From positions 22,809 through 86,808 of the forward strand of contig PBOB01000010.1 of the NCBI GenBank assembly GCA_002724185.1: a DNA stretch of 64,000 nt, written 5' to 3'. Both the position numbers and the translations under genes were made by a program. The first letter of the stretch is position 1; each line of letters starts with the position of its first letter. Positions 1 through 64,000 of the stretch are shown piece by piece. The notes beneath the pieces are model-generated. The model did no database searches and was not told the origin of the DNA. It was given only the letters and a program-made list of their open reading frames with translations. Origin of the DNA: Acidiferrobacteraceae bacterium (lineage in GTDB: Bacteria > Pseudomonadota > Gammaproteobacteria > Arenicellales > UBA868).

Positions 1-30
1 ATTGGCAGATCTTTGTGGCGACTCAAAGAT

Positions 31-453
31 ATGAAAGCAACTGTTCAACTAGGCGAGGGATCTGCTTTTCACGGTACATCTGGTACCGGGCATGCTGTGC
101 AGATGGATGTTGCCCCCGAAGTTGGAGGGCGTGATACTGGCCCACGACCTATGGAGATGCTGCTTTTAGGGTTGGGCGGCTGTACAGCTATCGATGTCTT
201 ACACATACTTCGTAAAGGCGATGAGCCAATTGAGAATATGCGGCTAGACCTTCTCGCTGAAAGATCTGACGATATTCCCAAGGTTTTTAAGAAGATTCAT
301 GTGCATTTTATGCTAGTGGGGGCAAGACTGGATGCTAAGAAAGTCCAGCGGGCGATTGATTTGTCGGCAAAAAAGTACTGTTCTGCGTCCTTAATGCTGA
401 ACAAGACGGCTCAAATCACATATGATTTTGAAATTGTGGAAGAATTGACATAA
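31..453 (+). CDS. OsmC/Ohr-family protein
   Basis: ORF 13..453. The ATG at 31 (MKATVQL) is more plausible than the TTG at 13. The segment GPRPMEMLLLGLGGCTAIDV and the ~140 aa size are typical of the OsmC family. Confidence 0.75.
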   Translation: MKATVQLGEGSAFHGTSGTGHAVQMDVAPEVGGRDTGPRPMEMLLLGLGGCTAIDVLHILRKGDEPIENMRLDLLAERSDDIPKVFKKIHVHFMLVGARLDAKKVQRAIDLSAKKYCSASLMLNKTAQITYDFEIVEELT

Positions 454-524
454 GACGACAGAACACGATCACGCTTGGTCAAGGCAAGAAAAACCCTAAT
501 ATAATTCCGAACAGGCCGTTTAAT

Positions 525-1787
525 ATGACTACTGAACCAATTCTTAACAAGGGATCGACTGCTGGGGAACAGCATTACGAATCATCTAACTCAATTACTA
601 ATGGGCCCTCGTTGCCTCATGAGCGCTTTGGTTTGCAACAATTTTTTGAGCGTATGGGTCAACCACGGATTATATTTAAGTTGTGGGATGGCTTTGGAGT
701 CGGAAGTTCTCAAGAATCTATCGGGACTGTCACCTTTAGGAATCGCAAGATTCTTTATCAGCTACTGTTTTCTGGAGAAGTAGCGTTTGGTGACGGCTAT
801 AGTGTTGGGAGTATAGATATTGATGGCAATCTAGTAGATATGCTAGTCGAAAGCAATGTTAGCCGTTACCAACACTTGGGTATTCAATCATCATTTCGTC
901 GCAATCCTTTTTCGAGATTCCGTCCATCCAATACACTTGGCCGTGCACAAAAAAATATTCATCATCACTATGACATTGGAAATGAGTTTTATCGCATCTG
1001 GCTAGATAGTGAAATGCAATATACGTGTGCTTATTTTCCGGATGACAGTTTGACATTAGAGGCGGCACAACAGGCTAAAATGGATCATGTTTGTCGAAAG
1101 CTACGACTACAGCCAGGCGATAAAGTTGTTGAGGCAGGATGCGGTTGGGGTGGATTAGCCCGGCATATGGCTAAGTATTACGGTGCAAATGTTACGGCCT
1201 ATAACATTTCCGAAGAACAGGTGAGATATGCTTCTGATCGAGCTAAATCGGAGGGTTACAGTGATCAAGTAAGTTATGTGCAAGATGACTACCGGAATGT
1301 CGTAGGCAACTTTGATGTTTTTGTTTCTGTAGGCATGCTAGAGCATGTAGGGAAAGATAACTATAGAGAGCTTGGCAATGTTATCGCGTCCTGTTTAACT
1401 GATGAAGGTCGTGCTCTCATTCACAGTATTGGACGAAATGTACCAAGGCAAATGAGCGCATGGATTGATCGAAGGATATTTCCAGGAGCATACCCCCCAA
1501 CACTTGGGGAAATGATGAATATATTAGAGCCAAATAGGTTTTCTGTGCTTGATATTGAAAATCTCCGTTTGCATTACGCTCGAACCTTGGAGCACTGGTT
1601 ACAGCGTTTTGAAGACGCGAACAAAGAAGTCTCAGAGACTTTTGATGATAACTTTATTAGGGCCTGGAGGCTGTATCTATCCGGCTCTATTGCTGCTTTC
1701 TTGACAGGTGGATTGCAATTATTTCAAGTTGTATTTTGTAGAGAAAGAAATAATCAGATTCCTTGGTCGAGAGAGCATATATATTAA
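525..1787 (+). CDS. Cyclopropane-fatty-acyl-phospholipid synthase-like SAM-dependent methyltransferase
   Basis: 420 aa. SAM-binding motif VVEAGCGWGG. CMAS-family-like segments YTCAYF and HYARTLEHW. Confidence 0.8.
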   Translation: MTTEPILNKGSTAGEQHYESSNSITNGPSLPHERFGLQQFFERMGQPRIIFKLWDGFGVGSSQESIGTVTFRNRKILYQLLFSGEVAFGDGYSVGSIDIDGNLVDMLVESNVSRYQHLGIQSSFRRNPFSRFRPSNTLGRAQKNIHHHYDIGNEFYRIWLDSEMQYTCAYFPDDSLTLEAAQQAKMDHVCRKLRLQPGDKVVEAGCGWGGLARHMAKYYGANVTAYNISEEQVRYASDRAKSEGYSDQVSYVQDDYRNVVGNFDVFVSVGMLEHVGKDNYRELGNVIASCLTDEGRALIHSIGRNVPRQMSAWIDRRIFPGAYPPTLGEMMNILEPNRFSVLDIENLRLHYARTLEHWLQRFEDANKEVSETFDDNFIRAWRLYLSGSIAAFLTGGLQLFQVVFCRERNNQIPWSREHIY

Positions 1788-2256
1788 GAGCTGCCCCCAT
1801 CATGGAACTTATATTTGCAGTCGATGCATTGTATGAGCTAAATCCTATCGAGAAAATGATCGATAGCACATTAATATTAGCCTTTGGATTGATTGCATGT
1901 GTAAATGGGGTTATGGGGAAGATACCCATGTGCTCAATAAGTTCAGAGATCTGAATCGAACTTGACTATTGTTACCTACGAGCTGCCAATATCATTTCTC
2001 GATATTAAGGCAACTATGATTTTTGTTCGACAAATTGTGCCAACATTGCCAAGGACAAAGACTAGACAATTTTGAATTGTACTGACAGGGGTGCATAATC
2101 GCTCAATTACTATGATTAACTCTCTAGACATACCAGAAAACGAATAAAGAAGATAGGTAATATATCGCAATATGCGGATTAATCGATTTTGTCCATGAAA
2201 GATTGCCAGTTAATGTTGTAAAATTGATCGATTAAAGTTTGCGACATAAGGTTATT

Positions 2257-2565
2257 ATGAATGAATTAATGGAACCTCGATTTGGGCGTGCAGATCATTG
2301 GTTGCGATTAGTTTTTGCATTGCTCTACTTTGGTTTAATTTTTTATTTGGTGCGAATTCTTGTAGGATTGGTACTAGTAGCACAGTTTATTTTGGCGGCA
2401 GCGCTTGGCGAGCCCAATGATAGACTTCTAAGATTTACCGAAGATCTTCATAGTTTTAGTTACCATGCCCTTAGATTTATTACTTGGAACACTGATGATA
2501 GGCCCTTTCCGTTTTCGGATTGGCCGAGTCCGCAAGGTACTAATAAATCTGTAGTTGATCAATAA
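2257..2565 (+). CDS. Small membrane protein, DUF4389-like
   Basis: ORF 2239..2565 with an ATG at 2257. It has two hydrophobic helices and a tail DDRPFPFSDWP that I recall from DUF4389 proteins. The family call is from memory only. Confidence 0.45.
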   Translation: MNELMEPRFGRADHWLRLVFALLYFGLIFYLVRILVGLVLVAQFILAAALGEPNDRLLRFTEDLHSFSYHALRFITWNTDDRPFPFSDWPSPQGTNKSVVDQ

Positions 2566-2606
2566 GCACCCTGATCTAGTGAAAGAAATTAGGTCTATTA
2601 ATTCCT

Positions 2607-5198
2607 ATGCAGGCATCTTATTATCCGAGTGAAGTTGAAGAGCAGGTGCAGGCGTACTGGGAAAAGCATCTGAGTTTCCAAGTAACAGAAAGATTAGATA
2701 AAGAAAAGTTCTACTGTTTGTCGATGTTGCCCTATCCGTCTGGTCATCTTCATATGGGGCATGTACGCAACTACACGATCGGCGATGTTATGAGTCGATA
2801 TGAAAGAATGCGTGGTCGAAATGTAATGCAACCGATGGGTTGGGATGCTTTTGGTTTGCCAGCTGAAAATGCTGCAATTCAGCGTGAGGTTCCACCGGCA
2901 AAATGGACGTACCAGAATATAGAGCACATGAAGCACCAGTTAAAGCGGATGGGCTTTGGTTTTGACTGGAGTCGCGAGCTTACAACATGTAAACCAGAAT
3001 ATTATCGCTGGGAGCAGTGGTTTTTCACAAAATTAGTAGAAAAAGGTTTGGCTTATCGTCGCAATGCGATTGTTAACTGGGATCCAGTCGACCAGACAGT
3101 TTTAGCGAATGAACAAGTGATCGATGGCAAAGGGTGGAGATCAGGTGCAATAGTCGAAAAGCGGGAAATTCCACAGTGGTTTATTCGTATTACAAGTTAC
3201 GCTGATGAATTACTGGACGAGCTTGATTCTCTGGAGGGTTGGCCCGATTCAGTAAAAACGATGCAAAGAAATTGGATAGGTAGGTCTGAGGGATTAGAGA
3301 TAGAATTTAAGATCGACAAGGAATGCCAAGCTCCACTTAGAGTTTTTACAACTCGCCCCGATACGATTTATGGCGCGACATTTATGGCTGTCTCTATTGA
3401 TCACCCTTTGACCCAATCAGTTGCATCTCAAAATCCTGATGTTTCTGACTTTGTAAGTTCTTGTCGTAGGGGTGCTGTTAGCGAGGTTGAGTTTGAAGCA
3501 ATGGAAAAGCGCGGTATGTCGCTAGATGTTAACGCTATTAATCCGCTCAGTGGTGAAAAAATTCCAGTTTGGGTCGCTAATTTTGTTCTAACGGGATACG
3601 GTACCGGCGCAATAATGGCGGTTCCTGCGCATGATACACGCGACCATGAGTTTGCACTACGCTACAGATTGCCAATTCGGCAGGTTATTTCGCCACTAAC
3701 TGATGAAGAAGTTGACGTCCAAATCCAACCATGGGTTGCGAAGGAAAATACAGTTACAGTGAACTCCGGTGATTTTTCGGGACTTTCCTACCATATGGCC
3801 TTCGAAAAGATCGCAACGTTCGCTGAACAACATGGCATTGGAGAACGCAAGATAAATTATCGGCTTAGAGATTGGGGTGTGTCGCGACAGCGATATTGGG
3901 GTTGCCCTATTCCAATAATTCATTGCTCAGTTTGTGGACCCGTCCCAATCCCTGAAGATCATTTACCAGTTTTATTGCCCGAAGATGTAACTTTTATGGG
4001 AGTTCAGTCTCCACTTAGAGAGTTAGATGACTGGTTAAACGTCAATTGTCCAAAATGTGGTAAATCAAGTGTGCGGGAGACTGATACGTTTGATACTTTT
4101 GTAGAGTCCAGTTGGTACTACGCGAGATACTGTACGCCCAATGCCCCATCGATGTTAGATGATAGAGCAGATTATTGGTTACCAGTTGATCACTACATAG
4201 GTGGTATAGAGCATGCTGTTTTACACCTTCTTTATTTTCGTTTCTGGCATAAACTGATGCGAGATATTGGTTTGGTCAGTAGTGATGAACCAACAACTAA
4301 GTTGCTATGCCAAGGCATGGTGCTGGCTAAAGCATACTATCGAGATAATGATGAGAGTGGTCGCATTTGGATCAGACCGGAAGAGGTAGACTTTCATACG
4401 CACGAAGGAACTACAGACAAAGTACCAGTTTGGAAAGTGGATGGACAAGTTGTGGATGAAACAGGTTGGACTACAATGTCTAAATCTAAGAACAACGGCG
4501 TGGACCCGCATGATCTAATTGACCGATATGGTGCAGACACCGTGCGTCTATTTACTATGTTTGCGTCACCACCAGATCAATCGCTTGAGTGGAATGATGA
4601 TGCAGTGGCTGGCTCCCATCGTTTCCTTCGAAGATTATGGGCCATCGTTTATCGGCATGAAGATATATCAACTGTTAAGTTAGAGAACTTCTCAACTGTC
4701 GATCAAACCACAAGAACATTACGCCGTGATGTGCACACTATTTTGCAGAGAATTCATCGTGGTATGGAGCGACAGCAGTATAATACGGTGGTTGCTGGAT
4801 GCATGGAGATGATGAATTCTTTGGACAGGTTTGATATCGGTGACTCCATGGAGCGCAAAGTAGCACTAACCGAAGGCATAGATATTCTAATTCGCGTCTT
4901 ATCGCCTATTACTCCGCATATTTGTCATGTTCTGTGGCAAGCTCTTGGTAAGAATGAAGAACTCCTTGATTCACCATGGCCAGTTGTTGATCCACTAGCC
5001 TTAATCCGAGATAAAATACAACTTGTAGTACAGATTAATGGCAAGAGGCGCACACAAATAGACGTAACACCTGGGTTAGAAGATCAAGAGATCCGGGCAG
5101 TGGTTCTTTCTGATCCGACGGTATCTCAATATATAGGAGATGCTACGGTCAAAAAAGTTGTTGTAGTCCCAGACCGCCTCGTCAATTTGGTTATCTAA
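2607..5198 (+). CDS. leuS: Leucyl-tRNA synthetase
   Basis: 863 aa. HIGH-type motif PSGHLHMGH, KMSKS-type motif TMSKSKNN, and a class Ia CP1 editing insertion. Confidence 0.97.
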   Translation: MQASYYPSEVEEQVQAYWEKHLSFQVTERLDKEKFYCLSMLPYPSGHLHMGHVRNYTIGDVMSRYERMRGRNVMQPMGWDAFGLPAENAAIQREVPPAKWTYQNIEHMKHQLKRMGFGFDWSRELTTCKPEYYRWEQWFFTKLVEKGLAYRRNAIVNWDPVDQTVLANEQVIDGKGWRSGAIVEKREIPQWFIRITSYADELLDELDSLEGWPDSVKTMQRNWIGRSEGLEIEFKIDKECQAPLRVFTTRPDTIYGATFMAVSIDHPLTQSVASQNPDVSDFVSSCRRGAVSEVEFEAMEKRGMSLDVNAINPLSGEKIPVWVANFVLTGYGTGAIMAVPAHDTRDHEFALRYRLPIRQVISPLTDEEVDVQIQPWVAKENTVTVNSGDFSGLSYHMAFEKIATFAEQHGIGERKINYRLRDWGVSRQRYWGCPIPIIHCSVCGPVPIPEDHLPVLLPEDVTFMGVQSPLRELDDWLNVNCPKCGKSSVRETDTFDTFVESSWYYARYCTPNAPSMLDDRADYWLPVDHYIGGIEHAVLHLLYFRFWHKLMRDIGLVSSDEPTTKLLCQGMVLAKAYYRDNDESGRIWIRPEEVDFHTHEGTTDKVPVWKVDGQVVDETGWTTMSKSKNNGVDPHDLIDRYGADTVRLFTMFASPPDQSLEWNDDAVAGSHRFLRRLWAIVYRHEDISTVKLENFSTVDQTTRTLRRDVHTILQRIHRGMERQQYNTVVAGCMEMMNSLDRFDIGDSMERKVALTEGIDILIRVLSPITPHICHVLWQALGKNEELLDSPWPVVDPLALIRDKIQLVVQINGKRRTQIDVTPGLEDQEIRAVVLSDPTVSQYIGDATVKKVVVVPDRLVNLVI

Positions 5199-5268
5199 GT
5201 CTTGTCATACCCCAAACACAGCAGGAGACTCCACTGTGCTTGTTCAATCTAATTAAAGCAGCGATTAT

Positions 5269-6318
5269 ATGAGAATAAAGATTTCGGGATTGAATTCTGA
5301 ATTAGAGAAGGGATGCGCGGGATTCTATTTGATTTTTGGTGGCGAGCCATTACTGATTGAAGAAGCGTGCACGAAACTTAGGGTTAGCAGTCGAAAAAAT
5401 GGAGCTCAAGAAATCCTACGATTCACGGCTGGTGTTGATCTGGATTGGGAGCATATTCGAGAAATAACGAGATCATTGTCACTATTTGGAGCCCGGAGAC
5501 AAATAGAGATTCGTTTACCAACAGGAAAAGCAGGTATTGCTGGCAATGAAATTTTATCTACTTTAATAGAGGAAGATCGGGAAGATCTCATTGTGGTCAT
5601 AATTGCAGGCCGAATAGACAAGCGAACACAGTCGGCGAAATGGATTAAGTTGATAGAACAAAAAGGAGTTGTGGTTGAAGCTATGGCTGTTAATCCAAAT
5701 TTGTTACCTGGGTGGATTCAGGATAGATTGCGAGAAAGAGATATTCTTATAGAGTCTGGTGTTTCCGAGCGGTTGGCATTCTATGTTGAAGGAAATTTAT
5801 TGGCTGCTGCCCAAGAGATAGATAAGATAGCGGTGCTATTACCAGATGGAAATAAGCTAACTAGTGAATGGCTTGATAATAATATTTGTGATCAAGCGAA
5901 GTTCACTATTTACCAGTTTGTTGATAGTTGTTTGCAAGGTGCTACCACACGTGCAATGAGAATGTTGTCAGGTCTGCGGCGTGATGGTAATGATGCTAAT
6001 ATGTTGGTCTGGGCTCTGGCCAGAGAATTCAGACAATTATCCCAAATGGCGCGTGAAATTGATCAGGGTAAATCTAGACAATCGGTGCTGCGTAATCACC
6101 AGGTCTGGTCAAGTAGGATTTCTTGTGTGGGCACTGCTCTTGCGCGACATGATAAGCACTACTGGAATATATCATTAGCTAGGCTTTCTGAGCTCGACCA
6201 AGCAATCAAGGGGCGACGGGTATTAGTTGGCTCTTCCTGGGAACAGTTGGAGAATATAGTGCTTTCTCTCTGTGGTATAAATATTGATTATGAAGATAGT
6301 GCTGAGATGGTTCGATAG
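5269..6318 (+). CDS. holA: DNA polymerase III delta subunit
   Basis: 349 aa. N-terminus YLIFGGEPLLIEEA is typical of HolA, and the gene sits in the conserved position after leuS. Confidence 0.8.
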   Translation: MRIKISGLNSELEKGCAGFYLIFGGEPLLIEEACTKLRVSSRKNGAQEILRFTAGVDLDWEHIREITRSLSLFGARRQIEIRLPTGKAGIAGNEILSTLIEEDREDLIVVIIAGRIDKRTQSAKWIKLIEQKGVVVEAMAVNPNLLPGWIQDRLRERDILIESGVSERLAFYVEGNLLAAAQEIDKIAVLLPDGNKLTSEWLDNNICDQAKFTIYQFVDSCLQGATTRAMRMLSGLRRDGNDANMLVWALAREFRQLSQMAREIDQGKSRQSVLRNHQVWSSRISCVGTALARHDKHYWNISLARLSELDQAIKGRRVLVGSSWEQLENIVLSLCGINIDYEDSAEMVR

Positions 6319-6321
6319 GCC

Positions 6322-7599
6322 GTGAAGCTCTCAAAATCTAGTTTTGTAGCCTCTGACCAAATGATCACAATGGGTCGTTCGGCGAGGTCTGCCGCAAAGA
6401 ATTTAGCCATCGCTTCTACCAGCCAAAAAAATAATGCGCTTAGAGCTATAGCTAACGAGCTTAGAGAGAGCTCCAAAACGATTTTGCGTGAGAATGCCAT
6501 CGATATTGATTGTGGCAATAAACAAGAACTTAGCATTCCACTGTTAGATCGTCTTCAATTGACTGCCGAGAGAATTGATCTTATGGCGGACGGTATTAAT
6601 CGCGTGGCAGAATTATTTGACCCTGTGGGTGAAATATCTGATCTAAAGAGGCAAGAATCGGGGATTGAGGTTGGTCGGATGAGAGTGCCACTAGGTGTAA
6701 TTGGGATTATTTTTGAGTCGCGACCCAACGTAACGGCAGATGCTGCTGCATTGTGCATCAAATCGGGTAATGCCGCGATACTGCGAGGTGGATCCGAAGC
6801 ATTGCGCTCGAATCTGGCCATTGCAGACTGTATACAGCGTGGTTTATCGGATACTGGGTTGCCAAAAGATTCTGTTCAGGTTGTCCAAGTAGCTGACCGC
6901 GCTGTTGTTGGTGAATTGCTTCAACTGAAAGACTATGTTGATGTAATTGTACCTAGAGGGGGTCGTGAATTGATAGAGAGAGTTGTAGATGAATCGAAGA
7001 TACCTGTTCTACGGCACCTTGATGGCAATTGCCATGTGTATATCGAAAAGTCTGCGAATATCGATAAAGCTGTGGCAATTGCATATAACGCAAAGTGTCG
7101 GCGATATGGCATTTGTGGTGCTATGGAAACCCTACTTTTATCTAAAGAGATTGCTGAAGTTATTCTGAAAAAGCTGATTCCGCTTTATCATTCTGCTGGA
7201 GTAGAACTTCGTGTTTGTCCCGAATCTAAGAAATTGATACCACAAGCAAGGGATGCAACAGAACAAGATTGGTACAGAGAATATCTAGCCCCGATTCTTG
7301 CGGTACGAGTTGTCGATAATCTTGATCATGCCCTAGATCATATTGAACGTTATGGGTCCGGGCATACAGATTCTATTGTTACTGAAGATCTTTCGGTGAG
7401 TCGTCGATTCTTGCGTGAAGTTGATTCCAGCTCTGTAATGGTCAATGCGTCAACACAGTTTGCAGATGGATTTGAGTACGGGCTTGGCGCAGAAATAGGC
7501 ATTAGTACAGAAAAAATTCATGCGAGAGGGCCAGTTGGGTTGGACGGGCTAACTACACAGAAGTTCATAGTCATTGGCGATGGTAGCGTACGCGCTTAG
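6322..7599 (+). CDS. proA: Gamma-glutamyl phosphate reductase
   Basis: 425 aa aldehyde-dehydrogenase fold. Segments IFESRPNVT and CNAMETLL-like (CGAMETLLL). The start could be GTG 6322 or ATG 6361. Confidence 0.93.
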   Translation: MKLSKSSFVASDQMITMGRSARSAAKNLAIASTSQKNNALRAIANELRESSKTILRENAIDIDCGNKQELSIPLLDRLQLTAERIDLMADGINRVAELFDPVGEISDLKRQESGIEVGRMRVPLGVIGIIFESRPNVTADAAALCIKSGNAAILRGGSEALRSNLAIADCIQRGLSDTGLPKDSVQVVQVADRAVVGELLQLKDYVDVIVPRGGRELIERVVDESKIPVLRHLDGNCHVYIEKSANIDKAVAIAYNAKCRRYGICGAMETLLLSKEIAEVILKKLIPLYHSAGVELRVCPESKKLIPQARDATEQDWYREYLAPILAVRVVDNLDHALDHIERYGSGHTDSIVTEDLSVSRRFLREVDSSSVMVNASTQFADGFEYGLGAEIGISTEKIHARGPVGLDGLTTQKFIVIGDGSVRA

Positions 7600-7631
7600 T
7601 GTGGTTGAGCTTTGAGTTTGATTATTAACCA

Positions 7632-8252
7632 ATGATCGGATTATTCGGTGGAACTTTTGACCCGATCCATATTGGTCACGTCGACACTGTATCTTTGGTA
7701 AAGAGAAAATTAGCACTGGATTATGTTTTATTTGTTCCTGCTAATATTCCTCCACATAGATCAAGTCCGATAGTATCTCCAGAACACCGACTCGCCATGG
7801 TAAACCTGGCCATAAAGGATATACCGGGATTCAAATGTGACGATAGGGAAATCAAGCGCGGCGGCGTATCCTATATGATTCTGACTTTGCGCGAATTGAG
7901 GCAGGAGCTAGGTAATAGATCACTGTGTGTTATCTTGGGGCTCGATTCATTTTTGGAGTTACCTTCATGGCATCAATGGACTGAAATTCTTGAGAAAGCA
8001 CACATAGTTGTCATGCAACGTCCAGGTTGGGCCGCGCCTTCGATCCTACCGGATTGGTGGAAAGAGGCGAATCAAAGCAGCATCGACGAGTTGCGTATGC
8101 AGCCACATGGTTTTGTGTATTACTTGCCAGTCCCCAATTGCGAAGTATCGTCAACCAATATACGGAGAAGGGTTCCGAGGTCGCTCGAGAAAGACCATGG
8201 TTTGTCACCTCGAGTTCTACAGTATATCCGTTTGCATAGACTATATGATTAG
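7632..8252 (+). CDS. nadD: Nicotinate-nucleotide adenylyltransferase
   Basis: N-terminal GLFGGTFDPIHIGH nucleotidyltransferase motif and an SSTNIR motif near the C-terminus. Confidence 0.9.
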   Translation: MIGLFGGTFDPIHIGHVDTVSLVKRKLALDYVLFVPANIPPHRSSPIVSPEHRLAMVNLAIKDIPGFKCDDREIKRGGVSYMILTLRELRQELGNRSLCVILGLDSFLELPSWHQWTEILEKAHIVVMQRPGWAAPSILPDWWKEANQSSIDELRMQPHGFVYYLPVPNCEVSSTNIRRRVPRSLEKDHGLSPRVLQYIRLHRLYD

Positions 8253-8646
8253 GCGATCGAGCAGTATCGATGTAAACGATACAACACGGCGTTTGTCGAG
8301 CTTAATTACAGCCACGCTTGAAGATGCAAAGGCAACCGACATCTGTCAGCTGGATGTTCGCAGATTGACAGATATGACTGATTTTATGGTTATAGCAAGC
8401 GGTACTTCTCATCGACATGTCCATGCATTATCAACTCATATCTGTAAAGCGACTGCAGCGATTGGTATCCGGCCGATAGGCATTGAGGGCACCGAAGAAA
8501 ACGAATGGATACTTATTGATTATGCCGATGTTGTAGTGCATCTATTAATGCCAAAAACTCGTGAGTTTTATAGTCTTGAGAAGTTGTGGGATAGTAATCT
8601 AGAGGAGCAGTTTTTGTCTGAGCAGGACACCACAGTAGATTCCTAA
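8245..8646 (+). CDS. rsfS: Ribosomal silencing factor RsfS
   Basis: ORF 8008..8646. The RsfS-like part begins at ATG 8245 and overlaps the nadD stop. It contains DFMVIASGTSHRHV and DYADVVVHLLMPKTREFYSLEKLW. Confidence 0.85.
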   Translation: MIRRSSSIDVNDTTRRLSSLITATLEDAKATDICQLDVRRLTDMTDFMVIASGTSHRHVHALSTHICKATAAIGIRPIGIEGTEENEWILIDYADVVVHLLMPKTREFYSLEKLWDSNLEEQFLSEQDTTVDS

Positions 8647-8651
8647 TTGTA

Positions 8652-9128
8652 ATGCGATTACTAATCATTGCTATAGGAGACCGCACACCTGATTGGATTA
8701 GTGAGGGATTTGCAGAATATTCAAGGCGCTTCCAGAGGCCGTGGGAGTTAACGTTGAAGGAAATATCCGCAAATAAGCGAAAAAGACATGCAAATATTAC
8801 ACGAATTGTCGACGCTGAAGGAGAGCGTCTATTGGCAGCTATACCCCGTGGGTGGTTTACTGTAGCGCTAGATCAAAAAGGAATCCAGTTTGATACTGAA
8901 GCATTAACCAAGCAGCTAAAACATCATTCTGAGCTGGGCAATAATATCGCATTCCTAATTGGTGGACCTGACGGGTTATCAGCTAATGCCCTAAACCGCG
9001 TCGATGCCATCTGGTCTTTGTCAACACTGACATTAGCACATGCTGTAGTGCGTCTAGTAGCAGCTGAGCAGCTCTATAGAGTTTTCAGTATTATTAAAGG
9101 ACTTCCTTATCATCGAGGTGCTCGCTAA
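8652..9128 (+). CDS. rlmH: 23S rRNA (pseudouridine1915-N3)-methyltransferase RlmH
   Basis: 158 aa SPOUT-fold protein with the FLIGGPDGL motif, in the conserved position after rsfS. Confidence 0.9.
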   Translation: MRLLIIAIGDRTPDWISEGFAEYSRRFQRPWELTLKEISANKRKRHANITRIVDAEGERLLAAIPRGWFTVALDQKGIQFDTEALTKQLKHHSELGNNIAFLIGGPDGLSANALNRVDAIWSLSTLTLAHAVVRLVAAEQLYRVFSIIKGLPYHRGAR

Positions 9129-9229
9129 ATGTTAAGAGAAGGCCTATATTTAACGTCAGATATTGAAATGAAAGTTCTGGTGATTTTATTCAACTCACCC
9201 TAGTCATTTTGCTTTCATTACTAGACAAT

Positions 9230-9691
9230 ATGAAAAAATTTGAACTTCAAAGGAGTATCGAAAAATGTCCTGTACATGGTTCGACACCCCCCACTAATCG
9301 TTTAGCAGTACTACTTTTATTATTTTTTCTATTAGTAGTTTTACATCCAGTTGTTTTTTCCCAAGATAATGCCCCCTTGGGAGCAGCGTTGCAGATTTAT
9401 GAGTCGGAATTGTACTACGATGATTGGCCAGAAGAACGCCGAAGTGACTCGATTTTAGAGTTAGCTGTAGTACGCGATTTGTTGTCTTCTTTTGATGAAG
9501 AGAAGGGTCAGGTTATTATTGTTCGACATCCAGGAGGAGATGTGGGAAAAGCATGGGCCTTTGAATTCCAAGGTTGGTTGGTGTCTTTTGGCATTCCCAT
9601 GAATTTCATAATTCTCGAGCCTGGGTCAGGGTATCCTGATGCATTATTGTTATTGATCGAACAAGAATCCGAGACCTCGTCTGCTTTGTAA
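9230..9691 (+). CDS. Hypothetical exported or membrane-anchored protein
   Basis: ORF 9209..9691 with an ATG at 9230. It has a hydrophobic signal/anchor (LAVLLLLFFLLVVLHPVVFS) and no family I recognise. Confidence 0.4.
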   Translation: MKKFELQRSIEKCPVHGSTPPTNRLAVLLLLFFLLVVLHPVVFSQDNAPLGAALQIYESELYYDDWPEERRSDSILELAVVRDLLSSFDEEKGQVIIVRHPGGDVGKAWAFEFQGWLVSFGIPMNFIILEPGSGYPDALLLLIEQESETSSAL

Positions 9692-10482
9692 TGAAACTAG
9701 CTGCTATTCAGATGAACAGTGGGCTAAACATAAAAGCGAATCTATTGTTGGCTCGTAAATATGTTGAAAATGCGGCATCAGCGGGCGCTAATCTTGTTGT
9801 ACTGCCCGAGAACTTCTCGCTAATGTCCGACAAACATTCTGATCGGCAAGGTGCCGCCGCTGAAGGAAACACTATTAGGGATTTTTTATCTCAAATGGCT
9901 CGCGAATGTAATGTGATTACTGTAGGTGGAAGTGTGCCGTTGGTAGGAGTGAATGGGTTAGTGACAAACTCGTGTTTAGTTTATAACAAAGATGGTTCAT
10001 TTCTGGCTCAGTACGACAAAATCCATTTGTTCGATGCCTTAATTACTAACGGTGAATCATATTGTGAGTCAAAATATATCCAGCCAGGTCGCGATTTAGT
10101 AACCGTTGATGTTGAATCGACATGCATAGGCCTTTCTATTTGTTACGATATTAGATTTCCGGAGATGTATCGTAGTCTTATATTGTCGGGCGCTGAAATC
10201 TTGACAGTGCCAGCTGCTTTCACGATTCCTACAGGGAGGGCACACTGGGAATTATTGCTGAGGGCGCGTGCGGTGGAAAATCTATCATGGATTGTCGGGG
10301 CAGCGCAGATTGGTGACCATCCGGGACGATCGACATGGGGGCACAGCATGATTGTTAGTCCATGGGGCGAAGTTTGTGCTGTTAAGGTGGAGGGAGAAGG
10401 TTTTATTATTGCGAACACTGATTTGATCGAACTTCGGGAGCTAAGGGAAACATTCCCCAGTTTGGCGCACCGCCGTCTGTAG
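9691..10482 (+). CDS. Carbon-nitrogen hydrolase family protein (Nit/amidohydrolase)
   Basis: 263 aa. The Glu-Lys-Cys triad contexts are present: VLPENF, YDKIHLFD and GLSICYDIRFPE. Confidence 0.85.
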   Translation: MKLAAIQMNSGLNIKANLLLARKYVENAASAGANLVVLPENFSLMSDKHSDRQGAAAEGNTIRDFLSQMARECNVITVGGSVPLVGVNGLVTNSCLVYNKDGSFLAQYDKIHLFDALITNGESYCESKYIQPGRDLVTVDVESTCIGLSICYDIRFPEMYRSLILSGAEILTVPAAFTIPTGRAHWELLLRARAVENLSWIVGAAQIGDHPGRSTWGHSMIVSPWGEVCAVKVEGEGFIIANTDLIELRELRETFPSLAHRRL

Positions 10483-10578
10483 GTTGACGTTGGCTAGATA
10501 ACTATCTAAAGGGTTTCATTTCACCACCTTCGCATAGTAATAAAGTATGCAGATATGGTAATAAATCACTACTTAATC

Positions 10579-11853
10579 TCAATTATCAGTTTTTCCTAAA
10601 TATTTGTTGATAGCTACCAGTTGTGTACAGATTGCCAAGAGCTCTATGGCTCGACCTAGATCCTCCATGCTTGGGAACGTTGGCGCGATACGGATGTTAC
10701 AGTCGTTTGGATCTAGACCATGGGGAAAACTAGCTCCCGCGGGGGTAAGGGTAACACCAGCTTCCTCTGTCATAGCGATTACTCGACGAGCACATCCGTT
10801 GGGAACGTCGAGACTTATGAAATACCCACCTTTTGGTTTGGACCACTTAGCGATATTTTTTTCACCAAGCTCTCGTTGAAGAATTTCTTCAACGAGATCA
10901 AATTTTGGTTTCAAAATCCTCGCGTGCTTATGCATATGATTTCGAAGTCCGTCCAGATCTTCAAAAAATATCATATGTCGCAACTGATTTATCTTGTCAG
11001 GGCCAATAGTTTGTACTCCAATCTTGGTGCGTGCATCCTGAATGTTAGCCGAGCTCGCACCTATAGCTGCAACACCAGCGCCTGCCAAGCTCATTTTAGA
11101 AGTCGATGCAAACATTAACACACGATCTTCGTTCCCGTTTTTGATACAGGCATCGAGTATATTTTCTAGAGGATCTGGCTCCAATATGAGATGATGTTCA
11201 GCGTATGCATTATCCCAAAAAATTCGAAAGTCATTTGCTGTTTCCATCTGAGCAAGGCGATTGATTACTTCATGGCTGTATGTTATCCCTGTTGGATTAC
11301 TATAGCGAGGCACACACCAGATGCCTTTTACGGATGAATCCAAGCAGAGCGCTTCTACTTGGTCCATATTAGGACCATCTTGTGTCATTTCCACTGGCAG
11401 CATTTCAAAGCCAAATAATTCGGTGATCGAGAAGTGTCGATCATAGCCAGGTGATGGGCAGAGGAAGCGAATTGTGCCCTGCTTTCTCCACGGAATAGTC
11501 GAAGCGCTAGCACCCCATTGATAAGCCCGGAAAAGAGCGTCATGCATCATTGTGAGACTGCTATTTCCGCCAATAATGATGTTTTCTACTGGGCACTCTA
11601 GAATTCCCGCGAATAGCTGTTTCATCTCGAAGAGGCCGTCAACAATACCGTAGCTCCTGCAATCGATATTATCTTTGCTGATGTAATCAGAAGGACCAGG
11701 AAGTGATAGCATAGGATTGGCAAGATCAAGTTGTTCAGGCGATGGGTTGCCTCGTGAGATATTAAGTTGATAGCCTCTATCTTTGGCGCGTTTAAGGCGA
11801 ACAGCGAGATCGCTTTGAAGTCGGATCAGTTCAGATTCTGATAAGTAGTTCAT
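10579..11853 (-). CDS. PLP-dependent aminotransferase, class I/II fold
   Basis: 424 aa. Segments NPTG (YSNPTGITY), FWDNAYAEH and STSKMSLAGAGV (PLP-lysine context). Substrate is unknown. Confidence 0.7.
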   Translation of the reverse strand: MNYLSESELIRLQSDLAVRLKRAKDRGYQLNISRGNPSPEQLDLANPMLSLPGPSDYISKDNIDCRSYGIVDGLFEMKQLFAGILECPVENIIIGGNSSLTMMHDALFRAYQWGASASTIPWRKQGTIRFLCPSPGYDRHFSITELFGFEMLPVEMTQDGPNMDQVEALCLDSSVKGIWCVPRYSNPTGITYSHEVINRLAQMETANDFRIFWDNAYAEHHLILEPDPLENILDACIKNGNEDRVLMFASTSKMSLAGAGVAAIGASSANIQDARTKIGVQTIGPDKINQLRHMIFFEDLDGLRNHMHKHARILKPKFDLVEEILQRELGEKNIAKWSKPKGGYFISLDVPNGCARRVIAMTEEAGVTLTPAGASFPHGLDPNDCNIRIAPTFPSMEDLGRAIELLAICTQLVAINKYLGKTDN

Positions 11854-12076
11854 TCTGTTAGGTAACGAGTATTGGTTTCGTTGGCTAGAGCATTTGGAAA
11901 TTAAGCACCAGACTTATCTGGAGTGACGGACTTACATTAGCAAAAGGATAATAGTTTGCGAGAGTAGGGTGCTGGGGTCGCCTTATGCGATGCACTCTTT
12001 AAATCCTTCTTCTGGCTAAGATATGATTAGTGCTATATTAACAAAAAATACTATTATTTTGCTATTAAAAGACCTA

Positions 12077-13810
12077 TTAATCTTGATTTATCCTATCTAC
12101 TAGAGATCGAAGTTGAGATGATGTATTGCAGCTAAGTATTTCTTGAGTTTTGCCAAAAAGTTTCTCCAGGTTGCTATTCCGAACAATTTCTTTTACTTCA
12201 AGCAGTCTTTTGGGCTCCATGCTGAATTCCAACAAACCCAAACCTAACAGTAGTCTAGTATATTCAGGATCACCTGCCATTTCTCCACACATTGATACCG
12301 GAATACCAGCAGTTTTGCCTGCTTCTATAACATTCTTTATGAGACGAAGGACAGACGGATGTAGAGGATCATAAAGATAATTAACTTCATCATCTATTCG
12401 ATCAATTGCTAGCGTATACTGAATTAAGTCATTGGTACCGATAGACAAAAAGTCTAATTTTTCCGCAAAAAGATCAGCCGATATTGCTGCAGCAGGTACC
12501 TCTATCATGCCACCAATTGGAATATTGTCATTAAAAGCAATTTCTTCCTTACCAAGTTCATGCTTCACTTCGTTCACAATTTCTATTGCCTGCTCTAATT
12601 CTGAAAGGGAAGATAGCATTGGAATCATAATTCTTGTTTGGCCATGTGCTGATGCTCTCAAAATAGCTCGTAGCTGCGGTCGAAAGAGTGCTGGCTCATT
12701 TAAACATAACCTGATGGCCCGTAATCCAAGTGCTGGATTGATAGTTGATGCTCCATCGATGCGACCACCATCTACTTGCTTATCTGCCCCTAAATCCAAT
12801 GTACGAATTGTTACTGGTCCTTCAACATTTGCGATGACATCTCGATAGGCAAAGTATTGTTCCGATTCATTTGGTGCTTGTGTACGATTCATAAATAGAA
12901 ATTCCGTTCTATACAAACCCACTGCTTGAATCCCAACACTTTCGAGGGTATTGATATCATCCGGTAGCTCTATGTTCGCGAATAAATTAATATTCTGACC
13001 ATCGATGGTTATTGCTGGTTGTTTTCTAAGCGATTTTAGCTGTTTTTCTCGGTTGCTTTGATAAATCTGTCGTTGCTGAAACTCATTAAGTAGTGGTTCA
13101 TCAGGGTTAACAATTATCGTTCCGGTATGGCCATCAATAGCAATCAGATCGCCATGTTGGATATAATTAACAGCATTATGTAGTCCAACTACAGCGGGAA
13201 TTCCAATACTTCGTGCAAGAATAGCCGTATGCGATATAGGCCCACCAAGACTAGTTATAAAGCCATTGACGCCGCGATTATGTAAAGCAACGACTTCTGA
13301 AGGAGTGAGATCGAGTGCAATTACCATGTGCTCGTCTAAATTCTTGTCGGAGGAAAGAGGTGAAGAATCATTCGTTACAACCAGCTCATCAAAAATACGT
13401 TCAACAACTTGATGCACATCATTTTTTTTGCTACGTAGGTAGGGATCTTCTATATTTTCAAAAAGTTTTACAAGCTTTTCAGTTTCTGTTTTTAGTGCCC
13501 ATTCAGCGTTATAACGATATTTTTGAATTGCACGTACGGGTTGCTCGGTTATAGCCGGATCTTGAAGCATCAATATATGAACCTCTAGAAAAGCATTTGT
13601 TTCTTTTGGAGAGTTTTCCGGTATACCCTTTTGAATACGTTGAAGTTCGTCTCGAGTTCTATCTAGAGCAGATCGAAATCGTTCAACTTCGGTTTCAACC
13701 TGATTTGGTTCTACATGATATTTGGGTATATCTCGACGACCATGGTTTAATACTATAGCCTTACCGATGCCAATATGATGCCCAATGCCTGTACCATTTA
13801 GGACCAACAC
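12077..13810 (-). CDS. Phosphoenolpyruvate-protein phosphotransferase (PTS enzyme I, no GAF domain)
   Basis: 577 aa. Active-site histidine context GGPISHTAILARSIGIPAV, and the C-terminal PEP-utilising motif SIGTNDLIQY. Confidence 0.9.
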   Translation of the reverse strand: MLVLNGTGIGHHIGIGKAIVLNHGRRDIPKYHVEPNQVETEVERFRSALDRTRDELQRIQKGIPENSPKETNAFLEVHILMLQDPAITEQPVRAIQKYRYNAEWALKTETEKLVKLFENIEDPYLRSKKNDVHQVVERIFDELVVTNDSSPLSSDKNLDEHMVIALDLTPSEVVALHNRGVNGFITSLGGPISHTAILARSIGIPAVVGLHNAVNYIQHGDLIAIDGHTGTIIVNPDEPLLNEFQQRQIYQSNREKQLKSLRKQPAITIDGQNINLFANIELPDDINTLESVGIQAVGLYRTEFLFMNRTQAPNESEQYFAYRDVIANVEGPVTIRTLDLGADKQVDGGRIDGASTINPALGLRAIRLCLNEPALFRPQLRAILRASAHGQTRIMIPMLSSLSELEQAIEIVNEVKHELGKEEIAFNDNIPIGGMIEVPAAAISADLFAEKLDFLSIGTNDLIQYTLAIDRIDDEVNYLYDPLHPSVLRLIKNVIEAGKTAGIPVSMCGEMAGDPEYTRLLLGLGLLEFSMEPKRLLEVKEIVRNSNLEKLFGKTQEILSCNTSSQLRSLVDRINQD

Positions 13811-14086
13811 TTATTCAGTCTCTCCAAATCGATCCACAAAAAGAGTTTCAATATCAGCAACTGCGTTTGCTGCATCAGTGCCCTCCGCTGTGACGACAAT
13901 CTTACTGCCCTGACTCGCGGCAAGCATCATTAACTCCATAATATTTTTTCCATTGGCTGTTTGGTGATCAAGGGTTAGCCAAATGTTGCTGTTAAATGTG
14001 CCAGCTAACTTGACTAGCTGCGCAGAGGCTCTTGCATGGAGGCCAAGTTTATTTATTACAGTTACGCTGCGCTGAATCTTTATCAT
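13811..14086 (-). CDS. HPr/NPr phosphocarrier protein
   Basis: 91 aa with the His-15 context NKLGLHARAS. It abuts the enzyme I gene and lies next to ptsN, so an NPr (ptsO-like) role is plausible. Confidence 0.85.
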   Translation of the reverse strand: MIKIQRSVTVINKLGLHARASAQLVKLAGTFNSNIWLTLDHQTANGKNIMELMMLAASQGSKIVVTAEGTDAANAVADIETLFVDRFGETE

Positions 14087-14167
14087 CGTTCTTGATTTAA
14101 TGCAGACCTACTTTTCACTGATAACATAGATTTTCCTAAGTTATAGAAATTAGCTCCATAGCGGAGT

Positions 14168-14659
14168 TCACACAAGAAGCGCTAGGAGTGAGTTAGCATC
14201 TGTTGCAGCCAAGATTTTTTGGCGATGTTCAGCATCATTAAATAAACGAGCAAGAGCGCCGAGTGTGTTTAGGTGCTCTTTTGAAGCATCCGCGGGTACT
14301 AGCAGCGCTATTGCAAGAGTTATTGGCTCCTCGTCACTTGAGTTGAAAGCTAATGGTTGCTTTAGTCTAATTGCAGATGAGAGACATCTATCTATTCCGT
14401 TTAGTCTGCCGTGCGGCAGTGCAATGCCCCCACCTATACTTGTACTACCAAGGCGTTCGCGTTCTGTTAGAGTCCGACAAACGGTGTCTTTATCGAGGTC
14501 TTTATCTTGCTGAGTGAACAGCAAGGCCAGCTCTTCAAGCAGTCTTTTTTTGCTTGATATAGATACACCGTAGCGTAATGTCGCAGGTGTTAGCAAATTT
14601 TTCAAAACAGTGCCCGCACTGTTGTGAGGGTCGCTACCCATTTTCTTGTCAGCGGTCAT
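14168..14659 (-). CDS. ptsN: PTS IIA-Ntr-type regulatory protein
   Basis: 163 aa with the active-site context GGGIALPHGRL, in a conserved position downstream of lptB. Confidence 0.82.
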   Translation of the reverse strand: MTADKKMGSDPHNSAGTVLKNLLTPATLRYGVSISSKKRLLEELALLFTQQDKDLDKDTVCRTLTERERLGSTSIGGGIALPHGRLNGIDRCLSSAIRLKQPLAFNSSDEEPITLAIALLVPADASKEHLNTLGALARLFNDAEHRQKILAATDANSLLALLV

Positions 14660-14720
14660 ATTATTTATATCCTAATAGATAATTAGTGCGTTATCATCAC
14701 GAAGAGAAGTACGCACGAGC

Positions 14721-15446
14721 CTATAGTCGGAATTCCTCTCCCAAGTAAACAGATCGAACTTCGGTATTATTTAGTATTGTATTTGCTGTGCCTGAGGTTA
14801 GAACTTGGCCTTCAGATAGAATGTATGCGCGATCACATATACCTAGAGTCTCTCTTACGTTGTGGTCTGTAATCAAGACTCCAATTCCGCTATCTCTCAG
14901 ATATCCGATAATACGTTGAAAGTCACCAACTGATATCGGATCAATTCCTGCAAATGGCTCATCAAGCAGCATAAATGAAGGCTGCAATGACACAGCTCTG
15001 GCAATCTCGACCCTTCTCCGTTCACCACCCGAAAGAGTAACGCCGAGCGATTTGCGTTTTTGTTTGATTCCAAAATCTTCCATTATCTGCTCAGCTCTAT
15101 TTTTTCTTTCTAACCCACTTAGTTTAGGCAAAACTTCAAGCACAGCTAGTATGTTTTCTTCAACAGTTAGCCGTCGAAATATTGATGGTTCTTGAGGCAA
15201 GTAGCCAACACCAAGACGAGCACGTTCATGCATAGGAAGGCGTCCTATTTCTCGCTCATCAAGATAAATCGTGCCGGCATCAGTTCTGATCAATCCACAT
15301 ATAAGGTAAAAGCACGTAGTTTTTCCAGCACCGTTGGGCCCTAATAGACCAACGATCTCACCACTATTCACCTCTAGATCAACCCCGTCTACGACTTTGA
15401 CATTTTTAAAACTTTTTACAAGTCCTTGGGTTTTAAGAGTTGACAA
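14721..15446 (-). CDS. lptB: LPS export ABC transporter ATP-binding protein LptB
   Basis: 241 aa. Walker [10 protein letters not shown], signature LSGGERRR, Walker B LLDEPFAG. Synteny with lptC and lptA. Confidence 0.95.
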
Positions 15447-15529
15447 TGAAAGTTATCTCACATGTTGTGTTTGTATAATGCACCATAGAGAGTATATAAA
15501 ATATTCGAGTCTTGGTTGTTAATGCTGCT

Positions 15530-16642
15530 TTATTGACTATGTTCATTTAACCATTCTGCTTCCCACTGTTTAGTCACGGACTCCAACATTTGTAATTGTG
15601 TTAATGGAATCCATAGGTTGGTTGATTCTGGGAGGGTTACGCGCGTCCATTCGCTGTTCTTTGAAAGGATTGTTACTTGTTGATCTGGTTTTAGAATAGA
15701 AATAATAGAAGAGTTTATTGAGGGCATAGATCTTGCCCTTACACCGCGACCCGCAACGCGACCTTGTTTGCTATCAATTTCTTCCACATATTTTGAATAT
15801 ATCCAGGCACTAATACCGCTTTTGATATTTACCCGTGCCCAATCGTTTTGGGTGCCAAGTATTTTAACGGGCATTCTTCCAGATAGCCCACCCACGAGAA
15901 CGCTATTTCGGCCAGCACTGTTATAAACTGCGGCTCCAGCATCAATGACGCGTGCCGCCGTAAATTCTAGAACAGATGACAAATTCATCTCTTTATGCTG
16001 ATTCGATCTACGTTCAGATGTTTTGTTTTCGATTATTGGTAGAGGTGTTTGTTCGCTAGACAGAGCTTGTGGTTTTACGTACTCAGCATTGTCGAGGCTG
16101 TTTGATTGTTGGATGATAAGGGTAGGTCTTGGTTTGATCCCTAAAGACTCATTTGTTTCGCTACTTTCCTTGGCCTGTGTGGAAAGGTCACTTTCAGATG
16201 CACTACGAATAGACATTCTTTCACTTTGCATATCATAAACAATGATGCCACCCTTTATTTCATGTAGGTTCTGTCGCAAAATCGCGCCACCAGAGAACGT
16301 TGCGACATTTTTTTTGTTATCTATTACAATTTTCTGGGCATAACCCTCAATCATATGAGCACTACTTTTGGGTTGTTGTTTAAAACTTGCTGGTTTTCCA
16401 GCTGCAATAGCCTCCACAAGGTCATTTTCTTGGAAATGGAGAGTGACTTCGTCTGCCCGTAATTCAAATGTTTCTTGTTCAACCACGACGTTTCCAGTGA
16501 AAATCCACTCTCCGTTGGCAACATTGAACTCTATGTTGTCAGCTCGTATGCCAGATTTTTCAATATTCTTGGTGTCGAGAGCAACAACTGCAGTTGTTAT
16601 AAATAACAGACCGAGCGTGAGGTAACTTGATATACGTTGCAT
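15530..16642 (-). CDS. lptA: LptA (OstA-like beta-jellyroll) fused to a linker and two C-terminal SH3b-like domains
   Basis: 370 aa, compared with ~180 aa for typical LptA. It has a signal peptide followed by an OstA_N-like region (ADNIEF...VVVEQETFELRADEVTL). A Ser/Glu/Gln-rich linker follows. Then come two SH3_3-like repeats (VYNSAGRNSVLVGGLSGRMPVKILGTQNDWARVNI...AWIYSKYV and VRARSMPSINSSIISILKPDQQVTILSKNSEWTRVTL...LWIP), at about nt 15578-15970. Confidence 0.8.
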   Translation of the reverse strand: MQRISSYLTLGLLFITTAVVALDTKNIEKSGIRADNIEFNVANGEWIFTGNVVVEQETFELRADEVTLHFQENDLVEAIAAGKPASFKQQPKSSAHMIEGYAQKIVIDNKKNVATFSGGAILRQNLHEIKGGIIVYDMQSERMSIRSASESDLSTQAKESSETNESLGIKPRPTLIIQQSNSLDNAEYVKPQALSSEQTPLPIIENKTSERRSNQHKEMNLSSVLEFTAARVIDAGAAVYNSAGRNSVLVGGLSGRMPVKILGTQNDWARVNIKSGISAWIYSKYVEEIDSKQGRVAGRGVRARSMPSINSSIISILKPDQQVTILSKNSEWTRVTLPESTNLWIPLTQLQMLESVTKQWEAEWLNEHSQ

Positions 16643-16687
16643 ACGCGATTGTTTTGTTTGGGTGGGTTAAAATTTGAAAGCAACAAA

Positions 16688-17209
16688 TTAACCGTCAGGT
16701 CTCACTTGGGAAGTCATTGGCGACGCAGCTTTAAAATGGGGGTTCAGTTTGAGTTCTGTATCGCCTGTTGCGATTTTTGGTCTGGTTTGATGCATAGAAT
16801 CAAGACAATAATCTCTGGACCAAGAATACGTGTCGTGTTTGTGCTCTGAAGTCGTCACATTGCCGCCTAGCAATATTCTATCGCCACCCTTGACTATTTT
16901 TGCAGTCTGTGCAGAAAACACCCGGACTGACTCAAGTTGGTCGAATAAGATAACACATGGTTCAACGATATCAGTTGTTCCGTTCGAAAGGTGCCTAAGT
17001 TCGTCGCCTTTTACTATGTGCGATATAGCGTTACCATTGCTAGTTGTGATTGTGAATGCTTCGATTACATACTCTGGCTTCTCATAGTTTTTTTCCACAC
17101 CATAGTTTAATCTTGCTTCGTTTATGCCATATTGCATCCATATGCCAAGAGCTACTAACAAGATTCCAATTCCAATGATTGTTGATTGCTCAATATAGGG
17201 GGCACGCAC
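16688..17209 (-). CDS. lptC: LPS export protein LptC
   Basis: 173 aa with an N-terminal membrane anchor followed by a beta-rich domain. It lies between kdsD and lptA. Its GTG start overlaps the kdsD stop by 1 nt. Confidence 0.7.
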   Translation of the reverse strand: MRAPYIEQSTIIGIGILLVALGIWMQYGINEARLNYGVEKNYEKPEYVIEAFTITTSNGNAISHIVKGDELRHLSNGTTDIVEPCVILFDQLESVRVFSAQTAKIVKGGDRILLGGNVTTSEHKHDTYSWSRDYCLDSMHQTRPKIATGDTELKLNPHFKAASPMTSQVRPDG

Positions 17210-18231
17210 TAAAAGATCCCCGAGCGCATTAGATCAAGTGCATTCAGCGCTCCAACTGGTTGCCCAGAATCATTTACGACGAAGACACCATTAATTGATC
17301 GTTTGCGCATCAATTCAACTACTTCAGCGGCCAATGTGCGTGGAGTTACAGTTTGTGGGCCCGGAGTCATCACGTCATCAATCAGACGGGTCGCGACATC
17401 TGTAGATTGGTTTAAGGTTCTTCGTAAATCACCATCTGTATAAACACCAATTAACTTGCCATCTCCGTCAGTTACACCAGTCATCCCTAGATTTTTTTTG
17501 GAGATTTCATGTAACGCCTCATTTACAATAGTTCCAGAAGAAACTATTGGAATGTCTTTACCTGAGTGCATGACATCCTCAACATAAAGTAATAATCTAC
17601 GCCCGAGAACACCACCCGGATGAGATCTTGCAAAGTCCTCTCTCGAAAAACCTCGAGATTGCAAGATAGCAATTGCCAGCGCGTCTCCCATAGCAAGAGT
17701 TGTGGTTGTGCTAGCTGTTGGGGCTAGATTATGAGGGCAAGCTTCTCGCGCGACCGCTACATCAAGGCACACATCAGCAGCTTCTCCAAGAGTGGAATCA
17801 CAGCATCCTGTAAATGCAATTAAAGGAATATCCATTCGTTTAATAATTGGCAATATCGTAATTATTTCTGGTGTTTCTCCCGAGCTCGATATAGCGATCA
17901 GCAAATCTCCAGGAGTTATCATCCCAAGATCTCCATGGCTTGCTTCACCCGGATGAACAAAGAACGCCGGAGTTCCAGTGCTTGCCAAAGTGGCAGCGAT
18001 CTTGCCACCGATGTGGCCGGACTTGCCCATACCCACAACCACAACTCGCCCGTCACAAGACAGGATAGCCTTACACGCACGGTAAAAGGACTGGTCAATC
18101 CGCTCGAGCAACTGCTCTAGCGCTTCACATTCAATTCGAATTACATCTTGGCCAGTGGAAATGAAATCGTTTGAATTCACAGGTTTGGATGACTCATGGT
18201 GCCTAAAATTCCATATTCTACTGGAAGCCAA
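17209..18231 (-). CDS. kdsD: Arabinose-5-phosphate isomerase (SIS plus tandem CBS domains)
   Basis: 340 aa. SIS motif VVVGMGKSGHIGGKIAATLASTGTPAFFVHP, with C-terminal CBS pairs. Confidence 0.92.
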   Translation of the reverse strand: MASSRIWNFRHHESSKPVNSNDFISTGQDVIRIECEALEQLLERIDQSFYRACKAILSCDGRVVVVGMGKSGHIGGKIAATLASTGTPAFFVHPGEASHGDLGMITPGDLLIAISSSGETPEIITILPIIKRMDIPLIAFTGCCDSTLGEAADVCLDVAVAREACPHNLAPTASTTTTLAMGDALAIAILQSRGFSREDFARSHPGGVLGRRLLLYVEDVMHSGKDIPIVSSGTIVNEALHEISKKNLGMTGVTDGDGKLIGVYTDGDLRRTLNQSTDVATRLIDDVMTPGPQTVTPRTLAAEVVELMRKRSINGVFVVNDSGQPVGALNALDLMRSGIF

Positions 18232-18345
18232 CGGTAGTCTCTCGCTTTAAAGGTTCACACAGACCCCTAAGATTCGGTTTCGGCGGGTTAGAATGTACAC
18301 CAAGACTAGAGATTAAGCGATATTTAGCTCCAATATTAGACTCAA

Positions 18346-19164
18346 ATGCCCCAGTATAGAGAACTATCAAGCCCAATGGTGCGGGTCACCGATCTGAGTT
18401 TCGGATATCACGGTCGTGCTGTTTATCGTGGTCTTGATTTACAAATAGCCCGGGGTGATGTTACGGCAATCATGGGTCCCAGTGGTTGTGGCAAGTCTAC
18501 TTTATTAGCTCTAATGGGTGGTCTATTAATGGCTCAGAGCGGCAACGTGTATTTTGATGAAATGGATCTCGGAGATAGGTCAAAGCGTCAACTATATCAT
18601 CTGCGAAAACGCATGGGCATGATGTTTCAAAATAATGCCTTGTTCAATGATCTAGACGTGTTCGAGAATGTTGCATTTCCCGTAAGGCAAAATACCAATC
18701 TTCCGGAAAAACTGATTCGTAGCTTAGTTCTTATAAAATTACATATGGTCGGTCTTCGTGGTACCGCAAGATTGATGCCTAAAGAATTATCAGGCGGAAT
18801 GGCCAGACGAGTTGCACTTGCAAGGGCTTTAGCCTTGGATCCTCAGCTTGTGATGTACGATGAACCATTTACTGGGCTTGATCCAATATCAAAAGACATT
18901 GTTGCAAAGCTTATCAGAGAATTGAACGATGCGCTCGGCATGACCTCGATTGTTGTGACACAGGACGTGACTGAAGGCATGTTGGTAGCAGATCGGGTCA
19001 TTATTTTTTCTAATGGATCAGTGGTGGACGATGGGCGACCAGAAGATATTTCGGGTAGCGAAAAATGGCAAGTGCGGGAGTTTCTTGATGGCAAGTCAGA
19101 AGGAGCAGTAGAGTTTCATTATCCAGCCAAAGATTATCTAGAGGATCTTTTTGGAATTGACTGA
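18346..19164 (+). CDS. mlaF: Phospholipid ABC transporter ATP-binding protein MlaF
   Basis: Walker A GPSGCGKST, signature LSGGMARRVALARA, Walker B VMYDEPFTGLDP. It is divergent from kdsD, as in E. coli. Confidence 0.9.
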   Translation: MPQYRELSSPMVRVTDLSFGYHGRAVYRGLDLQIARGDVTAIMGPSGCGKSTLLALMGGLLMAQSGNVYFDEMDLGDRSKRQLYHLRKRMGMMFQNNALFNDLDVFENVAFPVRQNTNLPEKLIRSLVLIKLHMVGLRGTARLMPKELSGGMARRVALARALALDPQLVMYDEPFTGLDPISKDIVAKLIRELNDALGMTSIVVTQDVTEGMLVADRVIIFSNGSVVDDGRPEDISGSEKWQVREFLDGKSEGAVEFHYPAKDYLEDLFGID

Positions 19165-19934
19165 TGAGTTGGTTGCCTCAAATAGGGAGAATTAGCATTG
19201 CAATAGTCCAACATTTGGGTGCCGCGGGTAAGTTTTTACCAAACGTATTGCCTGGCATTGTTGTTGTATATAAAAGACCCAAATTATTAATACAGCAGTT
19301 GTACTCTCTAGGGGTAATGACAGTACTTATTGTTGTTGTCGCTGGTTTATTTGTTGGAATGATGCTGGGATTCCAGGGATACCATACGTTGGTTGATTTT
19401 GGAGCGGAATCGTCATTAGGGCTGGCTGTAGCCTTGTTCTTGACGAAAGAACTTGGACCCGTATTGACAGCCCTATTGTTTGCAGGGCGTGCTGGATCAG
19501 CTATGACTGCAGAGATAGGTTTAATGCGAATGACCCAACAGCTAGATGCTATGAAGATGATGGGAGTAGACCCCATGATTCATATAGTAGCACCACGTTT
19601 TTTTGCTGTTATTTTCGCCATGCCATTGTTAGCAGCACTTTTCAGTGTAGTTGGTCTAGGTGGTGGCTACATAGTTGCTGCAGGGCTTCTGAACGTTGAT
19701 CCCGGAAGTTACTGGGCTGCTATGCAGATGGGAGTCGATGTGTATGAAGATGTCTGGGGTGGGATACTTAAAAGCGTAGTATTCGGATTTGTCGTATCTT
19801 GGATTTCAGCTTTTGAGGGATATTACGCTTTGCCAAGTGCAAATGGTATTAGTACGGCGACGACACGTGCTGTTGTTACCGCATCGCTATCTGTTCTTGG
19901 CTTTGATTATCTTCTAACCGCTATTATGTTTTGA
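19164..19934 (+). CDS. mlaE: Phospholipid ABC transporter permease MlaE
   Basis: 256 aa polytopic protein with a TKELGPVLTALLFAGRAGSA motif typical of MlaE. Confidence 0.9.
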   Translation: MSWLPQIGRISIAIVQHLGAAGKFLPNVLPGIVVVYKRPKLLIQQLYSLGVMTVLIVVVAGLFVGMMLGFQGYHTLVDFGAESSLGLAVALFLTKELGPVLTALLFAGRAGSAMTAEIGLMRMTQQLDAMKMMGVDPMIHIVAPRFFAVIFAMPLLAALFSVVGLGGGYIVAAGLLNVDPGSYWAAMQMGVDVYEDVWGGILKSVVFGFVVSWISAFEGYYALPSANGISTATTRAVVTASLSVLGFDYLLTAIMF

Positions 19935-19944
19935 GGGTAAGGTA

Positions 19945-20409
19945 ATGACACAAAAGGGAATAGAAACATCGGTTGGTATATTCATACTGCTTGGTTTGGT
20001 AGCGATTATTTGGCTAGTCCTAAAGGTTGGCAATTGGTCACCAAATTCCTCCAGCACTTATGAGGTGACGGCCTACTTTGATAACGTAGCTGGTCTGTCA
20101 GTCAAAGCCCCGGTAACTTTAGCTGGGGTCAAGATTGGCCATGTAGCATCTATTGGTATTGATTCAGAAGATTACAGCGCGAGAGTCGTACTTCACATTC
20201 TCGATAGTTATAACAATCTCCCAGTTGATAGTGGGGCAGCTATTTTGACATCGGGGCTGCTTGGCGCTCAGTATGTAGGAATAGATCCAGGCGCTGAAGA
20301 GACATATTTGGTTCATGGTGGTCAGATAGATATAACGCAATCTGCTATGGTTCTGGAAAATTTGATAGGCCAGATACTAATTCGTACAGCTGAGGGAACT
20401 AATCAGTGA
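19945..20409 (+). CDS. mlaD: MCE-domain protein MlaD
   Basis: 154 aa with an N-terminal anchor and an MCE core (YFDNVAGLSVKAPVTLAGVKIGHV). Confidence 0.85.
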   Translation: MTQKGIETSVGIFILLGLVAIIWLVLKVGNWSPNSSSTYEVTAYFDNVAGLSVKAPVTLAGVKIGHVASIGIDSEDYSARVVLHILDSYNNLPVDSGAAILTSGLLGAQYVGIDPGAEETYLVHGGQIDITQSAMVLENLIGQILIRTAEGTNQ

Positions 20410-21020
20410 ATCGCTATATAACTATTTCGGGCGCTTGCATATGTCTAGTTTTCGTGTCGCTTGCAGCACCACCCCCACCCCCGCCTAATCAACTCATAAA
20501 CGACGCAGTTAACCAGCTCATAGTAGAATTGAGTGAGCGAAGGGTTGAGCTTGAAAAAGATCGTTCAAAGCTTTATGGAATGGTCGAAAGGGTTATTGTT
20601 GAGCATATCTCAGTAGATAGGGTTGCAAAGCTAGTTTTAGCGAGGCATTGGCGAGATGCCTCGGCAAAACAGCAGAACCAATTCGCCGAGCTATTCAAGA
20701 ATCTTCTAATTCACACCTACGCTTCGGCATTTTTTGAATACACAGGACAGGAGAAAATACACATTCGACCAACAAAATTTTCTGATGATGGCCGAATAGC
20801 ATCCGTCCGGACTGACATGTGGTTAAGTAGTGGCCAGCCAATACCTGTAAATTACAAGTTTGTCAAATTAGAGACTGGCGAATGGAAAATTTTCGATGTA
20901 ACGATTAATGGTATTAGCTTGGTAACTACCTACCGAGCTGGTTATGGAAGAATAATTCAAACTCAAGGCCTAGATGGGCTAATTATAAGATTAAGGCACA
21001 AGATGGCTGAATTACAATGA
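20406..21020 (+). CDS. mlaC: Periplasmic phospholipid-binding protein MlaC
   Basis: 204 aa Tgt2/MlaC-like protein with a signal peptide. Operon position supports the call. Its start overlaps the mlaD stop. Confidence 0.78.
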   Translation: MNRYITISGACICLVFVSLAAPPPPPPNQLINDAVNQLIVELSERRVELEKDRSKLYGMVERVIVEHISVDRVAKLVLARHWRDASAKQQNQFAELFKNLLIHTYASAFFEYTGQEKIHIRPTKFSDDGRIASVRTDMWLSSGQPIPVNYKFVKLETGEWKIFDVTINGISLVTTYRAGYGRIIQTQGLDGLIIRLRHKMAELQ

Positions 21021-21325
21021 AGGAGTTGATAACCTTCGACGTATCTTCATGTGGGGTGGGCGAAGAGCTCACATTTGCTAATGTGGCTGAACTGGCCAAT
21101 AGAGGACTTGATTTTAGTTCGAAAGACATCGTTGAAATTAACCTAAAAACTGTTTCTCACGTCGATAGTGCAGGTCTTGCATTACTTGTGGAATGGATGA
21201 AGCAGGCGAATAGAGATGGTTTCAAACTTCAATACACTGGAATGTCAGAGCGATTGGCGCGTCTTGTGCATATCGCGGGACTTGAATTCATGGTCGCTGA
21301 CTCACATGAGCAGCATCTGCCATAG
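21017..21325 (+). CDS. mlaB: STAS-domain protein MlaB
   Basis: 102 aa with an STAS-like segment VSHVDSAGLALLVEW, in the operon position after mlaC. Confidence 0.7.
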   Translation: MKELITFDVSSCGVGEELTFANVAELANRGLDFSSKDIVEINLKTVSHVDSAGLALLVEWMKQANRDGFKLQYTGMSERLARLVHIAGLEFMVADSHEQHLP

Positions 21326-21426
21326 TATTTTCTATAGATGTAGTATTTATATGAGCCAATGGTATGGCCTCCAACGGCAACCTGGATTTATAATTTGTCG
21401 TTATCGATAGCTTTAGGTAACTAATT

Positions 21427-21678
21427 ATGGTCACGCCTGAAAATATTAAAGAGTGGATAGAGAAAAATCTTGCTGAATCTGAGGTGAAAGTTTCCGGTGA
21501 TGGACGGCATTTCGATGCTGTTATTGTTTGTGCAGAATTTTCCGGAAAAAGTCGTTTACAGCAACATCAAATGGTTTATGCAGCGCTCGGTGACAAGATG
21601 AAAGATGATATTCATGCGCTTTCTATGCAAACGATGGCGCCTGAGGATCGAGTAGAAGAGTTGGAAGTTAACAAGTAA
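21427..21678 (+). CDS. ibaG: BolA-family protein (IbaG-like)
   Basis: 83 aa with a BolA-like segment (GDGRHFDAVIV...F.GKSRLQQHQMVY), in the conserved position between mlaB and murA. Confidence 0.78.
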   Translation: MVTPENIKEWIEKNLAESEVKVSGDGRHFDAVIVCAEFSGKSRLQQHQMVYAALGDKMKDDIHALSMQTMAPEDRVEELEVNK

Positions 21679-21694
21679 ACAAACGGGAGGGCTT

Positions 21695-22009
21695 ATGGAT
21701 ATAAGTGATCGAATCAGTCAGGTGATTGCAGAAAACTCAGTAATGTTGTTTATGAAGGGTTCGCCTGATTTTCCACAGTGTGGATTTTCCGGCCGTGCCG
21801 TGCAGATTCTGGAAGCCTGCGGTGTTGAATTTAGTTCTGCAGACGTACTCATGGACCAGGAGCTACGCGAGGGTATAAAGGAGTATTCAAATTGGCCAAC
21901 CATTCCCCAGCTATATATTAAAGGAGAATTGATTGGTGGAAGCGACATAATGATGGAAATGTATCAGAATGGTGAACTGAAACAAAAACTTGATGCGATG
22001 AAAGATTAG
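21695..22009 (+). CDS. grxD: Monothiol glutaredoxin (Grx4 family)
   Basis: 104 aa with the CGFS active site (PQCGFSGRAV) and WPTIPQLYI. Confidence 0.92.
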   Translation: MDISDRISQVIAENSVMLFMKGSPDFPQCGFSGRAVQILEACGVEFSSADVLMDQELREGIKEYSNWPTIPQLYIKGELIGGSDIMMEMYQNGELKQKLDAMKD

Positions 22010-22163
22010 ATGTGATGCGTCGGCTAGTAGAACAATTCAAAATTAATCGCAATATTGTTTGGAAGCTTTAGGTTTCGTTGGACGCCTCTTTTGCCTCAAT
22101 ATTCTAATCTTCGTTATCCAAGATTTTCTGGGTATATTCGCACAAACTTTGTTTGCGCCCTAG

Positions 22164-23462
<1,299 letters not shown>

Positions 23463-23475
23463 TTTCCTTGCGTTT

Positions 23476-24771
23476 ATGCTTAGACGACTAGATTCAAGAG
23501 CGACCGATTTTGATGCTGAACTAGCTGCTGTTTTATCGCGGCAAGTTCGTATTAATCATGATGTACGAGATACAGTAGTACAAATTGTTGAAGATGTTCG
23601 GACCAACGGTGATGAAGCTCTTCTAAGATATACAGCCTTATTCGATGATTTCGTTGTTGCAGATGCTGCTATGCTCGAAATTTCTTCTAGCGATCGAGAA
23701 GTAGCACTGTCAGAGCTTCCATCCTCTTTGCGTCAACCCTTAGAGACTGCGGCAGTTCGAATTGAGGAATTTCATAGACATCAAAAACTGTCATCTTGGG
23801 ACTACGACGATGGCCAAGGATCTCGTTTAGGACAACAAGTAACACCAATAGAGAAAGTTGGTATATACGTTCCAGGGGGCAAAGCGGCTTACCCGTCCTC
23901 GGTATTAATGAGTGCAATTCCAGCTAAAATCGCTGGAGTGAAAGAGATTGTCATGGTTGCCCCATCTCCTAATGGAGTAGTTAATAGAATTGTATTGGCT
24001 GCCTCACATCTCGCTGGTGTTGATCGCGTTTTTTCTATTGGTGGTGCGCAAGCGGTAGCCGCATTGGGATTCGGGACTGCAACTATTCCTCGAGTAGATA
24101 AGATTGTAGGTCCAGGCAACGCTTACGTTACTTCAGCAAAACAGATATTGTTTGGTGAGGTTGGCATTGATATGGTCGCAGGACCCTCCGAAGTTGTTAT
24201 TATTGCGGACTCTGGATCCAATCCAGAGTGGCTAGCTATGGATCTTTTTGCGCAGGCAGAGCATGATGAAAACGCTCAGTCAATCTTATTATCGCCAGAT
24301 CATGATCTACTAGATAAGGTAATCTGTTCGATGCATGATTTGTTACCTAAAATGAATCGCAAAGAGATCATCGAGTCGTCACTAGTTAAGAATGGCGCAA
24401 TGATCCAAGTTGGGTCCCTCGAATCAGCAGTTGATATAGCAAACCAGATTGCACCCGAGCATCTCCAATTGATGGTACGTGATCCCACATTGCTTTTAGA
24501 TAAAGTGAGAAACGCGGGAGCTATATTCTGTGGTTATTCTACCGCGGAGGTTTTCGGAGATTACTGTGCGGGGCCTAACCATGTCTTACCGACAGCGGGA
24601 ACGGCACGCTTTGCCTCGCCCCTAGGGGTGTATGATTTCCAGAAACGGTCTAGTGTTATATGGTGTTCCACTAGTGGCGCATCATTTCTCCAAGAAACAG
24701 CATCAGTACTAGCTGAATGTGAAGGACTACTTGCGCATGCCAGCTCCGCAATGTACCGAAGAACTGATTGA
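23476..24771 (+). CDS. hisD: Histidinol dehydrogenase
   Basis: ORF 23365..24771. A realistic ATG at 23476 lies 13 nt after the murA stop. Segments YVPGGKAAYPSSVLM, AGPSEV and QAEHDE. Confidence 0.95.
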   Translation: MLRRLDSRATDFDAELAAVLSRQVRINHDVRDTVVQIVEDVRTNGDEALLRYTALFDDFVVADAAMLEISSSDREVALSELPSSLRQPLETAAVRIEEFHRHQKLSSWDYDDGQGSRLGQQVTPIEKVGIYVPGGKAAYPSSVLMSAIPAKIAGVKEIVMVAPSPNGVVNRIVLAASHLAGVDRVFSIGGAQAVAALGFGTATIPRVDKIVGPGNAYVTSAKQILFGEVGIDMVAGPSEVVIIADSGSNPEWLAMDLFAQAEHDENAQSILLSPDHDLLDKVICSMHDLLPKMNRKEIIESSLVKNGAMIQVGSLESAVDIANQIAPEHLQLMVRDPTLLLDKVRNAGAIFCGYSTAEVFGDYCAGPNHVLPTAGTARFASPLGVYDFQKRSSVIWCSTSGASFLQETASVLAECEGLLAHASSAMYRRTD

Positions 24772-25865
24772 TAGGGGTGGCATTTGTGTCTACGAATAAG
24801 GTTCACCAAAGAGTCCGTTCAGGACTACTAAATCGGTTAGCTTATGTTTCCCCCTCTGCAGGCTATGGCGTAAAGCTAGATGCAATGGAGAGCCCATATG
24901 AGTGGCCAGGAGATATCCAGGAGAAGTGGCTTCTCGCTCTTAAGGACATTCACCTAAATCGTTATCCCAACGGATCTGCGGTTGATCTATGTGCAGCTAT
25001 CCGTCAATGGGCAGGTATTGATGAATCGCTGGGTTTAGTTTTAGGAAATGGTTCCGATGAGCTGATCCAAATGATCGCCATGACAGTATGTAGTTGTGAG
25101 CGGCCACTTTTGTCAACGGAACCAACATTTAGCATGTATCGAATAATCTCCGAGTCAGTAGGTAGTAAATATATTGATGTACCGCTCACAGAGGATTTTG
25201 ATATTGATCTAAATGCTTTGCTAGCAGCAATTGACAAGCATGATCCCGGTTGTATCTTTTTTGCCTACCCGAACAATCCAACTGGAAATTTATTCGATCC
25301 TAAAAAAATACAGGCTGTAACAGAAGCAATGAATGGTCTTGTTATTATAGACGAGGCGTACTTCTCTTATTCTCGAGAAACATTCATGCCATATATGCAC
25401 ACAGTGGATAATGTTGCTGTACTTCGGACTTTTTCTAAGTTTGGTCTAGCGGGTTTGCGCTTAGGGTTTCTAGTAGGACCTAAATCTTGGCTCAGGGAAA
25501 TTGACAAAGTACGTCTACCTTACAACATAAGTACACTCACCCAAGTAACTGGACAATTCGCGTTGTCATGTTCTGAATGGTTTGAATCGAAGGTACGAGA
25601 TATTTGTTTCGAGCGAGAACGATTCGAAGCGGAGGTGAGAAAATTTCCACAACTAATTGTATATCCTAGCGCAGCAAATTTCTTTTTGATTCGTTTTGAA
25701 GTGCGAGATATGGATGTAGTTGTAGATAAGCTGCTGGACGGCAATATAATGGTAAAGAATCTAGACAATCAACACGAGAAGCTCCGAGGCTGCATTCGTG
25801 TGACTGTTGGTACACCGGATGAGAATGATCAATTTCTTCAGGTTTTGCGCAAAGCTCTTGACTGA
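24768..25865 (+). CDS. hisC: Histidinol-phosphate aminotransferase
   Basis: 365 aa. Segments YPNNPTGN, IIDEAY and TFSKFGLAGLRLG (PLP lysine). The start is uncertain: TTG 24768, GTG 24777 or GTG 24786. Confidence 0.9.
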   Translation: MIGVAFVSTNKVHQRVRSGLLNRLAYVSPSAGYGVKLDAMESPYEWPGDIQEKWLLALKDIHLNRYPNGSAVDLCAAIRQWAGIDESLGLVLGNGSDELIQMIAMTVCSCERPLLSTEPTFSMYRIISESVGSKYIDVPLTEDFDIDLNALLAAIDKHDPGCIFFAYPNNPTGNLFDPKKIQAVTEAMNGLVIIDEAYFSYSRETFMPYMHTVDNVAVLRTFSKFGLAGLRLGFLVGPKSWLREIDKVRLPYNISTLTQVTGQFALSCSEWFESKVRDICFERERFEAEVRKFPQLIVYPSAANFFLIRFEVRDMDVVVDKLLDGNIMVKNLDNQHEKLRGCIRVTVGTPDENDQFLQVLRKALD

Positions 25866-25961
25866 AAAAAGAACTCATTCCCTGGTGCTGCACTGTTTGT
25901 TAGACTTAAACACTTGCTTAACAAATCGAAGTAATGTTACTAAGTCACAAGTGGAGCGATT

Positions 25962-26555
25962 ATGAGTCAAAGGTTCGCTGAAATTTCTCGGAAAACGAAC
26001 GAGACAGAGATTCATGTTTCTATAGGCCTCGATGGGATAGGTAGCGCCAAGCTGGATTGTAATATGCCATTTTTCGAGCATATGCTTGAACAGGTAGCTC
26101 GGCATGGATTGATTGATCTTACACTGCATGCTCAAGGCGATCTTGAAATTGACGCTCATCATACGGTAGAAGATATTGGTATCGCTATTGGTCAAGCCTG
26201 TAACAATGCTTTGGGTGCACGTAAAGGTATCGAGCGCTATGGCCACGCTTATGTACCATTGGATGAGGCTTTAAGTCGTGTCGTACTTGATTTCTCAGGT
26301 CGTCCCACTCTGGAATTTCATGTTAATTGGCCCCGGGCTCGCATTGGCGAGTTTGATGTGGATTTGGTTCATGAATTTTTCCAGGGCTTTTGTAATCATG
26401 CTGGCGCTACGGTACATGTAGATACTCTGAGAGGATTAAATGCTCACCATGTTTCCGAAACAATCTTTAAGGCTTTTGGGCGTGCATTGAGACAGGCTGT
26501 TATGATTAACCCCAGGATTGGTGATACTGTACCATCCACGAAGGGGTTATTGTAG
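25962..26555 (+). CDS. hisB: Imidazoleglycerol-phosphate dehydratase (monofunctional)
   Basis: 197 aa. Segments [18 protein letters not shown] and [18 protein letters not shown]. Confidence 0.95.
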
Positions 26556-26564
26556 GAAATACTC

Positions 26565-27206
26565 GTGTCCCACATCGCTGTAGTTGATCTTGGTACTGGT
26601 AATCTTCACTCTGTTGGCAAAGCTCTTCAAAAGGTGACAGCCAAACAGAGAATTGTGATTACAAGTGATCCCAATGTAATTACCTCAGCAAGCCATGTAG
26701 TGCTACCCGGACAAGGCGCGATGGGAAGCTGGTTTCGAGCACTTGATGAGCACGATCTTCGAGCCGCTGTAGTGAATGCTTTGTCCACGTGTCCAGTACT
26801 CGGAATCTGTTTAGGTTTGCAAGCTTTGTATTCGCACAGCGATGAGGATGGCGGCACCACTGGGCTAGGAATCATGTCTGGAAATGTTAGGAAATTTCCT
26901 ATTAACCAAAGATTAAATAACGAATTACTGAAAGTTCCTCATATGGGTTGGAATAGAGTACAACAATGTTTCTCGCATCCGCTATGGACCGGGATTGAGG
27001 ATGGCATTAGATTCTATTTCGTTCATAGCTACTACGCTTATAGTGATATGGTTTCAGAAATCGCCGCTTTAACGAATTATGGATTGTCGTTTGTATCTGC
27101 GGCAGCGCACTCAAATGTCTTTGCGGTGCAATTCCACCCGGAGAAAAGCCACGAGCAAGGCCTAATGCTTCTCCATAATTTCGTTTGTTGGAACGGCGAG
27201 AGCTAA
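26565..27206 (+). CDS. hisH: Imidazole glycerol phosphate synthase, glutamine amidotransferase subunit
   Basis: 213 aa with a GTG start. Segments GTGNLHSV, the nucleophile context GICLGLQ, and QFHPEKS. Confidence 0.93.
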   Translation: MSHIAVVDLGTGNLHSVGKALQKVTAKQRIVITSDPNVITSASHVVLPGQGAMGSWFRALDEHDLRAAVVNALSTCPVLGICLGLQALYSHSDEDGGTTGLGIMSGNVRKFPINQRLNNELLKVPHMGWNRVQQCFSHPLWTGIEDGIRFYFVHSYYAYSDMVSEIAALTNYGLSFVSAAAHSNVFAVQFHPEKSHEQGLMLLHNFVCWNGES

Positions 27207-27223
27207 ATTGATAAGAGATTAAA

Positions 27224-27982
27224 ATGATTTTGATACCCGCTATTGATATTAAGTCCGGCCGATGTGTGCGTTTGCGGCAGGGGAAAATGGATGAGGAGAC
27301 CGTATTTGGGGATGATCCTCTCGCCATCGCGGAGCGTTGGATTGAGCAAGGCGCGGAGCGTTTGCATATTGTAGATCTTGATGGAGCTATTGAGGGGCGA
27401 CCAATAAACGCCAAAATTATTCGTGATATTGCTGGTAGTTTTCCAAATATTCCAATCCAAGTAGGTGGTGGCATACGAAGTAAGAATGTAGTTGAGGCCT
27501 ATTTGAATGCCGGGGTCCAATTTGTTGTTATAGGTACTCGAGCTGTTAATGAGCCAAGTTTTGTTAGTGATCTGTGTTCAGAGTTTTTAGGTCACATAAT
27601 TGTTGGTCTTGACGCACGTGAAGGTAAAATTGCAACTGATGGGTGGTCGAGCTTATCTAGCCATAACGTTGTTGATACGGCTTTGAAATTTGAGAGAGAT
27701 GGTGTAGTTGCAATTATCTATACAGATATTGAGCGTGATGGAATGTTATCTGGACTAAATGTAGAGGGTACGGCGTATTTAGCCGATTCGCTCCAGACTC
27801 CGGTCATTGCGTCAGGTGGCATCCGTGACCTTGCCGATATAGCTAGTCTTCTCAAGATCGCAGACTCTGGTGTTTATGCTGCTATAACCGGTCGAGCGAT
27901 TTATGAGGGAACTCTAGACTTTTCCGAAGCAAATAAGCTTGTATCTTCTAAACAACAATTGATCAGTAATGGCTCTTGCTAA
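27224..27982 (+). CDS. hisA: ProFAR isomerase
   Basis: 252 aa. N-terminus [16 protein letters not shown], then VQVGGGIRS and ASGGIRD. Confidence 0.95.
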
Positions 27983-28727
27983 ACGAATAATCCCATGTCT
28001 CGATGTTGACGGTGGCAGGGTTGTCAAAGGAGTGCAATTTGTTGGCATAGTAGATGCAGGTGATCCGGTCGAAGTTGCAAAACGTTACGACCAACAAAAG
28101 GCAGATGAACTGACATTTCTCGATATTACCGCTAGCTCCGATGCTCGTAAAATTATGGTCGATGTAGTAAAAGCTGTTGCCGGTGAGGTTTTTATTCCTT
28201 TGACAGTAGGTGGGGGTATAAGGGATATGCAAGATATTCACCAGATGCTGCATGCTGGTGCTGATAAGGTTTCAATTAACACAGCGGCTGTTGATAATCC
28301 TTATCTCGTGACTGAAGCTAGCATGTATTTTGGTTCACAGTGTATTGTTGTCGCAATGGATGCAAAAAAAAATGGCTCTTCGTGGGAGATATATACGCAT
28401 GGAGGGCGCAATCCAACTGGTATCGATGCGGTCAGTTGGGCTCAGAAAATGGTAGATGCAGGGGCAGGTGAGATTCTTCTTACAAGCATGGATCGAGATG
28501 GCACTAGAGATGGTTTTGATATCGAATTAACTAGTGCAGTATCAGATGCTGTATCAATTCCGGTCATTGCTTCAGGTGGTGTTGGTAAGTTGGAGCATCT
28601 TGTTTCTGGTATTGTTGAGGGTGGGGCTAGTGCTGTTCTAGCAGCCAGCATTTTCCATTTTGGCGAATTTACGATAGAACAAGCAAAACAGTATATGGAA
28701 ACTCGTGGAATAGAGGTCAATTTATGA
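27969..28727 (+). CDS. hisF: Imidazole glycerol phosphate synthase, cyclase subunit
   Basis: 252 aa. Segment [17 protein letters not shown] (with the catalytic Asp), then TVGGGIR and ASGGVG. It overlaps hisA by 14 nt. Confidence 0.97.
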
Positions 28728-29116
28728 ATAATGTTGAAGAATGGTTGAGTCAAGTTGTTTGGACCAAAGAGGGCTTAGTACCGGCCATTGCACAGGATTT
28801 CCAATCAGGCCGTGTAATGATGATGGCATGGATGAATCGAGAAGCTTTGACAGCTACCGCCATAAACGGGAAGGCAGTTTATTGGTCTCGTTCGCGTGAG
28901 CGGCTGTGGGTGAAAGGAGAGACGTCAGGGCATGAACAGATAGTCAAAGAAATTCGACTAGATTGTGATTACGACACAGTGTTGTTGTTAATTGAGCAGA
29001 GGGGTGGCATCGCGTGTCATACAGGTAGAGAGAGCTGTTTCTTTAATGTTCTCAAGGACGGAGAATGGAGCTCACTAGATCCGGTAATTAAGGCTCCTGA
29101 GGAGATCTATAACTAG
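28724..29116 (+). CDS. hisI: Phosphoribosyl-AMP cyclohydrolase (monofunctional, no HisE domain)
   Basis: 130 aa. Segments [34 protein letters not shown] and DCDYDTVLL...CHTG. Confidence 0.93.
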
Positions 29117-29511
29117 ATGGACAAGAACAGATTCACAACGTTGTGCCTAATGAGCCTCGCCCTGCGTAAAACTAATCTCATATTTCATAGATTATTTGGA
29201 TTTTAGTAGGCAATCACTTCTTTTATTTGGTAGCGATGAGATCCTGGTATATCAGTTAGAATAGTCATTTGTTAAGGTAGCTGGCGCTTATAGTTTGCTT
29301 ATCAACTGATTTGTGAGGCTTAAATAGAAATAAATCCTCTGGAAACAGTGTACTTTATCGTTATATTAGAGAAAAAGGGTATTATTCAACTGTGATCTAA
29401 TTGTTTCCATTAAGTAGTTTTTATGGAGGTCACAGCTGTGAGAAGATACTAGTAGAAGCATATTGTTTAGAGATGGTTTAACAATACTTATATAAGGCAG
29501 GAGGTATTCTT

Positions 29512-29766
29512 ATGGGATTTGGTGGAATTAGCATATGGCAGCTGCTAATAATCTTAGTGATCGTAGTTATGGTTTTTGGCACTAAGAAGTTACGCAATAT
29601 GGGTGGAGACCTTGGGACAGCGATCAAAGGGTTCAAGAAATCTGTTAAGGAGGAACCGGCAAGCACCAATAAGATTGAGGATACGTCTGCCGATGAAACT
29701 GAAGAAGGCGTTTCTTCCGATACGGCAGACTCCAAGGATTCTGATAAGCCGTCTGACAGTAACTAG
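29512..29766 (+). CDS. tatA: Twin-arginine translocase subunit TatA
   Basis: 84 aa with N-terminus [32 protein letters not shown] Shine-Dalgarno sequence AGGAGG lies upstream. Confidence 0.9.
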
Positions 29767-29782
29767 ATGTTGCTAGGAGTGA

Positions 29783-30232
29783 GTGATGTTTGACGTTGGC
29801 TTTTGGGAAGTCGCGATTATTGCGCTCATTGCGCTTCTTGTTATTGGGCCCGATAGATTACCAAAGGCAGCTAGAACAGCTGGCCTATGGGTAGGTAGGG
29901 CGCGACGGATGGTTGCACAGGTCAAGTCAGACATCGATCGAGAAGTGCGAGAGAGTGAATTAGCTGAATTGAGAGAGATTGAAAATATCACCGACGAGAT
30001 CAAAAAGACAAAAAACGCGATGGAGTCAGCTGGGGGTGACTTGATCAAGGAATCTGGTGTAGATGAAATCAAGCAGACAGGGGAAGAATTAAAGTCCGCT
30101 AAGCAAAAGATGGAATCACTCCAGGAAGAAATTCTTGCTCCAGGGGATGAAGTTAATATGAAGCCTTCATCTCCGATTGCCGAGCCGGATTTAAGTTCGT
30201 CGAAATCAATTTTGAAGGACACAAAGGTATAG
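29783..30232 (+). CDS. tatB: Twin-arginine translocase subunit TatB
   Basis: 149 aa with N-terminus MFDVGFWEVAIIALIALLVIGPDRLPKAAR. Confidence 0.88.
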   Translation: MMFDVGFWEVAIIALIALLVIGPDRLPKAARTAGLWVGRARRMVAQVKSDIDREVRESELAELREIENITDEIKKTKNAMESAGGDLIKESGVDEIKQTGEELKSAKQKMESLQEEILAPGDEVNMKPSSPIAEPDLSSSKSILKDTKV

Positions 30233-30240
30233 GGAGGCTA

Positions 30241-31023
30241 TTGGTGGCCGGTACTAAAGGTTTTAAAGCATCTGCACCAAGTTTTGTGTCGCATCTTCTA
30301 GAACTAAGAGATCGTTTATTGCGCGCTTTGGCAGCGGTCTTGGTCGTTTTTGTCATTGCCGCACCATTTGCAAATGACTTATATGAGTTTTTGGCAGCGC
30401 CATTAATGTCGGCTTTGCCAGAAGGTAATAGCATGATCTCAACTCAGCCGCATGGCCCATTTTTCGTGCCATTCAAATTTGCTTTTGCCTTTGCTGTGGC
30501 AGTTGCTATGCCATACCTCCTTTATCAGCTTTGGTCATTTGTTGCGCCAGGACTTTATAGTCACGAAAAAAAATTAGCTGTACCGATTTTGTTTTCCAGT
30601 AGCCTGTTATTTTATTGCGGCATCTTATTTGCATATTTTGCGGTTTTCCCAATAATATTTGCGTTTTTTGCAGGAAGCGCCCCAGAGGGTGTATCTGTAA
30701 TGACAGATATAAATATGTACCTAAGTTTTGTATTGAAGCTATTCTTCGCATTTGGTTTGGCTTTTGAAGTTCCGGTAGCGACTGTCTTATTGGTAAAAGT
30801 TGGGGCGACCACACCAGAGAGCCTTGCGAGGAAGCGTCCATATATAATCGTCGGAGCATTTGCTGTGGGCATGTTAATGACCCCACCTGACATTTTTTCT
30901 CAGACAATGCTCGCTATACCAGTTTGGATCTTATTTGAATTAGGATTATATTTTGCTCGATTAATAACACGAAGGTCTGAGGAAAAAGATGTAGCCGATC
31001 AAGATATTGAAGACGGTTTATAG
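30241..31023 (+). CDS. tatC: Twin-arginine translocase subunit TatC
   Basis: 260 aa with six predicted helices. Segments HLLELRDRL and PPDIFSQ. The start is TTG 30241 or GTG 30244, after AGGGAGG. Confidence 0.92.
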   Translation: MVAGTKGFKASAPSFVSHLLELRDRLLRALAAVLVVFVIAAPFANDLYEFLAAPLMSALPEGNSMISTQPHGPFFVPFKFAFAFAVAVAMPYLLYQLWSFVAPGLYSHEKKLAVPILFSSSLLFYCGILFAYFAVFPIIFAFFAGSAPEGVSVMTDINMYLSFVLKLFFAFGLAFEVPVATVLLVKVGATTPESLARKRPYIIVGAFAVGMLMTPPDIFSQTMLAIPVWILFELGLYFARLITRRSEEKDVADQDIEDGL

Positions 31024-31230
31024 TTTTACTGTAATCGCATCAAGAAATTGTTTGTTCGCTACGATAACTTTATATCACTACGAGATGGGTATTAGCACGC
31101 TGAAATATTTGTCATGTGGTAGTTTTTTGGAAGGACTCGTAGTTTTCGCCGAAAAAGATAATACGCTAATGAGTTATGGATACAAAGTACAATAATCAGA
31201 TGTTTAAATTAAATAGTTCTAATTTGTAAG

Positions 31231-33072
31231 ATGAACATACTTGGTATTTCTGCGTATTATCATGATTCTGCCGCTTGCCTTATTCGTGATGGTGAGATAG
31301 TTGGCGCAGCACAGGAAGAGCGATTTTCTAGAAAGAAGCATGATGCTAGATTTCCTAGCTATGCGATCCAATATTGTCTGGAAGAGGGTGGGGTCAAAGT
31401 ACAAGATTTAGATTTCATTGCGTTTTATGACAAGCCCTTTCTTAAGTTCGAGCGTTTATTAGAGACATATATTGCCACTACGCCGCGTGGATTCCAGTCT
31501 TTCGTAGCTGCTATGCCGATCTGGTTGAAAGAAAAGTTATATCTCAAGACGGTCTTGAAAAAAGAATTGATCAAGATTGATGGTTGTAGCAAAAAAGAGT
31601 TGCCACGATTGCTTTTTTCGGAGCACCATCAGTCACATGCAGCATCTGCGTTTTATCCAAGCCCGTTCCAGGATGCGGTAATACTTTGCATGGATGGTGT
31701 TGGCGAGTGGGCAACTACAACAGCTTGGAAAGGTTCCCAAAACCAGCTTGAACCTTTATGGGAGATAAATTTCCCTCATTCCTTGGGTCTTCTATATTCA
31801 GCATTTACTTATTTCACAGGGTTTAAAGTTAATTCTGGAGAATATAAGCTAATGGGTCTTGCGCCATATGGAACGCCAAAATATGTGGATCTAATAAAGG
31901 ACAACCTTATTGATATCAAATCAGATGGTTCGTTCCGATTGGAAATGCGTTACTTTGATTATGCGGTGGGTCTCCGGATGACGAATAGCAGGTTTGCGGA
32001 TTTATTCGGACATCCTGCTAGAACGCCAGAGTCTCCTCTAACGCAAGAAGAGATGGATATTGCGGCATCGATACAGGTTGTAACCGAAGAAGTGGTACTT
32101 AGAATTGCGACTACGCTGAACGAAGAAACTGGCTTTCAAAATCTTTGTCTAGCTGGTGGTGTTGCACTTAATTGCGTAGCGAACGGTCGACTACAGAGAG
32201 AAGGTCCTTTTGACAGGATCTGGATTCAACCAGCAGCTGGCGATGCGGGTGGCGCACTGGGTTGCGCGCTTGCTGCCTGGCATCAGCATCTAGAAAACCC
32301 ACGAACTATGGAGGATGACGGAGATAAAATGCACGGCGCATATCTCGGTCCGAGATTTACAGCAGATGAAATCATTTCTGTTCTAGACAATTTGGGTGCA
32401 AAGTATATTTGTATGGATGATGATTTATTGTTTGAAGAACTGGCCAAATGGCTTTCAGAAGGTAATGTTATAGGGTGGTTCCAGGGGCGTATGGAATTTG
32501 GTCCCCGCGCTCTAGGAGGCAGATCTATTCTAGGAGACCCTCGAAATTCTGAGATGCAGTCAACGATGAATTTAAAGATCAAGTATCGTGAGTCATTCCG
32601 GCCTTTTGCGCCGGCTATATTGGAAGAATCAGTTTCAGAATGGTTTGATCAACAGAATGAAAGTCCTTACATGTTAATGACGGCTGCTGTAAGGGAGAAC
32701 AAGCGACGGTTCATTGCTAGTACTGATGAACATCTATTTGGCATTGATCAACTTAAGTTAATAAGATCAGATATTCCCGCTGTAACTCATGTAGATTACT
32801 CTGCGCGGATACAGACTGTGCATCATGAGACTAATCCACGCTTCCACCAATTAATCAGCGCCTTCAACAAGAAAACAGGTTGCCCGGTGCTTGTAAATAC
32901 TTCATTTAATGTTAGGGGGGAGCCTATTGTGTGCACTCCGGCGGATGCTTATCGTTGCTTTATGAGGACGGAGATGGATTTTCTGGTAATAGAGAATGTT
33001 TTATTGACCAAGCACCAACAGCCAGAATGGTCAGAAATTGATGATTGGCAAAATGAGTTTGATCTAGATTGA
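31231..33072 (+). CDS. Carbamoyltransferase (NodU/CmcH family)
   Basis: 613 aa. N-terminus ILGISAYYHDSAACLIRDGEIVGAAQEERFSRKKHD, then GGVALNCVANG and a C-terminal TSFNVRGEPIVCTP motif. Confidence 0.9.
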   Translation: MNILGISAYYHDSAACLIRDGEIVGAAQEERFSRKKHDARFPSYAIQYCLEEGGVKVQDLDFIAFYDKPFLKFERLLETYIATTPRGFQSFVAAMPIWLKEKLYLKTVLKKELIKIDGCSKKELPRLLFSEHHQSHAASAFYPSPFQDAVILCMDGVGEWATTTAWKGSQNQLEPLWEINFPHSLGLLYSAFTYFTGFKVNSGEYKLMGLAPYGTPKYVDLIKDNLIDIKSDGSFRLEMRYFDYAVGLRMTNSRFADLFGHPARTPESPLTQEEMDIAASIQVVTEEVVLRIATTLNEETGFQNLCLAGGVALNCVANGRLQREGPFDRIWIQPAAGDAGGALGCALAAWHQHLENPRTMEDDGDKMHGAYLGPRFTADEIISVLDNLGAKYICMDDDLLFEELAKWLSEGNVIGWFQGRMEFGPRALGGRSILGDPRNSEMQSTMNLKIKYRESFRPFAPAILEESVSEWFDQQNESPYMLMTAAVRENKRRFIASTDEHLFGIDQLKLIRSDIPAVTHVDYSARIQTVHHETNPRFHQLISAFNKKTGCPVLVNTSFNVRGEPIVCTPADAYRCFMRTEMDFLVIENVLLTKHQQPEWSEIDDWQNEFDLD

Positions 33073-33100
33073 AAAATAGAACTAGCAAATATGAGAGTAT

Positions 33101-33511
33101 ATGATGAGAACACATATTCCAGATATAGATTCTAAAGGGTTACGTAATTTTGGTTATATATTTGGAGTAATCGTTATAGTATTGTTTGGGCTTGTGCTGC
33201 CCTTTTTATTTGGCAATAATTTGCCGTTATTACCATGGGTTATTGGTGGTATTTTTTTTATTTGGGCAAGTATATGGCCAAAAACTATAAAGCCTTTTTA
33301 TCGACTTTGGATGTCTTTTGGGGTCGTAATGAACTGGATTACTACGAGAATTGTCTTAGCAGCAGTCTTTTTTGTAGCGATGCTTCCGTTTGGAGTTATA
33401 TTTAAGATTCGTGGTAAAGATCCTTTGAATCGCAAGTGGGATGGCAAACTAATATCCTATCGGATACTCAGTGAAAAAGTTCGCGAAAAAAATATGGAGA
33501 AACCATTCTAA
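33101..33511 (+). CDS. SxtJ-like small membrane protein
   Basis: 136 aa with 3-4 hydrophobic helices, immediately downstream of the carbamoyltransferase. This is the gene order I recall for SxtJ-family proteins. The family call is from memory. Confidence 0.55.
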   Translation: MMRTHIPDIDSKGLRNFGYIFGVIVIVLFGLVLPFLFGNNLPLLPWVIGGIFFIWASIWPKTIKPFYRLWMSFGVVMNWITTRIVLAAVFFVAMLPFGVIFKIRGKDPLNRKWDGKLISYRILSEKVREKNMEKPF

Positions 33512-33663
33512 TGTTTGAGTTTTTAAGTGATCTGTGGAATTTTATGAGAGTTCGAAAGAAGTTTTGGCTGGCACCGATAGTTCTTGTTTTGCTTCTATTG
33601 GGATTACTGATCGTAGTGGCTGAGGGCACAGCTGTAGCACCTTTCATTTATACGATCTTTTAA
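33511..33663 (+). CDS. 50-aa single-helix membrane protein (DUF5989-like), not in the ORF track
   Basis: I translated it by hand: MFEFLSDLWNFMRVRKKFWLAPIVLVLLLLGLLIVVAEGTAVAPFIYTIF. Its ATG shares the A of the upstream TAA stop (TAATG coupling). It is below the 60-aa track cutoff. Confidence 0.55.
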   Translation: MFEFLSDLWNFMRVRKKFWLAPIVLVLLLLGLLIVVAEGTAVAPFIYTIF

Positions 33664-33730
33664 GCATTTGTAGAGGTGACCGATATAATGATTTGCAATT
33701 ATTTTATTCTGAGACATAGTTGGATGAATA

Positions 33731-35176
33731 ATGTCTAATTTTCTAGACAAGGCAAAGGGCATCTTTTTAGAGCCAGCTGGAATAGAGCTCCAGGATATCG
33801 ACAAACTTGTCGGTCGTATAATGTCCTACGATGTTGATTACGCCGATTTGTACTTTCAATACACGCAGAGCGAGTCTTGGATGTTAGAAGATGGTATGGT
33901 CAAATCTGGAAGTCGTAGTATTGATCAGGGTGTTGGCATTCGAGCTATCAGCGGAGAAAAGACCGGATTTGCATATTCGGATGAAATTAAGTTGCCAGTC
34001 CTTATTGATGCGGCAGATGCGGCGAGGGCAATTGCATACTCGGGCGGTAAAACTGGTCAATCTATGTCCTGGACCGGGAATGACACTAATTCGCTATATA
34101 CAGAGAAGAATCCTTTGTCTAGTTTTACTGATGAAGAAAAAGTCGAGTTGTTACACTTAGTTGAATCAGAGGCCCGTAGTTTTGACTCTAGGATTAGTCA
34201 GGTTATAGCAAGCCTTTCTGCGGTGCATGATGTTGTCCTTATTGCGCGTCATGATGGATATTTGTCGGCAGACATTCGACCACTAATTAGGCTGAACGTC
34301 CATGTTATTGCTGAAAGCAAGGGCCGAAGAGAGCAGGGTAGCGCGGGTGGCGGTGGCAGATATACATATTCTTGGCTAATCGATAATGAGCATGCTATTG
34401 ATTTTGCACACGATGCTGCCCGCCAAGCAATTGTAAATTTAGATGCGATTAATTCACCAGCTGGTGAAATGAAGGTTGTACTTGGTCCTGGATGGCCAGG
34501 AATCCTTCTCCATGAGGCAATTGGCCATGGATTAGAGGGCGACTTTAATCGGAAGAAGACGTCTGCATTTTCTGGTCTCGTAGGACAGAAGATCGCGACT
34601 TCAGAGTGCACCGTTGTGGATGATGGAACGATCTCAGATCGGAGAGGTTCTTTAACTGTTGATGATGAAGGCACATCTACGCAGAACACCATTTTGATTG
34701 AGAACGGTGTTTTAAAGGGATATATGCAGGATAATTTGAACGCTCAATTGATGGGGGTTCAGTCGACAGGTAATGGTCGTCGAGAATCATATGCGCATCT
34801 TCCGATGCCAAGAATGACAAACACATATATGTTGCCAGGCGCTTTAGATCCAGCAGAAATAATTGGGTCTGTTACTCGTGGCCTTTATGCGGTGAATTTC
34901 GGTGGTGGGCAGGTCGATATTACTTCAGGAAAATTTGTTTTTTCTGCAAGCGAAGCTTACCTGATCGAAAATGGGCAGATAGCGCAACCCGTAAAGGGTG
35001 CAACGCTTATCGGCAATGGTCCTGATGTGCTCAATAGAGTCAAGATGGTTGGGTCAGATTTACAACTTGATAGTGGGGTTGGGACATGTGGTAAAGAGGG
35101 TCAAAGCGTCCCTGTAGGTGTTGGTCAGCCAACATTAAGAATTGATGGGTTAACGGTTGGAGGGGTCGAGGTCTGA
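33731..35176 (+). CDS. tldD: Metalloprotease TldD
   Basis: 481 aa with the [11 protein letters not shown] metal site and a TGNGRRESY motif. Confidence 0.93.
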
Positions 35177-35197
35177 TTATATGTTGCTGAGAAACTT

Positions 35198-36559
35198 ATG
35201 AATGAATCGCGTTTAATCGAAACTGTGGAACATGCTGCAAATGATTCCAAGCCTCTTATCGCTACCACAGAGTTCGCGTTGCAAGAAGCCATACGGAAAG
35301 GCGCATCACAAGCTGAAGCAGTAGCGACCCTTAGCCAAGGGTTGTCTGTTTCTGTGAGAATGGGATCTCTTGAAACAGTCGAGCACACACGTGATCGAGG
35401 TCTAGCAGTTACAGTTTATTTTGGGGACTGCTCGGGCAGTGCAAGCACATCCGATTATTCCAGATCTTCCGTTGAGGAAACTGTACAGGCCGCGTGCACT
35501 ATAGCTCGTTTTACTGAGGCTGATCTATGTAACGGGCTAGCTGAGGCTGATCGCCTCGCTACGGAATTTCCAGATTTAGATCTTTATCATCCTTGGAATC
35601 TAAGTGTGAATGAAGGTAAGAAGCTTGCTGAGCAATGTGAAGCTGCTGCGCTTGATTTCGATTCGCGAATAGAGAACTCTGAGGGCGCTACAGTTGATAG
35701 CTCGGAAAGTGGTGAAGTTTATGGTAATTCACATGGGTTTTTGGGTTATAGCCAAAAGTCCCGACATGGGATTAGTTGTTCAGTGATTGGCAAAAGTCAA
35801 GGCAGCATGCAGCGCGATTACTGGTACAGCGCTAGTCGCAAGTTAGACGATCTTGACAATGTCGAACAGATTGGTCGCACTGCAGGGAGTCGAGTGGTTC
35901 GAAGACTTGGCGCAAGGAAGCTAAAGACCTGTCAGGCGCCTGTCTTGTTTGAAGCGCCAGTTGCATCGAGCCTGTTATCCCATTTTATTGGTGCGATTAG
36001 TGGTGGCGCATTGTATAGAAAGGCATCTTTTCTTTTGAACCATCTTGGGAAGCGAATCTTTCCAGAATTTGTTCGAATACACGAACAGCCCTTCCTAAGC
36101 CGCGCTATGGGGAGTGCTAGTTTTGATAACGAAGGCGTTGTCCCGATGGAGCGAGATATTGTTTCTGATGGCATCCTTCAAGGTTACGTTCTTGGCTCGT
36201 ATTCTGCTCGACGACTTGGTTTAGAAACTACTGGCAATTCTGGTGGAGTGCACAATCTGACAATTGACTCTGGAGAACAGGAACTTGCAGGCCTAATTAG
36301 TGGTCTAGATCGAGGATTATTCGTTACTGAGCTTATTGGGTTTGGTGTAAATACCGTTACTGGCGATTATTCCCGGGGTGCAGCTGGTTTTTGGATAGAA
36401 AATGGTGAAATCCAGTTTCCGGTCGAAGAGTTAACCATCGCTGGTAACCTTAGAGAAATGTTTGAGTCAATAGTGGCTATTGGTTGTGATATTGACACCC
36501 GACGAAACATTAGATGTGGCTCCATACTCGTCGATAAGTTAACCATTGCGGGAGAGTAA
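35198..36559 (+). CDS. pmbA: Metalloprotease PmbA (TldE)
   Basis: 453 aa PmbA/TldD-fold protein lacking the HExxxH motif. C-terminal segment GDYSRGAAGFWIENGEI. Confidence 0.88.
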   Translation: MNESRLIETVEHAANDSKPLIATTEFALQEAIRKGASQAEAVATLSQGLSVSVRMGSLETVEHTRDRGLAVTVYFGDCSGSASTSDYSRSSVEETVQAACTIARFTEADLCNGLAEADRLATEFPDLDLYHPWNLSVNEGKKLAEQCEAAALDFDSRIENSEGATVDSSESGEVYGNSHGFLGYSQKSRHGISCSVIGKSQGSMQRDYWYSASRKLDDLDNVEQIGRTAGSRVVRRLGARKLKTCQAPVLFEAPVASSLLSHFIGAISGGALYRKASFLLNHLGKRIFPEFVRIHEQPFLSRAMGSASFDNEGVVPMERDIVSDGILQGYVLGSYSARRLGLETTGNSGGVHNLTIDSGEQELAGLISGLDRGLFVTELIGFGVNTVTGDYSRGAAGFWIENGEIQFPVEELTIAGNLREMFESIVAIGCDIDTRRNIRCGSILVDKLTIAGE

Positions 36560-36584
36560 GCCCGCATCTTGTATCGGCCAATTA

Positions 36585-37424
36585 TTATTTTTCAGCTGAG
36601 ATGTAACATATCCATCCTGCATCTGCTTCACCCGCTTGCGTTGGGATATATTCTCCATTACCTTCACCTGTATCAGAATCAGTCCCCTCCCAATAAACCA
36701 ATACCCTGCTAAAGCCTGCCTCTACTAGCAATTCCTGTAATTCTGGCAGTGTCCATAATCGCCAGTCATAACGAAACGCTCGTTTCAGTTTTGATCCATC
36801 CGGAAATTTGAAGTGGATTAGGCATGTGATGTCACCGTTTATAGGGTTGTAATGATGTTGATCCCAAATATAGGTGAAATCATCAAACTCTGTTGCTTCC
36901 TCCATTTCTCGGAAGGCTTCATAGCCACCAAATGCGTCTAGAAAGAATAATCCGTCTGACTTTAAAGATCCATAGACCCTATGAAAGTATTCTCTTAACC
37001 GATCTCTATCTTTGAATATTTGATAACTGAAGTTCATAGCTAAGATTATGTCCATATTTGGAGTTGCAACTGACATTACATCATCATTCAAGAGCGTTAT
37101 GCGCTCTTCTTGTTCTTTCTCCAACTGGGATAAGTTATGAGCTCTTCCCCAATCTAATACGGAAGTGTCAGTATCTATGCCAATGGCTAAATTACTTGGG
37201 CGTCTACGTACCCATTCACAACTGGTATTAGCAGTTCCGCAAAAATCTTCCCGAAGAGAGCTAGCTGGGCGGCCACGCAGTTTCATAAAATTCTCGTCCA
37301 CCATATCGATCTCAGACTCGACACACTGCACTGCCTTTTCATATAGGGCATGCCGATCTGCAGCTTGTGCTTGAGTAGTGCTTTTTCTTTTTCGATAAGC
37401 GGGCATAGAAGTTTTTCGTGACAT
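36585..37424 (-). CDS. Class I SAM-dependent methyltransferase
   Basis: 279 aa with a Rossmann-type methyltransferase core (LREDFCGTANTS...IGIDTD...ILAMNFS). Substrate is unknown. Confidence 0.65.
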   Translation of the reverse strand: MSRKTSMPAYRKRKSTTQAQAADRHALYEKAVQCVESEIDMVDENFMKLRGRPASSLREDFCGTANTSCEWVRRRPSNLAIGIDTDTSVLDWGRAHNLSQLEKEQEERITLLNDDVMSVATPNMDIILAMNFSYQIFKDRDRLREYFHRVYGSLKSDGLFFLDAFGGYEAFREMEEATEFDDFTYIWDQHHYNPINGDITCLIHFKFPDGSKLKRAFRYDWRLWTLPELQELLVEAGFSRVLVYWEGTDSDTGEGNGEYIPTQAGEADAGWICYISAEK

Positions 37425-37482
37425 TAGGAGGTCCTTGGGAGCCTTGTTTGGTTATTACATTACCAAGAAAAATTAATTAACA

Positions 37483-38058
37483 TCAACTGATTACGCGGGC
37501 AATGTCGGCGAGCGGTTGCACAATCAGCTTCCGTGCCAACATTAGAATTATAAATAAAACAATAGGTGAGAGATCAATTGGATGTGTATTTGGCAAGAAT
37601 CGTCGCACAGGTTGCATTAATGGTTCGGTCAGAGATACGACGAGTCGGTATATCGGGTGGTTAACGGTAGTGCTTACCCAGCTCAAGATTGCTCTGAGAA
37701 ATATAGCAACAACAAATAACCATATCGAAAGTCTTAGTAAATTTGCGAGAGCCTCCACAGATATGCCAGATATTCTTGGTTGGCCGCCTTCTAATAGGGT
37801 GATTATACCAACGCGACTCCCTTCGAGAATGAGTGCAACAGAAACCGTAGCGATATCTACTCTCCAAATAGTCGGGAACAAGCGCCCTAGGTGGCGAATC
37901 GACGGATTACTAAGTTTGACGATCATCTGAGAAATGGGATTATAGAAATCTGCTTGAGTAACTTGAAATAGCAGACGCAAAACAATTATCGTAATGTAGA
38001 AACCTAGAACGGTATCCACCAGGAACATTGCGGCGTCACTAAGGTAGTCCATATTCAT
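37483..38058 (-). CDS. yggT: YggT-family membrane protein
   Basis: 191 aa polytopic protein. Synteny yggS-proC-yggT. Its start overlaps the proC stop. Confidence 0.8.
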   Translation of the reverse strand: MNMDYLSDAAMFLVDTVLGFYITIIVLRLLFQVTQADFYNPISQMIVKLSNPSIRHLGRLFPTIWRVDIATVSVALILEGSRVGIITLLEGGQPRISGISVEALANLLRLSIWLFVVAIFLRAILSWVSTTVNHPIYRLVVSLTEPLMQPVRRFLPNTHPIDLSPIVLFIILMLARKLIVQPLADIARVIS

Positions 38059-38885
38059 TCGTCTACCTCATTCGCAGAAGCTAGTTCTTGAGCGCGCTTT
38101 TTAGCTGCTGAGATAGCAGCCTTTATCGTATCTGAAGTTTGGTATTTATCTAGAACAGCAATAGCTGCCTCGGTTGTTCCGCCTGGAGACGTCACTTGCT
38201 TCCGTAGTTTCGTTGGTGGTTCGTTTGTATCGACCGCTAAACGGGCGGCGCCAAGAGCTGTTTCAAGAGTTAACATGCGTGCCAGCTCTGGTTCGAGTCC
38301 ACCATCCATGGCGGCTTGCTCCATTGCTTCAATTAAATAGAAGAAATAGGCAGGACCACTACCAGAGATAGAAGTGACAGTATCAATAAGATTTTCATCA
38401 TCTACCCATACAGTTTTTCCTATAGTTTTCATAATTGATTCTGCTTGAGAACGCTGTATCACTGTGACTTTATCGTTAGCAAAGAGAGTCGTTATTCCTG
38501 CTCGGATTAACGCTGGAGTGTTAGGCATAGCCCGCACGATTGCAAGATTCCCACCTCCCCATGAATTTATGGAGGCAATATTAATCCCTGCCAATATGGA
38601 AATGACCAGTGGCTTTCTGGCAGAAAGTGTTTCTGATAAATCACTCACAGTAGATGCTGCGTGTTGTGGTTTGACTGCAAGTATTATGATATCCGCATCC
38701 TGTGCTACCGATGCATTGTTATCTGATGTTACCACTGAGAATTCTCTATACAATTCTTCTCGTCGGAGCTTATTTGGTTCTCCAATAGCAATACTTTTTG
38801 GTAAAATGCTCGCTTGAATTAGGCCGCCTGTGAGACTCCGCGCCATGTTTCCACCGCCAATAAAGGCAATCTTCTGAATATTCAT
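38055..38885 (-). CDS. proC: Pyrroline-5-carboxylate reductase
   Basis: 276 aa. N-terminus IAFIGGGNMA, then RAMPNTPA and the C-terminal motif VTSPGGTTEAAI. Confidence 0.93.
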   Translation of the reverse strand: MNIQKIAFIGGGNMARSLTGGLIQASILPKSIAIGEPNKLRREELYREFSVVTSDNNASVAQDADIIILAVKPQHAASTVSDLSETLSARKPLVISILAGINIASINSWGGGNLAIVRAMPNTPALIRAGITTLFANDKVTVIQRSQAESIMKTIGKTVWVDDENLIDTVTSISGSGPAYFFYLIEAMEQAAMDGGLEPELARMLTLETALGAARLAVDTNEPPTKLRKQVTSPGGTTEAAIAVLDKYQTSDTIKAAISAAKKRAQELASANEVDE

Positions 38886-38917
38886 AAAGTCGGGATATAT
38901 AGTAATTAGATAAAGAT

Positions 38918-39619
38918 TTAGCGTTCTTTTTTGTCAAATTCTTTTCGAGACCCGAAAATTGCCGTTCCGACTCTTATATGAGTCGCTCCCTCTGCTATCG
39001 CCGATTCAAAATCGTTGGTCATACCCATTGAAAGGCAGTCAAGTTTTAGATCTAAATCATTATTAAGAGTATCTCGGAGAGTTCGTAACTTCGAAAAGGT
39101 AGAGCGTTGCCGGGTCATGTTTTCTTCTGCCACTGGGATTGCCATTAATCCGCGAAGCTTCAATGCTGGCAGCAAACTTACTGAATGGGCAAGCTCCGCC
39201 AGTGCTATTGGTGTTACTCCTGATTTAGTCGCTTCATCTTGCATATTTACTTGCAAAAAAACATTTAAAGGGGGGGCAGTTGCTGGCCTAAGGTTGGATA
39301 GTCTTACGGCAATTTTTAAGCGGTCAATGCTATGGGCCCAGCTAAAGTACGCAGCTATTTTCCGGCACTTGTTTGCTTGAATAGAACCGATAAAGTGCCA
39401 TACTGTGTCAAGTGCAGTAAGTGTAGTTATTTTATCGATACCTTCTTGTACTTGATTTTCACCGAAATCCTTTTGGCCTAGTTTTGCAATCTTTCGAACG
39501 GCTTCAGCATTCTGGTTCTTGCTGACAGCGATTATATGTACACTGTTTGGTTCGCGACTATATCGGCTTTCCGCAGCTTTGACCGTATCCAGCAGGCGAA
39601 AATAATTGTCGGCCAGCAT
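38918..39619 (-). CDS. yggS: YggS-family pyridoxal-phosphate homeostasis protein
   Basis: 233 aa. Segments IIAVSK (PLP lysine), FGENQVQE, WHFIGSIQANK and LSMGMTNDFESAI. Confidence 0.9.
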   Translation of the reverse strand: MLADNYFRLLDTVKAAESRYSREPNSVHIIAVSKNQNAEAVRKIAKLGQKDFGENQVQEGIDKITTLTALDTVWHFIGSIQANKCRKIAAYFSWAHSIDRLKIAVRLSNLRPATAPPLNVFLQVNMQDEATKSGVTPIALAELAHSVSLLPALKLRGLMAIPVAEENMTRQRSTFSKLRTLRDTLNNDLDLKLDCLSMGMTNDFESAIAEGATHIRVGTAIFGSRKEFDKKER

Positions 39620-39819
39620 AATTATAATGTTCCGTTCGGTTTATGGTTAGCTGTTCGATCTGTCTGCTTAATAGACGAATTGGTTAGTGATTATCGAATG
39701 GCACCTACGGATATCCATTACTAGTGATCTCTGATGGCATGTGCTATTAGATACAAGGGCATTATACTTGGACTTACTTATAACCGCGTGGGCCATATCT
39801 ACGAAAATACGACACTGGT

Positions 39820-39975
39820 ATGAATATTACTGAACTCTTGGAGTTTTCTCTTAAGAGTCGCGCACCAGACACCCATCATGCTACCAGACACCCATCATGC
39901 TACTGGACAACACCCCGTTGGCTAGAATTAGTTGCGAATCCGCCGACTCAAGCAGATCCACTACAAACTGATTAA
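39820..39975 (+). pseudogene. pilT: Decayed 5' remnant of twitching-motility ATPase gene pilT
   Basis: Hand translation gives MNITELLEFSLKSRAPDTHHAT. This resembles the PilT N-terminus as I recall it from Pseudomonas aeruginosa (MDITELLAFSAKQGASDLHLSAG). It sits divergent from yggS, exactly where pilT lies in Pseudomonas. The frame is broken by a 19-bp tandem duplication and stops after 51 codons. No ATPase domain follows. Confidence 0.5.
39864..39901. repeat. Perfect 19-bp direct tandem duplication (ACCAGACACCCATCATGCT x2)
   Basis: Read directly: 39864-39882 and 39883-39901 are identical. The next bases, ACTGGACA, look like a degenerate third start. At 19 bp the duplication shifts the frame within the pilT remnant. 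Confidence 0.9.
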
Positions 39976-40062
39976 TCTTGAGATAGCAAGGGAGCTACCT
40001 GTAGGCCTCCTACAATACTTGATAAATCGATTTGATCTACCACCAATTTAGGACGTTGAAGT

Positions 40063-40929
40063 CTATTTTCGCCTCAGTTTCTTGATAATTGGTAGTTCAC
40101 TTTCGTAAACTCGTTTTTTGCCATCGCCCATCATTTCCTCAAGACCTCTTATGTATTTAACCATTCGTTGAAAGGCCATTGGTTCCAGCGATGCTGCTTG
40201 ATCTGATCCCCACATTGCTCTATCTAAAGTTAAATGCCGTTCGATTACGCAAGCACCTAGTACGGCAGCGGCAAAGCTTGGGATAAAGATGACTTCGTGA
40301 CCGGAATAGCCAATAGGCACCTGATAGTGCTGTTCTAGTGCAGCGATAGCTCTCAAATTTAGTTCTTTAGGCTCGGACGGATAAGTGCTAGTGCAGTGTA
40401 ATAGAACTAAGTCTTTCTTCCCAAGAATCTTAACTGCGTGGTCTATCTGAGCCATAGTACTCATACCGGTAGAAAGAATAATCGGCATAGGATAATTGCG
40501 ATGATGTTTTAATAGCCCATCGTCTGTTAAAGAAGCGGAGGCAATTTTAAAGAAAGTAGGCTGAAATTGTTGAATAAAGTCTACAGAGTCTTCATCCCAA
40601 CAGGATGCTGTCCAAATCATTCCCAATTCATTACAGTAGCTATTGATTTCAGTGTATTCGTCGATGCCAAACTCAAGCCCCCTTTTCAAATCTCCATTTT
40701 TTGTGCCAAAAGGGGATTCTCGATCCATAGCTAGTTCGTCAGCACTGTAAACTACATCTACGGTTCGTTTCTGAAACTTGACTGCATCAGCGCCACACTC
40801 TTTTGCTGCGGTTATCAATTTCTTCGCAAGTTCTAGGTTGCCGTTATGATTAATGCCAATTTCGGCGACTACAAATGTGCGACACCCAGGACCAATTTCG
40901 TGATCGCCAACATGTACACTTGTGATCAT
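40063..40929 (-). CDS. NeuB-family (sialic-acid-synthase-like) TIM-barrel enzyme lacking the SAF domain
   Basis: 288 aa. Segments FVVAEIGINHNGNLELAKKLITAAKECGADAVKFQKRT, ILSTGMST, LLHCTSTYPS and GYSGHE. The protein ends about 60 aa short of canonical NeuB/PseI, so it has no SAF domain. Confidence 0.75.
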   Translation of the reverse strand: MITSVHVGDHEIGPGCRTFVVAEIGINHNGNLELAKKLITAAKECGADAVKFQKRTVDVVYSADELAMDRESPFGTKNGDLKRGLEFGIDEYTEINSYCNELGMIWTASCWDEDSVDFIQQFQPTFFKIASASLTDDGLLKHHRNYPMPIILSTGMSTMAQIDHAVKILGKKDLVLLHCTSTYPSEPKELNLRAIAALEQHYQVPIGYSGHEVIFIPSFAAAVLGACVIERHLTLDRAMWGSDQAASLEPMAFQRMVKYIRGLEEMMGDGKKRVYESELPIIKKLRRK

Positions 40930-41399
40930 GGTGTTATTAAGACCTCAATACGGTTTGTCTAGTATATCCAACTCTAAAGAATTCATTTTACACGTTTTTG
41001 GCCGCCGTAGATATTTGAATAATCAGCTGTGCTTTGAGCTAATTTGTTCAGAAGTTCTCGTCCTTTTGACATATGTGCTATAAGGGTCGCCCAGATTGGC
41101 AATTGGCCAAGGAAAAACTTACTACTTGTTGGCGTTATAAGGCTCGTGCTATATGTGATGGTAATATTATTGCAAAACAATCCATGGTTATTGCAGAACG
41201 TTATCTAAATGCGGCCTCGCCAGGTATTGCGCCCGGTTTCCGGGGTTTGAACGGTTTCTTACTGTAGAATGGGCTTGTGGTATTTACTAGGAAGGTGCCG
41301 AGACTCGGTGATTTTGGCGCGTATCGGAGTATTTTTTTTGCTAAATGATGCGTTAGTATTTCTGTTAATCTAGATTTAGTTTATGAGAGTATGTGAATT

Positions 41400-42491
41400 A
41401 TGTACAAAGTACTAATTTATGGAGCTGGATCAATTGGTAATCACCTATGTTTTGCATGTAGACAAAGAGGTTGGCATGTTGAGATGTTTGATGTAGATGC
41501 GGCCGCCTTAGATCGCACAAGAAAAGAAATTTATCCAACGCGGTACGGAGAATGGGATTCTGAGATACTGTTATCGGAATCTTTAGATAGTTCAAAACAT
41601 TATGATCTTATTATTGTCGGTACGCCACCAGATAGCCATGCGAATCTCGTAACGGATATACTAGCTAGCTATAGTCCACGAGTATTGCTAGTTGAAAAGC
41701 CTCTTTGCACGCCAAATCTAGATGGATTGGATGCAGTTGTGAAGGCGGGTAACGATTGTGACTCTCTTGTACTCGTTGGATATAATCACAATTTAACAAA
41801 GAATACTCAGCGTGCAGAAGTTATTTTGAATAAGGGAGACATTGGCATCCCGAAATCAATTCATGTTCGTTGGTTGGAGCATTGGGGAGGCATATTCAAT
41901 GCCCACCCATGGCTGGATGGTCCCGCTGATACCTATTTGGGTTATTTCCAGCGAGGTGGTGGGGCTTGCGCTGAGCATTCTCACGCGGTCAGTTTATGGC
42001 AGCACTTTGCAAACGTTCTAAAGGTCGGATGTGTTATCAACGTAACGGCGATTATGGATATCCACAAAGATGGCATTGTCGAGTATGATCAAACCGCGCA
42101 AATACTGTTGACTACTGAAAGCGGATTGATAGGATCTGTCATACAGGACGTGATTACCGAGCCCCCCCAAAAGACTATGCGGATTCAAGGCACGAAGGGA
42201 TATTTAGAATGGTACGCTAACTATGATGACTCTCACGATGCAATTATCTATAAACTTGATAATGAAGAGAGGTCTATAGAGATGTTTGAGAAAACACGAC
42301 CCGATGATTTTAGAGGGCAGATGGACCAGATAGCAGATTTACTGGCAGGTAAGCGACAACTAAAGCACATTAATGGCCTTCTCGAGGCAGCTAAGACTAT
42401 GGAAATTATTTCGGCAGCTCATGTTTCCCATAAGGTAGGCCATTCTGTTGATTTGCAAAACTTAGGCTGGCAGGATGTTCTTGTGCATTAA
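41400..42491 (+). CDS. Gfo/Idh/MocA-like NAD(P)-dependent oxidoreductase
   Basis: 363 aa with an N-terminal Rossmann motif LIYGAGSIGNH and the EKP motif (LLVEKPLC). Substrate is unknown. Confidence 0.6.
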   Translation: MYKVLIYGAGSIGNHLCFACRQRGWHVEMFDVDAAALDRTRKEIYPTRYGEWDSEILLSESLDSSKHYDLIIVGTPPDSHANLVTDILASYSPRVLLVEKPLCTPNLDGLDAVVKAGNDCDSLVLVGYNHNLTKNTQRAEVILNKGDIGIPKSIHVRWLEHWGGIFNAHPWLDGPADTYLGYFQRGGGACAEHSHAVSLWQHFANVLKVGCVINVTAIMDIHKDGIVEYDQTAQILLTTESGLIGSVIQDVITEPPQKTMRIQGTKGYLEWYANYDDSHDAIIYKLDNEERSIEMFEKTRPDDFRGQMDQIADLLAGKRQLKHINGLLEAAKTMEIISAAHVSHKVGHSVDLQNLGWQDVLVH

Positions 42492-42531
42492 TGCCAGCTC
42501 AAAATCATATAGTTAATTAAACTAGCAGCAT

Positions 42532-44037
42532 ATGAAAAAATTCGACTTTAACGATTTGTTCATTTTAGATCTCGCCAACAACCATCAGGGTGATACTGAT
42601 CATGCTAAAAACATAATTGATTCGCTTGCGAGTGTGGCGCGAGATGCACAGGTACGAGCTGCAATTAAGTTTCAATTTAGACAGTTAGAAACGTTCATTC
42701 ATCCCAATCATCAGAAAGATTCACAAGCAAAACATATACCAAGATTTATTGAGACTAGACTCGATATTGGCGCATATGCTGACTTGTTAGCGAGAGTTCG
42801 TGACCATGGGATGGTAGCCATGTGCACTCCTTTTGATGAAGAGTCTGTCGCATTAATTGATAAGATGGGTTTTGATGCTATTAAGGTTGCCAGTTGCAGT
42901 GTGACTGATAGACCCTTGCTAGAAGCTGTAGTATCTGTAGGTCTTCCAGTGGTTATTTCGACGGGTGGTGCAATGATAAGTGATATAGATAGGGTGGTTA
43001 ATTTGATGTCCACAAATAATATTCCTTTTGCGCTTGAGCATTGTGTTTCCATTTATCCTACTGAGATGGCCCAGTTACAACTCAACCAAATCACAGTGCT
43101 CCGGGAACGATACCCAGGAATACCAGTTGGATGGTCAACCCATGAAGATCCTGATGACACGATTACCGTCCAGTTGGCCTATGCTAAAGGTGCCGTGTTA
43201 TACGAGCGACATGTTGGTGTAGAAACAGAAAAATATAAACTCAATAAATATTCATCTACACCTACTCAAATTAAATCGTGGCTTTTGGCGCATCAATGCG
43301 CTGTAAAGCGTTGTGGGTCTTTACATCGTGGACCAGTGCAGATTGCAGAAGCAGAAGCGTTAATGTCACTAAAAAGGGGCGTTTTTGCGTCTCGTGATAT
43401 TGTTGCTGGCTCAGAAATTCAGCGAACAGACGTTTTTTTTGCTATGCCCGCCGAAAATGATGGACTTTTTACATCAGATTGGCAGGATGGCTATATCGCT
43501 GACAGGAACTATACAATCGGTCAGTCTATATCAAGTGAAGTCGCAAAATTTGATGAAACCGAAGACCAATTGATCGATAAAATTATGCTACAAGTTAGAG
43601 GCATGTTACATGTTGCAAGAATTGAGTTAGCTGATTCCAGCAAGATAGAAATATCGCACCATTATGGTCTTAGAAGATTTAGAGAGTTTGGGGCAGTAAT
43701 TATTGATGTAATAAATAGAGAGTATTGCAAGAAGTTAATTATTCAACTTCCGAGACAAAAGCATCCTTATCATTACCACAAGCGCAAGGAAGAAACGTTC
43801 CAAGTCTTATATGGTGAGTTAGAAGTTGAAAAGAACGGAAGCCCCAAGATTCTACAACCTGGAGATATTTTCCTAGTTGAACCGGAAGCGTGGCATAAAT
43901 TTTCTACTCAAGATGGCGTTATATTTGAGGAGATTTCAACGACACATTTCAATGATGATTCATTTTATGAGGATCAGGCAATTGCAAGACTACCTCGGGA
44001 AAAAAGAAAAACTCTGATTCAGAACTGGGAGTTCTAG
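42532..44037 (+). CDS. Tri-domain protein: NeuB-like barrel, SAF domain and a C-terminal cupin
   Basis: 501 aa. The NeuB-like part has LDLANNHQGDTDHAKNII...AAIKFQFR, VISTGGA, EHCVSIYPT and GWSTHE. The SAF-like part (RGVFASRDIVAGSEIQRTDVFFAMP) is at about nt 43370-43540. The cupin part (HPYHYHKRKEETFQVLYGELEV...GDIFLVEPEAWHKF) is at about nt 43690-44000. Confidence 0.7.
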   Translation: MKKFDFNDLFILDLANNHQGDTDHAKNIIDSLASVARDAQVRAAIKFQFRQLETFIHPNHQKDSQAKHIPRFIETRLDIGAYADLLARVRDHGMVAMCTPFDEESVALIDKMGFDAIKVASCSVTDRPLLEAVVSVGLPVVISTGGAMISDIDRVVNLMSTNNIPFALEHCVSIYPTEMAQLQLNQITVLRERYPGIPVGWSTHEDPDDTITVQLAYAKGAVLYERHVGVETEKYKLNKYSSTPTQIKSWLLAHQCAVKRCGSLHRGPVQIAEAEALMSLKRGVFASRDIVAGSEIQRTDVFFAMPAENDGLFTSDWQDGYIADRNYTIGQSISSEVAKFDETEDQLIDKIMLQVRGMLHVARIELADSSKIEISHHYGLRRFREFGAVIIDVINREYCKKLIIQLPRQKHPYHYHKRKEETFQVLYGELEVEKNGSPKILQPGDIFLVEPEAWHKFSTQDGVIFEEISTTHFNDDSFYEDQAIARLPREKRKTLIQNWEF

Positions 44038-44045
44038 TACTGCAA

Positions 44046-44696
44046 GTGACAACAATAAAGGCAGTTATTCTTGATTTTGATGGTACATTGGTAGATTCAA
44101 ACATGATCAAGATGAAGTCGTTTTTTGATGCCACAGAAAAAATCTCAGGGGTATCGGACTACCTAAAAGACTTACTAGATGCACAAAATGGTCTAAACCG
44201 ATATGAAATATTTGATCGAGTTACTGCTTGGTTAGGTAGAGCTGATGAGATGCCTTCATTATCTAAGGAGTTGTCAGATAGATATTCAGGCATATGTCAG
44301 TTAGCAATTAATAATTCTAAAGAGATACGGGGTGCAAGCCCTTTGCTTGCCCAGTTACAAAATACAGGCATGAAAGTATTTATCTGCTCAGCTACCCCCG
44401 ATGAGCATCTTTTGCCAATTGTTCAACATCGAGAATGGCATAGTTTGGTCGAGGGGGTATACGGTGTGCCACCATCGAAATTCGAACGTATCAAACAGTT
44501 AATTGGAAAATATGGATATTCTAGAAGAGAAGTTATGATGATTGGAGATCAGCAGTCAGATTATTCAATAGCTTTGGCATTGGGCTGTCGCTTTATCGGT
44601 GTAGGGAATGACCAACAGAAGTGGGATAATGAATATTTCCCAAAATTAATCGTAGAGGACTTAAGGGAAGTACCAGAACTTCTTTACTTAGATTAG
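44046..44696 (+). CDS. HAD-superfamily hydrolase (probable sugar-phosphate phosphatase)
   Basis: 216 aa with a GTG start. HAD motif I is ILDFDGTLVDS, motif II has a Ser/Thr in ICSAT, and motif IV is MIGDQQSD. Confidence 0.7.
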   Translation: MTTIKAVILDFDGTLVDSNMIKMKSFFDATEKISGVSDYLKDLLDAQNGLNRYEIFDRVTAWLGRADEMPSLSKELSDRYSGICQLAINNSKEIRGASPLLAQLQNTGMKVFICSATPDEHLLPIVQHREWHSLVEGVYGVPPSKFERIKQLIGKYGYSRREVMMIGDQQSDYSIALALGCRFIGVGNDQQKWDNEYFPKLIVEDLREVPELLYLD

Positions 44697-44729
44697 AGAT
44701 TTGTCAGTTTATGGTAACGAGGCGTTCAT

Positions 44730-45434
44730 ATGTACAAGAATCGTAGAATTCTAGCAATTGTACCCGCCCGTGGTGGCAGCAAAGGTATTAAGCTAAAAAA
44801 TCTGATTTCTGTTGGTGGCGTCTCTTTAATTAGCAGAGTAGGGCTCGTCATTCAGCAATTACCATTTCTTGATAGAGCAATAATTTCAACCGACCATAGT
44901 GGCATTGCAGAGACTGCAAGAAGTGCTGGCATAGAAGCGCCGTTTACCCGGCCGGAGTCATTGTCTGGCGACACAATATCTGATGTTGAAGTGCTTTCCC
45001 ACGCATTATTGGAAGCAGAAAAATCAGAAAAATATCAGTTTGACGTTATAGTCATGCTGCAGCCTACTAGTCCGTTTCGAACTCCTGAGATAGTAATTGA
45101 AGCATGTGATAAATTAATCGAAGGTAATTATGATTCAGTAGTGACAGTCAGCAGAACTGATTCTAAGGGGCATCCGTTAAAGCAGTTTGTTGTTAAGGAA
45201 AATACCCTCAGATATTATGATGAACGGGGCAAGGGAATTATAGCGCGTCAACAGCTGGATCCAGTTTATCACCGGAATGGTCTTGCTTATGTGATGACCC
45301 GAGATTGTTTGTTGGTTCAAAAGACGGTTATTGGAAGTCATACTTTCCCGATAGTAGCGGAAGAATATGTCCCGAACATAGATTCATACGATGACATATA
45401 CTATGCTGAATATCTGCTAAGTAGGCAGACCTAA
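44730..45434 (+). CDS. Acylneuraminate (CMP-nonulosonate) cytidylyltransferase family protein
   Basis: 234 aa with N-terminus ILAIVPARGGSKGIKLKNL and the segment LQPTSPFR. Confidence 0.85.
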   Translation: MYKNRRILAIVPARGGSKGIKLKNLISVGGVSLISRVGLVIQQLPFLDRAIISTDHSGIAETARSAGIEAPFTRPESLSGDTISDVEVLSHALLEAEKSEKYQFDVIVMLQPTSPFRTPEIVIEACDKLIEGNYDSVVTVSRTDSKGHPLKQFVVKENTLRYYDERGKGIIARQQLDPVYHRNGLAYVMTRDCLLVQKTVIGSHTFPIVAEEYVPNIDSYDDIYYAEYLLSRQT

Positions 45435-45483
45435 TTCTGCTCCATCGCATTCCTTCTTTGGGGCACTAACCGAGGATACTAAG

Positions 45484-46992
45484 TTGGGACAGCGATTGCA
45501 GACAGTCTCTGTATGGATACTAAGATTAGCAATAGGCTTATGGTCGCTGGTATTCCTCTATTACCTTCAGCTTCAACGTGACAATTTAATAGCGAGCAAT
45601 TTTACGCTATATATCACGGTAGCGATTCTGATTGTAGTTTTTGTATCTGTTTTGGTTAGTGGGATGATCAAAGTTAGACACAGAAGCAATGCGACATTGG
45701 CTATTTTTTCAGTTTTCATTGCTTTATATCTAGCTGAGGCGATGCATTTGTCACTTTTTTACTATCCAGGATTTCCAGAATATAGTCCACCTATATCAAT
45801 CGATCCTGATGTGCGTCTTAAAGCCTATCAGCAGAATGTAAATCTCGACAAAAGAAACCAGTTTGAAGTAGTTAGAGATTTAAGATTGAGAGGTATCGAT
45901 GGGTACCCAGCGTTCTTGGTAAATAACAGGAAAGAATGGGGGGAGTTGTGGTTAACCGATAAGAGAATATGGCCACTTGGTGGTCACTCAAATAAGACGA
46001 CAGTACATTGTAATGAAAGTGGGTATTGGGCAAAGTATCAGAGTGATGAGAGAGGCTTTAATAATCCTCTAGGAAGTTGGGAAATGGACGAAGCTTCACA
46101 GATCGATCTATTACTCCTGGGCGATTCATTTGTTCATGGCGCATGTGTTAATGGTGGTGACGACTATGGAGGTCTTTTGAGATCAGAAGAAAAAAGAGTA
46201 GTTAATCTAGGCCAACGTGGAAATGGGCCGATATTAAATTTTGCTGGTCTCGTCGAGTATGGACTGGAACTGAAACCAAGAAAGATACTTTGGTTTTACA
46301 CAGAGAATAACGACTTAATAAACTTGCGTGCAGAAGCCAGTAATGTTTTCCTTAGAAACTATCTCACGCCTGGCTTTAGTCAAGACCTTCGAAATCGTGT
46401 GGCAGAAGTTGATCATACAGTTAATATCATGACAAATAAGCATTGGAACCGAATAGATGAGCTGCAAGAAGTAGAGCCGATTGATATGATTCGTTATTGG
46501 GTTAGTTTGCGCTCACTCCGAAAAAGATTCGGACTTGAGGCTGCGCCTCAATCAGAGGGAGACACACAGTACAAAGTTGATAAGGCGATAGCATTATTGA
46601 ACGAGGGACGATCTACTGCAGACTTTAATGATGTTGATGCGTCTTCTTCGAAGAAACAGGCTCAGAACGTTGACACATATTTGGCTGAGCAAGAACTTTT
46701 TGTATTGATTCTTCAAAAAGCAATCAATCTGGCTACTCGATGGAATGGTGAAGTTGTATTCGTGTATGTTCCAGGAGGCGATCGATTTATGGACAGGTTG
46801 CAGTCCCCACTTAATCAAAAAGATACTGTTATTGATCGAGTGAGAGATCTTGGTGTTGATGTGATTGACCTAACCGAGGCATTCAACAAATTAAGTGACC
46901 CAATGACTATGTTTCCATTTGGTAGAGGAGGTCACTATAACTCTCTAGGATATGCATACACTTCTAAGCATATCCTTCGTAACTTAGAGTGA
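45484..46992 (+). CDS. Membrane-anchored SGNH/GDSL-like protein (possible glycan O-acyl transferase or esterase)
   Basis: 502 aa with a TTG start and 3-4 N-terminal helices. SGNH-like blocks: LLLGDSFVHG (block I), GQRGNGP (block II), YTENNDL (block III) and GGHYNSLGY near the C-terminus. Confidence 0.45.
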   Translation: MGQRLQTVSVWILRLAIGLWSLVFLYYLQLQRDNLIASNFTLYITVAILIVVFVSVLVSGMIKVRHRSNATLAIFSVFIALYLAEAMHLSLFYYPGFPEYSPPISIDPDVRLKAYQQNVNLDKRNQFEVVRDLRLRGIDGYPAFLVNNRKEWGELWLTDKRIWPLGGHSNKTTVHCNESGYWAKYQSDERGFNNPLGSWEMDEASQIDLLLLGDSFVHGACVNGGDDYGGLLRSEEKRVVNLGQRGNGPILNFAGLVEYGLELKPRKILWFYTENNDLINLRAEASNVFLRNYLTPGFSQDLRNRVAEVDHTVNIMTNKHWNRIDELQEVEPIDMIRYWVSLRSLRKRFGLEAAPQSEGDTQYKVDKAIALLNEGRSTADFNDVDASSSKKQAQNVDTYLAEQELFVLILQKAINLATRWNGEVVFVYVPGGDRFMDRLQSPLNQKDTVIDRVRDLGVDVIDLTEAFNKLSDPMTMFPFGRGGHYNSLGYAYTSKHILRNLE

Positions 46993-47027
46993 CAAGGTTA
47001 GGTGCAGTATGCGCCTTGTGATATTGC

Positions 47028-48938
47028 CTAATTGTTTTCTAGCCAAGATTGAAACATTACGATAGACCAAAGTAGTTCACTGTGCTGCGAGGCACCATCT
47101 TTGTGGGCACGCAGTATTGCTGATATAGTGGTAGGATCAAGAAATCCTTGATTTTTTATATTAGCGCTACTGAGCAGATCGCCAGCCCAGTCCTTAAGTG
47201 ATTGTCGGAGCCACGCATCTAACGGCACTGAAAATCCAGTTTTTGGCTGAGACCAGAGTTCATCTGGGAGATATTTCCGAAGTATCTGCCTTAACATCCA
47301 TTTAGTTTGAAAGTTTCGAATCTTTCTCTGTTTCGGCTGAGACCAGCTAAACTCGACAAGCCGATGATCAATCAGGGGTACTCGTACCTCTAGCCCAAAG
47401 GCCATACTACAGCGATCTACTTTGGTTAGGACATCGTCTGGTAAATAACGAATTGTATCAAGATATTGCATACGCTCCTGAAAATTAAGACCAGACTCTA
47501 TGGGTTGGATTCGTCCAGAATCTACCGCTAGAGATTGCAAAACAAGTTGTTGAGGAAAAGCTTCGACGGATGTCAAAGATTGATAGAGATCTTCAAACGA
47601 GTCTTCTTTTAGTGCGCGATGAAGCTTTTTGATTTTTTCCTGTGGTCGTCGCAATTTCAGTTGTTTAGATAGCAAAGGAAATAGATTGGTAGGGGTCATA
47701 GAGTCCAGCATGCCAACCAATTGATTTATAGCTTGTCGCGCATATGCTGGACTGTTGTTCACTATCGATAGAAGATTTGCCCATCGATAACGTTCGTATC
47801 CGCCAAACACCTCATCACCACCATCTCCGGAAAGGGCTACCTTGACTTCAGCACTTGCAAGTTTTGAAATTATTAATGATGGTATCTGCGAAGAATCAGA
47901 GAATGGTTCATCAAAATGATGGGTAAGGGCAGGAATCGTCTTAAGGACATCCTCTGATGATACGTGAATAGTCGTATGTTGCGTTCCCAAGTATTCTGCT
48001 ATTTTATTGGCATTTGTAGATTCATCAAAGTCAGCATCGCCAAAGCCAACTGAGAATGTTCTTATAGAGTCGTGCAGATATTCTTGGCTGATCGCTGTAA
48101 CTAGTGAACTATCTATGCCACCAGATAATAGAGTTCCTATAGGTACGTCAGCGATCGTTCTGATCGCAATCGCGTCTTTTAGAAGCTCATGAAGTTTCTC
48201 AACAGCTTCTACATCTGAATCTAATGACATAGATCGGTGGCGTATGTGATCTTGGAGGTTCCAATAGCATGATATGTGAACTGGTTGACCTGGCTTCCAT
48301 ACGAGAAAATGCCCAGGGAGTAATTTCTTAACATCCTTATATATACTTCGAGGTGCGGGAACATAACGATATTGAAAAAATAGGTTTAAAGAATCCTCGT
48401 CGATAGAGTTTGTAATATCCGGTACTATTTTCATGGCCTTTATTTCTGATGCAAATGCCAGATCTCCAGTGGTTCTCTGACCCCAGTAAAGTGGCTTTAT
48501 TCCTAATCGATCGCGCGCCAGGAAAAGTTTTCTTTCAGTGCGATCCCATAATGCAAATGCAAACATACCGGTAAGTTTAGGAAGCATCCTTTCTATACCC
48601 CAGACAGATAACCCCTCAAGTAAGACCTCGGTGTCTGAATTGCTTCGAAAGGAGCAGCCTTCTGAAATTAGTTGGTCTTTGAGTTTTTGATAGTTATAGA
48701 TTTCGCCATTGAAAGATATAATATATCTTCCGTTGCTCGACGCCATAGGTTGATGACCATCTTGGGTTAGATCGATCACTGAAAGACGTCTGTGGCCGAT
48801 AGCCAATGGTATATTGCTGTCAATCCAAACACCTTCATCATCTGGGCCTCTATGAGAAAGTGATCGAACCATGCGCTGACAGCAGGCCTTGAGCTCACCA
48901 TTCAAGGTATCGTGATAGATTCCGACAATCCCACACAT
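47028..48938 (-). CDS. Asparagine synthase (glutamine-hydrolysing) family amidotransferase
   Basis: 636 aa. N-terminal nucleophile MCGIVG, and the PP-loop segment LSGGIDSS. The glycan-cluster context suggests sugar-carboxylate amidation rather than Asn synthesis. Confidence 0.88.
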   Translation of the reverse strand: MCGIVGIYHDTLNGELKACCQRMVRSLSHRGPDDEGVWIDSNIPLAIGHRRLSVIDLTQDGHQPMASSNGRYIISFNGEIYNYQKLKDQLISEGCSFRSNSDTEVLLEGLSVWGIERMLPKLTGMFAFALWDRTERKLFLARDRLGIKPLYWGQRTTGDLAFASEIKAMKIVPDITNSIDEDSLNLFFQYRYVPAPRSIYKDVKKLLPGHFLVWKPGQPVHISCYWNLQDHIRHRSMSLDSDVEAVEKLHELLKDAIAIRTIADVPIGTLLSGGIDSSLVTAISQEYLHDSIRTFSVGFGDADFDESTNANKIAEYLGTQHTTIHVSSEDVLKTIPALTHHFDEPFSDSSQIPSLIISKLASAEVKVALSGDGGDEVFGGYERYRWANLLSIVNNSPAYARQAINQLVGMLDSMTPTNLFPLLSKQLKLRRPQEKIKKLHRALKEDSFEDLYQSLTSVEAFPQQLVLQSLAVDSGRIQPIESGLNFQERMQYLDTIRYLPDDVLTKVDRCSMAFGLEVRVPLIDHRLVEFSWSQPKQRKIRNFQTKWMLRQILRKYLPDELWSQPKTGFSVPLDAWLRQSLKDWAGDLLSSANIKNQGFLDPTTISAILRAHKDGASQHSELLWSIVMFQSWLENN

Positions 48939-49100
48939 AGAAAGTTTGTCTAAGTTGTTTGTTGAGGATCTATATGATCGATGTTCATCATTGAAGAATC
49001 CAAAGAAATATAGCTCATGGTGAATGGAGTCATTAGTTGCAATATATTAATAATTTAGCGTCAAAAAAATGTTCAATATAACTCCGAATATAGGAGTCAC

Positions 49101-49973
49101 TTATTCGCTGTTAAACCTATGATCATCGTTCTTTCTGAGATGAATAATATTGGGGTCACTTTCGCAAGCATCTAAAAACGCCGTATGATTTTTTGAAAAA
49201 TTTTCATCAATGTATTGATTCATATTTTCATCTATATAAAACTTTTCGGAATTAAGTCTTTGTATGAATCGAAATAAAAGTGGCATTTGTGGATCGTTAT
49301 TTTTTCGAAATATTTTTCCTGGATACATTGTTTTCAGCGCCTTTCTCCAAGCCCTATCTAACAGCATAGATTTTGGCACCAGTGATTGGTTTGTCCATAT
49401 ATTGGTTAGGTCTGCTGAGTGATGACGTACACCTAGAGCTGTATAAAGTTCGGCTGTTAATCCAGAGGAGTCGTGCGCTAAATACTCATAGTCAATAACA
49501 ATTATGCGGGCCGTGGGGCAAGCCTCCCTAAATCGTTGTAACATGATATCCAAATTTACAAGCTCAAGATAAGCATCCCGATCCTTATTGAAGGACTGCT
49601 CAAAAGTAATTTTCCTTTCAGACGGTGTAGCGAGCATCCTAGTATAATTATACCAAGAGAAAAGTATAGATTTTGGACTTCTATATGATAATAGGTAGGT
49701 TGCCTGCTGACCCAATCTAGAAAAGTGTTCCAGTGCAATCGGATGATTAGTGTACTCTCCCCATTCCAAGGTTTTTTGTCCGGGATTTAGGTGAGGGAAG
49801 AAACGATTATAGCTTCCATCTAATTGGTCAGTAATCCAATAATTAGTAATTCTTGGATTTGCTAGTGCAATATCTGGATGTTGATCTAGTAATCCAGCAA
49901 TGAATGAGGTGCCAGTTTTTTTCATCCCAATCCCAATAAAATCTGGAAAGCTAAAATGGTTAGGTTTCATCAA
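49101..49973 (-). CDS. Sulfotransferase family protein
   Basis: 290 aa with a 5'-PSB-like loop GIGMKKTGTSF and a 3'-PB-like segment LLSYRSPKSILFS. Confidence 0.68.
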   Translation of the reverse strand: MMKPNHFSFPDFIGIGMKKTGTSFIAGLLDQHPDIALANPRITNYWITDQLDGSYNRFFPHLNPGQKTLEWGEYTNHPIALEHFSRLGQQATYLLSYRSPKSILFSWYNYTRMLATPSERKITFEQSFNKDRDAYLELVNLDIMLQRFREACPTARIIVIDYEYLAHDSSGLTAELYTALGVRHHSADLTNIWTNQSLVPKSMLLDRAWRKALKTMYPGKIFRKNNDPQMPLLFRFIQRLNSEKFYIDENMNQYIDENFSKNHTAFLDACESDPNIIHLRKNDDHRFNSE

Positions 49974-50122
49974 TTACGGCGTAACCTATGCAATTTCATC
50001 TGAAATGATATAGGCAAACATATGCTCCTCAAAGAAGGTTCTGTTAAGCGGGCAGGTATACAGGCCATTTATTTAAAGTTGCTGTTTGGTGAATTTTCAA
50101 TACTAGGAAACACAGCTTACCG

Positions 50123-50142
50123 CACCCATAATATAATGGGTG
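50123..50142. promoter_or_regulatory. 7-bp inverted repeat (CACCCAT-N6-ATGGGTG) enclosing a perfect TATAAT hexamer
   Basis: Read directly in the divergent intergenic region between the sulfotransferase (minus) and ORF 50241 (plus). TATAAT lies at 50132-50137. The -35 match is poor. It is a candidate operator/-10 element only. Confidence 0.25.
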
Positions 50143-50240
50143 TTTGTGCAGCTGTATAGAGACTGAAAGTGACCCAAGGGAATCGTTTATGTTCACGGTA
50201 GTTTACTTGGTAATGAGAATAGGTTCACAAAGATCTTGGA

Positions 50241-51656
50241 GTGAAATTGTTCGATCTATTTATAGATAAAATACGCATAAGCCTCATATATCAGGCGCAA
50301 AAGTGGCCACTCCGTTTGTTAGCTGCTGCTGGCTTCTACTCCCTGATAGCATGGTACTGTGGCAAGCAGATAGATCAGGCCAATTCTCTTTCTAGAACTA
50401 AAAGCAAGGTTGGCCTGTTTGCCCTATGCCCAGAGAGATTTCGTGGTGATTTGGAAGCTCTGGAATCTATGCCTGACTTTGCAATCATCAGATGTCCTAC
50501 TTCTCTCGCGTATCTGTTAAATGCATTATATATGCAGAACAAGAAAGATCCGGATGGTAATTATCATAAGAGCGATTATTTTCTAGAGAACAGGACAAAT
50601 GATTTTGAAAAACAAAAAGAAAAATTAACTATTTTCTACAGTCGCTTGTTACCTCACTTATTTAAGCGATATCAGATTGTGGCGGTTTTAGCTCCAAACT
50701 TTACCATGCCTCAATTTGATTTAATCGGCGTTACTGCTAAGGGTCTTGGTTACCCATATGTTGTGCTGCATAGGGAAGGATTAGTTACAGCTCCTGAGTT
50801 GATTGAGACAAATCGCCGTTGGATTAATACAGCTGGTCGATTTCCTGGAAGCTTTGTCATTGTTCACAACGAAATTCTTAAGACTACACTAATTGAATCA
50901 GGGTATGTTTCTAACAAAGAAATTGCTGCTTTAGGTTGTATACGTATGGATGATCTGATTGAGCGAATTGAGGATTCTAAGAAGGCAGCACAACAAGAAA
51001 GCGAACAGAAGAAATTGGTACTTTTTTCGTTTACTCCAGGTAGCGGTTTTGTAGGTATAAGTGGCGCGATACATATGAAGCATTTTTCTGAAGATAGATC
51101 TACTGGGTTGTGGAGATTATTCAGTGCTGTGCATCGTGTTGTTGGAGAGATCGCGAGAGACCATCCAAACATTGAAGTAGTTGTCAAAACCAAATGGGCG
51201 GAAAAGTGGCACGGAGAGATAGAGAATATATGGAGAGATGCTGGGATAGATTTTGCTAGTATGCGCAATCTGCATTTAACAAGCTCAGGCGATGCTCATG
51301 ATCTGATATTTGAATCAACAGCTATTAGTAGTTACGGTTCAACCACTATGATCGAGGCTGCTATAGTAGGTAGACCCGTAATATTCCCCTATTTTGAAGA
51401 AGCAAATTATGAAGAGTACCAGTCTTATATATTTTTTCGAGATCATCAGGATTTGTTCGATATAGCTTCAAGTGCGGAGCAATATAGAGATCTATTACTA
51501 GAGCGTCTATATAACAATTGGAATATAGCACCAGGGTTGCTTGAAAGAAGAAGGGAAGTTTTTGACCAGTATGTGTCGAGCATTAAAGGTGGCGCGCTAA
51601 AGCGTTATGTTAGTGAGATTCATCGCCTAACTTCTATAGAGCAAATAAATAATTGA
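50241..51656 (+). CDS. Hypothetical protein with a GT-B-like C-terminal signature
   Basis: 471 aa with a GTG start. I recognise no family. The C-terminal segment AISSYGSTTMIEAAIVGRPVIFPYF resembles the donor-binding half of GT-B and capsule-synthesis transferases. Confidence 0.35.
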   Translation: MKLFDLFIDKIRISLIYQAQKWPLRLLAAAGFYSLIAWYCGKQIDQANSLSRTKSKVGLFALCPERFRGDLEALESMPDFAIIRCPTSLAYLLNALYMQNKKDPDGNYHKSDYFLENRTNDFEKQKEKLTIFYSRLLPHLFKRYQIVAVLAPNFTMPQFDLIGVTAKGLGYPYVVLHREGLVTAPELIETNRRWINTAGRFPGSFVIVHNEILKTTLIESGYVSNKEIAALGCIRMDDLIERIEDSKKAAQQESEQKKLVLFSFTPGSGFVGISGAIHMKHFSEDRSTGLWRLFSAVHRVVGEIARDHPNIEVVVKTKWAEKWHGEIENIWRDAGIDFASMRNLHLTSSGDAHDLIFESTAISSYGSTTMIEAAIVGRPVIFPYFEEANYEEYQSYIFFRDHQDLFDIASSAEQYRDLLLERLYNNWNIAPGLLERRREVFDQYVSSIKGGALKRYVSEIHRLTSIEQINN

Positions 51657-51757
51657 TAGCAGCTAGTCCAGAGTTAGAGTGGGTGAGTGATCTTAATAGG
51701 CTGGACTATAGGCTGACTGATATTGGCCTAACTCACAGGGCTAGTAGGAAGTAAAAT

Positions 51758-52909
51758 GTGAAAATCGCTTTTCTTATTAGGAAATTAGATCGTGGTGGGG
51801 CAGAGACACAATTAATGTATCTTGCTAAGGGCCTTATCGACTCAGGCCACAATGTGCAGATATTTGTCTTTTACGGCGGTGGATCACTAGAGGGAAAATA
51901 TACGGAGCTTGGCATCCCTCTGAATAGTTTAAATAAATCTGGGCGTTGGGATCTACTCTTTTTTGCGACACGATGGCTTATAGCGGTTGCCAAGTTTCGG
52001 CCTTGTATTGTCTATAGTTTTTTGACTGAAGCGAATCTAGTTGCTCTTTTAGTGAAGTTCGTTCGGCCAAGCACAGATATTATCTGGGGCATTAGAGCAG
52101 CTAGTGACGATAGCTCGCTAAGGCCTCATGATGTATTTGTTTGGTTAGGATTTAATATCGCACGAATGCTCTCGAAGGTGCCAACATATATAGTGACGAA
52201 TTCTTATGCTGGAGCTGAGACAATAGCGAAGAAAAGATTTTCCAGGAAAGGGTTAGTTACTATTGTTAATGGTGTAGATATGGACGAGTTTATAATTTCT
52301 CAAAGTAGTAGAGATTGGTTATGCGCCGAACAAAACGTTTTAAAGTCTCGTCCATTAATAGGCATAGTTGCGCGGCTCGACCCCATAAAGAACCATCAAT
52401 TGTTTTTGCTTGCCGCTAAAACCTATCTTGATAATTATGATTGCGCTACGTTTGTCCTTGTGGGAGATGGAAATAGAAGCTATAAGAGTCTTCTAGAGAA
52501 AATGATAACAAAACTAGATATAGAAGAGAATGTTATATGGTTAGGGGAGCGATCTGACATGTGTCAAATCTATTCAGCCTTGGACGTGACTACACTCTGC
52601 TCCAATAGTGAGGCAACGCCAAATGTTATCCTTGAGTCAATGGCATGTGGAACACCCTGTGTTGCTACGCGAGTTGGTGATGTGGCGCGACTATTAGATG
52701 GGTCAGGTATTACAATAGAAACTAATGATCATAATAGTCTTGCAGCGGCCTGGGCTAAATCCTTGGAAAGGTCTGCTGTTACTGGTAGAGAGGAGCTGGC
52801 ACAGCAACTCCGGACTTTCGTTAATAAATCTTACTCATTAGAAAAAATGGTCGATAATACGCTCGTTTTGATTGAACAGTCAGCAGTCAATAATAGTGGT
52901 TGCATATAA
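51758..52909 (+). CDS. Glycosyltransferase family 4 (GT-B)
   Basis: 383 aa with a GTG start. N-terminus KIAFLIRKLDRGGAETQ. E-x7-E region SNSEATPNVILESMACGTPCVAT. Confidence 0.8.
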   Translation: MKIAFLIRKLDRGGAETQLMYLAKGLIDSGHNVQIFVFYGGGSLEGKYTELGIPLNSLNKSGRWDLLFFATRWLIAVAKFRPCIVYSFLTEANLVALLVKFVRPSTDIIWGIRAASDDSSLRPHDVFVWLGFNIARMLSKVPTYIVTNSYAGAETIAKKRFSRKGLVTIVNGVDMDEFIISQSSRDWLCAEQNVLKSRPLIGIVARLDPIKNHQLFLLAAKTYLDNYDCATFVLVGDGNRSYKSLLEKMITKLDIEENVIWLGERSDMCQIYSALDVTTLCSNSEATPNVILESMACGTPCVATRVGDVARLLDGSGITIETNDHNSLAAAWAKSLERSAVTGREELAQQLRTFVNKSYSLEKMVDNTLVLIEQSAVNNSGCI

Positions 52910-52921
52910 TAGAAGGCTTAT

Positions 52922-53545
52922 ATGGCGATGGGAACAATAGTTGGTGTTATTGAATATGGAGCAGGTAATCTATTTTCGGTTGAGACAATGCTGTCGAAAA
53001 TAGGTGCCGAATTCTTTGTGTCATCTGAACCCAAAGAATTGAATAAAGCTACGCACCTTATCTTACCCGGAGTGGGTAGTTTTAATCGCGCGATGGATAA
53101 TTTGGATGCGCATGGTTTGTCTGCTATGTTGGTAGACATCGTAGAAAAGAAGCGAAAGAAATTATTAGGAATCTGTTTAGGCATGCAATTGCTAGCAACC
53201 TACGGACAAGAGGGTGGAGAAAGAAAGGGATTAGGCTTAGTTGGCGGCACTATAGCCAAACTTCCTCCTGCTAGGGATGTGCGGGTGCCACATATTGGAT
53301 GGAATTCCCTACATTTTGGTTCAATGACTCCAAAAAGTTTTTCGGATATCTCAGAAGGTCAAACGGTATACTTTAATCATAGCTATTATTTTGAGTTAGA
53401 GGAACAAATTCCCCACGTCTATACCGAGCATGGTGTACATAAGATAATTGCTGCGTTTGAGAAAGATACCGTTCTTGGTCTGCAATTTCATCCGGAAAAA
53501 AGTCAGGTTGTTGGACAGAAGATTCTAAGTTCATTTTTGAGCTGA
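52922..53545 (+). CDS. HisH-like glutamine amidotransferase paralog (WbuY-type)
   Basis: 207 aa. Segments GAGNLFSV, the nucleophile context GICLGMQLL, and QFHPEKS. It lies in the glycan cluster, next to a HisF-like gene and a PP-loop amidotransferase. Confidence 0.85.
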   Translation: MAMGTIVGVIEYGAGNLFSVETMLSKIGAEFFVSSEPKELNKATHLILPGVGSFNRAMDNLDAHGLSAMLVDIVEKKRKKLLGICLGMQLLATYGQEGGERKGLGLVGGTIAKLPPARDVRVPHIGWNSLHFGSMTPKSFSDISEGQTVYFNHSYYFELEEQIPHVYTEHGVHKIIAAFEKDTVLGLQFHPEKSQVVGQKILSSFLS

Positions 53546-53553
53546 TTTATCGT

Positions 53554-54306
53554 TTGCTGAAGATAAGAATAATTCCTGTATTATTACTTAGAGGCAATTC
53601 CGTCGTGAAGCCTGTAGGTTTTCAAGAGGATCGTGTTGTTGGCGATGCTATAGCAAGTGTTAAGGTTTTTTCAAAGCGCTTCGCGGATGAAATGATAATC
53701 ATTGACATTGATGCTACCAAGAATGGCCATCGAGATTTGACTCTAATAAAAAAATTATCCCGCGAGTGTGTTATGCCATTGACGTTGGGCGGCGGTATCA
53801 GTGATCTAATGGGCGCGGAGGATTTGTTTGCGTCAGGAGCCGACAAAGTGTCAATAAATTCGTCTTTTTATAGTAATCCGTCTTTGATGAGTACCATTGC
53901 AGCACGCTTTGGTAGTCAGGCAGTGGTTTTTTCCTTAGATATTAAAATTGTCGATTCTATTAGCTATGCAGTATCTCATTGTGGTTCGGTCCTAGAATCA
54001 ATTACAGGATTAGACGCCGCCAAAAAAGCTGCTGATTATGGAGCGGGAGAGATTCTCTTAAACAGAGTAGACAAGGATGGGACAATGACAGGCTATGATA
54101 CTGATCTAATTAGAAAAATTTCTGGCAGTATAGAGATCCCGCTAGTTGCCGTAGGAGGGTGTGGTAGTGGTGCCGATTGTGTTAAAGCTGTTAAAGCCGG
54201 AGCATCTGCTGTCGCCGCCGGAAGTATTTTCTTTTGGGTGGGAGAAAGTATTATGTCTATAAAAGAGCATATGAATGCGGAGGGCCTTGAAGTTCGCTTA
54301 TTATGA
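53554..54306 (+). CDS. HisF-like barrel paralog (WbuZ-type)
   Basis: 250 aa with a TTG start. N-terminus IRIIPVLLLRGNSVVKP, where core HisF has [14 protein letters not shown]. It also has LGGGI and AVGGCG. Confidence 0.85.
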   Translation: MLKIRIIPVLLLRGNSVVKPVGFQEDRVVGDAIASVKVFSKRFADEMIIIDIDATKNGHRDLTLIKKLSRECVMPLTLGGGISDLMGAEDLFASGADKVSINSSFYSNPSLMSTIAARFGSQAVVFSLDIKIVDSISYAVSHCGSVLESITGLDAAKKAADYGAGEILLNRVDKDGTMTGYDTDLIRKISGSIEIPLVAVGGCGSGADCVKAVKAGASAVAAGSIFFWVGESIMSIKEHMNAEGLEVRLL

Positions 54307-55436
54307 AAAAAGTTTCTTATTGTAAGAAGTGCCTTTTTCCTGACACCAAGCCAGATTTAGTTTTTGATGGAGATGGAATCTGTGATGCTTGTAGATCTGC
54401 GGAACGGAAGCATGGATTTAACGAGAAAGTGGATTGGGATGTGAGAGCTAATGAGTTCAATACGTTATTGGCTAGAATACGCGATATTGGTGCACCATTA
54501 TATGATTGTGTTATCCCGGTAAGTGGAGGAAAAGATAGTACGTGGCAGGTTTATGCTGCCAAGATTTTGCATAAATTACGGACTTTAGCAGTAACCTTTG
54601 ATCAATTTGATCAAACACCGACAGGCGTTCACAACCTAAATATTCTTCGGAATATTGGTGTTGATCATATTCATTTTTCCCTTAATCCTCTCATAGTAAA
54701 AAAGCTGGTGCGCAATGGTTTTGAAACTATTGGAGATCCATACTGGGTCAATCATGTTGGCATGTTCAGTGTGCCTTTCAATGTTGCAAAGAGATTCGAA
54801 GTTCCTCTAATAATATATGGTGAAAATCCGCAATTTGAATACGGTGGACCAGAGGACAGCAGAGATGGGATGGTTATGGATAAGAGGTGGCGGCAGGAGT
54901 TTGGAGGGATGCGAGGTTTTCGTGAAGAAGACATGATTGATGAGGCAGATGGAATTTCTGCGACTGATCTCGCAATGCTTAAGTTCCCTGATTTGGAAGA
55001 TGGTACGAATGATTTATTAGCAGTGTTCTATGGTTATTTTTTCAAATGGGATGTTGCAGAACATTTGCCGTTAATTAAGACACTGGGGTGGAAGGGTTTG
55101 GATAACATTCCAGCAGGATCGTGGGTAGATTATGAGAATTGTGATATGCAATTTATAGACATAAGAGAGCGCATCAAATATCTCAAGTATGGTTATGGAA
55201 GGGCTACAGATCAGCTTAATATTGAGTTAAGAGGGGGTCGTATCGAGAGGGCTGAAGCACTGAGCCTTGTGACTAAGCTTGATGGTGTAGTATCAGGAAA
55301 AAACATCCAGGACTTTTGTGATTACTTGGATATATCTGAGAGTTCATACAACAAAATAATGGATTCCTTCGTCAATGAAGATATTTTCTATCGCACTGAT
55401 TCTGGTAGTTGGGTATTGAAAAACGAAAGGAAATAA
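54303..55436 (+). CDS. N-acetyl sugar amidotransferase (PP-loop ATPase; WbpG/WbuX/PseA-like)
   Basis: 377 aa with an N-terminal Cys cluster (CKKCLFP...CDAC) and the PP-loop VSGGKDST. Its start overlaps the upstream stop (ATGA). Confidence 0.85.
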   Translation: MKKVSYCKKCLFPDTKPDLVFDGDGICDACRSAERKHGFNEKVDWDVRANEFNTLLARIRDIGAPLYDCVIPVSGGKDSTWQVYAAKILHKLRTLAVTFDQFDQTPTGVHNLNILRNIGVDHIHFSLNPLIVKKLVRNGFETIGDPYWVNHVGMFSVPFNVAKRFEVPLIIYGENPQFEYGGPEDSRDGMVMDKRWRQEFGGMRGFREEDMIDEADGISATDLAMLKFPDLEDGTNDLLAVFYGYFFKWDVAEHLPLIKTLGWKGLDNIPAGSWVDYENCDMQFIDIRERIKYLKYGYGRATDQLNIELRGGRIERAEALSLVTKLDGVVSGKNIQDFCDYLDISESSYNKIMDSFVNEDIFYRTDSGSWVLKNERK

Positions 55437-55606
55437 GAAATTCTATTAATCATTGGAGCCTTATTGATGTATGACTAACAGAGCCATAACAAATGTTACC
55501 CAGAGGCCCCTTTTCTACCTAAGGTACACTGTTTAGATTCTTAGATCAGAACAAATCATGCGCTCTAATTCTACCAACATAAATCAACCACTCATGCAGT
55601 GTTTTA

Positions 55607-57259
55607 ATGTTGTCAAACCGCTCTGAAGTAAAGAAATTTTGTGCTACCGACATCGGCGCTGTTAGTAGAGTTGGTATTGAAGCTGTGCGAAATTGTATTT
55701 GGCCAGTTGATGGTCATGTCTATGATATGATTTACACTTCGGTGCTGGATTCTTTCATTGACTATGTATCAACTGCTGATGAAAGAAGTGCTGACTTGTG
55801 CATGAGTGACACCGCTTTCTTCGATTACTTAGTACAGACTGCCCACTATAATCTACTCAAAAATATCGCTACCAAGCGAGGTCTAAGTCTAGTTACATCA
55901 GAGAGTTCGTTGACATTAATTTCACCAGAGTGGTTAGAAGTAGGAGTTTATTACGATAAAATATTTCAAGTGCAGCCGCACGTCAGAGAGTTACAGAAGA
56001 TTTACCGAAATTTCAAATACAATCGACATCGCATAGCGGCATGCTTTCGATGTATAGGTATACCAAGTAACTCTCGGTGGATTTTCGGCGCAACAACGCT
56101 AAATTGGTTAGAAGGTAAATTCCTAGAAGATAGTAAGCAGGTGCATGTATTTAGAGACTGGAATGATACATATTGGATGCCGAGCAGGTCACTGAAGAGC
56201 ACTGCTTACAGGGAAGAGTGCCAGCGTTTGAAACATAGAGTGGCTGATCCATTGATGGAAAGCATTAGAGATCGATTAGTTAATGTAGATTTGTCTCTTG
56301 ATTGGGAATCGATAGCGCAGGCATTTGGAGATCGATTGTCGACCCTGAGTATAATTTACGATCGAGTTCTAGCGGCAAAACATGCTCCACTAGAAATTAT
56401 AGCCACCGCAGAAAACGATCCCAGAAGGAAAATATTCTTAGTCGCTTTGCAAAGAATGGGCATTAAGGTTACCGGATTTCTTCATGGTGACCCAATATAT
56501 GGTGTCTATAAGCAGCCCTATACTATTGCAATGACAATGGGACATATCAAGACTTATATAACGCCGAGTGCAACATCAGCCGATCTTCACAACTATCATT
56601 ATGGAAACGGATTTGGCGATCGGTTTAATACCAAATTTGTTGGTTATCAGACTGATTACTACTCTAGAGTATCAATGACAAGTGGAACCTATAGCGGAAA
56701 GACTCCAAACTCTTTAGAGAAGGTCATGATAGTTGGGTTTCCGATGAATACTATAAGGTACTACGATGATCATAGTTTATTTTTTTATCACAAATTGTTG
56801 TTAGAGATTAGTCTGATTTCTGCGTTACGAAAGATCGGCTGTTTTGTTATATATAGAGCGCATCCAGATCGCTTGAATCACATTGTTAAACTAATTAGTC
56901 CGATGGTAGATAATATGAGCGTCGATTCATTTTCTAAGGAGTTATCAATGGTTGATACACTAATTTTTAGTCATCCTACAACAAGTACATTTGGCGAGTC
57001 ATTGCTAACAAACAAGAATATGATTCTCCTCGAGAATCGTTCTTGCAGTAGCTGGGATAGTTTAGGCCGACACTATATTGAAAAGAGATGTCATTTTGTC
57101 GATGTATTGGAGGATGACTATGGTCAGCCTGGTGTCAATATTGATCAACTAGCCACTGCGCTGCGGACGAACGATGGCGCACCTAGAAAGAGTGAAAATA
57201 CTGAATTTGTTGATTATTATTGGAGAGATATGGAGCCAACACCGCTAGAAGTTTCATGA
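55607..57259 (+). CDS. Hypothetical 550-aa protein (possible novel GT-B-like transferase)
   Basis: I recognise no family. The C-terminal half has YRAHPD followed by VDTLIFSHPTTSTFGESLLTNKNMILLE. This loosely resembles the HP motif and C-terminal domain of sialyl-, Kdo- and capsule-type transferases. Confidence 0.3.
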   Translation: MLSNRSEVKKFCATDIGAVSRVGIEAVRNCIWPVDGHVYDMIYTSVLDSFIDYVSTADERSADLCMSDTAFFDYLVQTAHYNLLKNIATKRGLSLVTSESSLTLISPEWLEVGVYYDKIFQVQPHVRELQKIYRNFKYNRHRIAACFRCIGIPSNSRWIFGATTLNWLEGKFLEDSKQVHVFRDWNDTYWMPSRSLKSTAYREECQRLKHRVADPLMESIRDRLVNVDLSLDWESIAQAFGDRLSTLSIIYDRVLAAKHAPLEIIATAENDPRRKIFLVALQRMGIKVTGFLHGDPIYGVYKQPYTIAMTMGHIKTYITPSATSADLHNYHYGNGFGDRFNTKFVGYQTDYYSRVSMTSGTYSGKTPNSLEKVMIVGFPMNTIRYYDDHSLFFYHKLLLEISLISALRKIGCFVIYRAHPDRLNHIVKLISPMVDNMSVDSFSKELSMVDTLIFSHPTTSTFGESLLTNKNMILLENRSCSSWDSLGRHYIEKRCHFVDVLEDDYGQPGVNIDQLATALRTNDGAPRKSENTEFVDYYWRDMEPTPLEVS

Positions 57260-57342
57260 TATTAGCAGTGTTAGAGTATTACTCTGTTGTGGTATATGTA
57301 GATTGTGATAATCGCATTGTGAATATTTAATAGGAATAGAAT

Positions 57343-57957
57343 TTGAAAACAGAGCAGTCTGAATTTTGGCGGGGTTCATTCGGAGATCAGTATACCGATA
57401 GAAATAGTGATCAAAGCATCATTTCTTCTAATATGAATCTGTTTGAAAAAATAATTGAAAGTACGGGTTTTCTAGAGAGTATTCTGGAGTTTGGTTGCAA
57501 TCGTGGGTTAAATCTCTTAGCCATTAGACAACTAATGCCCAAGGCAGAGTTGAGTGGGGTAGATGTTAATGCCAAAGCGTTACAAAATCTTAACCAAGTG
57601 GATAATCGTGTTGTGACTATGGAAGGTACGATCGAATCATTTGTTAGTGAAAATATGTTCGATTTAGTTTTTACTAAGGGAGTGTTAATTCATATACATC
57701 CAGATAATCTAGCGTTAGCCTATAGTCAGATAGAGAAATACTCTAGGCGGTATGTTTTGCTAGCTGAGTATTTCAACCCCACACCGGTTGAAGTGGAATA
57801 TCGGGGGCATACAGGCAAGCTATTCAAAAGAGACTTTGCGGCAGAATTAATGAGTTTATATCCGTCTTTGACGCTCGTGGATTATGGATTTCGTTACCAC
57901 CTAGATCCGATATATCCACTAGATAACATATCGTGGTTTTTACTGGAAAAAAGATGA
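57343..57957 (+). CDS. Pseudaminic-acid-cluster-associated SAM methyltransferase
   Basis: 204 aa with a TTG start. N-terminus FWRGSFGDQYTDRN and SAM motif ILEFGCNRGLNL. From memory, these resemble the methylase family that co-occurs with pse genes. Confidence 0.62.
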   Translation: MKTEQSEFWRGSFGDQYTDRNSDQSIISSNMNLFEKIIESTGFLESILEFGCNRGLNLLAIRQLMPKAELSGVDVNAKALQNLNQVDNRVVTMEGTIESFVSENMFDLVFTKGVLIHIHPDNLALAYSQIEKYSRRYVLLAEYFNPTPVEVEYRGHTGKLFKRDFAAELMSLYPSLTLVDYGFRYHLDPIYPLDNISWFLLEKR

Positions 57958-59111
57958 TCAAATACGGATGTCAAAATATTAATGATGCAGATATCGATGC
58001 AGTAACTAGTGTTTTACGATCTGATTACCTGACTACAGGGCCGAAGGTGCCTGAGTTTGAGGCAAGTCTACGAAAAATTATTGGTGTGGAACATGCTATT
58101 GCAGTAAATAGTGGCACAGCGGCGCTACATTTGAGCTGTTTAGGGCTTGATTTGGGCCAGAAAGACAGGCTTTGGACTACCCCAATAAGTTTTGTCGCGT
58201 CCGCAAATTGTGGGAGATATTGTGGTGCCGAAGTAGATTTTTGTGACATAGATCCGGACTCGTGGAATATTGATGCTAATGCTCTCGAGAAAAAATTGGA
58301 GATTGCATCAATCCAAAATATTCTGCCAAAAATTCTTGTGGTGGTTCACTTCTCAGGCGTTCCTTGTGAGATGGATAAGATTAGTGAGCTAGCCACGCAT
58401 TATGGAGTTAGGGTGATCGAAGATGCTAGCCACGCATTGGGTGCAACCTATCAGGGCCAAGCGGTGGGCGATTGCACGTATAGTGATAGTACTGTATTTA
58501 GTTTCCATCCAGTGAAGCTAATCACAACTGCAGAGGGAGGAGCAATTACAACGGCCAAGCGTGATCTATATGATAGTTTAACGTTATTGCGCACACACGG
58601 CATTACTCGAAACAAAGACCAAATGGTTGGTGAGCTTCAAGGACCATGGATTTACGAACAGCTTTCCCTTGGATATAACTATCGTATGAATGACCTGTCA
58701 GCTTCATTAGGATTAAGTCAATTAAATCGGCTAGGGAAATTTATTCAAAGAAGACAGCAGATCGCACAATATTATAGTGAAAAATTTATGGAACTTCCTA
58801 TAAGTATGCAGAGAATTGAGAAAGACATGAAATCTGCACATCATCTTTATGTTGTAAGATTGCAAGGAGAGAAAGTTGAACATGAGCGTAAACGTATATT
58901 TGAGTATATGCGTGAACGAGGAATTGGTGTTAACGTCCACTACATACCTATTCATCTTCAACCGTATTATCGAGATCAAGGCCATCAATATGGCGATTAT
59001 CCACAGTCTGAGGAATTTTATAGAGGTTGCTTATCGTTGCCCATACATCCATCATTGACCGATGCTGAAGTAGAGACCGTAGCTGAAACGTTCGTGAGAG
59101 GGGTCAGGTGA
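57954..59111 (+). CDS. pseC: DegT/DnrJ/EryC1-family sugar aminotransferase (PseC-like)
   Basis: ORF 57933..59111. ATG 57954 overlaps the upstream stop (ATGA). N-terminus IKYGCQNINDADIDAVTSVLRSDYLTTGP, and the PLP-lysine context FSFHPVKLITTAEGG. Confidence 0.85.
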   Translation: MIKYGCQNINDADIDAVTSVLRSDYLTTGPKVPEFEASLRKIIGVEHAIAVNSGTAALHLSCLGLDLGQKDRLWTTPISFVASANCGRYCGAEVDFCDIDPDSWNIDANALEKKLEIASIQNILPKILVVVHFSGVPCEMDKISELATHYGVRVIEDASHALGATYQGQAVGDCTYSDSTVFSFHPVKLITTAEGGAITTAKRDLYDSLTLLRTHGITRNKDQMVGELQGPWIYEQLSLGYNYRMNDLSASLGLSQLNRLGKFIQRRQQIAQYYSEKFMELPISMQRIEKDMKSAHHLYVVRLQGEKVEHERKRIFEYMRERGIGVNVHYIPIHLQPYYRDQGHQYGDYPQSEEFYRGCLSLPIHPSLTDAEVETVAETFVRGVR

Positions 59112-59797
59112 AGGTCGCAGTTATACCGGCGCGTGGTGGAAGCAAGAGAGTAGAAGGAAAGAATATCAGATCACTGGCTGGACGACCGTTAATCACGTGG
59201 GTTATAGCAACCTTAATCGAGTCGGAGCTGTTTAATAGTATAGTTGTTAGTACAGATGATGCAGAGATTGCTCTTATTGCGCAGAGCGCCGGAGCTAGGG
59301 TGCCATTCGTTAGGCCAGCCGAATTGGCTGAAGATCATTCATCTACTGATGAAGTATTGGTCCATGCCCTAGATTGGTTAAAGGCGAACGAGCAATTGCC
59401 CACTTTTTGTTGCTGTGTTTACCCCACTTCTGTTTTGATAACAAAGGAAATGTTGATTGACAGCTTTGATCTAATTGAAACTCGGCATGCTCATTCTGTT
59501 GCAGTAGTAAAAAAATATCAGCATCCAATATTCCGAGCATTATCAAAAGATCATGAGCAGCGTATTAAGTATATTTGGCCAGAAAATAGGGTTGTAAGAA
59601 CCCAGGATTTAGCTGAGACATACTATGATGCAGGCCAATTTTATTGGATCTCTGCTGAATCGTACTTGAAAGACCCGAGATTATTGTCTAATAACTCACT
59701 GGGGTATGTCATTCCGAGTGATAAAACTTGGGATATTGACAACGAAGAAGATTTTGCAATAGTAAATAGGATGTTTCCTAGGAAAGACAAGAGGTAA
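59108..59797 (+). CDS. pseF: Pseudaminic acid cytidylyltransferase-like protein
   Basis: 229 aa with N-terminus VAVIPARGGSKRVEGKNI. Its GTG start overlaps the pseC stop (GTGA). Confidence 0.82.
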   Translation: MKVAVIPARGGSKRVEGKNIRSLAGRPLITWVIATLIESELFNSIVVSTDDAEIALIAQSAGARVPFVRPAELAEDHSSTDEVLVHALDWLKANEQLPTFCCCVYPTSVLITKEMLIDSFDLIETRHAHSVAVVKKYQHPIFRALSKDHEQRIKYIWPENRVVRTQDLAETYYDAGQFYWISAESYLKDPRLLSNNSLGYVIPSDKTWDIDNEEDFAIVNRMFPRKDKR

Positions 59798-59801
59798 ATC
59801 T

Positions 59802-60008
59802 ATGGATAATGCTACTAGAGAAATGTTGGATATGAAGCTGTTGGATGAAATTCAAGAAGTTCGCTCAAAAAATAATATTAATTGGATGGATGTTTTGCGT
59901 CTAGCGTTTAGGCATTCTCCAGACGAGGCACGAGAGTTAGTTGGGAGAATTAACTCGGATGATCAAAGGATTTCTGAACTGTTTGCACAGCTAGCACAGA
60001 AGTCTTAG
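59802..60008 (+). CDS. Hypothetical 68-aa helical protein
   Basis: Tightly packed between pseF and the formyltransferase, with 4-nt and 11-nt gaps. I recognise no motif, and it has no ACP DSL motif. Confidence 0.35.
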   Translation: MDNATREMLDMKLLDEIQEVRSKNNINWMDVLRLAFRHSPDEARELVGRINSDDQRISELFAQLAQKS

Positions 60009-60019
60009 TTTGCACGATT

Positions 60020-60589
60020 ATGAAGGTTCTTCTTCTCGGGCCTTACAATAGGTCGATTATAGACACAGTCAGAAGTTCTGGTGACATTCCTATTGTGATG
60101 GAAAATACGATAATAGATAGACAGCATAAGAAGACTGCTGATTACATCATTTCTTTTGGTTATAGACACATAATTCCGAGAGAAGTAGTAGATCTTTATG
60201 AATATCAGGCAATTAATCTCCATATTTCATACTTGCCATGGAATAAAGGTGCGGATCCCAATCTTTGGAGTTTCCTAGAAAATACCCCTAAGGGTATTTC
60301 TATTCATTACATTGATCACGGGATCGATACAGGGCCGGTACTCACTCAACAAATGATTGACATCGATGATTCTGCGACTCTTCGATCGAGCTATTATTGC
60401 TTGCATGAAGCATTAGAGAATTTGTTTCGAGAGCGGTGGATCGAAATTAGAGACGGTACAATCGACGCAAGTAGACAGACTGAAATAGGCACCTGCCACA
60501 AGTCGACTGACAAGAATGATTATCAGCATTTACTGACTAATGGTTGGGATACGCCTATATCTTTAATAGCTGGACAAGCTCTTCCTTAG
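60020..60589 (+). CDS. Formyltransferase-domain protein (Fmt N-terminal-like)
   Basis: 189 aa. Segment INLHISYLPWNKGADP corresponds to the N-x-H ... SLLP-x-x-RG ... D formyltransferase catalytic region. Confidence 0.68.
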   Translation: MKVLLLGPYNRSIIDTVRSSGDIPIVMENTIIDRQHKKTADYIISFGYRHIIPREVVDLYEYQAINLHISYLPWNKGADPNLWSFLENTPKGISIHYIDHGIDTGPVLTQQMIDIDDSATLRSSYYCLHEALENLFRERWIEIRDGTIDASRQTEIGTCHKSTDKNDYQHLLTNGWDTPISLIAGQALP

Positions 60590-60600
60590 GATAAGTTTTT

Positions 60601-61659
60601 ATGAATGATATAGACGCAATTGTAAGAGATATTTTTTGTGGACCAGATCGCCCTCCTGTAGTCATTGCTGAGCTAAGTGGAAATCATAATCAGTCCTATG
60701 AATCGGCTGTAGATATGGTGAGAGCTGCATCTAAAGCCGGGGTAACAGCGATTAAATTACAGACATATACTGCTGACACTTTGACAATTGATATAGAAGC
60801 GCCACCATTTACTATTGATGATCCAAAATCACTTTGGCATGGACGTTCACTCTATAACTTGTACGAGCAAGCTTATACTCCTTGGGATTGGCATGAAGGA
60901 TTAATGTCTGAAGCAAAAAAGCTAGGCATGCTATGTTTTAGCACTCCATTTGACGAGTCTGCGGTCGAGTTTTTAGAACAATTAGATGTTCCATGCTTCA
61001 AGATCGCGTCGTTTGAAAATAATCATATTCCATTAATTGAAAAAGTCTCACAAACAGGGAAGCCGTTGATGATTTCAACAGGATTATCGAGCTTTTCCGA
61101 TATAGCAGATGCGGTAGAAGTTGCCCGCGCCAACGGGTGCAAAGATCTGGTGTTGATGAAATGCACAAGTGCATACCCCACACAACCTCAAGACGTCAAT
61201 TTAAGTGTAATACCACATATGGCGAAGATGTTTGACTGCCCAGTGGGTATTTCTGATCATACCGTAGGAATAGGTGCAGCGATTGGTGCAGTGGCGCTAG
61301 GCGCTACTGCAATTGAAAAACACATGAAACTAAATGTTAGTGACGATACTGTTGATTCAGAATTCTCTGAAAGTCCAGAGTCATTCTCAGTGTTAGTGAA
61401 GGAAGCTAGATGCGCATGGCAGGCTATCGGTAGTGCTTCATATGAGGCGTCTCTAGCCGAGCAACCTTCAGCAATATTCAAAAGATCTATATATGCAGTC
61501 GAGGATATGGGTGCTGGTACTATTTTGACTGCCAAGAATACTAGAATAATTAGACCAAGTGGGGGTCTTGCGCCTAAGCATTGGCATAAAATCATCGGCC
61601 GAGAAATCACTAAAGAAGTAAAGAGAGGCACGCCTATAACATGGGATGTTTTTGAATAG
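60601..61659 (+). CDS. pseI: Pseudaminic acid synthase
   Basis: 352 aa. Segments VVIAELSGNHNQSYESAVDMVRAASKAGVTAIKLQTYTADTLT, ISTGLSS and LMKCTSAYPT, with a C-terminal SAF domain (KRSIYAVEDMGAGTILT). Confidence 0.87.
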   Translation: MNDIDAIVRDIFCGPDRPPVVIAELSGNHNQSYESAVDMVRAASKAGVTAIKLQTYTADTLTIDIEAPPFTIDDPKSLWHGRSLYNLYEQAYTPWDWHEGLMSEAKKLGMLCFSTPFDESAVEFLEQLDVPCFKIASFENNHIPLIEKVSQTGKPLMISTGLSSFSDIADAVEVARANGCKDLVLMKCTSAYPTQPQDVNLSVIPHMAKMFDCPVGISDHTVGIGAAIGAVALGATAIEKHMKLNVSDDTVDSEFSESPESFSVLVKEARCAWQAIGSASYEASLAEQPSAIFKRSIYAVEDMGAGTILTAKNTRIIRPSGGLAPKHWHKIIGREITKEVKRGTPITWDVFE

Positions 61660-61816
61660 GTGTATGGGTTATGCTTTTAGTTCTAGTGAGTTACAGATAT
61701 ATACCTGCTGATATGGCTTTAGTTATCAGTTAAAACACGCTTAACTTATTTTTTATGAGAAGAATGGTATTGTTGTCGAAATTTAAGATCAGCCTAGGAT
61801 AAGGGAAAGGTACTCT

Positions 61817-62935
61817 ATGGTGGTGTGTTTTCCATTTGTGGGCGATAGTATCGGTGGTAGTCATATATCGTCATTGTTGCTAATAAAGGAGCTTCAGAAA
61901 CGAATGGTGGAAGTAGTTGTTCTGGTTCATCAAGATGGACCATTAGTATCAGAACTGAAAAGGCAGTCTATACCGTTCTCGATCTTAGACTTAGGATTTT
62001 ACGAGGGATCCCGATTGATATCATTGACAAGTTTTATCCGAGTTTTTCAGGTGGTGAGAACGTTACGCCAATTGACCCGCAGTTCAAAGTTCGATTGTGT
62101 GCATACTAATGATATGAGAATGCATGTCACATGGGCCATTGTGGCAGCAGTGTCTAGAGTTTCTCATATTTGGCACCAAAGAACAGTCTTTCCTGATTCG
62201 TCTCTTGCGAGGCTATTGATAAGATTGGCGGAAAGCAGAATAGCCATATCAAATTTTGTTTATGCTTCTTTCCCGGGAAAATTACGGCAAGGTACTTATG
62301 TTATAGCTAATCCAGTTGAGGAATTTGACGGATGTAGCAAAGATATCTCTGAGTATCGTGACGTATTGATGCTACCAAGAGATCATTCAAATTCAGAATA
62401 TGTTATTGGAAGCTTTGGCTCTCTGACCGAAGTTAAGCAGCCTTTAGTTTTAGTCAAAGCGATCTCGACTTTACAGAAAATGGTAGATGCTAGCGTAGTC
62501 CTAGCGATTTTTGGCATAGATAAGGGTGACTTTACTGCCAAGATGAATCAAGAAGCAGAGAGACAGGGGTGGTCTGACAAGTTGGTTTTCTTAGGATTGA
62601 AAAGACCTGTGGAGCCTTGGATGGCGGCTTGCGATGTGATTATCGCTACCTCAATTGCAGATGGGCTGGGCCGTTCTTTGATGGAAGCAATGATGGTCGG
62701 GACTCCAGTCATTGCAGTCAACTCTGGCGGCCATAAAGAAGTCATTACACATGATAAAAATGGTTTGCTTGTTCCGAGTACGCCGGATGATATTGCAACC
62801 GCAATTGCCTTAGTTCTTAATAATCATGATAAAAGAAATGAGTTGATTAGATCAGGGCGTGAGACGGCGCATACAAAGTTTGGACTAAGCCGACATACCG
62901 ATAGAATTTTAAACATATATAAAGGTCATAAGTGA
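61817..62935 (+). CDS. Glycosyltransferase family 4 (GT-B)
   Basis: 372 aa. N-terminus GDSIGGSHIS. C-terminal segment ADGLGRSLMEAMMVGTPVIAVNSGGHKEVI. Confidence 0.8.
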   Translation: MVVCFPFVGDSIGGSHISSLLLIKELQKRMVEVVVLVHQDGPLVSELKRQSIPFSILDLGFYEGSRLISLTSFIRVFQVVRTLRQLTRSSKFDCVHTNDMRMHVTWAIVAAVSRVSHIWHQRTVFPDSSLARLLIRLAESRIAISNFVYASFPGKLRQGTYVIANPVEEFDGCSKDISEYRDVLMLPRDHSNSEYVIGSFGSLTEVKQPLVLVKAISTLQKMVDASVVLAIFGIDKGDFTAKMNQEAERQGWSDKLVFLGLKRPVEPWMAACDVIIATSIADGLGRSLMEAMMVGTPVIAVNSGGHKEVITHDKNGLLVPSTPDDIATAIALVLNNHDKRNELIRSGRETAHTKFGLSRHTDRILNIYKGHK

Positions 62936-64000
62936 CTCAAGCTGAGCTAGCACCATTTGCGCAGATGATGGTTGCTATAGAACCATACGATTGGCGTTTT
63001 GCTATTAACGGATTGATTGTTTGGGCAATTGGGACATTAATTTTTTCGCGTGTCATGAGGCTAGAGTTGGCAGCTATCGTTATGTTTATCAAAGTAATGA
63101 TATGGGGCATCTATTTCACTTTCTATTTTGATCCGTTCTTTAAGATAGGGGGTGATGACCATGCCTACTGGGAACACGCTGTCGATATGTGGAACTTTGG
63201 ATTAGATCCAATCAGGATATGGGCGCTGGCTCACATGAGCTATCTAATCAATGCTGACCCAGGTAGGGTAGTTTTCTATTACTATACTTATGTAGGGCTC
63301 TATCTGTTTGGTCCATCCTACCAGTCCCCGATCTTGATGAATATTTTAGTCAGCACAATGACGACCTATTTCTGCGGAAGAGTAATGTTCGATCTAACAA
63401 AGAATCGCGCATGTATGGAACTATTTTCGGTATATCTTTCTTTGCATTGGATGATTATTGCATGGTCCTCTTTTCTATTACTTAAAGAACCATTGATAGT
63501 TGCTCTGACAGCGGGTGTGCTATATGGAATATCATGGAATACTCGCAGGCAGATTTTAGGTCGTTCTTGTATTGCTATCCTTTGTTTATTTGCTCTACTC
63601 TACACTCGCTTTTATCTACCTGAGGTATTGATTGGTGGTGTAGCTGCCGGAGTATTTTTTAGCGTTCGTAGCGCACGTTTCTCATCAAAAAGACGTTTAG
63701 CATCAAACGTTGAAAGAAGTGAGATAGTAGCTAGTGTAGAAAGGTTGCTTATAGTGCTAAGATCAAGATGGGTAATTATAGGTATACTTTCTTCTATTGC
63801 ACTTTATTTTGGGCACAATGAGTTGAAATACTTTGTGAGTCTAATGGATTTACGAGGTGCGCCTTATGAGGTGATTCATTTTCTTCTGCAGCCCTTACCA
63901 TGGAAAATAACCGCTCCTGTCAGTTTCTTATTGATACCTTCCATTCTCCATTGGTTAGCAATTCCGTTGACGTGTATCGGGGCTTTAGCGCTATGGTTTC
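62932..64000 (+). CDS. Polytopic membrane protein, 3'-partial (possible glycan polymerase, ligase or flippase)
   Basis: It is not in the ORF track because it runs off the window. By hand the frame is open from GTG 62932 (or ATG 62965) to nt 64000, with many hydrophobic segments (LIVWAIGTLIFS, IWGIYFTFYF, SWMIIAWSSFLLL). The functional class is inferred only from the glycan-cluster context. Confidence 0.45.
   Translation, partial: MTQAELAPFAQMMVAIEPYDWRFAINGLIVWAIGTLIFSRVMRLELAAIVMFIKVMIWGIYFTFYFDPFFKIGGDDHAYWEHAVDMWNFGLDPIRIWALAHMSYLINADPGRVVFYYYTYVGLYLFGPSYQSPILMNILVSTMTTYFCGRVMFDLTKNRACMELFSVYLSLHWMIIAWSSFLLLKEPLIVALTAGVLYGISWNTRRQILGRSCIAILCLFALLYTRFYLPEVLIGGVAAGVFFSVRSARFSSKRRLASNVERSEIVASVERLLIVLRSRWVIIGILSSIALYFGHNELKYFVSLMDLRGAPYEVIHFLLQPLPWKITAPVSFLLIPSILHWLAIPLTCIGALALWF

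Follow-up and report, generated by a model that had tools for sequence, protein, structure and literature searches.

What would a NeuB-type synthase do with a cupin domain fused to it, and what would it make together with the three enzymes encoded beside it? The question is raised by four co-directional genes on the forward strand of the 64,000-nucleotide stretch of DNA analyzed here (the window). They encode a Gfo/Idh/MocA-family NAD(P) oxidoreductase (41400–42491; 363 amino acids; Pfam GFO_IDH_MocA plus a C3 domain), a 501-amino acid fusion of NeuB, SAF-like, and cupin domains (42532–44037), a HAD-superfamily phosphatase of the capped HAD_2 type (44046–44696; 216 amino acids; Pfam HAD_2 and Hydrolase), and a CMP-nonulosonate-type cytidylyltransferase (44730–45434; 234 amino acids; Pfam CTP_transf_3), with intergenic gaps of 40, 8, and 33 nt. 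A 288-amino acid NeuB paralog is encoded divergently on the reverse strand (40063–40929); Pfam finds only a NeuB domain in it, as a sequence-only reading of this DNA had claimed, and ORF and Pfam analysis likewise returned the coordinates, strands, and domains given there for the other four ORFs. We propose that the four-gene cassette very probably builds and activates an acidic, sialic-acid-like sugar by means of an isomerase–synthase fusion, and we regard it as a good lead for experiment.

The Cassette Is a Conserved Module

The search for the same architecture and neighborhood that the sequence-only reading had called for showed that the cassette recurs in many environmental bacteria, with one cultured host, Desulfonatronum thiodismutans. 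Across 86 independent loci, a homolog of the oxidoreductase adjoins the fusion on its upstream side in 77, so that no other gene accompanies the fusion as regularly; the phosphatase is found in 58/86 (mostly between the fusion and the cytidylyltransferase) and the cytidylyltransferase in at least 53/86. The most frequent order 3′ of the fusion is phosphatase followed by cytidylyltransferase, and because the same order is found in dozens of unrelated contigs, the four-gene arrangement goes well beyond anything expected by chance, and the cassette is a genuine conserved module. Of the 58 loci with enough downstream sequence, about 22 lack the phosphatase gene; sugar phosphatases are known to be redundant (PMC6200933), and this loss in roughly one-third of loci is in keeping with that. 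Conservation with the cassette does not extend to any NDP-sugar genes, and a TIGR04396-family protein is encoded nearby in many loci. The short divergent NeuB has a homolog in none of the other loci (0/86) and is a neighbor in this genome only, outside the conserved cassette.

Domain Architecture and Active Sites of the Fusion

The fusion begins with a NeuB-type PEP-condensing TIM barrel (residues 1–250; 42532–43281, forward strand; Pfam NeuB at residues 43–246, 138 bits), continues with a SAF/AFP-like domain and helical linker (residues 251–345; 43282–43566, forward strand), and ends with a cupin resembling D-lyxose/D-mannose isomerases (residues 346–501; 43567–44037, forward strand; Cupin_2 and Lyx_isomer). 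Pfam thus bears out the NeuB and cupin parts of the tri-domain architecture proposed earlier, whereas its SAF match of 19 bits falls under the cut-off of 21. The presence of a SAF-like region is nevertheless backed by sequence and modeling: the TIGR03569 alignment reaches residue 330, and the AF2 model of the fusion superposes on PDB entry 3G8R over 330 columns at 1.4 Å, the SAF-like region lying on the C-terminal domain of 3G8R and the barrel giving a TM-score of 0.95 (rmsd 1.4 Å; Foldseek). This region is the least conserved part of the fusion (mean identity 38%), whereas the cupin is the best conserved of the three domains (71%).

Among 127 fusion members, the equivalents of NmNeuB residues K53, Q55, T110, K129, S132, S154, Y186, S213, H215, E234, and H236 are invariant and the position of E25 is occupied by Asp; the PEP/metal site of the barrel is intact, a point that the sequence-only reading had proposed to check for both this site and that of the cupin. 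All 127 members replace E134 by Ser and D247 by Asn, and the N-acetyl-contacting Arg (R314), which is Met in the fusion, is found in none (0/127); these differences point to a sugar that is not acetamido-substituted. The fusion scores far under the cut-offs of the equivalog models (130 against 400 for NeuB and 116 against 340 for PseI; NCBIfam). The barrel belongs to a clade distinct from every characterized NulO synthase, to which it scores 46–86 bits. The fusion has in common with the mannose-6-P-specific Kdn-9-P synthase of P. parvum the residues R50 (in K-F-Q-x-R) and S123, which NmNeuB and PseI lack. The sequence-only reading had implied a closer tie to the Kdn-9-P route than the comparison supports: this validated synthase matches the short divergent NeuB end to end at 35% identity (147 bits) but the fusion barrel at only 24% (46 bits), and because it is far nearer to the short protein, Kdn is not specifically indicated as the product.

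In the cupin, Cupin_2 is matched at residues 407–458 (40.6 bits) and Lyx_isomer partially, over profile positions 151–198 of 222 (26.9 bits). The best PDB sequence matches are 7NZO and 2Y0O, and the latter is also the first cupin match by structure (Foldseek). Seven of the eight active-site residues of the D-lyxose/D-mannose isomerase TsLI are retained, with K62, H75, H77, K86, E88, H143, and E156 corresponding to invariant fusion residues K401, H414, H416, K419, E421, H455, and E467; H414, H416, E421, and H455 are the putative metal ligands. The claimed HxH...E...H pattern is present as HYH...KEE...WHKF. The domain is like D-lyxose/D-mannose isomerases and has its metal and substrate residues intact, consistent with the isomerase type suggested for it beforehand. 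Both this clade and its sister clade carry Lys/Arg residues on either side of the metal His where free-sugar D-lyxose isomerases have Trp, and these added residues suggest an anionic group on the substrate.

Partner Enzymes

The phosphatase matches HAD_2 at 58.6 bits, has the expected DxDxT motif (DFDGT, residues 10–14), and keeps motifs I–IV in 51 cassette homologs. Its earlier comparison with a Kdn-9-P-type phosphatase is weaker than implied: it is a capped HAD_2 protein whose best PDB match scores 24 bits, and no characterized ulosonate phosphatase was matched. NCBIfam matches are far under their cut-offs, the neighbors being small sugar- or acid-phosphate phosphatases of the capped HAD-IA group. 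The cytidylyltransferase matches CTP_transf_3 (74 bits) and, among PDB entries, CMP-Neu5Ac synthetases (84 and 76 bits) ahead of KdsB (25 bits); it scores 112.7 bits against the NCBIfam PseF model, under the cut-off of 205.7, and at most 51 bits against KdsB models. Judged by these scores it is of the CMP-sialic-acid type, in agreement with its first assignment.

Both the N- and C-terminal GFO_IDH_MocA domains of the oxidoreductase score above the Pfam cut-off (35–36 bits), and EKP and GGGAxxEHSH motifs are kept in 64 homologs. The nearest folds to its AF2 model (pLDDT 95) are sugar secondary-alcohol dehydrogenases (TM 0.73–0.81; Foldseek), many of them equally good neighbors at 14–19% identity; they include C3/C4 sugar dehydrogenases and the sialic-acid enzyme YjhC.

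Other Nonulosonate Genes in the Window

A separate Pse module, passed over by the sequence-only reading, lies 8–16 kb downstream of the cassette, with its own synthase and cytidylyltransferase: PseI (60601–61659), the third NeuB of the window, and PseF (59108–59797), both over the NCBIfam cut-offs. They are accompanied by PseC, a Pse-associated methylase, WbuX, and HisH, all over cut-off, and by a WbuZ match of 244 bits, under the 300-bit cut-off. The absence of canonical entry enzymes noted earlier was confirmed, since neither Epimerase_2 (NeuC/LegG type) nor Polysacc_synt_2/4,6-dehydratase (PseB/LegB type) was found in window ORFs of at least 150 amino acids, in the open stretch at the window end, or within 10 kb past it, and no PseG-type gene was found in the window or just past its end; the window does, however, contain the PseC/PseF/PseI module.

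Proposed Pathway and Alternatives

With a probability of roughly 55%, we read the cassette as a self-contained operon that starts from a ketose phosphate of central metabolism and ends with a non-aminated 3-deoxy-2-ulosonic acid in CMP-activated form, a member of the Kdn-like group of sialic acids. Domain identities, intact catalytic residues, and gene linkage are demonstrated for the cassette; we infer the order of steps, the substrates, their phosphorylation state, and the product. The cupin, as a Mn/Zn-type aldose–ketose isomerase, would convert a ketose (phosphate) into a manno- or lyxo-configured aldose (phosphate), for example fructose-6-P into mannose-6-P; the barrel of the same polypeptide would join this aldose to PEP, conceivably after the direct transfer between domains that the sequence-only reading had suggested, giving a ulosonate (phosphate); the phosphatase would take off the terminal phosphate; and the cytidylyltransferase would form the CMP-sugar for use by a nearby transferase, the TIGR04396-family protein being a candidate in many loci. 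The oxidoreductase would act once with NAD(P), oxidizing or reducing its substrate at a secondary hydroxyl. It would either re-set a stereocenter or leave the sugar or ulosonate with a keto group, whereby the product would differ from plain Kdn, or it would supply the ketose precursor. These steps would parallel those of the Kdo pathway (KdsD, KdsA, KdsC, KdsB) one by one, although the cassette proteins are unrelated or only distantly related to those enzymes, and the cassette would have one redox step more than Kdo or Kdn logic. A phosphorylated intermediate is suggested by the operon-embedded phosphatase with motifs I–IV, by R50 and S123, and by the cupin Lys/Arg; a C9 sialic-acid-like product is suggested by cytidylyltransferase scores that favor CMP-Neu5Ac synthetase and PseF over KdsB; and action of the oxidoreductase on a sugar hydroxyl is suggested by its structural neighbors and by EpaA/EpaB and AciE, documented oxidoreductases that re-set NulO stereocenters after assembly (PMC12053666). 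Points against this reading are the loci that lack the phosphatase, the want of an informative relative for that enzyme, the low identity of the barrel to the validated Kdn-9-P synthase, the many equally good structural neighbors of the oxidoreductase, the use of free sugars by characterized D-lyxose isomerases, and the different gene context of the sister clade.

The cupin's closest family would also fit a route through free sugars, given that all its characterized members, the D-lyxose isomerases included, take unphosphorylated D-lyxose, D-mannose, or D-fructose (PMC8378251). The phosphatase, whose HAD-IA neighbors would suit this role, would first free a ketose (for example, F6P would yield fructose and Xu5P xylulose), and the cupin and then the barrel would use free sugars, the latter joining mannose or lyxose to PEP without a ulosonate phosphate ever forming; this resembles bacterial NeuB acting on free ManNAc, and free sugars are the substrates of classical bacterial NeuB and PseI (PMC6200933, Table 2). 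We consider this route distinctly unlikely because the phosphatase gene lies 3′ of the synthase in most loci, R50 and S123 are common to a mannose-6-P-specific synthase, the cupin Lys/Arg is missing from free-sugar isomerases, and freeing a hexose just for condensation would be wasteful compared with known phosphorylated routes. The constancy of the oxidoreductase directly upstream of the fusion raises another, still unlikely, reading, in which it makes a ketose or ulose by oxidizing a polyol- or aldose phosphate, the cupin turns this into an unusual aldose, and the barrel yields a non-Kdn backbone or stereochemistry (a C8 sugar, a C10 sugar, or a ulosonic acid of the epi or keto type). Structural neighbors that yield C3/C4 keto-sugars or oxidize inositols and aldoses, the distinct barrel clade, and the existence of bacterial CMP-activated ulosonic acids that are of unknown structure and have longer backbones (bioRxiv 10.64898/2026.04.20.719630) agree with it; the lyxose/mannose isomerase residue set kept in the cupin fits ordinary ketoses, and the cytidylyltransferase resembles a standard CMP-sialate synthetase, both of which count against it.

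We find it quite improbable that the fusion is a second PseI/LegI/NeuB-type synthase in an accessory Pse, Leg, or Neu5Ac branch, acting on a 2-acetamido or 2,4-diacetamido sugar whose enzymes are encoded elsewhere. The database label of the fusion, the downstream module with its PseC, PseF, PseI, methylase, and amidotransferase genes, and the 4–5 of 86 loci where PseC/PseI adjoin the cassette speak for such a branch, but at least 80 of the 86 loci are without a Pse/Leg gene, no genes of the NeuC, LegG, PseB, or PseG types were found in the window or just past it, the equivalog scores and the missing N-acetyl-contacting Arg disagree, and the Pse module already has its own synthase and cytidylyltransferase. 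Least probable of all is a cupin that is no isomerase, serving instead as a sugar- or metal-sensing regulatory domain, in oligomerization, or in some other reaction, with the barrel drawing its aldose from general metabolism. The diversity of cupin functions, the partial Lyx_isomer match, and a first metal His replaced in the sister clade would allow this; it is opposed by the position of the cupin as the best-conserved domain of the fusion and by the invariance there of seven of the eight residues that serve catalysis or contact the substrate in a D-lyxose isomerase of known crystal structure.

The Fusion beyond the Cassette

The sequence-only reading had known of no characterized NeuB–cupin fusion, and we found no functional study of any; the architecture is, however, neither rare nor unseen, being carried by thousands of database proteins annotated "sialic acid synthase". 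Homologs include proteins of Chromobacterium violaceum, Azoarcus, and Rhodocyclus, and the crystal structure 3G8R is the truncated N-terminus (the NeuB–SAF part) of a Chromobacterium homolog. In the sister clade (Chromobacterium, Azoarcus), the fusion genes are surrounded by genes for NDP-6-deoxyhexoses and adjoin none that encodes a Gfo, HAD, or CTP_transf_3 protein; because of this different context, the fusion as such is not bound to a sugar-phosphate route. The first metal His of the cupin is Gln in this clade, a change that need not mean loss of function, because Gln-His-Glu-His is also a known metal site of phosphomannose isomerases.

Organization and domain architecture of the cassette

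The cassette is composed of four genes on the forward strand: a Gfo/Idh/MocA oxidoreductase (hereafter Gfo; 41400-42491), a 501-aa fusion protein with a NeuB barrel (aa 1-250), a SAF-like domain and linker (aa 251-345), and a cupin domain (aa 346-501) (42532-44037), a HAD phosphatase (44046-44696), and a cytidylyltransferase (44730-45434). The ORF list agrees with an earlier, sequence-only reading in which these genes were described as co-directional and tightly spaced (the intergenic gaps are 40, 8, and 33 nt), and it contains the divergent second NeuB gene of that reading at 40063-40929 on the reverse strand, which encodes a 288-aa paralog without a SAF domain (hereafter the short NeuB). Pfam and NCBIfam profile searches uphold the domain types assigned to all four proteins, and the DxDxT motif attributed to the phosphatase is DFDGT at aa 10-14 of a HAD_2 hydrolase.

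The tri-domain architecture of the fusion is likewise borne out. The NeuB model (PF03102) matches aa 43-246 with 137.7 bits (cut-off 22.1), Cupin_2 matches aa 407-458 with 40.6 bits, and Lyx_isomer (PF07385) gives a partial match of 26.9 bits that covers profile positions 151-198 of 222. The Pfam SAF score of 19 bits is below the cut-off of 21; however, the AF2 model of the fusion (pLDDT 90.9) fits PDB 3G8R over 330 columns at 1.4 A with a TM score of 0.95, and based on this superposition we regard the SAF-like domain, as modeled, as genuine despite its weak Pfam score. A hydrolyzing UDP-GlcNAc 2-epimerase (NeuC/LegG type) and a 4,6-dehydratase (PseB/LegB type) had been reported as missing, and indeed neither is encoded by the sizeable ORFs of the window or in the 10 kb past its end. 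In total, the locus encodes three NeuB paralogs and two cytidylyltransferases. A promoter and terminator scan and an Rfam search returned nothing exceeding background.

Active sites of the fusion protein

We mapped the barrel to the numbering of Neisseria meningitidis NeuB (NmNeuB), using the 1XUU sequence, and compared 127 family members. The equivalents of NmNeuB K53, Q55, T110, K129, S132, S154, Y186, S213, H215, E234, and H236 are invariant. We take H215 and H236 to be the metal pair of NmNeuB, K53, K129, S132, S154, S213, and T110 to be PEP-binding, and E234 to be catalytic; every PEP and metal residue is thus retained in all 127 members. The sugar site is altered family-wide: E134 is replaced by Ser and D247 by Asn in 127 of 127 sequences, E25 is replaced by Asp, and the position of R314, the SAF-domain arginine that contacts the N-acetyl group in NmNeuB, is occupied by Met, Ile, Ala, or Phe and never by Arg. 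The fusion resembles NeuB-family structures in Foldseek comparisons (TM 0.78-0.95) and misses the NCBIfam equivalogs for both NeuB (TIGR03569, 130.1 bits, cut-off 399.65) and PseI (TIGR03586, 116.5 bits, cut-off 340.25). Mean identity is highest in the cupin (71%), followed by the barrel (59%) and the SAF/linker region (38%).

The HxH...E...H metal pattern noticed earlier in the cupin corresponds to H414, H416, E421, and H455, which are invariant and align with H75, H77, E88, and H143 of the Thermofilum D-lyxose isomerase (TsLI). The proposed kinship with D-lyxose/D-mannose isomerases also stands, given that the best PDB sequence matches are 7NZO and 2Y0O and that 2Y0O is the first cupin retrieved by Foldseek. 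The active site of TsLI consists of K62, H75, H77, K86, E88, H143, E156, and D163 (PMC8378251), and seven of these eight residues align in sequence with the invariant K401, H414, H416, K419, E421, H455, and E467; in the same sequence-based alignment D163 falls on N474, and an invariant D476 lies two residues further. The conservation of these seven residues is strong evidence, at the level of sequence, that the predicted cupin would be a working aldose-ketose isomerase with lyxo/manno specificity. Two lysines, K410 and K456, lie beside the metal site at positions occupied by Ile and Trp in free-sugar isomerases, which hints that the cupin substrate may carry an anionic group.

Oxidoreductase, phosphatase, and cytidylyltransferase

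Gfo matches the N- and C-terminal Pfam domains of its family above their cut-offs, retains the GAGSIG, EKP, and GGGAxxEHSH (acid-His) motifs, and has a confident AF2 model of the Gfo type. Its structural neighbors (Foldseek TM 0.73-0.81) all oxidize secondary alcohols of sugars and include C3 enzymes, inositol dehydrogenases, and YjhC, which acts on C4 of sialic acid; neither a PDB profile search nor AF2 modeling followed by Foldseek singled out a specific nearest neighbor. The search of the HAD protein against the PDB gave no informative match. The cytidylyltransferase matches CTP_transf_3 with 74 bits, and its best curated model is PseF, at 112.7 bits under a cut-off of 205.7. Its earlier description as an enzyme of the CMP-nonulosonate type is supported by a score of 84 bits to CMP-Neu5Ac synthetase versus 25 bits to KdsB. 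Given that this protein is clearly of the CMP-sialate type, its sequence favors a C9, sialic-acid-like product of the cassette.

Conservation of the cassette

A Tara Oceans scaffold and an Acidiferrobacteraceae MAG each encode a protein identical to the window fusion, and the best 120 database matches of the fusion are all full-length proteins of about 500 aa with NeuB and Cupin_2 domains and 54-65% identity. We searched with the window proteins 86 independent loci that were gathered via exact-protein look-ups and a metagenome scan queried with an alignment. The fusion belongs to a large family, and the cassette partners recur among these loci, which are mostly short metagenomic contigs, so that a partner missing from one of them often says little. 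The most constant of the partners is Gfo, which has a homolog in 77 of the 86 loci; of the 67 loci that have space for it, at least 60 carry it directly upstream of the fusion. Homologs of the HAD protein (58 of 86 loci) mostly lie between the fusion and the cytidylyltransferase, which has homologs in at least 53 of 86 loci, and HAD followed by cytidylyltransferase is the commonest downstream order. Catalytic motifs are kept in 64 Gfo, 51 HAD, and 44 cytidylyltransferase homologs, the last retaining both PxRGGSKG and QPTSP. The hosts comprise Gammaproteobacteria, Desulfobacterota, Moduliflexus, and Verrucomicrobiota, and include the cultured species Desulfonatronum thiodismutans.

Two accessory genes recur with the cassette. 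One encodes a candidate transferase, a TIGR04396 "surface carbohydrate biosynthesis protein" that scores 291-389 bits (cut-off 125) and occurs in at least 21 loci, and the other a SAM methyltransferase (about 20 loci). Several genes of the window were considered as module members and rejected: the short NeuB, the membrane/SGNH-like protein at 45484, and the sulfotransferase accompany the cassette in 0 of 86 loci, and the AsnB-like amidotransferase does so in only 5 of 86. A tblastn search of 72,556 plasmids found no match covering at least 80% of the fusion and returned only ordinary NeuB/PseI genes.

Two further observations concern the fusion and its cupin. An outlier fusion of 495 aa (locus L079, 7016-8503) has 7 kb of flanking sequence on each side without a homolog of Gfo, HAD, or the cytidylyltransferase and without the neighbors of the sister clade described below, and may represent a third context. 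Proteins of 162-177 aa (e.g., P0378, P0407, P0431, and P0490) align with the cupin domain over its full length (40-52% identity) and may, judging by this similarity, be standalone versions of the isomerase.

A sister clade with a different gene neighborhood

Fusions of the window type (clade A) have a sister clade (clade B), whose members from Chromobacterium, Azoarcus, Rhodocyclus, and Aromatoleum are 39-45% identical to the window fusion and whose cupin has Q-x-H where clade A has H-x-H. Clade B includes the protein of PDB 3G8R, a 350-residue structural genomics entry from Chromobacterium violaceum deposited as "probable spore coat polysaccharide biosynthesis protein E" (SpsE). This structure was considered as an unfused relative for a Rosetta-stone argument and set aside, since the full-length protein has 495 aa with NeuB, SAF, and Cupin_2 domains and the crystal is of a truncation without the cupin. 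The full-length protein is 41% identical to the window fusion from end to end and has the same sugar-site pattern of Ser, Asn, and a non-Arg residue.

In the two clade B loci (Chromobacterium violaceum, L090 6846-18234; Azoarcus sp. KH32C, L091 6751-19122), the fusion is encoded in an operon with a sugar-1-P nucleotidyltransferase, a 4,6-dehydratase, an E1/RfbH-like DegT protein, a ThDP enzyme, a C-methyltransferase, a NUDIX protein, a radical SAM protein, and an epimerase, and in Azoarcus the operon adjoins flagellin. The operon appears to be uncharacterized, and it resembles a pathway that would supply flagellin glycosylation with an ulosonic acid that is branched or deoxygenated. Neither Gfo, HAD, nor CTP_transf_3 is adjacent to the fusion in these two loci, and none of the clade B neighbor genes accompanies the clade A fusion. 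Given that the two clades sit in different gene contexts, we posit that the fusion is a reusable unit employed with two precursor supplies; and because no NDP-sugar genes are conserved with clade A, its precursor must come from central metabolism.

Relationship to known ulosonic acid pathways

The validated Kdn-9-P synthase of P. parvum is a 312-aa enzyme that is strictly specific for Man-6-P (PMC6200933; sequence from the supplement). In comparisons with this enzyme the short NeuB is the closest (35% identity end to end, 147 bits), followed by NmNeuB as the reference (29%, 94 bits), the PseI-like protein of the window (26%, 78 bits), and the fusion (24%, 46 bits). The fusion is therefore placed outside the characterized Kdn-9-P synthase clade, and if there is a classical Kdn-9-P/NANS-type enzyme in the window, these similarities suggest that it would be the short NeuB, which may be a candidate sugar-phosphate-dependent synthase in its own right. 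The fusion and the P. parvum enzyme share R50, the invariant arginine of K-F-Q-x-R, and a serine (S123) at the E134 position, two sugar-site features found in neither NmNeuB nor PseI that hint, indirectly, at Man-6-P as a possible substrate. The sequence-only reading had linked the cassette to the phosphorylated Kdn route; this link holds for the HAD and CTP_transf_3 genes, which are co-linear with the synthase in most loci, but not for the synthase, which is not orthologous.

Like the Kdn pathway of B. thetaiotaomicron (BT1713-BT1715) and P. parvum, the cassette would combine a NeuB-family enzyme that uses PEP and a non-aminated sugar phosphate with a HAD phosphatase and a CTP_transf_3 protein (PMC6200933); unlike the cassette, the Kdn routes summarized there include neither an isomerase nor an oxidoreductase. 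The P. parvum synthase also lacks the SAF and cupin domains that the fusion carries. The HAD protein of the cassette is of the capped HAD_2 type, unlike the BT1713 phosphatase, which we take to be of the KdsC-like type.

The Kdo pathway offers a second parallel. It proceeds from a ketose phosphate to an aldose phosphate (KdsD isomerase), which is condensed with PEP (KdsA synthase), dephosphorylated (KdsC phosphatase), and activated with CMP (KdsB, the CMP-Kdo synthetase), the same four-step chemistry that we propose for the cassette, and KDO8P and DAH7P synthases are the next structural neighbors of the fusion barrel in Foldseek. However, the protein families differ or are distant: the cassette has a cupin rather than a SIS isomerase, NeuB rather than KdsA, a capped HAD rather than KdsC, a cytidylyltransferase much nearer to CMP-sialate synthetases than to KdsB, and an extra oxidoreductase. 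The window also encodes a housekeeping, KdsD-like SIS+CBS protein of the arabinose-5-P isomerase type (17209-18231, reverse strand) that adjoins lptC, lptA, and lptB, and the organism therefore has an ordinary Kdo pathway besides the cassette.

The individual parts of the fusion have relatives as well. The D-lyxose/D-mannose isomerases (TsLI, 7NZO; B. subtilis YdaE, 2Y0O; E. coli O157 Z5688) share with its cupin the fold, the H-H-E-H metal site, and the substrate-binding Lys, Lys, and Glu, but they are standalone homodimers that act on free sugars in catabolism, whereas the cupin is fused to a synthase and is low in sequence similarity to them (42 bits). Leptospira interrogans has a NeuB-phosphatase fusion (PMC3438082), a precedent for joining an adapter enzyme of a phosphorylated NulO route to a NeuB-family synthase; there the partner is a phosphatase that acts after condensation, whereas the partner in the window fusion is a predicted isomerase that would act before it, and the phosphatase is encoded by a separate gene.

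Proposed pathway and alternatives

Based on these comparisons, we propose, with a probability of roughly 0.55, that the cassette reproduces the Kdo/Kdn logic with non-orthologous proteins. The cupin would convert a ketose phosphate to a manno- or lyxo-configured aldose phosphate, the NeuB barrel would condense that aldose phosphate with PEP, the HAD protein would remove the phosphate from the condensation product, the cytidylyltransferase would form the CMP-sugar, and Gfo would add one redox step. EpaA/EpaB and AciE are known examples of oxidoreductases that re-set stereocentres of a NulO once it has been assembled (PMC12053666). Given that Gfo is the most constant partner, the product is by inference probably not plain Kdn. 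More tentatively, and at somewhat short of even odds, we suggest that it is an undescribed CMP-ulosonic acid, either an epi- or keto-Kdn set by Gfo or a C8 or C10 acid from lyxose-5-P or heptose-7-P, with the aldose phosphate, a transient intermediate, passed between the two active sites of the fusion.

The place of Gfo and the state of the sugar when it meets the cupin are where the alternatives diverge. Gfo and the cupin could act together as a precursor pair that yields an unusual backbone, and the position of Gfo directly upstream of the fusion is compatible with this reading, which we consider unlikely. Ranked after it, and also unlikely, is a route in which the HAD protein acts first and the later steps use a free sugar, as the D-lyxose/D-mannose isomerases do; the lysines flanking the metal site of the cupin hint instead at an anionic group on its substrate. 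We see only a small chance that the cassette has an accessory role in Pse/Leg synthesis: a pseudaminic-acid module lies in the same window, but the Pse/Leg entry enzymes (PseB/LegB; PseG/LegG/NeuC) and an aminotransferase are not in the cassette, and none is conserved with it among the 86 loci. Least probable, to the point that we give it little weight, is a non-catalytic cupin, a reading that must account for seven invariant active-site residues.

Novelty and significance

A full-text literature search, with most subscription papers outside its coverage, returned no paper joining "sialic acid synthase" with "cupin domain" or "lyxose isomerase", in agreement with the earlier statement that no characterized NeuB-cupin fusion was known. 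Papers with both NeuB and cupin were not relevant, and a large NeuB phylogeny paper makes no mention of fusions or isomerases. The parts are already known, namely the phosphorylated Kdn route, the Leptospira NeuB-phosphatase fusion, and standalone D-lyxose isomerases; what appears to be uncharacterized is their combination, in which a distinct clade of NeuB is fused to an isomerase and has Gfo as its obligatory partner. If the more tentative reading, that of an undescribed CMP-ulosonic acid, is true, clades A and B would form a third major branch of the NeuB family, beside Neu/Leg/Pse and Kdn-9-P/NANS, with a wide distribution among environmental bacteria.

The surface glycans of bacteria are capped by nonulosonic acids and related keto-deoxy acids, which influence the biofilm matrix as well as recognition by phages and by the immune system. 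In mass-spectrometry surveys, environmental biomass is rich in Kdn and in ulosonic acids that are still unassigned, Kdn ranks second in abundance among the NulOs of granular-sludge EPS, and, according to the authors, Kdn synthase genes are indistinguishable from Neu5Ac synthase genes (PMC10483923). The NeuB-SAF-cupin fusion, now mislabeled "sialic acid synthase", is a distinctive and easily spotted marker of a compact gene set across several phyla. Assignment of its product would give a new predictive annotation marker, would possibly account for some of the Kdn or unknown-ulosonate signal in environmental samples, and would offer a one-polypeptide isomerase-synthase for the chemo-enzymatic preparation of sialic-acid analogs from cheap ketose phosphates. 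The proposal is directly testable in cultured Desulfonatronum thiodismutans and, for clade B, in Chromobacterium violaceum, for which a partial crystal structure exists. The SugarBase preprint describes unknown CMP-ulosonic acids from Magnetospirillum (bioRxiv 10.64898/2026.04.20.719630); these are amino sugars and are unconnected to the cassette.

Other genes in the window

A separate pseudaminic-acid module, missed in the sequence-only reading, extends over 52922-61659 on the forward strand. It encodes HisH (52922), WbuZ (53554), the amidotransferase WbuX (54303), a Pse-associated methylase (57343), PseC (57933), PseF (59108), a formyltransferase (60020), and PseI (60601), all of which score above their NCBIfam cut-offs except WbuZ and the formyltransferase. 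Neither PseB, PseG, nor PseH is encoded in the window or the next 10 kb, and the Pse entry steps are therefore encoded elsewhere or non-canonical. Within the module, an ORF for a 550-aa protein (55607-57259, forward strand) has no family match, and the 502-aa product of an ORF directly 3' of the cytidylyltransferase gene (45484-46992, forward strand) has only a weak, partial GDSL/SGNH match.

A carbamoyltransferase gene followed by small SxtJ-like and DUF5989 ORFs (31231-33660, forward strand) precedes the cassette by about 8 kb. In Candidatus Moduliflexus (L001, 9624-11342), a carbamoyltransferase gene sits between the fusion and the cytidylyltransferase, and this insertion into the cassette suggests that some lineages O-carbamoylate the sugar. 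The AsnB-type amidotransferase has an XrtA/PEP-CTERM amidotransferase as its best model, at 571 bits under a cut-off of 817. Amidotransferases of this type and sulfotransferases recur by the cassette in several distant genomes (window, 47028-48938 and 49101-49973, both on the reverse strand; L089, 809-5261; L001, 628-1482), which hints at amidated and sulfated glycans.
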